Shown here piece after piece: positions 1 to 15,325 of a stretch of 15,325 nt of DNA. The DNA comes from Opitutales bacterium. Its GTDB lineage: Bacteria > Verrucomicrobiota > Verrucomicrobiia > Opitutales > UBA9783. Each line of letters starts with the position of its first letter. Position 1 is the first letter of the stretch. The position numbers were made by a program, and so were the translations under genes. The notes below the pieces were generated by a model. That model did not search any database and was not told where the DNA came from. It saw nothing but the letters and a program-made list of their open reading frames with translations. The DNA lies in the NCBI GenBank assembly GCA_024407725.1, contig JAKSVZ010000017.1, positions 1 to 15,325 of the forward strand. Direction: 5' to 3'.

Positions 1-80
1 AAAACCTACGTGCGTTTAAGATCCTAGATGCGTATCCCCATCGTGATACCTTTGAGGAGTTGGTTGCAGCGGAAATGTAG
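1..80 (+). CDS. 3' end of an unidentified gene (partial; codons start at nt 3). It reads ...NLRAFKILDAYPHRDTFEELVAAEM and stops at TAG 78-80
   Basis: The frame is open from the window edge to TAG at 78-80. A near-identical inverted copy at the other window end reads CAG at this codon and continues QDGK*. The same GAC GGT AAG TAA still follows in frame here. The product is not recognised. Confidence 0.45.
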   Translation, partial: NLRAFKILDAYPHRDTFEELVAAEM

Positions 81-100
81 GACGGTAAGTAAACAACCAT
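1..100. repeat. Left arm of the terminal inverted duplication (pairs with 15226-15325)
   Basis: The reverse complement of 15226-15325 matches 1-100 at 96/100 positions (mismatches at 56, 68, 78, 94). Positions 1-55 are exact. Weaker, gapped similarity continues to about 140. Confidence 0.9.
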
Positions 101-106
101 TAACCT

Positions 107-1228
107 CTATTGGTTGTGTAATTTTTCCATTACTTTTTGATGCATTTGCTCATTGACCGCATGGATTTCGAAGTGGTGAGCATAGCGTCGAGAAGCGTTA
201 CCCATCACCTCAATTTGGTCGAGGTGTGTAATAAAGAACTCCATTGCTTGAGCAAGAGCCTGCGTATCCTTAATCGGAATTTGGATACCGTTTTGGTGGT
301 CAATAATGACCTCGCGGCATCCTATCGCATCCGTTGTAATGATTGGGCGGCCGCATGCTAATGCCTCCAAGGAAGCACGCGGGACGCCTTCGCGGTAATA
401 GGATGGGTAAACGAATACAGAACAGCGATTGATAGCCGAAGCCATATCCTCGATATAGCCAACATACTGAACGTGTTGGCTGATCGTTTTCAATTGTTCC
501 CGTGAAATAGCCGAAGGATTGGTGTCAATACCGCCTCCGAGTAAAAATTCGACCTGCGGATAGCGTTTTTTAAGCTGTTGTGCGGCCTCAATGTAATGAA
601 ACACACCCTTTTCTTTGATAAGGCGTGCAGCCATCAAAAACGTAAGCTTTTGCGGATAGGGTTGAGGTTGAAAAGCTTGCAAATCAACGCCTGTGCCAGG
701 GACTACTGAAGAACGGTCTTGGGTTACAATGCCTTGTTGTAGGAACAACGCACGATCGTCGGGATTTTGAAAAAACACATGCGAAAAATGTTTGAAGCTG
801 TGTTTATACAAAAACAAACAAAGGTGCTTAATGAGTTTGCGCTTTAATCCTGGCTCATCGATAAACGCATACCCTAGGCCAGAAACAAGGCCATAAATCT
901 GTTTAAAGCCTAAATGAGCGGCGATCCATCCTCCATATACATTCGGTTTAACGTTGCCCAAAAAGAGTACGTCGGGGTGTACCGTACGCAGCAATTGACG
1001 GATGGAAGCCAATGCCCGCAGGTTGTTAATGGGGCCAATGGAGGTTCCACTAAATCCATCGAACGGGACAAAGCTAACGTTTGGGCATAAGGTTTTGCCC
1101 ACCTTCAACACTTCAGCGGAGGCTGCATAAAGTACCTTCCATCCTTTTGCCTGAAAATCATTAACCAAGGTATGCCTTAACCGTAAGGTCGATACATTGG
1201 AGCCGAAAAAGAACAAAATAGATGGCAT
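107..1228 (-). CDS. GT4-family (GT-B fold) glycosyltransferase
   Basis: 373-aa ORF. The C-terminal half carries the retaining GT4 signature YPSYYREGVPRASLEALACGRPIITTDAIGCREVIIDHQNGIQI, including an E-x7-E motif (EGVPRASLE). It starts 17 nt downstream of the co-oriented tRNA-Leu. Confidence 0.8.
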   Translation of the reverse strand: MPSILFFFGSNVSTLRLRHTLVNDFQAKGWKVLYAASAEVLKVGKTLCPNVSFVPFDGFSGTSIGPINNLRALASIRQLLRTVHPDVLFLGNVKPNVYGGWIAAHLGFKQIYGLVSGLGYAFIDEPGLKRKLIKHLCLFLYKHSFKHFSHVFFQNPDDRALFLQQGIVTQDRSSVVPGTGVDLQAFQPQPYPQKLTFLMAARLIKEKGVFHYIEAAQQLKKRYPQVEFLLGGGIDTNPSAISREQLKTISQHVQYVGYIEDMASAINRCSVFVYPSYYREGVPRASLEALACGRPIITTDAIGCREVIIDHQNGIQIPIKDTQALAQAMEFFITHLDQIEVMGNASRRYAHHFEIHAVNEQMHQKVMEKLHNQ

Positions 1229-1245
1229 GGATGAACAAAATTACT

Positions 1246-1330
1246 TGGTGCTCGAGAAGGGATTTGAACCCTTACGCCTTGCGGCACCAGATCCTAAGTC
1301 TGACGTGTCTGCCAATTCCACCACTCAAGC
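1246..1330 (-). tRNA. tRNA-Leu, anticodon UAG, class II (long variable arm), with encoded CCA
   Basis: The minus-strand sequence is GCTTGAG-TG-GTGGAATTGGCAGACAC-G-TCAGA-CTTAGGA-TCTGG-TGCCGCAAGGCGT-AAGGG-TTCAAAT-CCCTT-CTCGAGC-ACCA. It has a 7-bp acceptor stem, a 5-bp anticodon stem, the loop CU-UAG-GA, a TTCAAAT T-loop and a long variable arm. Total length is 85 nt. Confidence 0.9.
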
Positions 1331-1463
1331 TTATAGCGTAATTCCATACAAAATGGGATTGTCGAAAAGCGCAACGTATTTTTTTACGCACCCCTCATTT
1401 AAGCAGACAGGTCTAAAACAACTTGACATTGCCCATCAAACTTGTTTTTTCAATTGCAATTGA

Positions 1464-4265
1464 ATGGCGAACGTAGAAAAAAATGCGCTTCTAAAAGCGA
1501 CGCTTAATCTTCCGAAAACGAATTTCCCCATGCAGGCTCGTTTAGTCCAACGAGAACCGGAACGATTGGAGCGATGGAATCAACAGCATTTATACGCACA
1601 AATTCAAAAGAAAAATGCAAGCGGCAAACCCTTTTTGTTGCACGATGGGCCTCCGTTTACCAATGGTGATATTCACATCGGTACCGCACTCAATAAGATT
1701 TTAAAAGATATCATTTTGCGCTTCAAAAGCATGCAAGGGTTTTCGGCTCCCTACATACCCGGTTGGGATTGCCATGGGCTGCCCATAGAACATAAGGTGG
1801 CTAAAGAGCATCCTGAATTGCTGAAAAATCCAATTGAATTGCGCAAAACCTGTGCTGCGTTCTCATCGGACTTCATTAAACGCCAAGAAGCTCAATTTCG
1901 CCGCTTAGGCGTATTGGCTGACTGGGAACACGCCTATCAAACCAAAGAATCAGGGTATGAAGGTCATGTGCTCCATACCTTTGCTCAATTTGTTCGCGCA
2001 GGGCTTGTTTATCGCAGCAAAAAGCCCGTTTATTGGTCGATTCCGTGCCAAACAGCTTTGGCGGAAGCGGAAATTGAGTATAAGAACTTGGTCAGCGATA
2101 GTATTTGGGTAAAATTCCTGCTGAAAAAGCCCGAAGTTTTAGGTTTAAAGGAACAAACCTACGTTGTTATTTGGACTACAACCCCTTGGACTTTGCCAGC
2201 CAACCGAGCCATTGCGGTAGGTCCTGATTTACGCTATGTCTCTCTTCAAGTTGGATCGGAACACTACATTGTTGCGGAAGAATTGGTCGAAACCTTTAAA
2301 AAAGACTGTCATATCGATCAGGCAACGGTTGAGCATGCGTTCACCGGTAGCCAGCTAGAAGGGCAGCTTACTCAGCATCCATTTCTAAACCGCGAAAGTC
2401 CGATTGTATGCGCGGATTACGTCACGTTAGACACCGGAACTGGATGCGTTCATACAGCCCCAGGGCATGGAATGGACGACTACTTAACGGGTTTGCGCTA
2501 TCATTTAGAGATTGCTTGCCCCGTTGACGATCGAGGGGCTCTTATGGCCGAAGGGGATATGCCGGCCGAACTCATTGGTCAATTGGTATGGACTCCCAAA
2601 GGAGATTCGCCTGCAAACCAAGCGGTTATGGAGCTACTCAAGACCAAAAACGCTTTGTTGCAAGCAACCCCCTATCCGCATTCCTATCCGCACTGTTGGC
2701 GTTCAAAAGCCCCAGTTATCGCGCGCGCACTCCCCCAATGGTTTATTGATTTAGGGATGTTAAAGCAAAAAGCGGAACGTGCGATTGACGCTGTGCAGTG
2801 GTTGCCGGCGTGGGGTAAATCGCGCATTAAAGGTTCGGTTTCTGCTAGACCTGATTGGTGCATCAGCCGTCAACGCATGTGGGGAATTCCATTGCCTGCG
2901 TTTTTTAACGAATCCGGTGAAGCCTTGCTGGACGCAGATGTCATTGATGCATTGGCCGATAAAATAGCTCAACGGGGCACCCAATGGTGGTTCGAATCGA
3001 ACGAAGCTACGTTGCTAGAGGGCATAGCGTTACCAACATCTTGGACAGGAACCTTGCATAAAAGCAACGACACTTTGGACGTTTGGATTGATTCTGGATG
3101 TAGTCATGTAGCGGTGCTCCGCCCTAAAGGATGGGAACCGGCCGATTTATATTTTGAAGGAAGCGATCAGCACCGCGGTTGGTTTCAATCTTCTTTGTTA
3201 ACCTCCTTAGTAAGTGGGGATCGTGCTCCGTACAAAACGGTCTTAACCCATGGATTCTTTGTGGATGAGGAACGCAAGAAAATCTCAAAAAGTTCCGGTA
3301 GTCCCCAAACTGCCGAAGCTTACGTATCTAAATACGGAGCCGATATCTTGCGTTTATGGATTGCTTCTGAAGATTATCGCAATGATATTCCGGTATCCGA
3401 CGCTATTCTTCAGCAAGTTATCGCCACTTATCGAACGATTCGCAATACGCTGCGTTTTCAATTGGGCAACCTCTATGATTTCAAACCAAGCGATGCGATT
3501 GCCTACCCCCAATTATTGCCCATCGACCGTTGGGCTTTGGGTGAAACCAATCGCTTGATTGAATCGGTCACTCAAGCGTACGAAGCGTACGATTTCCACA
3601 AGGTATACCAGCAGATCAACCGTTTCTGTACGTTAACCTTGTCGGCTCGTTATCATGATATTTTGAAAGATCGCTTGTACACTCTCAGCGCTGATGGATT
3701 GGAGCGGCGTTCAGCTCAAACGGTTCTGCATACCATTTGCCAAACGCTCATCCAATTACTCGCGCCCATTTTAACGTTTACGGCCGATGAAGCTTGGGGG
3801 TACTTACAAGGAGATGCGGATTTTGGTTATGGCCAACCCGTCCATCTTAGTGATTTCCCCAAAACGAACGCTCAATGGAATGATGAGGCGTTGGATAAGG
3901 ATTTTACGGAATTATTTCAAATACGTGAAAAAGTGCAAATAGAGCTCGAAAAAGCGCGCCAGCAGAAAGCAATTGGGCAATCCTTAGATGCCCAAATCAC
4001 CCTAACGATTGGGGAACAAAGCCCTGAATGGGCTGTGTTAAAGCGCTACGAGTCCTATTTACCCGAATACTGGATTGTATCGGCAGTTCACTTGATGGTG
4101 GGACCCGAATCGGGTTGTTCGATTGCAGTCAAGCATGCAGATGGGGTACAGTGTCCACGCACTTGGCGGTGGGTTAATCAATTAGTTGAGGTAGAAGGTT
4201 TTGGGCCTGTATCGGAACGATGCGTGCCTGTATTGAAATCTTGGCTAAAAACCCATACAATGTAA
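1464..4265 (+). CDS. ileS: Isoleucine--tRNA ligase (bacterial type 1)
   Basis: 933-aa ORF with a HIGH-type motif (PFTNGDIHIGTALNK), a KMSKS-type motif (KKISKSSG), CP1 editing-domain motifs (TTTPWTLPAN) and DWCISRQRMWGIPLP. The C-terminal zinc-peptide region is present but retains only 2 of 4 Cys (CPRTW...SERCV). Confidence 0.97.
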   Translation: MANVEKNALLKATLNLPKTNFPMQARLVQREPERLERWNQQHLYAQIQKKNASGKPFLLHDGPPFTNGDIHIGTALNKILKDIILRFKSMQGFSAPYIPGWDCHGLPIEHKVAKEHPELLKNPIELRKTCAAFSSDFIKRQEAQFRRLGVLADWEHAYQTKESGYEGHVLHTFAQFVRAGLVYRSKKPVYWSIPCQTALAEAEIEYKNLVSDSIWVKFLLKKPEVLGLKEQTYVVIWTTTPWTLPANRAIAVGPDLRYVSLQVGSEHYIVAEELVETFKKDCHIDQATVEHAFTGSQLEGQLTQHPFLNRESPIVCADYVTLDTGTGCVHTAPGHGMDDYLTGLRYHLEIACPVDDRGALMAEGDMPAELIGQLVWTPKGDSPANQAVMELLKTKNALLQATPYPHSYPHCWRSKAPVIARALPQWFIDLGMLKQKAERAIDAVQWLPAWGKSRIKGSVSARPDWCISRQRMWGIPLPAFFNESGEALLDADVIDALADKIAQRGTQWWFESNEATLLEGIALPTSWTGTLHKSNDTLDVWIDSGCSHVAVLRPKGWEPADLYFEGSDQHRGWFQSSLLTSLVSGDRAPYKTVLTHGFFVDEERKKISKSSGSPQTAEAYVSKYGADILRLWIASEDYRNDIPVSDAILQQVIATYRTIRNTLRFQLGNLYDFKPSDAIAYPQLLPIDRWALGETNRLIESVTQAYEAYDFHKVYQQINRFCTLTLSARYHDILKDRLYTLSADGLERRSAQTVLHTICQTLIQLLAPILTFTADEAWGYLQGDADFGYGQPVHLSDFPKTNAQWNDEALDKDFTELFQIREKVQIELEKARQQKAIGQSLDAQITLTIGEQSPEWAVLKRYESYLPEYWIVSAVHLMVGPESGCSIAVKHADGVQCPRTWRWVNQLVEVEGFGPVSERCVPVLKSWLKTHTM

Positions 4266-4272
4266 TTCACAC

Positions 4273-4794
4273 ATGAAGCGAAAGACATCAAAAACCAGCA
4301 AGTCATCGGACAAGGTTGCTGTTACCCCCAAAGTACTTCCTGCTGCGTCGCTAGCAGATATTTTGGGTTTAAGTACCCCCAACCAACCTAAAGCAGAGCA
4401 TAACAAGAACGAAGTGCCTAAAAAGTGGCGCACGTACTATGACCAACTGATCGCGTTAAAGGAGCAGCTGGAACAAACGGGGCATGTAGCTGCAGAAACC
4501 TACGGCTATTCCAATCCGAAAACACTCATTTTTGATATCAATGCAGCGATTGACCGCATTTTTAAAGGGACTTATGGCCTGTGTGAGTTGACGCATAAGC
4601 CCATTAATCCCGAAAGGCTACGCGCAATGCCTTATACTCGGTATTCATCCGAAGGCCAAAAGCAGCTGGATGAAGAAGCGAAGCTACAGGCATTAAAGAA
4701 CCGTAAAGCGGATGAGGACTATGATTCCGACGGTGCTGAAGACGCGCTCAACAAACTGTTGTTGATGGACGATAACAATGGCGCGAACGAATGA
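4273..4794 (+). CDS. DksA/TraR-family protein with a degenerate (Cys-depleted) zinc-finger region
   Basis: 173 aa. AIDRIFKGTYGLCELTHKPINPERLRAMPYTRYSSEGQ matches the TraR/DksA finger scaffold (RI..GTYG.C..CG..I...RL.A.P.A..C..CQ), but only the first Cys is kept. It has a basic Ser/Lys-rich N-terminus and an acidic C-tail. It starts 7 nt after the ileS stop, and its stop overlaps the lspA start (ATGA). Confidence 0.65.
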   Translation: MKRKTSKTSKSSDKVAVTPKVLPAASLADILGLSTPNQPKAEHNKNEVPKKWRTYYDQLIALKEQLEQTGHVAAETYGYSNPKTLIFDINAAIDRIFKGTYGLCELTHKPINPERLRAMPYTRYSSEGQKQLDEEAKLQALKNRKADEDYDSDGAEDALNKLLLMDDNNGANE

Positions 4795-5231
4795 GGGGGC
4801 GTAAACTTTGCTTTTGTGTTGCAGGGGGCGTTGTGCTGCTTGATCAGCTAACGAAGTATCTATGTGCTCATGCTAACCCCTGCCAAGTCCCCGTTATCCC
4901 TCATTGCTTATCCCTAACCTTTGTCGTCAATACCGGAAGTATTTGGGGTTGGGCTGGCGCTTATACCTCTTTATTGGCTTACGCCGGAGTCGCCTTACTC
5001 TTTGTTTTAAGCGCTTATTTTTTAGCAAAACCACCCGCCTATCCTATTTGGATGGGATTGCTCATCGGGGGAGTCTGTGGCAATACCCTAGACCGTTTAT
5101 GCCGCGGGTATGTAATTGATTTCATCGATTGCTATATCAAAAATTGGCATTGGCCGTGCTTTAATATAGCCGATATCGCTATCACCAGCGCCTGTCTCGG
5201 AATGATTCTTTTTCAACCGAAACCTCGCTAA
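4791..5231 (+). CDS. lspA: Lipoprotein signal peptidase (signal peptidase II)
   Basis: 146 aa and polytopic. It carries the LspA motifs LDQLTK, VNTGSIWG, GGVCGNTLDRLCRGYVIDFID and WPCFNIADIAI. ileS-lspA linkage is a classic conserved synteny. Confidence 0.9.
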   Translation: MRGRKLCFCVAGGVVLLDQLTKYLCAHANPCQVPVIPHCLSLTFVVNTGSIWGWAGAYTSLLAYAGVALLFVLSAYFLAKPPAYPIWMGLLIGGVCGNTLDRLCRGYVIDFIDCYIKNWHWPCFNIADIAITSACLGMILFQPKPR

Positions 5232-5237
5232 TGATCC

Positions 5238-6047
5238 TTATTTTTTATCCTCAAATGTATAAAAATCAGGCGTAATGCTGAAGGATTGAATCGACCCAAC
5301 AAGCGGCTGTCGATCGCGCGCAGCAACCATTAAAGAAAGCATCAGGGTTTGATCCATAAAAGGCACTGAATAGGTGTGGATTGTACTATAACCTTGGTAA
5401 AGCTCTGGATGGGTACATAAAACACTCAGTCCGTTTTGTTCAACAAAGGATAACGTTAAATAAATCCGATCATCCCACGACCGTAGTTTTTGCGAACAAA
5501 ACAACGGCTGTTGTTGAGCCAAACGGACATGCTGTTCTTGAATCGCCTTTTCATCTCCCTGCAGGTTTTTATCGTGCGGTGAACCAATCGGAAAAACAAT
5601 GGAAGTTTTTACAACGCTCGGCGTGGGTAATGGTACTGCTGGTCTCGTGGTAGGTAACGTTGTCCTAGGAACCACACTCGTAGCGGGTCGGTTGGTTCTG
5701 GGAACAATTTTCGTGGTAGGTCGTGTTCCCGATGCTACTTGCCTTACGACCGGCGCTACAGGTTGTCCGGTTGTCACCTCTGCTGGCTGTTCAGAAAAGG
5801 TGAATACGCCAGCAATACGATCCTTTAATTCCGATTTGGACGGATGAACCACGTGCGTTCGATGGATAGTCTGGCCTCCAACGATATAGGTGTAATCAAA
5901 CGTTAAGGATGCCAAGCTCCAAAACCAATAAGAATAAGTCTTAATAGGCACCGTTAAATTACAACGTTGGTTAAAGGGGAGAGCCAAGATGCTGGGGCTT
6001 ACCCCCAGCTCATTGACAATCGTACGGAATGAAGGCGCAACAGGCAT
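5238..6047 (-). CDS. Distal tail / putative receptor-binding protein: two globular halves joined by a Pro/Thr/Arg-rich repeat linker
   Basis: 269-aa ORF and the last gene of the operon, starting 3 nt after the upstream stop. The central tract is RPTTKIVPRTN-RPATSVVPRTT-LPTTRPAVPLPTP. The function is inferred from position only. Confidence 0.4.
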   Translation of the reverse strand: MPVAPSFRTIVNELGVSPSILALPFNQRCNLTVPIKTYSYWFWSLASLTFDYTYIVGGQTIHRTHVVHPSKSELKDRIAGVFTFSEQPAEVTTGQPVAPVVRQVASGTRPTTKIVPRTNRPATSVVPRTTLPTTRPAVPLPTPSVVKTSIVFPIGSPHDKNLQGDEKAIQEQHVRLAQQQPLFCSQKLRSWDDRIYLTLSFVEQNGLSVLCTHPELYQGYSTIHTYSVPFMDQTLMLSLMVAARDRQPLVGSIQSFSITPDFYTFEDKK

Positions 6048-6050
6048 AAA

Positions 6051-7739
6051 TCAGCGAGAAGCAATCATCCAGAATTGTTTCAGCTCCCCGTTTTCAACCA
6101 TATTAAACGGTTTTAGGGAAAGCTGCGTGTTTTCAGGCAACTCATTCGCATTAATCATCACCTGCTTTGATTTCGTTCCAATCGTTAACTGCGTATAGCG
6201 CCCCATATCCACCTGAGAATCGGAAATGGGCGACATATGCGGGAAATAGGTTCTATTTCCGGAACTTTGATCGGCAAAGCGTATCTTGGGGTTATCCGTG
6301 ATGGTACGGATTCGGTGCGTATGCATCAACTGACAGATATCGTTAGGTCCTAATTGCTTAGGGGCTCCAAACTTTAAAACGGTCGTTCCGGTATCCAACG
6401 AAATCCGTTCTTCCTGTACGGGTAAACTCAAAGTGCCCCACGCGGGTTCGCCATCTAAAAACGACAAAGCGTGGCCGATAAAAGGTCCCGATAGATCCTC
6501 GTCAATCAAGGTTAATTGTCCCTCATAGCGCAAACACCCTATCGATTGATACAGCGTGGCTGCTAAACCGACCGGAGGCTGCGTTGTTTTGCCCGTAGAA
6601 ATAATGTTTTGATAGATCCTAGATTGCGCATTGGTTGCACAAATTTTTACCGAAAATGGACGTTCGGTATCCATTTCATCGGTTACGTAATGAATACTAG
6701 CGCTGATTGTTTCATAGGTAGCGTCGCAACCCATCCAAGGCGCAATCGCTCCTTCTAGTAACTCATTCGGTAGATTAGACATCCGCTGAACGTTGGAAAT
6801 TTGCATCGATTTTGCATCAACCAAACAAGGAAAGTGCTTTTTCCACCATTCGTCGCTTTCGGGTTGAATCGGTTGCGTCTGTACCCATTGTTCCTGCACA
6901 TGAGCATGCGACCCTTCCAATTCAACTGTCAATACCAACGCATTCAGTTCTTCACCGGTTGCATTTTCGGGATAGCGATCGACCGTAACGCTTTTCCACG
7001 TAGCCCCATCGGCTGAATGCGAATGTTCGTATTTCAGAACAACCGCTGCTATCTTTAAATCATTGCGGGGAATGATGGAAAACTGAGTCAATTGGCGTAG
7101 GGACAACGATTGTTTTTGTAAGGCTGACGCACAAGCAAAATGAATCGTTGGAGTTTTCGTCGTATAATCGATCCAAGCAGTAGCGTTGGGGGTCCAACGT
7201 AATAGCTTTAAAATCGCTTCACTACAACTGCAGTCCTTGATGGTTTCGCAAGGAAACTCGAAATCAAAACCGGCAATAGACCCACAATCAATCGGTGCAT
7301 GATGCGCTTTCGCATAATCAACAATTGCCTGTAGGCACTGACGAGCATTAATCGTATTTCCTTGGTCATCTTGACCCAGCAAACACACACTACGGTTAAT
7401 CACTTCTGTGGTGGTCGCTGTACCATCTTTAAAATAGCGCCAAGGTTGTTGAAAAACCAAATGCTCGAAATACCAAAATGGACCGGACGCTTTGTAATAA
7501 GCGGATTCAGAATCCGCTGTATAATACGTTGGCGTTTGGGTAATACGTCCCCAAAACCATCGAGTGGCATCCTGAAAAATTTCAATGATTGCATCGCATT
7601 CGAACACGGGTGCTGAAGCATCCGTTTGAAAAGTGACCGTATCCGTCCCTTGATTCAGGATGTGGCGCGTAACATTAGAAATACCCCATTCGGACAAAGG
7701 TTTGGTTTGTCCGCGATAAGACAGGGTCCATTGCTTCAT
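6051..7739 (-). CDS. Large tail structural protein (hub / baseplate-like; the N-terminus is reminiscent of the gpD / Mu gp44 style)
   Basis: 562-aa ORF, the largest in the cluster, located after the neck genes. The N-terminal pattern is WTLSYRGQTKPLSEWGISNVTRHILNQGTDTVTFQ...IIEIFQDATRWFWGRIT. The family assignment is a visual impression and is unverified. Confidence 0.35.
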   Translation of the reverse strand: MKQWTLSYRGQTKPLSEWGISNVTRHILNQGTDTVTFQTDASAPVFECDAIIEIFQDATRWFWGRITQTPTYYTADSESAYYKASGPFWYFEHLVFQQPWRYFKDGTATTTEVINRSVCLLGQDDQGNTINARQCLQAIVDYAKAHHAPIDCGSIAGFDFEFPCETIKDCSCSEAILKLLRWTPNATAWIDYTTKTPTIHFACASALQKQSLSLRQLTQFSIIPRNDLKIAAVVLKYEHSHSADGATWKSVTVDRYPENATGEELNALVLTVELEGSHAHVQEQWVQTQPIQPESDEWWKKHFPCLVDAKSMQISNVQRMSNLPNELLEGAIAPWMGCDATYETISASIHYVTDEMDTERPFSVKICATNAQSRIYQNIISTGKTTQPPVGLAATLYQSIGCLRYEGQLTLIDEDLSGPFIGHALSFLDGEPAWGTLSLPVQEERISLDTGTTVLKFGAPKQLGPNDICQLMHTHRIRTITDNPKIRFADQSSGNRTYFPHMSPISDSQVDMGRYTQLTIGTKSKQVMINANELPENTQLSLKPFNMVENGELKQFWMIASR

Positions 7740-7741
7740 GA

Positions 7742-7861
7742 TTAATGACGAGTATTGTTGATTTGTTCACGCAACTCCTCTATCTGACCCGCTAAATCAG
7801 CAAGTTGGTTTTCGTGCTCTTTGATCGCATCTAATAATTCATAATAATCATTTTGTTTCAT
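7742..7861 (-). CDS. 39-aa coiled-coil micro-protein (MKQNDYYELLDAIKEHENQLADLAGQIEELREQINNTRH)
   Basis: The internal ATG at 7861-7859 lies 7 nt after a perfect GGAGGA (complement of 7869-7874). The 66-aa version in the ORF track would overlap the upstream gene by 95 nt. The sequence is heptad-like. Its stop lies 2 nt before the 562-aa gene. Confidence 0.5.
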   Translation of the reverse strand: MKQNDYYELLDAIKEHENQLADLAGQIEELREQINNTRH

Positions 7862-8249
7862 GTAGATTTCCTCCGTAAATTTTATAAAGGGTATAAGAAG
7901 CGTTCCCTTTCGAATGCGTTTGAATCGTGCATAGGGTAGCATCTTCTAAAAGAGTGGTTTGTTTGGCACTCGGGTCTTCAAAATCAATCGACAGTTGACC
8001 TTTGGCATGGATCAACTGACTGGCATGCGTTAGGCTGTATTGAATCGCTTCTGCTTTACTTGCGTGACGCTTGCTAACCTCCAAAACAATTTCTGTCTGT
8101 TGATTATCCCGTCCTAACGCTTTAGCAAAGTCCGCATGGATCGCCTTACGCCATTGAACCGTCCAGTGAGCCGTTATCTCTAAGCGCGTAATGGCTTCGT
8201 TGGTCTTTTCTCCGCCCGACAAAACATGGCTATTTAGGGTAATTTTCAT
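7848..8249 (-). CDS. Neck / tail-proximal structural protein of unknown family
   Basis: 133-aa ORF. Its start forms an ATGA overlap with the upstream gene. Its position lies between the head-completion genes and the tail genes. Confidence 0.4.
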   Translation of the reverse strand: MKITLNSHVLSGGEKTNEAITRLEITAHWTVQWRKAIHADFAKALGRDNQQTEIVLEVSKRHASKAEAIQYSLTHASQLIHAKGQLSIDFEDPSAKQTTLLEDATLCTIQTHSKGNASYTLYKIYGGNLHETK

Positions 8250-8698
8250 AAGGCAACTTCAAAATTGGTCGCTTCAAAATTCACCTGAAGCGCATTTTTC
8301 CTATCAACCGTTAACCATTCCCATGGGGCGTTTTCAGCTAATCTAAACTTGCCTGTCCATAGGTTTTTGACCGTTAACGTAGCCCCTGCAAGCGCAAAAC
8401 TCACCTGTTCGGCATAATCGACAAAATTGCTTTTATCGGCAGTTGTAATCGATTGCAACAAGGTGCATTTTAACGCTAAGGTGTCCCAGCAAGGGGCTAC
8501 CAATTCAGGCAGGGTTTTTAACGGGAACGGTAGGTCGACAAACAATACATACGGTGCTGCTTGTACCAAGCGCCTTTGAGTCCGTTTGTTGAGCAAAAAA
8601 TTATCATTTGCAACAATCTTGGCTGTCGCCTTTAAGTCCGGTTGTTTTTGGAAAAAGCTAACAACCTCTGATTGAATAGCTCGCAAAACAGGCTTCAT
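8246..8698 (-). CDS. Head-closure / tail-completion-like protein (DUF3168 / Mu gp37 style)
   Basis: 150 aa. The N-terminus (LRAIQSEVVSFFQKQPDLKATAKIV...AAPYVLFV) resembles the pattern of tail-completion families. There are ATGA overlaps on both sides. Confidence 0.4.
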   Translation of the reverse strand: MKPVLRAIQSEVVSFFQKQPDLKATAKIVANDNFLLNKRTQRRLVQAAPYVLFVDLPFPLKTLPELVAPCWDTLALKCTLLQSITTADKSNFVDYAEQVSFALAGATLTVKNLWTGKFRLAENAPWEWLTVDRKNALQVNFEATNFEVAL

Positions 8699-9120
8699 AA
8701 TCCTTTTAAGGTTGATTGCTTCACGTCATGCTCTCGGTGATCAACGGCTTCTATACGCGGTTCCCACTGCTTATCGTGGGTATTCCATTCCGTAAACAAT
8801 GCATCTAATGTTTTGCGTGCTTGTTCTGCCGCACGGATTTGGTCTTCCGATGCCATAAGCTCAGGCATTCGGGTTTGCAAAGCTTCAATCACCAAATGGC
8901 AAGCAGCTTGCTTACAGGCATCCGGAAGATGATTGGCTTTGACCGGATTAGGCAACCAAGCACTGGGAATCCGTTGTCGTATATAAGCACATACATCGGC
9001 AATAATACCCTGCAAAACCGTTCCTTTGGGATTAAGGGCGCTGAGTTGCTCTTCAATCAGATAATCCGATAGGTCTTTGGGTTCTAATAGAATCCACTGT
9101 AAGGTAATAGGCTGTATCAT
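8695..9120 (-). CDS. Head-tail connector / adaptor (DUF1320 / gp6-like style)
   Basis: 141 aa and the first gene after the capsid gene. Its helical pattern (DLSDYLIEEQLSAL...LQGIIADVCAYIRQRIP...ACHLVIEALQ) is typical of head-tail adaptors. Confidence 0.5.
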   Translation of the reverse strand: MIQPITLQWILLEPKDLSDYLIEEQLSALNPKGTVLQGIIADVCAYIRQRIPSAWLPNPVKANHLPDACKQAACHLVIEALQTRMPELMASEDQIRAAEQARKTLDALFTEWNTHDKQWEPRIEAVDHREHDVKQSTLKGL

Positions 9121-9133
9121 AAAAATGGGTTCG

Positions 9134-9156
9134 ACGGGATGGCGTTACCATCCCGT
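9134..9156 (-). promoter_or_regulatory. Stem-loop directly downstream of the capsid gene (partial terminator or mRNA stabiliser)
   Basis: ACGGGATGG (9134-9142) and CCATCCCGT (9148-9156) form a perfect 9-bp stem with a 5-nt loop. It sits in the largest intergenic gap of the operon (49 nt). On the minus strand a TTTTT run follows 8 nt later, just before the next ATG. Confidence 0.5.
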
Positions 9157-9169
9157 TACGCTAATGGGT

Positions 9170-10069
9170 TTAGGCGTCTTTAATTTTCCAATGAATGAGG
9201 TTTGTTTTCGAAGTCACTGCAATCGTCGAGAAGCACTCAACAATGATATCGGTATACTTAGGATATTCTTCTACATATACGCGGAAGAAGTGACCTTCGG
9301 GTGACAACGTGACAAAGTACTTCAAGTTGGATAAAGCATCCTTAAACATAGAATCTTCGGCGTAAAAAGCGAAAACGCTATTGTCTTTCAGTTGCCCTTG
9401 AATACCGAGGTTGTTTTGCTTTAAGAGCTGAACCGCATCCACACGTAACATTTCTGCTAATGTTTCACGGCTCATTTCCGCTGCAATGCGTGCACCGGCA
9501 TTCTCTTGTGCGGCATAACAATCCTGTCGGATAAACCAAGCGGGTTCAGAGTAGAGCAAGCGATTGGGATAAAATCCATGCTTCTTGCAAGCCGCAACTA
9601 ACGCTTTACGGATATCTGCATCCGGAGAAGCATCGTTCGCCCAAGTTAAGTCTCCGCCATCAGCAGCATTGGCAATCAAGGCTTTGATCACGCGACGCAA
9701 CTCGTTGCGATAGATTTGTTCTTGAAGGGCATAAACATAGCGGGTTTGCCAATCATTTCCATTGATATCATCGACATCAATGCGGATTCCTAATCCCTTA
9801 TTTAGGGTTTTTGCGGTTATAGATTCACCTTGGAAATCCATGTATTTAAAATTGCTGCCGGTTGCGCGGATATCATCATCCTCAGAGCTGAAAAACTGAT
9901 CGGTTGGTGCCTTTTTGTGCTCAAAGCGGCGTGCAACCGGAATTGCAGGAGCAATGAAGTTTAAGGTTTTCTTTAAATCCAAATGGTTGTCCTTACTGTT
10001 TGCAAATTCAGTAAGTTCCACCGACAGATGGTTCGTGTTATAAGGTAGGTCGTTTACTATTGTAGTCAT
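9170..10069 (-). CDS. Major capsid protein (HK97 fold expected; lambda gpE / Mu gpT-like by size and position)
   Basis: 299 aa, immediately after the protease/scaffold and decoration-like genes (lambda-like order C/Nu3-D-E), and followed by a stem-loop. The segment FIAPAIPVARRFEHKK...FKYMDFQGESITAKTL is reminiscent of E-like capsid proteins. Confidence 0.65.
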   Translation of the reverse strand: MTTIVNDLPYNTNHLSVELTEFANSKDNHLDLKKTLNFIAPAIPVARRFEHKKAPTDQFFSSEDDDIRATGSNFKYMDFQGESITAKTLNKGLGIRIDVDDINGNDWQTRYVYALQEQIYRNELRRVIKALIANAADGGDLTWANDASPDADIRKALVAACKKHGFYPNRLLYSEPAWFIRQDCYAAQENAGARIAAEMSRETLAEMLRVDAVQLLKQNNLGIQGQLKDNSVFAFYAEDSMFKDALSNLKYFVTLSPEGHFFRVYVEEYPKYTDIIVECFSTIAVTSKTNLIHWKIKDA

Positions 10070-10077
10070 ATCAATTA

Positions 10078-10506
10078 TTACTTAAGTATGTTTTGAGGAA
10101 GCGTCGTTAAGGTTTCAACAAGGGATCCTTTGGTTCCATCGGTTAACGCAATACCAATGAAAGGCATTTCTTTGGTAAGTTTTTTAGCCTTGCCGTTATC
10201 TGCTAAACCCAAGGGTTCTTCAGCTTTAATGGCTTCATGGACTAAAATGCGTGCACTTTGATCGGTGCAGCTTAAAGGCTGAATGGAGATGTGAGCATCC
10301 TGACCCTCTGTTGGCGTTGCATCGCGTAATGCTATACCGAATGGATATTCGGCTTTTCCGCATGCCTTAACATAACTTTGGCTTTCGTCAAAGGTGACCA
10401 GCATGCCTTTTGTGATAGGATTTCCCTTCACGCTTAACGTAAAGGATCCTCTGTGATAGCTAAATGTATTCTCATTTGCCATAATAATAGTGTGTAGTTG
10501 TTTCAT
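10078..10506 (-). CDS. Head decoration / cement-like protein (DUF2190 style)
   Basis: 142 aa, or 134 aa if it starts at MANENTF (10482). It looks beta-rich, with a repeated G(I/V)AL motif (FGIALRDA, IGIALTDGTKG). It sits directly upstream of the capsid gene. Confidence 0.45.
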   Translation of the reverse strand: MKQLHTIIMANENTFSYHRGSFTLSVKGNPITKGMLVTFDESQSYVKACGKAEYPFGIALRDATPTEGQDAHISIQPLSCTDQSARILVHEAIKAEEPLGLADNGKAKKLTKEMPFIGIALTDGTKGSLVETLTTLPQNILK

Positions 10507-10524
10507 AAAATTAATATCTATAGG

Positions 10525-11385
10525 TTAAAATTGTTCTTCGTCTCGTTGAACCGCGCTCCAAGCTTCTGGATAGTTTTCGCCGGTTTGTTTCATACGTAAC
10601 TGAACCTTTTGCGAAAAATCCAAAATGCGCTTCTTGTCGCTGCGGCTTTGCTGTTTGTGCAAATTATGCGAATGCGCTTTGTGCTTCGATTTTGGCTTAG
10701 CAACCGCCTTGTTTTTGGCTGCCTTTACCACCTGCTTCTTCGCAACCGGTTTCTTAACAACAGGAGCGCTTTGGGGAGCAGCATCCGGCGTTACCTGAAA
10801 TAGCCACTGATAGCCTTTGCGTATCTGCTGCCACATCCAAAGGAACCAATGACAGCAACCTTTCATCAGAGCGCATATCCAGCAATGCGTGGATTTGGCT
10901 TTTTGTTGCTTCAACACCCGTAACTTTTTCAAACACTCCTGTGCTTCATCGAACGGAATAGGTTCGACCGGTAAATTCGGTTGTTGGGTAAGTCCGACCG
11001 ACAATAGGTTGATGGGATGGAAGGTTGATTGATGCGCACCCTTGATCAAAACCCAACGGGGCGATAAATGGGTATAAACGCGATTGGCAATCAGTTCATA
11101 ACTGCAGCGATTCCATTTGATTTTTACAAACAAACCATCTTTGTTAACGGCGATGCGTCGCACAAACCCATAAACTTTATGCGGTACCGGATGCGCCGGA
11201 TTGTTGAACAAAGGATCATCGGGATGACCAATGTACACCGGAATTTTATCGCAGCGTAAGCGTAATTTCAGGCGCTTGCTTTTGGATGCACAACGCTTGG
11301 CATCCGCCATTTCTATTGTTTGTTTCCCATAAGGATGGTTGAACGTACCATAAGGAGATAATTGTATCCAATTTTTCATAAACAT
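10525..11385 (-). CDS. Prohead protease / scaffold fusion (Mu-like prophage I protein style)
   Basis: 286 aa. The N-terminus (WIQLSPYGTFNHPYG...IPVYIGHPDD...GLTQQPNLP) resembles the Mu gpI family. The C-terminus (ILDFSQKVQLRMKQTGENYPEAWSAVQRDEEQF) looks scaffold-like. It starts 1 nt after the portal stop. The middle contains an odd W/C-rich patch and a Lys/Ala/Pro basic tract. Confidence 0.6.
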   Translation of the reverse strand: MFMKNWIQLSPYGTFNHPYGKQTIEMADAKRCASKSKRLKLRLRCDKIPVYIGHPDDPLFNNPAHPVPHKVYGFVRRIAVNKDGLFVKIKWNRCSYELIANRVYTHLSPRWVLIKGAHQSTFHPINLLSVGLTQQPNLPVEPIPFDEAQECLKKLRVLKQQKAKSTHCWICALMKGCCHWFLWMWQQIRKGYQWLFQVTPDAAPQSAPVVKKPVAKKQVVKAAKNKAVAKPKSKHKAHSHNLHKQQSRSDKKRILDFSQKVQLRMKQTGENYPEAWSAVQRDEEQF

Positions 11386-11386
11386 T

Positions 11387-12628
11387 TTATTTTTGAAGAC
11401 TTTCCTCAGACTCCGCTACCGGATGAACGCCCCACTTTTGCAGGGTGTCTTTGACGTCTAGAGGTGGATTAATTCCAAAATGTTCACGGATATCGTTAAC
11501 GCTGAGCGATACTCCCATATCGTAAAGCGTTTTGATAATGGCCAAATCGTTATTTAGGTTCTTGTTGGATGACGATTTGAGCCGGAAATACGCTTTCGGT
11601 TGCTTAATGCCTTCAAGGCGCAACAATACTTCACGATCCACTTGTTCATTCAGGGTCTCTGAAATCCTTTGTGCATCTTCTTCTTCCAAGATATTGTTTT
11701 CGTTGCGTTGAAGGGTAACGCCGGTAGGGTTTTCCTTGCTCGAATTGATTAAGCGGGTACCCAACCATGTCAGATACATAAGGTCGTCTATACGTTTGAC
11801 GAATTCTGGGTAAGGCAATACTCCTTTGCCGGAAATATCAATGGCCTGAATATCCGTTCCGTGCGACATCACCGCACAAAATTCAGCACTAAAATTTTTT
11901 ACCGCATCGCACGCCATATCCCATTCCTTAGAACCGGGACGCGCTTGTGTAACACCCTTCACGCCAGGCATACCATTGCGTTCGCAATAGATGAGCCAAT
12001 CGCGCAACGAGAGGTGTTTAAATAGATAGGCAATGGAGCTGGATTCCATCAATCCATCGCCCGTGGTTACTAACCATTCACCAGACGTAGTTGGAACCTT
12101 TTTGTGGGTTTCGGGATCTACAAACTGTAAACGACCCCCTTCGTTTTCGAAGAAAAACAGCGGTACAAAGCGAAATTCTGCGGTTAATAACGCGGTGTTG
12201 TCTTGCTTGAACGGCTTGAACACCACTTCATGCACCGCATATCGTTTACCAACCGCATCCATCATCTGATGAATGAGCAACGATAAACCGCCATGCTCAT
12301 TTTCATCGAAAGCATTCACGCAACTCAGGTTGTTATAAAACTGCTCCAAAATGGCCTTTTGACGCATGGCCTCGTCGGAACTATCAAGGGTTAGAATTTC
12401 CCAATCGAGACGCGCAATGGACTTTTTACGTTTAGAAATAGCCCCCTGTAATACATCATCCCGTTGCTCAATCGCATCCCAAATCATGGCTGCCTGCTTC
12501 AAGTGCCCAGCATGAAAATCGTCTAAAATTTTAGAAAGCGATTGGGGAGTAAGGGAACGAATAGGGTTCCAGCTTTGCGCACTAAAGCGCTCCGTTCGGA
12601 TAGAAGTGGTATAAATGTTTGTTTGCAT
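11387..12628 (-). CDS. Portal protein (Mu gp29 / DUF935-like)
   Basis: The start is reassigned to the ATG at 12628 (MQTNIYTT...), 5 nt after the TerL stop. The track's upstream start at 12754 would overlap TerL by 121 nt. The product is 413 aa. The motif block HLKQAAMIWDAIEQRDDVLQGAISKRKKSIARLDWEIL resembles the DUF935 family. Confidence 0.75.
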   Translation of the reverse strand: MQTNIYTTSIRTERFSAQSWNPIRSLTPQSLSKILDDFHAGHLKQAAMIWDAIEQRDDVLQGAISKRKKSIARLDWEILTLDSSDEAMRQKAILEQFYNNLSCVNAFDENEHGGLSLLIHQMMDAVGKRYAVHEVVFKPFKQDNTALLTAEFRFVPLFFFENEGGRLQFVDPETHKKVPTTSGEWLVTTGDGLMESSSIAYLFKHLSLRDWLIYCERNGMPGVKGVTQARPGSKEWDMACDAVKNFSAEFCAVMSHGTDIQAIDISGKGVLPYPEFVKRIDDLMYLTWLGTRLINSSKENPTGVTLQRNENNILEEEDAQRISETLNEQVDREVLLRLEGIKQPKAYFRLKSSSNKNLNNDLAIIKTLYDMGVSLSVNDIREHFGINPPLDVKDTLQKWGVHPVAESEESLQK

Positions 12629-12633
12629 AAAAA

Positions 12634-13980
12634 CTAGAAGGTTAAGCGTTGAATTTGCATAGGGCCTGAAAAGGAGGGGTGCGAAAACGTTTCGGCTGCA
12701 CAGAAACCGGTCGATACTGCTTGATTCGCATGAATAGCTAAAGCCAATCCCCAAAAACGATCCGCATGCCCATTGGGTCCGTGTTTGGCGGTTAAACGAC
12801 CCTGTTCGTCAATTTGCATGCTCAGTAAGTCCGTTACCAATTCTTCATCAGACGATAAACGCACCATTTGACGATCTACCTGCGCTTTTAAGGCGTAGGC
12901 CAATTGCTCCTTGGTGTTTTGGGTAAATTGAATCCCTTCGATTCGATCGTCTCCAAAACGCTTTTGTGCGCGCTCTAAAAACTGCCGCCCCATGCCTGTT
13001 TGATCCACACAAACGCGTTGTACATTAAAGCGGTGGAACAATTGGTCGAAGACCGATTCTTGTTGATCGAACGGCGCATCTTTTAAGCATTGAATGTGGC
13101 GTAGATAAAACACCTCGTTAATTTGTTCTAAAATTACAAAGGTGCTTAAGTCATTGGTTCGCGCCAAATCGACGCCCATGAGCATAACGCCATCGGAAGT
13201 TTGCCGCCAATCCTCAGCATCCGAATAGAAACACTTTTGAATCGCCTCGTAGGATAACAGTGAATCCGAATGATCCATGGGCTGACACATGTATTCCTGC
13301 AAAAAGCTTTTTTCGGTCGCACAGGATTGTTTAATAAAATTGTAATAATCACCGGCATCCATTGTTTGACGGGGATCGTCCGGCGGTAATTTGGCTTTTA
13401 ACTTTTCTAAAAATCCTTGGTCTAAAGCATCCACCAAGGTCACCCGATGCAGCGAAATTTGTTTGGGATTCCCTTCGTTACGAGCTTCCTCTATTAAACG
13501 ATTGAAGAAGTTATGAGCTCCGCGATGGGTTGAAATAATCTCCAATTGCCCACCCCAGGTAATTCCGGGATAAGCAATGTTGTACAGAGCCTCCGGATCT
13601 TCATGGAGCGCAAATTCATCAAGAATACGCGATCCTCGCTTGCCTGCCTGCGCATTAACTGCCGACGAAATCAGGGTTAACGTACTTCCATTGCGCAAAC
13701 GTAACACCGTACGCAAATTCGAAGCACGCCCCAACAGACGTTCGTGATACGCTTGATTTAAAATAGCCGCAAAGGATTTGCAGTCGTTCAAAAACAGCTG
13801 TGCTTGCTGCAAATCACGCGAACAAATCCAAACGTGGGTGTTCGCATGGGTTATAGCCTTACGCAACGCCCGATAAGCCGTTGCCCAAGATAAACCAATC
13901 TGCCTCGATTTCTCCATTACCTTAATCCGGGAAGAATCTTGTATCCACTTCGCTTGATAAGGTAAGAAGAACGTCTTCAT
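12634..13980 (-). CDS. Terminase large subunit
   Basis: 448 aa. It has the N-terminal LPYQAKWIQDSSRIKVMEKSRQIGLS with a deviant Walker A, KSRQIGLS (compare lambda gpA KSARVGYS and T4 gp17 SRQLGKT). Walker B is SRILDEF. RNaseH-like nuclease Asp blocks are present (LMGVDLARTNDLS, VCVDQTGMG, HADRFWGLALA). Confidence 0.85.
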   Translation of the reverse strand: MKTFFLPYQAKWIQDSSRIKVMEKSRQIGLSWATAYRALRKAITHANTHVWICSRDLQQAQLFLNDCKSFAAILNQAYHERLLGRASNLRTVLRLRNGSTLTLISSAVNAQAGKRGSRILDEFALHEDPEALYNIAYPGITWGGQLEIISTHRGAHNFFNRLIEEARNEGNPKQISLHRVTLVDALDQGFLEKLKAKLPPDDPRQTMDAGDYYNFIKQSCATEKSFLQEYMCQPMDHSDSLLSYEAIQKCFYSDAEDWRQTSDGVMLMGVDLARTNDLSTFVILEQINEVFYLRHIQCLKDAPFDQQESVFDQLFHRFNVQRVCVDQTGMGRQFLERAQKRFGDDRIEGIQFTQNTKEQLAYALKAQVDRQMVRLSSDEELVTDLLSMQIDEQGRLTAKHGPNGHADRFWGLALAIHANQAVSTGFCAAETFSHPSFSGPMQIQRLTF

Positions 13981-14300
13981 AGCAGGTTTAACTGATCCTC
14001 CAAACTGCTAAGCATTTCTTCCGACAAATCAGATTCCGCTTGCGCACTGTTCACTTTGCTACAAACCGCAAATAACTCTCGGTAGTTGTGCAGGAGCTTC
14101 GTTAACACTCCCACAATTTCTTTGGTTGTACTAAAATTGGCCGATTTAGCATCCACGCATAATTGGTCAAATAAACGCTCCCAAAGCATCCCCATCGATT
14201 GCTCAGCAACATGCATTTGCTCTAATAAGGATGCAGCGTTTTTAGCCCGCTTAATACGGTCTAAATGCTCGTTAAATTCTACTGGGGTCGCGCTTTTCAT
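13977..14300 (-). CDS. Small helical protein; candidate small terminase or packaging accessory (by position only)
   Basis: 107-aa ORF. Its stop overlaps the TerL start (ATGA). Its start overlaps the upstream wHTH gene by 29 nt. No recognisable motif was found. Confidence 0.35.
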   Translation of the reverse strand: MKSATPVEFNEHLDRIKRAKNAASLLEQMHVAEQSMGMLWERLFDQLCVDAKSANFSTTKEIVGVLTKLLHNYRELFAVCSKVNSAQAESDLSEEMLSSLEDQLNLL

Positions 14301-14547
14301 TTTCTAAAAAATCAATGCCTTGAGCGGATATTTTGTATCGGTATGCTTGCGGACAAATATCATTGCTTAGCCGCAGCACAAATCCCTTGTCTTGCAAATA
14401 AGCTAGTTCCTTTTCCAACAAGCGCCTGTTTGCCGGCAATCCGTGCAAAAATACACCTTGCTTGAGCGTTTCAATCGGTAACGATACCGGATAGGCTGAC
14501 TCTAACTGTAACAGGAGGGTCCTACGTACAAATTCATTTATTTTCAT
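14272..14547 (-). CDS. Winged-helix DNA-binding protein (possible DNA-recognition partner of the terminase, or a regulator)
   Basis: 91 aa. It has a wHTH-like layout: helices (RRTLLLQLESAYP / LPIETLKQGVFLHG / NRRLLEKELAYLQDKGFV) followed by a beta wing (LRLSNDICPQAYRYKISAQG). AAGGGA lies 4 nt upstream of the ATG. Confidence 0.45.
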   Translation of the reverse strand: MKINEFVRRTLLLQLESAYPVSLPIETLKQGVFLHGLPANRRLLEKELAYLQDKGFVLRLSNDICPQAYRYKISAQGIDFLENEKRDPSRI

Positions 14548-14555
14548 AAAATCCC

Positions 14556-15020
14556 TTAACGTTTAAAGTCCACCAACGTATATCCAAAATAGAGCCCCAT
14601 AATGGCTGACAGAAGGTGCGTGTCGAGCGGGGTAATTACAACTCCGTGCAGTTGAATCCAAGTCAGGTTTTCAACCCCAGAACAAAAGCTAAATAATTTG
14701 CGCGTTGTTTTTGTAATCCCAATCGTAATGGGAATGTTGGGACAAAAAACAGCTACTAGCTTCGGCCATACAATTACAAAAAATACAGCCGATAAGGCGA
14801 TGATGCGTCGCACTAACTGTAAACTGGACGTCATACGCGCGCGATTAACCATCGCTGCTTGAACGTTCGAACGCCGCAAGGTTAAGACACGTTCATAGTG
14901 ACGTGCCATAAATATAAAACTTATCAGGCGCATACTGCTCCCGATCATGGATGAACCCAACAGCGCATATAGCTCAGATGGGATAGGGTTAGCGAACATG
15001 TTTTGTGTCATTTCCGCCAT
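14556..15020 (-). CDS. Small integral membrane protein (about 3 TM segments); a holin-like role is speculative
   Basis: 154-aa ORF and the first gene of the operon. Hydrophobic segments lie at about aa 17-39, 69-92 and 126-147, separated by Arg-rich loops. No family was recognised. Confidence 0.4.
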   Translation of the reverse strand: MAEMTQNMFANPIPSELYALLGSSMIGSSMRLISFIFMARHYERVLTLRRSNVQAAMVNRARMTSSLQLVRRIIALSAVFFVIVWPKLVAVFCPNIPITIGITKTTRKLFSFCSGVENLTWIQLHGVVITPLDTHLLSAIMGLYFGYTLVDFKR

Positions 15021-15110
15021 TATATAGATATTTGTATTACCCTTAATGATTAAATGTGATATAATATATAAATTTTTTTAAATTTAACTAAAAAGACTAT
15101 TTGGTGCTAA
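15021..15110. promoter_or_regulatory. AT-rich upstream region of the phage-like operon. It contains a perfect extended -10 (TGATATAAT, 15057-15065), but on the + strand
   Basis: The region is about 80-85% A+T by eye and lies directly upstream of the first operon ATG (15020). The minus strand offers only weak -10/-35 candidates (TATATT / TATTAT). The plus strand has TG-n-TATAAT with a weak -35 (TTACCC, 17-nt spacer). Confidence 0.3.
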
Positions 15111-15170
15111 ATGGTTTTTGGGGGTACAGTAAAATCAGCAGAAACGCCCACACAAACCACTTGTTGTGCG

Positions 15171-15202
15171 AACAAAAACAAAAAAGCCCCAACAATGGGG
15201 CT
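15171..15202 (-). terminator. Rho-independent terminator of the right-hand flanking gene
   Basis: The minus strand reads AGCCCCA-TTGT-TGGGGCT (7-bp stem, positions 15185-15191 and 15196-15202) followed by TTTTTGTTTTTGTT. It lies 31 nt downstream of the flanking gene's TAA. Confidence 0.75.
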
Positions 15203-15225
15203 AAACTAACAAAATAGAAGCGTTG

Positions 15226-15325
15226 ATGGTTATTTACTTACCGTCCTGCATTTCCGCAGCAACCAACTCATCAAAGGTATCACGATGGGGATACGCATCT
15301 AGGATCTTAAACGCACGTAGGTTTT
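15226..15325. repeat. Right arm of the terminal inverted duplication (pairs with 1-100)
   Basis: See the left arm: 96/100 identity in inverted orientation, with the outermost 55 nt exact. Confidence 0.9.
15234..15325 (-). CDS. 3' end of an unidentified gene (partial), paralogous to 1-80. It reads ...NLRAFKILDAYPHRDTFDELVAAEMQDGK*
   Basis: The frame is open from the window edge to the TAA (complement of 15234-15236) and is followed by a good terminator. It is 96% identical to the inverted left-end copy. Confidence 0.5.
   Translation of the reverse strand, partial: NLRAFKILDAYPHRDTFDELVAAEMQDGK

Follow-up and report, generated by a model that had tools for sequence, protein, structure and literature searches.

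Results

Organisation and setting of the operon

The window, comprising 15,325 nt and corresponding to the whole contig of an Opitutales MAG, carries 14 co-oriented ORFs (g01 to g14) tightly packed on the minus strand from position 15020 to 5238 (Table 1). By ascending coordinate they are spaced by 3, 2, -14, -4, -4, 49, 8, 18, 1, 5, -4, -29, and 8 nt, with three ATGA overlaps (13977-13980, 8695-8698, and 8246-8249), so that the compact 14-ORF operon described in an earlier note on this DNA is recovered from the coordinates. The portal start at ATG 12628 and the 39-aa form of g12 were adopted following the gene calls in the relative L001, where g05 has 413 aa; a mechanical ORF for g05 opening at TTG 12754 would overlap TerL. 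In L001, g01 was called as 151 aa, and in the window the true start of g01 is probably ATG 15011, since TATATA abuts the first ATG.

The cluster converges on lspA (Peptidase_A8, E 1e-29), whose position at 4791-5231 leaves a gap of 6 nt, the distance already given in the earlier note. A dksA/TraR-like gene is the ORF separating ileS and lspA (Pfam), and the same flank is found in relatives L001, L008, L013, L015, and L022, marking the conserved insertion context of the element. On the other side, the hairpin and T-run mark the end of an unrelated gene upstream, which has its stop codon near 15236, and approximately 160 nt of AT-rich DNA separate them from the g01 ATG, in agreement with the earlier placement of the operon start about 150 nt past that terminator. 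Relatives from several clades share, upstream of the operon, the motif CCAAyGCAAnnnTTGnnGA, followed after about 17 nt by TAAACT, of which the window contains a degenerate version (AATCATTAAGGG ... TATATA); this intergenic region presumably holds the single promoter of the operon.

Table 1. Features of the particle operon and its surroundings in the window.
Feature	Position	Strand	Basis
g01, 154-aa (or 151-aa) membrane protein	14556..15020	-	hydrophobic helix prediction
g02, 91-aa winged-helix protein	14272..14547	-	profile match to wHTH proteins
g03, 107-aa helical protein	13977..14300	-	stop overlaps TerL start (ATGA)
g04, TerL (ATPase and RNaseH-like nuclease)	12634..13980	-	Pfam
g05, Mu-type portal, 413 aa	11387..12628	-	Portal_Mu E 1.4e-50
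g06, Mu gpI-like head protease	10525..11385	-	Mu-like_Pro E 1.5e-9
g07, cement/decoration-like head protein	10078..10506	-	phrog_673 E 7e-10
g08, putative major capsid protein	9170..10069	-	weak matches only
g09, putative head-tail adaptor (Mu gpJ/DUF1320-like)	8695..9120	-	profile matches
g10, 150-aa neck protein	8246..8698	-	tail-terminator position
g11, 133-aa protein with predicted tail-tube/Hcp/Dit fold	7848..8249	-	AF2 model and Foldseek
g12, 39-aa coiled-coil protein	7742..7861	-	conserved directly upstream of hub gene
g13, 562-aa predicted baseplate hub/central spike (gp27/Mu gp44/VgrG fold)	6051..7739	-	AF2 and Foldseek
g14, 269-aa distal protein with Pro/Thr-rich linker	5238..6047	-	fastest-evolving gene
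ileS - dksA/TraR-like - lspA host flank	1464..5231	+	Pfam matches; convergent with operon, outside element
Intrinsic-terminator-like hairpin and T-run	15185..15202	-	AGCCCCATTGTTGGGGCT then TTTTTGTTTT
AT-rich intergenic region, putative single operon promoter	15021..15184	-	upstream motif shared among relatives

Packaging and head genes

The first gene, g01, is predicted to contain one strong hydrophobic helix (residues 73-91) together with weaker segments, and matches phrog_38283, a family with no annotated function (E 1.8e-7). Present in 33 element loci and 0 phage-like contigs, it is specific to this element family; its dN/dS is 0.14, and it may, speculatively, be a holin-like or release factor. 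g02 matches profiles of PadR/MarR-type wHTH proteins (best E 8e-4), as well as phrog_3983 and phrog_436, and has a dN/dS of 0.02-0.04. Because its homologues in phage-like contigs immediately precede TerL (0-600 nt away in 21 viral-like contigs), g02 is probably a small-terminase-like DNA-binding partner of the terminase; a role as regulator was considered for the wHTH fold and judged less likely, given this position. g03, with no PDB or Pfam match, occurs in 48 element loci, each time immediately before TerL, a position that makes it a candidate for the oligomerisation part of the small terminase.

TerL (g04) matches both Terminase_6N (E 5e-12) and Terminase_6C (E 3e-12), with a dN/dS of 0.10. 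Its ATPase motifs (RQxG, LDEFA, ST) and nuclease residues (GxD..R..D, D..G.G, GH.D..W) are at least 90% conserved among 60 sequences, and to judge from these motifs it looks functional. The portal (g05, dN/dS 0.03) also matches the PDB portal 8rka_A (E 2e-6) and the Mu portal 9khx_X (E 2e-3), and the protease (g06) ends in a short, lysine-rich, scaffold-like C-terminal tail. g07 matches Phage_cement_2 below the Pfam cut-off (E 8e-4). For g08, the weak matches to Phage_capsid_4 (E 6e-4) and phrog_1005, with a profile match to 3bjq_A (E 0.004), are marginal, and the capsid annotation is accordingly a weak one. Of the Mu/lambda-like head previously proposed, the Mu-like part stands and the lambda-like part does not.

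Neck and tail genes

Individually marginal yet mutually consistent profile matches point to g09 as a head-tail adaptor: Mu gene product J (9khx_A, E 0.02, near full length), DUF1320 (8rka_B, E 0.04), and, weakly, Phage_connect_1 and phrog_477. g10 has no Pfam, PHROG, or PDB-sequence match; 77 element loci have a homologue, and so do 35 viral-like contigs, where it lies directly 5' of a tail protein of about 310 aa, and this position alone suggests a terminator-position neck protein.

The AF2 model of g11 (pLDDT 78.5, pTM 0.71) retrieves tube-fold proteins as all of its top PDB matches in Foldseek (E from 8e-3, probability up to 1.00), including an 80alpha baseplate model chain, the AFP tube, Hcp, the Pam3 tube, and RcGTA virion and neck chains, while in BFVD its best match (E 2.5e-4) is to the tail tube protein of Halogranum tailed virus 1. 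With a dN/dS of 0.07-0.10, the modelled protein presumably forms a ring between neck and hub. The earlier claim that the locus has no tube or tape measure is thus partly wrong, since the model gives this 133-aa 'neck' ORF a tail-tube fold; the second half holds, as no tape-measure or sheath-like gene was found among the 14 ORFs.

With an HMM trained on 27 small ORFs, 55 ORFs were retrieved at the position of g12, with the motif EQLxNL[KR]; in close relatives g12 is 95-97% identical (dN/dS about 0.1). The g13 model (pLDDT 77, pTM 0.65; dN/dS 0.06) gave 46 Foldseek PDB matches at E<1e-3, among them the Algoriphagus eCIS chain 7aef_q (7e-13), the MuSo2 43-kDa tail protein 3cdd (1e-11), the PVC central-spike structure, the Mu baseplate chain 9ki1_G, Mu gp44 (1wru), VgrG1, and the pyocin R2 hub. 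g14 has no family match in Pfam or PHROG, varies in length (269, 258, and 253 aa), is 78% identical to its L001 counterpart vs 83-98% for the other genes, and has the highest dN/dS of the operon (0.28-0.30); it is a candidate receptor-binding or tip protein.

Missing life-cycle genes and flanking regions

None of the 14 ORFs matched an integrase, repressor, replication, or lysis family in Pfam or PHROG, and no endolysin was found in the operon, nor any lysis gene in or near the locus. Neither junction carries a tRNA, the sole one in the window being Leu at 1246-1330, 4 kb off, and the longest word common to both junctions (11 nt) equals the shuffle maximum, so that no att repeats were found. 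The absences listed in the earlier note (integrase, repressor, replication genes, endolysin, att-like repeats) are therefore borne out.

That note had also named integrase, replication, and lysis modules beyond the window as something that would speak against its reading. Relatives' flanks hold housekeeping genes instead: in the 113-kb contig of a close relative, CesT, dnaX, acpP, fabF, and two ORFs without assignment lie upstream and lspA-dksA-ileS downstream, while more distant relatives show TLC/aminotransferase and prs-lpxD-ompH-bamA-dnaB, or DJ-1/FeS-assembly genes. No phage life-cycle genes were found in the 10-kb flanks of relatives, and when 140 flanking ORFs drawn from 35 species were screened with Pfam, no recombinase recurred.

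Distribution, composition, and selection

A relative of the g08 capsid is present in at least 180 GTDB species representatives. The named carriers, which include the isolates Intestinicryptomonas porci and Cerasicoccus maritimus, all belong to Opitutales, Puniceicoccales, or Verrucomicrobiota, as do the named ones among 93 g08 homologues. The order g01-g14 is conserved among relatives down to about 40% capsid identity, and the cluster is always flanked by housekeeping genes, adjoining lspA even in lineages with 72-73% identical ileS, purH in 12 species, and ligA in 3. This adjacency, with neither att repeats nor a junction tRNA found, speaks, as far as these analyses reach, against the strain-variable presence with att sites that the earlier note had named as counter-evidence. 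Identity of the cluster and of the adjacent host gene are correlated at r 0.99-1.0 in the six-locus ileS set, where identities fall in two clusters, and at r 0.5-0.9 in the purH and UDPGP sets. Additional ORFs of fibre-like and fibre-chaperone-like type, or tail modules of another kind, occur in some lineages.

Composition is close to that of host genes, as had been judged by eye against the ileS operon (GC3 0.448 for the cluster and 0.463 for host genes; codon frequencies r = 0.92). Each of the 14 genes is intact; dN/dS lies at 0.02-0.30, compared with 0.07-0.24 in host neighbours, and dS is close to that of host genes except in g07 (locally raised, 0.45-0.63) and g08 (0.80-0.87); values about three times those of neighbours could mean that alleles were exchanged and that descent was not purely vertical. 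In 72 of the 80 species loci the core ORFs are intact, the remaining eight having split ones through decay or assembly error, and the widespread inactivation of orthologues considered earlier was not seen.

These data bear on whether the locus is a deletion-trimmed defective prophage, functionless and kept by chance or recently acquired. The split ORFs would fit such a remnant, as would the differing position of the locus in deep clades, which makes relocation or several acquisitions possible. Against it stand the intact ORFs with host-like dN/dS, the gene order kept across 180 species, the host-like codon usage, and the position conserved at 72% ileS identity; a neutral remnant would not have survived such divergence, and this explanation is strongly disfavoured, to the point of being highly improbable.

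Relation to phages

A search of 50,697 phage genomes gave no match to the g08 capsid. In IMG/VR, the nearest viral contigs (26-43% identity, 30-58 kb) have long tails, encoding the ~310-aa tail protein and a tape-measure-sized ORF of 1,100-1,240 aa, whereas the chromosomal loci lack both. Portals measure 541 aa in these viral contigs vs 410 aa in the chromosomal elements, and proteases have a median of 406 aa in viral-like contigs vs 255 aa in the elements. The same genes were thus not found inside an ordinary phage in these collections, a finding that the earlier note would have counted against its reading. In NJ trees the chromosomal elements lie apart from the viral contigs, with weak bootstrap support for a single origin (2-12 of 30 replicates).

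Discussion

The synteny, co-divergence, dN/dS, host-like codons, and lack of life-cycle genes support the domesticated phage structural locus proposed in the earlier note, and the operon is very probably a phage-particle locus that has been domesticated and passed on vertically. Compact, conserved in at least 180 species, and devoid of an integrase and of replication and lysis genes, it is also a strong GTA-like candidate. The reading as a whole, a fixed Mu-like phage remnant under purifying selection that makes GTA-like particles, is one we consider reasonably probable; GTA-type function in itself is plausible but more tentative, at a little under even odds.

According to this model, a remnant of a Mu-like tailed phage would have become fixed in Opitutales chromosomes and been inherited vertically as one operon. 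It would encode a head with a complete DNA-packaging set, from the small-terminase candidates g02/g03 through the capsid protein, a neck formed by the gpJ-like adaptor and the terminator-position protein, and a minimal tail consisting of the g11 ring, the g12 coiled coil, the gp44/VgrG-like hub g13, and the variable g14. As its likeliest function, the locus would make GTA-like particles: once the host activates the one promoter preceding g01, proheads would assemble and be filled with DNA by TerL, and the stub tail would close the portal and mediate attachment and delivery to related cells. Release might occur via functions encoded elsewhere or via the g01 membrane protein.

All the evidence for domestication fits equally well a particle that is expressed and serves the host and delivers no DNA to recipients. 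Candidates are a killer or defective particle of the PBSX type, a decoy for phages, a DNA-release vehicle, or a capsid-based compartment. A tail reduced to a tube-fold ring and hub without tape measure makes injection ability doubtful; a locus-level check found g01-g04, including TerL, not adjacent in 19 of the 56 loci with enough upstream sequence, among them a large clade; and in the purH-adjacent clade the hub (30-46% identity) diverges much faster than the capsid (67-88%), as expected of a surface-recognition or arms-race component. However, strong purifying selection on TerL, portal, and small-terminase candidates, with intact motifs, implies that DNA packaging matters, while the adaptor, neck, hub, and variable distal protein are attachment or delivery parts that a mere container would not need, and the operon holds no toxin or lysis gene by Pfam or PHROG. 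On balance, we regard this alternative to gene transfer as unlikely.

A helper-dependent element, either a capsid-forming PICI-type satellite or a partial locus borrowing tails, lysis, and induction from a co-resident phage or other loci, would account for a locus with its own head and packaging genes and no tail length-determination or lysis functions, and the lineage-specific fibre ORFs and tail modules point to modular tail exchange. Neither the window nor the flanks of relatives contain an integrase, an alpA-type regulator, a primase/replicase, or an att site, which is at odds with this explanation, as are the stable chromosomal position and co-divergence across species and the operon's own hub and tube-fold protein, superfluous for a tail-borrowing satellite; such dependence appears very unlikely.

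Among known systems, the GTA-like particle proposed here resembles Mu in its head, through the portal and the gpI-like protease. Capsid-forming PICI satellites likewise possess their own head and packaging genes and lack tail length-determination and lysis functions. We know of no characterised precedent for DNA delivery by a tail without tape measure, sheath, and baseplate wedges. With respect to GTAs, the locus agrees with the genomic criteria of PMC9662315; if the interpretation is correct, the particle that it would encode is a candidate for a gene-transfer-agent-like system of a new kind in Verrucomicrobiota.

Locus organisation and genomic context

The element forms one compact operon of 14 co-oriented ORFs, numbered g01 to g14 from its 5' end and flanked by host genes (see table). 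Consecutive ORFs are spaced by -29 to +49 nt, with three ATGA overlaps; the stop codon of lspA lies 6 nt from the end of the last, and the first starts approximately 160 nt past the terminator (a hairpin and T-run) of the upstream gene. An earlier note had accurately described this layout of 14 packed ORFs between a terminator and lspA. It had also placed the operon beside ileS-lspA; both genes are present, but the intervening dksA/TraR-like gene had been omitted. The window is a complete contig of 15,325 bp from an Opitutales MAG, and its capsid protein is NCBI MJ218_03530. No convincing terminator was seen in the g14-lspA interval, and tRNA, Rfam and repeat searches detected neither a tRNA nor a direct or att repeat at the operon junctions.

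Features of the window and their positions
Feature	Position	Strand	Remark
GT4 glycosyltransferase	107-1228	-	
tRNA-Leu	1246-1330	-	sole Rfam match
ileS	1464-4265	+	host flank
dksA/TraR-like, 173 aa, lysine/serine-rich N-terminus	4273-4794	+	zf-dskA_traR, E 3e-7
lspA	4791-5231	+	host flank
14 ORFs of the operon, ~9.8 kb	15020 down to 5238	-	

The window is not a circular contig, as its ends are inverted, not direct, repeats (positions 1-104 and 15222-15325, identical at 99 of 104 nt). In L001, a close relative's locus on a 113-kb contig, the repeat copies (4593-4869 and 19914-20190) span at least 278 bp at 87% identity and correspond to the 3' termini of a pair of paralogous, convergently oriented ORFs (251 and 131 aa) that lack a Pfam match. 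It is because of this inverted repeat that three independent assemblies, namely the window and the relatives' contigs L002 and L003, have the same two breakpoints. Since it encloses not only the cluster but also lspA-dksA-ileS, tRNA-Leu and the GT4 gene, the 15-kb segment could in principle invert.

Gene identities

Secure assignments were obtained for the terminase TerL (g04; Terminase_6N/6C), the portal (g05; Mu family, PF06074, Portal_Mu, E 1.4e-50), the protease (g06; Mu gpI-like, PF10123) and, in Pfam and PHROG searches, the cement-like protein (g07). Matches were marginal but concordant for the capsid protein (g08; Phage_capsid_4, phrog_1005 and profile search against 3bjq_A) and for the adaptor (g09; Phage_connect_1, phrog_477 and profile search against Mu gene product J and DUF1320).

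The 562-aa g13 product was identified by structure: its AlphaFold model (pLDDT 77) gave Foldseek matches to baseplate-hub and central-spike structures with E-values down to 7e-13, including Mu gp44, the MuSo2 43-kDa protein, VgrG, eCIS and PVC baseplate or spike chains, and a pyocin hub. The 133-aa g11 model (pLDDT 78.5) matched only tail-tube-fold proteins, comprising Hcp, the AFP and Pam3 tubes, a chain of the 80alpha baseplate model, and virion and neck chains of RcGTA, the gene transfer agent (GTA) of Alphaproteobacteria; its best named viral match was a tail tube protein (E 2.5e-4). A tube-fold protein is thus encoded in the locus, and the earlier statement that it lacks tube and tape measure holds for the tape measure alone. 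The operon contains no tape measure, sheath or long tube protein, and no baseplate wedges. Although the hub resembles those of eCIS and pyocins in fold, the presence of capsid, portal and terminase, together with the lack of a sheath, sets the locus apart from tailocins and eCIS.

A profile search identified g02 as a PadR/MarR-type winged helix. Its homologues sit directly 5' of TerL in phage-like contigs, so that g02, together with the small helical protein g03, more probably belongs to a small terminase than acts as a regulator. g14 is the fastest-evolving gene of the operon, and g12 is a conserved coiled coil of 39-70 aa found at the same position in 55 loci. The idea that g12 is a vestigial tape measure, derived from the long ORFs found between g11 and g13 in 12 loci, was rejected: its HMM did not match those ORFs, which look fibre- and chaperone-like and coexist with g12-like ORFs in at least three of the loci.

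No Pfam or other characterised family matched g01, g03, g10, g11, g12 or g14 (g01 matched only phrog_38283, of unknown function), and Pfam searches with the g10 and g11 families (42 and 39 members) were equally negative; the locus thus anchors the annotation of function-unassigned families.

Phage life-cycle genes and flanking regions

None of the 14 ORFs matched an integrase, repressor, replication or lysis family in Pfam or PHROGs. The upstream neighbours in L001 are CesT, dnaX, acpP, fabF and two unknown ORFs. Other relatives carry TLC/aminotransferase genes on one side and prs-lpxD-ompH-bamA-dnaB on the other, DJ-1/FeS-assembly and PEP-CTERM genes, galK-epimerase-UDPGP and LysM/purH, or ligA and a class II aminoacyl-tRNA synthetase gene. 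A Pfam screen of 140 flanking ORFs from 35 species, which reports families recurring across flanks and leaves those in only one or two flanks unlisted, returned housekeeping families and no recurrent recombinase. Thus no integrase or transposase, immunity repressor, replication module or lysis module, such as a functional temperate prophage would have, was found contiguous with the structural genes.

A CesT-type chaperone (L001, 150-611) and a TLC ATP/ADP translocase (in another relative, L004, 3742-5250) are encoded near the cluster, a hint of a host-associated or energy-parasitic lifestyle in some Opitutales.

Distribution, gene order and inheritance

A capsid-profile scan of one genome per GTDB species detected relatives in at least 180 species. 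All 80 loci kept were labelled Verrucomicrobia, Opitutia, Opitutales or Puniceicoccales, and the named capsid homologues all belong to Verrucomicrobiota; the carriers include the isolates Intestinicryptomonas porci and Cerasicoccus maritimus. Iterative searches recovered the same g01-g14 order throughout. A short g11-g12-g13 junction like that of the window occurs in 42 of the 80 loci, inserted fibre-like and chaperone-like ORFs in 12, and a different distal module in 7. Of the 56 informative loci, 37 have TerL next to the cluster and 19 do not. In two loci with the same portal-to-hub layout (L034 and L047), g04-g03-g02 lie inverted approximately 1 kb upstream; the packaging module has therefore split off, as it likewise has in multi-locus GTAs.

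Across a large clade including I. porci, the cluster begins directly at the portal, after galK, epimerase, UDPGP or ligA (loci L028, L039, L043, L044, L046, L049, L056, L058, L060, L063, L071, L078 and L080). Some Puniceicoccales loci carry tail-fibre-like ORFs of 470-740 aa and fibre-assembly-chaperone-like ORFs of ~100 aa between g11 and the hub gene (L040, at 9015-10792, L054, L057, L062, L064, L066, L068, L082, L083 and L087), and four loci (L018-L020 and L024) encode large proteins 3' of g14, to which four Laminin_G_3 flank matches were attributed. Host-recognition equipment thus differs by lineage.

The position of the cluster is stable within clades: it adjoins lspA-dksA-ileS in six loci, with ileS proteins down to 72% identical, and purH in twelve species. 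Co-diversification was judged by these neighbouring host genes. Identities of TerL, portal, capsid and hub track that of the adjacent host gene, with r ~0.99 between cluster and host-gene identity in the ileS set, where the values fall into two clusters, and r of 0.5-0.9 in the purH and UDPGP sets. Such a stable locus, devoid of integrase and replication module, makes a helper-dependent satellite unlikely; of the marks of a PICI or capsid-forming PICI, namely integrase, att sites, replication module and strain-variable presence, none was found.

In the purH-adjacent clade (a subset of L028-L081), the g13 hubs are only 30-46% identical between species with 67-88% identical capsids. The clade of the window shows the reverse, with better conservation of the hub than of the capsid, so how fast the hub evolves depends on the lineage.

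Selection and composition

All 14 genes are intact, and dN/dS against two relatives at ~5% ileS protein divergence was 0.02-0.30, compared with 0.07-0.24 for host neighbours. In a set of 60 sequences, the motifs of the TerL ATPase and nuclease show conservation of at least 90%, and split core ORFs were found in 8 of the 80 loci. Codon usage correlates with that of host genes (r = 0.92), with GC3 of 0.448 in the cluster and 0.463 in the host. Conservation and selection speak against a functionless remnant, and that explanation is contradicted. Cluster dS was comparable to that of host genes (0.10-0.36 and 0.26-0.43, respectively) except in the cement and capsid genes g07 and g08 (9170-10506), where it reached 0.45-0.87, approximately three times higher, a pattern suggestive of exchanged alleles or of a diversifying capsid surface.

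Phage relatives and origin

The capsid had no tblastn match among 50,697 phage records. IMG/VR yielded 61 relatives with 26-43% identity, of which a few are copies of the same element and most are phage-like, many on contigs of 30-58 kb. Median lengths in phage-like contigs and chromosomal elements, respectively, were 541 vs 410 aa for the portal, 406 vs 255 aa for the protease-scaffold and 512 vs 455 aa for TerL. Downstream of the g10 homologue, the phage-like order continues with a ~310-aa tail protein, the g11 homologue, a ~225-aa ORF, a tape-measure-sized ORF of 1,100-1,240 aa and further tail genes; the hub homologue, present in few phage-like contigs, lies 3.7-8.6 kb downstream. The ~310-aa family was found in 27 viral contigs and one intermediate element type, and in none of the chromosomal loci examined. 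That element type, seen in four IMG/VR contigs (L088, L089, L144 and L148), has g01-g14, a 281-aa homologue of the ~310-aa protein between g10 and g11, and still lacks any gene of tape-measure size, so that it may represent a halfway stage in the reduction of the tail.

In neighbour-joining (NJ) trees, chromosomal elements fell apart from viral contigs, the split being clean in the portal and TerL trees and 98% in that of the capsid, with weak bootstrap support for the separation and a single origin. The locus resembles Mu-like transposable phages in its head and hub and contains no transposase, sheath or tape measure; these phages are therefore considered the ancestor type rather than the element's own family. 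The simplest reading of these comparisons is a single capture of a long-tailed, Mu-like phage, followed by trimming. Its tail could have been a sheath-tube pair or a siphovirus tube with a chaperone; profile searches against PDB sequences with g10, g11 and g03, and PHROGs and Pfam searches with the tail genes of phage-like relatives, including the ~310-aa protein, found no match.

Proposed function and significance

A -35/-10-like motif with a CCAAyGCAA element, common to several clades, lies upstream of g01 and could be the site of a common regulator or sigma factor. Clades with only ~50% capsid identity share the form CCAAyGCAAnnnTTGnnGA, followed after ~17 nt by TAAACT (upstream of g01 in L004, L009, L012, L015, L017, L019, L024, L025 and L067); in the window, positions 15021-15120 hold a degenerate version, with TATATA abutting the annotated ATG.

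From the gene set, we infer a mechanism in five steps. Driven by a single promoter 5' of g01, the operon would supply protease-scaffold, capsid and portal for a prohead, into which TerL, with g02 and g03, would pack DNA. The adaptor g09 and neck protein g10 would close the portal, and a g11 ring with a trimeric g13 hub, joined by g12 and g14, would make a stub tail for attachment and delivery. Release would depend on lysis functions encoded elsewhere, or on the membrane protein g01.

The criteria listed for GTAs and viriforms comprise caudovirion-like particle genes, full endogenisation without viral replication or integration functions, and mostly vertical inheritance with co-diversification, followed by packaging of mostly random host DNA, a head too small for their own production genes and delivery of DNA to other cells (PMC9662315). 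Concerning the first three, the locus encodes TerL, portal, protease, capsid, adaptor, neck, tube-fold and hub proteins, with a tail that, read from genes alone, is minimal; neither the operon nor the relatives' flanks contain viral replication or integration genes, and codon usage is host-like; and the element occupies at least 180 species of one order-level group, with a clade-conserved position and host-gene-tracking identity. In these genomic features the locus agrees with GTAs; the criteria concerning random DNA, capacity and delivery are experimental. As to head size, the short portal and protease/scaffold relative to phage relatives, and the separate packaging genes of some clades, are indirect hints.

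The element is placed with GTAs and viriforms, as a candidate with an unusually reduced tail. Tentatively, and with rather less than even confidence, we propose an ancient, order-wide viriform of independent Mu-like origin in Opitutales/Puniceicoccales, whose DNA-filled head and tape-measure-less tail (one tube-fold ring and a VgrG-like hub) would move host DNA between cells, including those of gut, rumen and termite-gut symbionts. Its main rival is a particle not engaged in transfer, such as a PBSX-like or decoy particle, which the evidence for domestication fits equally well and does not separate from a GTA.

Literature searches on Verrucomicrobia/Opitutales yielded no prior description of such an element. 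To our knowledge, experimentally characterised GTAs come only from Alphaproteobacteria, Brachyspira, Desulfovibrio and Methanococcus, all with siphovirus-like tails; we know of none in Verrucomicrobiota, where this would be the first GTA-type system. A conserved, selected locus in at least 180 species of the phylum would add an independent case of virus domestication. Many carriers are uncultured gut and termite symbionts, and the proposal, if true, would point to a path of gene exchange among animal-gut Opitutales that has so far gone unrecognised. It would also give structural biologists a naturally minimal head-tail assembly to work on, consisting of head, adaptor, a single tube-fold protein and hub. 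The cultured carriers I. porci and C. maritimus make it directly testable.

Comparison with known systems

Capsid-forming PICI satellites share with the element a compact head and packaging module without a full tail, but satellites also possess integrase, regulators, replication module and att sites, and they are mobile among strains; the element showed no such feature. PBSX-type defective prophages, BaGTA and VSH-1 are also host-retained particle loci unable to propagate as viruses; they retain tails of full length and, as a rule, regulators and lysis genes of their own, whereas the element's tail is reduced to a tube-fold protein and hub.

Mu-like transposable phages (Mu itself and that of PDB 8rka, which we take to be JBD30) provide the best relatives, in sequence or fold, of the portal, the gpI-like protease, the gpJ/DUF1320 adaptor and the gp44-like hub. 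Unlike them, the element is not mobile, lacks transposase A/B, a repressor, the Mor/C regulators and lysis genes as well as a sheath, a tape measure, a baseplate wedge and fibres, and encodes a portal and protease ~25-40% shorter than those of phage-like relatives.

RcGTA-type agents (Rhodogtaviriformidae, Alphaproteobacteria) are of an unrelated lineage, with HK97-type portal, protease and adaptor where the element has Mu-type ones. The element, of ~9.8 kb and 14 genes in a host of the phylum Verrucomicrobiota, and described here from its genes, lacks a tape measure, a tail chaperone pair, a distal tail protein and any megatron homologue. Its different portal and protease families and the missing tape measure exclude it from the RcGTA family, and at the level of fold the likeness is confined to the tube-fold protein and the hub, the latter of gp27/gp44 fold in both. 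What the two systems share is an integrase-less, regulator-less head-to-tail operon fixed in the chromosome, small candidate small-terminase proteins, lysis and perhaps other functions located elsewhere, and vertical inheritance across a large clade under purifying selection.

Follow-up and report, generated by a model that had tools for sequence, protein, structure and literature searches.

The window, a 15,325-nucleotide stretch of Opitutales DNA, carries on its minus strand a phage-derived cassette of 14 genes (~9.8 kb; positions ~5238 to 15020). We propose, with a probability of about 0.55, that this cassette encodes a GTA-like, independently domesticated, phage-derived particle with a minimal stub tail, its function being predicted only. 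The cassette is chromosomal and vertically inherited, and no integrase, replication, or lysis-enzyme genes were detected, so a GTA-like element is the most likely identity. The tail appears to be a drastically shortened tip of the long-tail (sipho- or myo-type) kind, consisting of a tube-fold ring, a tape-measure stump, a hub, and a putative receptor binder. Together, the ring, the hub, and the apparent C-terminal stump of a tape measure argue for a truncated tip of this type rather than a podoviral tail of the P22, T7, or phi29 type. The genes of the cassette, in order of transcription, are as follows.

14556..15020, minus strand: g1, 154 aa, first cassette gene, several hydrophobic segments; sole match PHROG 38283 (function unknown); possibly a holin-like or membrane protein
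14272..14547, minus strand: g2, 91 aa, small conserved protein, syntenic in all loci; PHROG 3983/436 (function unknown)
13977..14300, minus strand: g3, 107 aa, helical, directly upstream of TerL, recognized by synteny; candidate small terminase by gene position
12634..13980, minus strand: TerL, large terminase, 448 aa; Pfam Terminase_6N and Terminase_6C; PHROG 2 (E 5e-32)
11387..12754, minus strand: Mu-type portal; Pfam Portal_Mu (PF06074), E 1e-50
10525..11385, minus strand: prohead protease, Mu gpI-like, with a basic scaffold-like C-terminal extension; Pfam Mu-like_Pro (E 1.5e-9); PHROG 328, head maturation protease
10078..10506, minus strand: g7, 142 aa, scaffold/decoration-like head protein; PHROG 673, head scaffolding (E 7e-10); weak Pfam Phage_cement_2
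9170..10069, minus strand: major capsid protein (MCP), 299 aa; weak Pfam Phage_capsid_4 and PHROG 1005, major head protein
8695..9120, minus strand: g9, 141 aa, head-tail adaptor (Ad1/gp6-like); weak Pfam Phage_connect_1 (E 0.004) and PHROG 477, Ad1 (E 0.003)
8246..8698, minus strand: g10, 150 aa, conserved neck protein by gene position
7848..8249, minus strand: g11, 133 aa, tail-tube/Hcp/Dit fold (AF2 model and Foldseek)
7742..7861, minus strand: g12, 39-aa coiled-coil peptide with its own ribosome-binding site, stopping 2 nt before the hub ATG
6051..7739, minus strand: g13, 562 aa, trimeric tail hub/central spike of the gp27/Mu gp44/gpD/VgrG/Tal type (AF2 model and Foldseek)
5238..6047, minus strand: g14, 269 aa, always directly after the hub; putative receptor-binding protein

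The head module combines a Portal_Mu portal with a Mu gpI-type protease whose Mu-like_Pro match exceeds the gathering score. This pairing is shared with the Mu-like phages (Mu, D3112, and the B3/JBD group), and the hub fold described below matches Mu gp44. However, the portal is only ~23% identical to those of D3112/JBD-type phages, and the cassette has no transposase, gpF-like protein, sheath, tube polymer, or tape measure. The portal ORF as listed, from a TTG start, overlaps TerL by 121 nt, and homologues align only from residue ~37-62 on; the true start is probably the ATG at 12628. The MCP is 31 to 38% identical to the MCPs of IMG/VR relatives, in which homologues of g9 come after the MCP. 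No Pfam, PHROG, or PDB match was obtained for g10, whose position suggests a head-closure or tail-completion role, and no Pfam or PHROG family matched g3. Equating g10 with the viral gene v8 was rejected (25-residue N-terminal resemblance only; hhalign probability, 1.5%). The identity of g1 is 50 to 58% across all complete loci (dN/dS, 0.03 to 0.15).

The setting of the cassette is not a phage genome. Its chromosomal neighbors are lspA-dksA-ileS, and across loci housekeeping genes lie on both sides (lspA-dksA-ileS, dnaA, lepA, accBC, ligA, and ahpC). Inspection of ~10 kb of flank per MAG detected no integrase, excisionase, replication, regulatory, or lysis-enzyme genes within the cassette or next to it, and the cassette itself contains no recognizable endolysin. 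Searches at its edges found neither att repeats nor an adjacent tRNA; a 31-nt imperfect repeat was discarded as an att site because it spans beyond lspA-dksA and is probably due to chance. What we observe is an arrangement characteristic of GTAs, namely, a chromosomal phage-like structural cluster without detected genes for integration, replication, or lysogeny control. Since related head modules are listed as viral contigs in IMG/VR, the cassette might instead belong to a small autonomous temperate podovirus with its non-structural genes outside the window. We regard this as extremely unlikely, given that core bacterial genes lie on both sides of the cassette in all long contigs, which reach 700 kb, that the cassette is collinear with the chromosome of a sister genome (91% nucleotide identity), and that it co-diverges with IleS.

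The cassette was found in 24 species-level Opitutales/Puniceicoccales MAGs from gut and rumen. Gene order was the same in all complete loci, and all 14 genes were intact wherever the whole cassette was covered. Nearly all cassette genes gave dN/dS values of 0.03 to 0.3 (up to 0.44 for g14), with dS similar to that of the flanking IleS and LspA. Among the six genomes that share the lspA-side junction (IleS identity, 71 to 95%), pairwise identities of TerL, portal, MCP, g11, and g13 tracked those of IleS (r = 0.97 to 0.99). The cassette is therefore vertically inherited in this lspA-linked group, co-diverging with IleS, and is under purifying selection. Outside the group, the flanks differ, so past mobility is possible.

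These patterns also bear on whether the cassette is an inert, non-functional remnant of a defective prophage that has suffered deletion of tail genes. The tail modules of relatives are indeed much larger, as such a loss would predict. In contrast to decay, the 14 genes were intact in every fully covered locus and are tightly joined, dN/dS stays well under 1 even for the 39-aa g12, and dS matches that of host genes in size. At the divergence seen here (IleS identities of 71 to 73%), a neutral remnant would have degenerated, which makes this explanation highly improbable.

A further possibility is a satellite-like capsid cassette that uses helper-phage tails, with g11 to g14 serving as a docking interface only. 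Like cf-PICIs, the cassette is a small, compact, head-dominated element that has its own terminase, portal, protease, capsid, and connectors and hardly any tail genes, and its flanks vary between lineages. Unlike cf-PICIs, however, it has no integrase, excisionase, or regulatory and replication module in or beside it, no att repeats or other sign of site-specific integration, and a hub of its own; a hub/spike normally ends a tail rather than docking to one. Nor was it mobile on the timescale examined, since across species at ~72% IleS identity the chromosomal junction is conserved and the flanking genes have the same dS as the cassette. On balance, we consider a satellite very unlikely and retain the GTA-like reading.

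The tail region consists of four distal ORFs of 133, 39, 562, and 269 aa (g11 to g14), joined tightly to each other and to the neck (g10/g11, 4-nt overlap; g11/g12, 14-nt overlap; g12-g13, 2-nt gap; g13-g14, 3-nt gap). These ORFs and their junctions are as the original prediction had described them and are conserved. They are syntenic in about 20 diverged loci at dN/dS of 0.03 to 0.44, with g12 retained, indicating that they are real genes rather than chance ORFs. The accompanying claim that sheath, long tape measure, and G/GT pair are missing was borne out as well: the operon has no ORF of the size of a contractile (myo-type) sheath, none with the length and helicity of a classical tape measure, and no −1 frameshift slippery pair, in agreement with ORF sizes and with the reading frame and ribosome-binding site of g12.

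Pfam and PHROG searches of g10, g11, g13, and g14 returned nothing usable, and PDB profile searches (these four and the viral v11) gave a single, non-significant match, PhiKZ gp98. Structure models of g11 and g13, built from shallow alignments (12 and 20 sequences; pLDDT ~78), were more informative. The g11 model (pLDDT 78) has a tail-tube/Hcp/Dit fold; its best 50 Foldseek matches in the PDB are all tube, Dit, terminator, or Hcp proteins (probability mostly 0.6 to 1.0), although E-values are weak (7e-3 in the PDB and 4e-4 in BFVD), and by subclass it may be a tube, Dit, or tail-completion protein. In BFVD, g11 best matches a tail tube protein, that of Halogranum tailed virus 1 (E 4e-4), and homologues of g11 of 135 to 160 aa were found in viral tail modules. 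The g13 model (pLDDT 78, pTM 0.66) is a hub of the gp27/Mu gp44/VgrG type: its top 43 PDB matches, which include Mu gp44, are all hub/central-spike proteins (E down to 7e-12; probability 1.0 except for one at 0.95). Profile searching recovered 2,639 clusters of g13 relatives (50% identity), and a tblastn search of 50,697 phage records found nothing beyond a weak partial match to an Akkermansia phage.

The models thus supply two long-tail components, a tube-fold protein (g11, from PDB and BFVD matches) and a trimeric hub of the gp27/Tal/gpD type (g13). At the place of a long helical tape measure and −1 frameshift chaperone pair, the 39-aa g12 stands alone between g11 and the hub. An adaptor plus nozzle or knob plus tailspike or fibre, as in a classical podoviral tail, was found neither by Pfam/PHROG matching nor among the listed fold matches of g11 and g13. 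These results revise several points of the original prediction. The hub-like character ascribed to the 562-aa protein (gpD/Mu gp44 style) is upheld, but the premise of a hub without a tube fails at the fold level, because g11 is a tube-fold protein as modeled. Of the three scenarios put forward (stub, docking capsid, or tail-less capsid), a very short stub has the strongest support, although docking onto tails encoded at another locus, or the addition of fibres from one, may occur. Such a stub would not be built from unfamiliar parts, since the folds are known, nor from podovirus-like ones, since g11 and g13 match long-tail components rather than those of P22, T7, or phi29. Describing the genes as a phage tail module captures only part of the picture: the operon is a vertically inherited chromosomal cassette beside lspA-dksA-ileS, a context that the original prediction had not recognized.

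The 39-aa g12 (31 to 50 aa across loci) immediately precedes the hub wherever the g12-hub junction is covered, including loci without head genes, and is under strong constraint (dN/dS, 0.03 to 0.13). Its C terminus carries the motif L.EL.EQ[IL].N.R[HN]. Treating g12 as a G/GT-like frameshift extension of g11 was rejected because it lies in the +1 frame relative to g11, the overlap varies between loci (11 to 20 nt), and it has its own GGAGG ribosome-binding site. The g12 HMM matched the C terminus of a coiled-coil protein of at least 165 aa that precedes the hub in the viral relative L043 (17.4 bits; E 3e-6), the only match clearly above noise; the noise ceiling in an 843-protein database was 6.7 bits. 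Scores for the C termini in L029 and L033 were 6.2 to 6.3 bits and were reached by 11/500 and 2/500 shuffles, hinting at a relationship without reaching significance. Tape-measure-like proteins of 126 to 440 aa with a g12-type C-terminal motif precede the hub in viral relatives, among them the Ala/Gln/Arg-rich proteins of L029 (440 aa) and L047 (at least 422 aa), which bear hydrophobic segments and close with the motif. Proteins of 809 aa (L033) and 865 aa (L029) were rejected as tape measures on account of their fibre-like composition, rich in Gly, Ala, Ser, and Thr. We infer that g12 may be a vestigial tape measure or hub-lumen plug, the link resting on a short coiled-coil motif.

The last gene, g14, encodes a protein with conserved blocks at both termini and a variable region between them; its linker, rich in Pro and Thr, differs from that in L005 by a 16-aa indel. 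It is the fastest-evolving gene of the cassette (dN/dS, 0.13 to 0.44). Although g14 has no match of its own in Pfam, PHROG, or PDB profile searches, the genes that take its place in relatives encode Ig-like domains (L047, He_PIG; L043, GBS104-like Ig), and a receptor-binding or hub-attached protein would fit.

In viral relatives (IMG/VR and metagenome contigs), g11-like and g13-like genes belong to more extensive tail modules that also encode fibres and tailspikes, and these modules show what the cassette lost. Large fibres and a beta-helix tailspike lie between the tube-fold gene and the hub, and the conserved genes v9, v10, v8, and v11 lie between adaptor and tube-fold gene. The cassette is without these four and might therefore not build a functional tail alone. 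Searches including a PDB profile gave v11 no identity as a sheath or major tail protein. In addition, free-standing units occur in related Puniceicoccales MAGs (group F). They combine a fibre-like protein of 608 aa with a g12-like peptide, a hub resembling g13, and a g14-like protein, and no head genes adjoin them, showing that hubs and heads can be encoded separately. The particle could accordingly be encoded by a split locus, as with the accessory loci of RcGTA: the cassette would provide heads and tail core, with fibres, lysis genes, and possibly more tail parts elsewhere in the genome, giving a tail more elaborate than four genes suggest. The group-F units, the position of the fibres and tailspike in viral relatives, and the 10-kb extent of the inspected flanks favor such an arrangement; against it, no such gene adjoins any of ~20 full cassettes. 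We consider it unlikely, and it is compatible with the GTA-like stub-tail reading rather than exclusive of it.

Among known systems, the cassette resembles in organization the GTAs (RcGTA of Rhodobacter capsulatus; also BaGTA, VSH-1, and Dd1), which are likewise chromosomal head-tail operons without detected replication, integration, or lysis-enzyme genes, inherited vertically under purifying selection across a clade. The tail of RcGTA has a tube, chaperones, tape measure, Dit, hub, and megatron. Both tail tips contain tube-fold and gp27-like hub proteins, and the PDB fold matches of g11 include tube and neck chains of RcGTA. This resemblance of g11 is at the fold level only: no homology to RcGTA g1-g15 was found, the head genes fall into Mu-type families (Portal_Mu, Mu-like_Pro), the host belongs to the phylum Verrucomicrobiota, and a 39-aa peptide occupies the tape-measure position. 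The tip core of siphophages and myophages (tube/Dit hexamer, tape-measure C terminus, and gp27/Tal/Mu gp44 trimer) shares the same folds and gene order, from tube-fold gene through tape-measure position and hub to receptor-binder position. In contrast to these phages, the cassette has no long tape measure, G/GT pair, sheath, or baseplate wedges, and no polymeric tube is expected. Podoviral tails (P22 gp4/gp10/gp26/gp9; T7 gp11/gp12/gp17; phi29 gp11/gp9/gp12) resemble the expected product in being very short, non-contractile stubs of four or five proteins, yet no nozzle, knob, or needle occurs among the 100 listed g11 and g13 PDB matches, which are components of long tails, eCIS, and T6SS. Searches of full-text literature turned up neither a GTA from Opitutales or Verrucomicrobia nor an account of this cassette.

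A particle of this kind might assemble from the portal through the Ad1-type adaptor g9 and the neck protein g10, followed by one hexameric ring of g11 between neck and hub. The trimeric hub-spike g13 would close the channel, with the g12 coiled coil in the lumen of ring and hub as all that remains of a tape measure, its hub-docking C terminus, and g14 would sit on the hub as receptor-binding protein. A helix of roughly 30 to 40 residues would measure about 5 to 6 nm; by the ruler principle of tape measures, this would allow at most about one tube ring and hence a podovirus-looking stub. The particle may transfer DNA, plausibly delivering it to the periplasm only, as in RcGTA. Stoichiometry, assembly order, and this function are inferred from the gene set. 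More tentatively, and at less than even odds, the cassette may represent an independent GTA, the first in Verrucomicrobiota, in which the tape measure has shrunk to a hub-docking helix of 31 to 50 residues, a single ring and hub remain, and DNA probably reaches the periplasm only.

If correct, the proposal implies an independent, Mu-head-derived domestication into a GTA-like particle in gut and rumen Verrucomicrobia. It would represent a natural end-point of tail shortening, with ring, tape-measure stump, and hub kept under selection and the rest of a long tail (tube polymer, chaperones, sheath, and fibres) lost, and a naturally occurring case of the tape-measure ruler pushed to its extreme. 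It also exposes a very large family of hubs (the 2,639 clusters above) and companion tail genes that no Pfam or PHROG model matched in these searches, and it opens to experiment the question of how small a part of a long tail is enough to seal a capsid and then open on a cell.

The window carries a tightly packed operon of 14 genes on the minus strand, extending from 15020 down to 5238 (g1 to g14 in order of transcription), and the following features demonstrate its content and setting.

Features of the window
107-1228, minus strand: glycosyltransferase
1197-1463, plus strand: 88-aa ORF with a TTG start, between the glycosyltransferase gene and ileS
1246-1330, minus strand: tRNA-Leu(TAG), position kept in relative loci L005 to L007
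1464-4265, plus strand: ileS
4273-4794, plus strand: dksA/traR-type gene
4791-5231, plus strand: lspA
g1, minus strand: 154 aa, hydrophobic, first operon gene
g2, minus strand: 91 aa, after g1
g3, minus strand: 107 aa, between g2 and the large terminase
Large terminase (TerL), minus strand: after g3, before the portal
Mu-type portal, listed ORF 11387-12754, minus strand: Portal_Mu, E = 1 × 10−50
Mu gpI-type protease, minus strand: between the portal and g7
g7, minus strand: 142 aa, scaffold/cement-like, before the major capsid protein
Major capsid protein (MCP), minus strand: 299 aa, between g7 and g9
g9, minus strand: 141 aa, weak Ad1/gp6-like adaptor
g10, minus strand: 150 aa, between g9 and g11
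g11, minus strand: 133 aa, between g10 and g12
g12, minus strand: 39 aa, between g11 and g13
g13, minus strand: 562 aa, between g12 and g14
g14, minus strand: 269 aa, last operon gene

The tRNA overlaps the 88-aa ORF on the opposite strand, and this ORF is probably not a true gene. As listed, the portal ORF starts at a TTG and overlaps the terminase by 121 nt; portal homologues align only from approximately residue 37 to 62 of this ORF, and an ATG at 12628 (residue 43) lies 5 nt past the TerL stop, making this ATG the likelier start. About 165 nt upstream of g1 (15185-15202, minus strand), AGCCCCA...TGGGGCT and a subsequent T-run form a strong terminator-like hairpin, which presumably ends the preceding gene and marks the start of a separate transcription unit for the cassette. 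The original prediction described the tail module as four ORFs with tight junctions, and this description was exact: g10/g11 and g11/g12 overlap by 4 and 14 nt, and g12/g13 and g13/g14 are separated by 2 and 3 nt, respectively. The reported lack of a G/GT-type pair also held, because g12 lies in the +1 frame relative to g11 and has a separate GGAGG site, excluding a −1 pair of that type.

Conservation and selection demonstrate that g11 to g14 are true genes. In a word-indexed search, relatives of g13 formed only 26 clusters, every one from a metagenome or metagenome-assembled genome (MAG). When one genome per GTDB species was scanned, 24 MAGs carried the gene; all belong to the Verrucomicrobiota (Opitutales or Puniceicoccales), and their sources are rumen, the gut of humans and animals, and termite gut. 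The window is collinear with the locus of Verrucomicrobia bacterium UBA3869 (L005; 91% nucleotide identity), and the identical 14 genes occur in identical order in all loci spanning the whole cassette. Nearly all cassette genes had dN/dS values of 0.03 to 0.3 across ten pairwise comparisons (g11, 0.06 to 0.27; g12, 0.03 to 0.13; g13, 0.04 to 0.10; g14, 0.13 to 0.44), and at synonymous sites the cassette has diverged as much as its neighbours ileS and lspA. Identity to UBA3869 fell to 74 to 87% in two stretches, the g14 linker (5401-5700) and 9300-10800, which covers MCP, g7, and the protease C-terminus. MCP had a dS of 0.80 against ∼0.2 to 0.3 elsewhere, and 83% amino acid identity against ∼96%, suggesting either recombination or diversification of surface-exposed parts of the capsid and g14.

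The guess that the 562-aa protein is a hub proved correct at the level of predicted structure. The AF2 model of g13 (pLDDT 78, pTM 0.66, built from a shallow alignment of 20 homologues) had hub or central-spike proteins as all of its top 43 Foldseek matches in the PDB (E = 7 × 10−12 to 3 × 10−4; probability of 1.0 except for one). These included eCIS/AFP/PVC spikes, Mu gp44, the MuSo2 43-kDa protein, the R2 pyocin hub, and VgrG, as well as the siphophage Tal proteins of 80alpha, Bxb1, and Douge. Searching 1.84 billion proteins with a hub profile gave 2,639 clusters (50% identity), of which 1,360 reached E ≤ 1 × 10−30; g13-type hubs thus form a large and widespread family. The family also appears to be unannotated: Pfam and PHROG models gave zero matches for the members scanned (g13 of the window and the hub of L029, an IMG/VR contig), and the 26 close g13 homologues have no recorded Pfam domain.

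In contrast, the claim that the module has no tube is wrong at the fold level, given the structural matches of g11. Its AF2 model (pLDDT 78, from a shallow alignment of 12 homologues) is a beta-sandwich with a single helix and a long disordered hairpin, and 50 of the 50 best PDB matches were tube-fold proteins (E = 7 × 10−3 to 0.1; probability mostly 0.6 to 1.0), namely, Dit of 80alpha and Douge, T5 p142, the AFP tube, Hcp, the Pam3 and lambda tubes, and RcGTA (gene transfer agent [GTA] of Rhodobacter capsulatus) tube and neck chains. In BFVD, the Halogranum tailed virus 1 tail tube protein ranked first (E = 4 × 10−4), ahead of Dit-type, TP901-1 major-tail, and tail-completion proteins.

The g12 peptide occupies the tape-measure slot of long-tail operons, past the tube gene and ahead of the hub. 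Its ORF is present at every locus having the g12-hub junction (31 to 50 aa). The peptide is conserved at its C-terminus (motif L.EL.EQ[IL].N.R[HN]) and shows the hydrophobic spacing of 3 to 4 that is typical of coiled coils. In relatives, proteins in this slot form a length series (L029, 440 aa; L047, at least 422 aa; L043, at least 165 aa; L033, 126 aa). The L029 protein, which precedes a hub homologue (30% identity), is helical and Ala/Gln/Arg-rich, with one hydrophobic segment (C-terminus ...IESLQARIAQQESRFANLRNK); that of L047 is similar in character (...LEEATRLLEQQIKNANR), and that of L043 is a highly charged coiled coil (...ISRIDQLASQIKNNRSS). A g12 HMM scored the L043 protein at 17.4 bits (E = 3 × 10−6), compared to a best nonfamily score of 6.7 bits in an 843-protein database. 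The C-termini of L029 and L033 reached only 6.2 to 6.3 bits; within each protein the C-terminal window nevertheless scored best, exceeding 489/500 and 498/500 shuffles, respectively. On the basis of this short motif, g12 may be a tape-measure remnant that has kept the C-terminal, hub-docking module. By the established ruler principle, an alpha-helix of ∼30 to 40 residues spans ∼5 to 6 nm, or at most about one tube ring.

The last tail gene, g14, always lies directly past the hub and evolves fastest among the cassette genes. Both ends of the protein form conserved blocks around a variable middle; in the window, a Pro/Thr-rich linker carries a 16-aa indel relative to the sister strain, UBA3869. 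Genes at this position in relatives encode Ig-like domains. Together, these features fit a receptor-binding protein, although no fold or family match could be assigned to g14.

Viral relatives, from IMG/VR and metagenome contigs, have larger tail modules. Twelve IMG/VR contigs encode portal, TerL, protease, MCP, and adaptor proteins with 23 to 45% identity to those of the cassette. In these contigs, L029/L046, and L044, the tail module runs v8 (240 aa; Fn3_assoc/CHB_HEX_C domain), v11 (∼315 aa), a g11 homologue (135 to 160 aa), fibres or a beta-helix tailspike, a tape-measure-like or short protein, and the hub. The v8-v11 pair precedes the g11 homologue wherever the region is covered (L029/L046, L031, L033, L038, L039, and L044). 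v11, which has no family or PDB match, occupies the expected position of a major tail or sheath protein. Set against these viral relatives, the cassette of Opitutales has no v9, v10, v11, or fibre genes, and the protein in its tape-measure slot is just 39 aa long. Further tail or fibre genes are possibly encoded elsewhere in the genome. Four termite-gut Puniceicoccales MAGs (L025 to L028; e.g., L027, 8041-12301) carry tail-tip genes alone, with no head genes nearby: a fibre-like 608-aa protein, a 37- to 39-aa g12-like peptide, a g13-like hub (32 to 34% identity), and a 184-aa g14-like protein. Tail-tip units can therefore lie apart from heads. These units may represent remnants, or else tail-tip loci in their own right; L026 and the full-cassette locus of L014 have neighbouring host genes c78 to c81 in common.

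Chromosomal fixation of the cassette, as opposed to a phage genome, was demonstrated by its surroundings. Housekeeping genes border it directly (contigs up to 700 kb). Neither within nor beside it was an integrase, repressor, endolysin, or replication gene detected; direct repeats do not flank it, and neither edge has a tRNA. lspA-dksA-ileS forms one flank in six genomes, and the opposite flank varies (dnaA, lepA, outer-membrane protein, accB/accC, ligA, ahpC, or an aminotransferase plus TLC transporter). Among the six genomes with the g14-lspA junction, IleS identity ranged from 71 to 95%, and pairwise identities of TerL, portal, MCP, g11, and g13 followed it with the same grouping (r = 0.97 to 0.99), a signature of long, GTA-style vertical residence under selection. 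Past transposition is possible, given that flanks differ in lineages outside the lspA group; within that group, linkage to lspA is constant and variation is confined to the upstream flank, a pattern that favours rearrangement over mobility. In UBA3869, dnaA (L005, 12-884, cut by the contig end) lies ∼1.8 kb upstream, so in this lineage the cassette may lie close to the origin of replication. One gut MAG of the Opitutales (L013) encodes, directly upstream of the cassette (1406-2914, minus strand), a TLC-type transporter of ATP/ADP (Pfam TLC, E = 4 × 10−151), a hint that some cassette carriers may live as energy parasites or in association with host cells. Toxin-antitoxin genes (YoeB, PIN, and zeta toxin) adjoin the cassette at L001 (13376-13904 and 17696-18305) and L021 (1953-2780).

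No description of this cassette was found in the literature searched. Membership in the RcGTA family was rejected because the head genes are Mu-type, and a classical podoviral tail set because no nozzle, knob, or needle protein was among the fold matches listed. A cf-PICI was likewise rejected, since no integrase or replication module was detected in or beside the cassette, which also has a hub of its own.

We infer an order of assembly, roles for g12 and g14, and a function for the particle as follows. A Mu-type HK97-fold head would be filled by terminase and portal and closed by the adaptor g9 and neck protein g10. A single g11 hexamer would dock on a g13 trimer, whose lumen would be plugged by a g12 three-helix bundle. 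g14 would bind the cell surface, and opening of the hub would release g12 and DNA. Working in this way, the particle would resemble both GTAs and the siphovirus/myovirus tail tip. Nothing resembling podovirus-type ejection proteins was found in the operon, and for this reason delivery may reach the periplasm only, as it does for RcGTA. Given that integrase, replication, and lysis-enzyme genes were undetected and that the cassette codiverges with its hosts, the particle most plausibly carries host DNA in the manner of a GTA.
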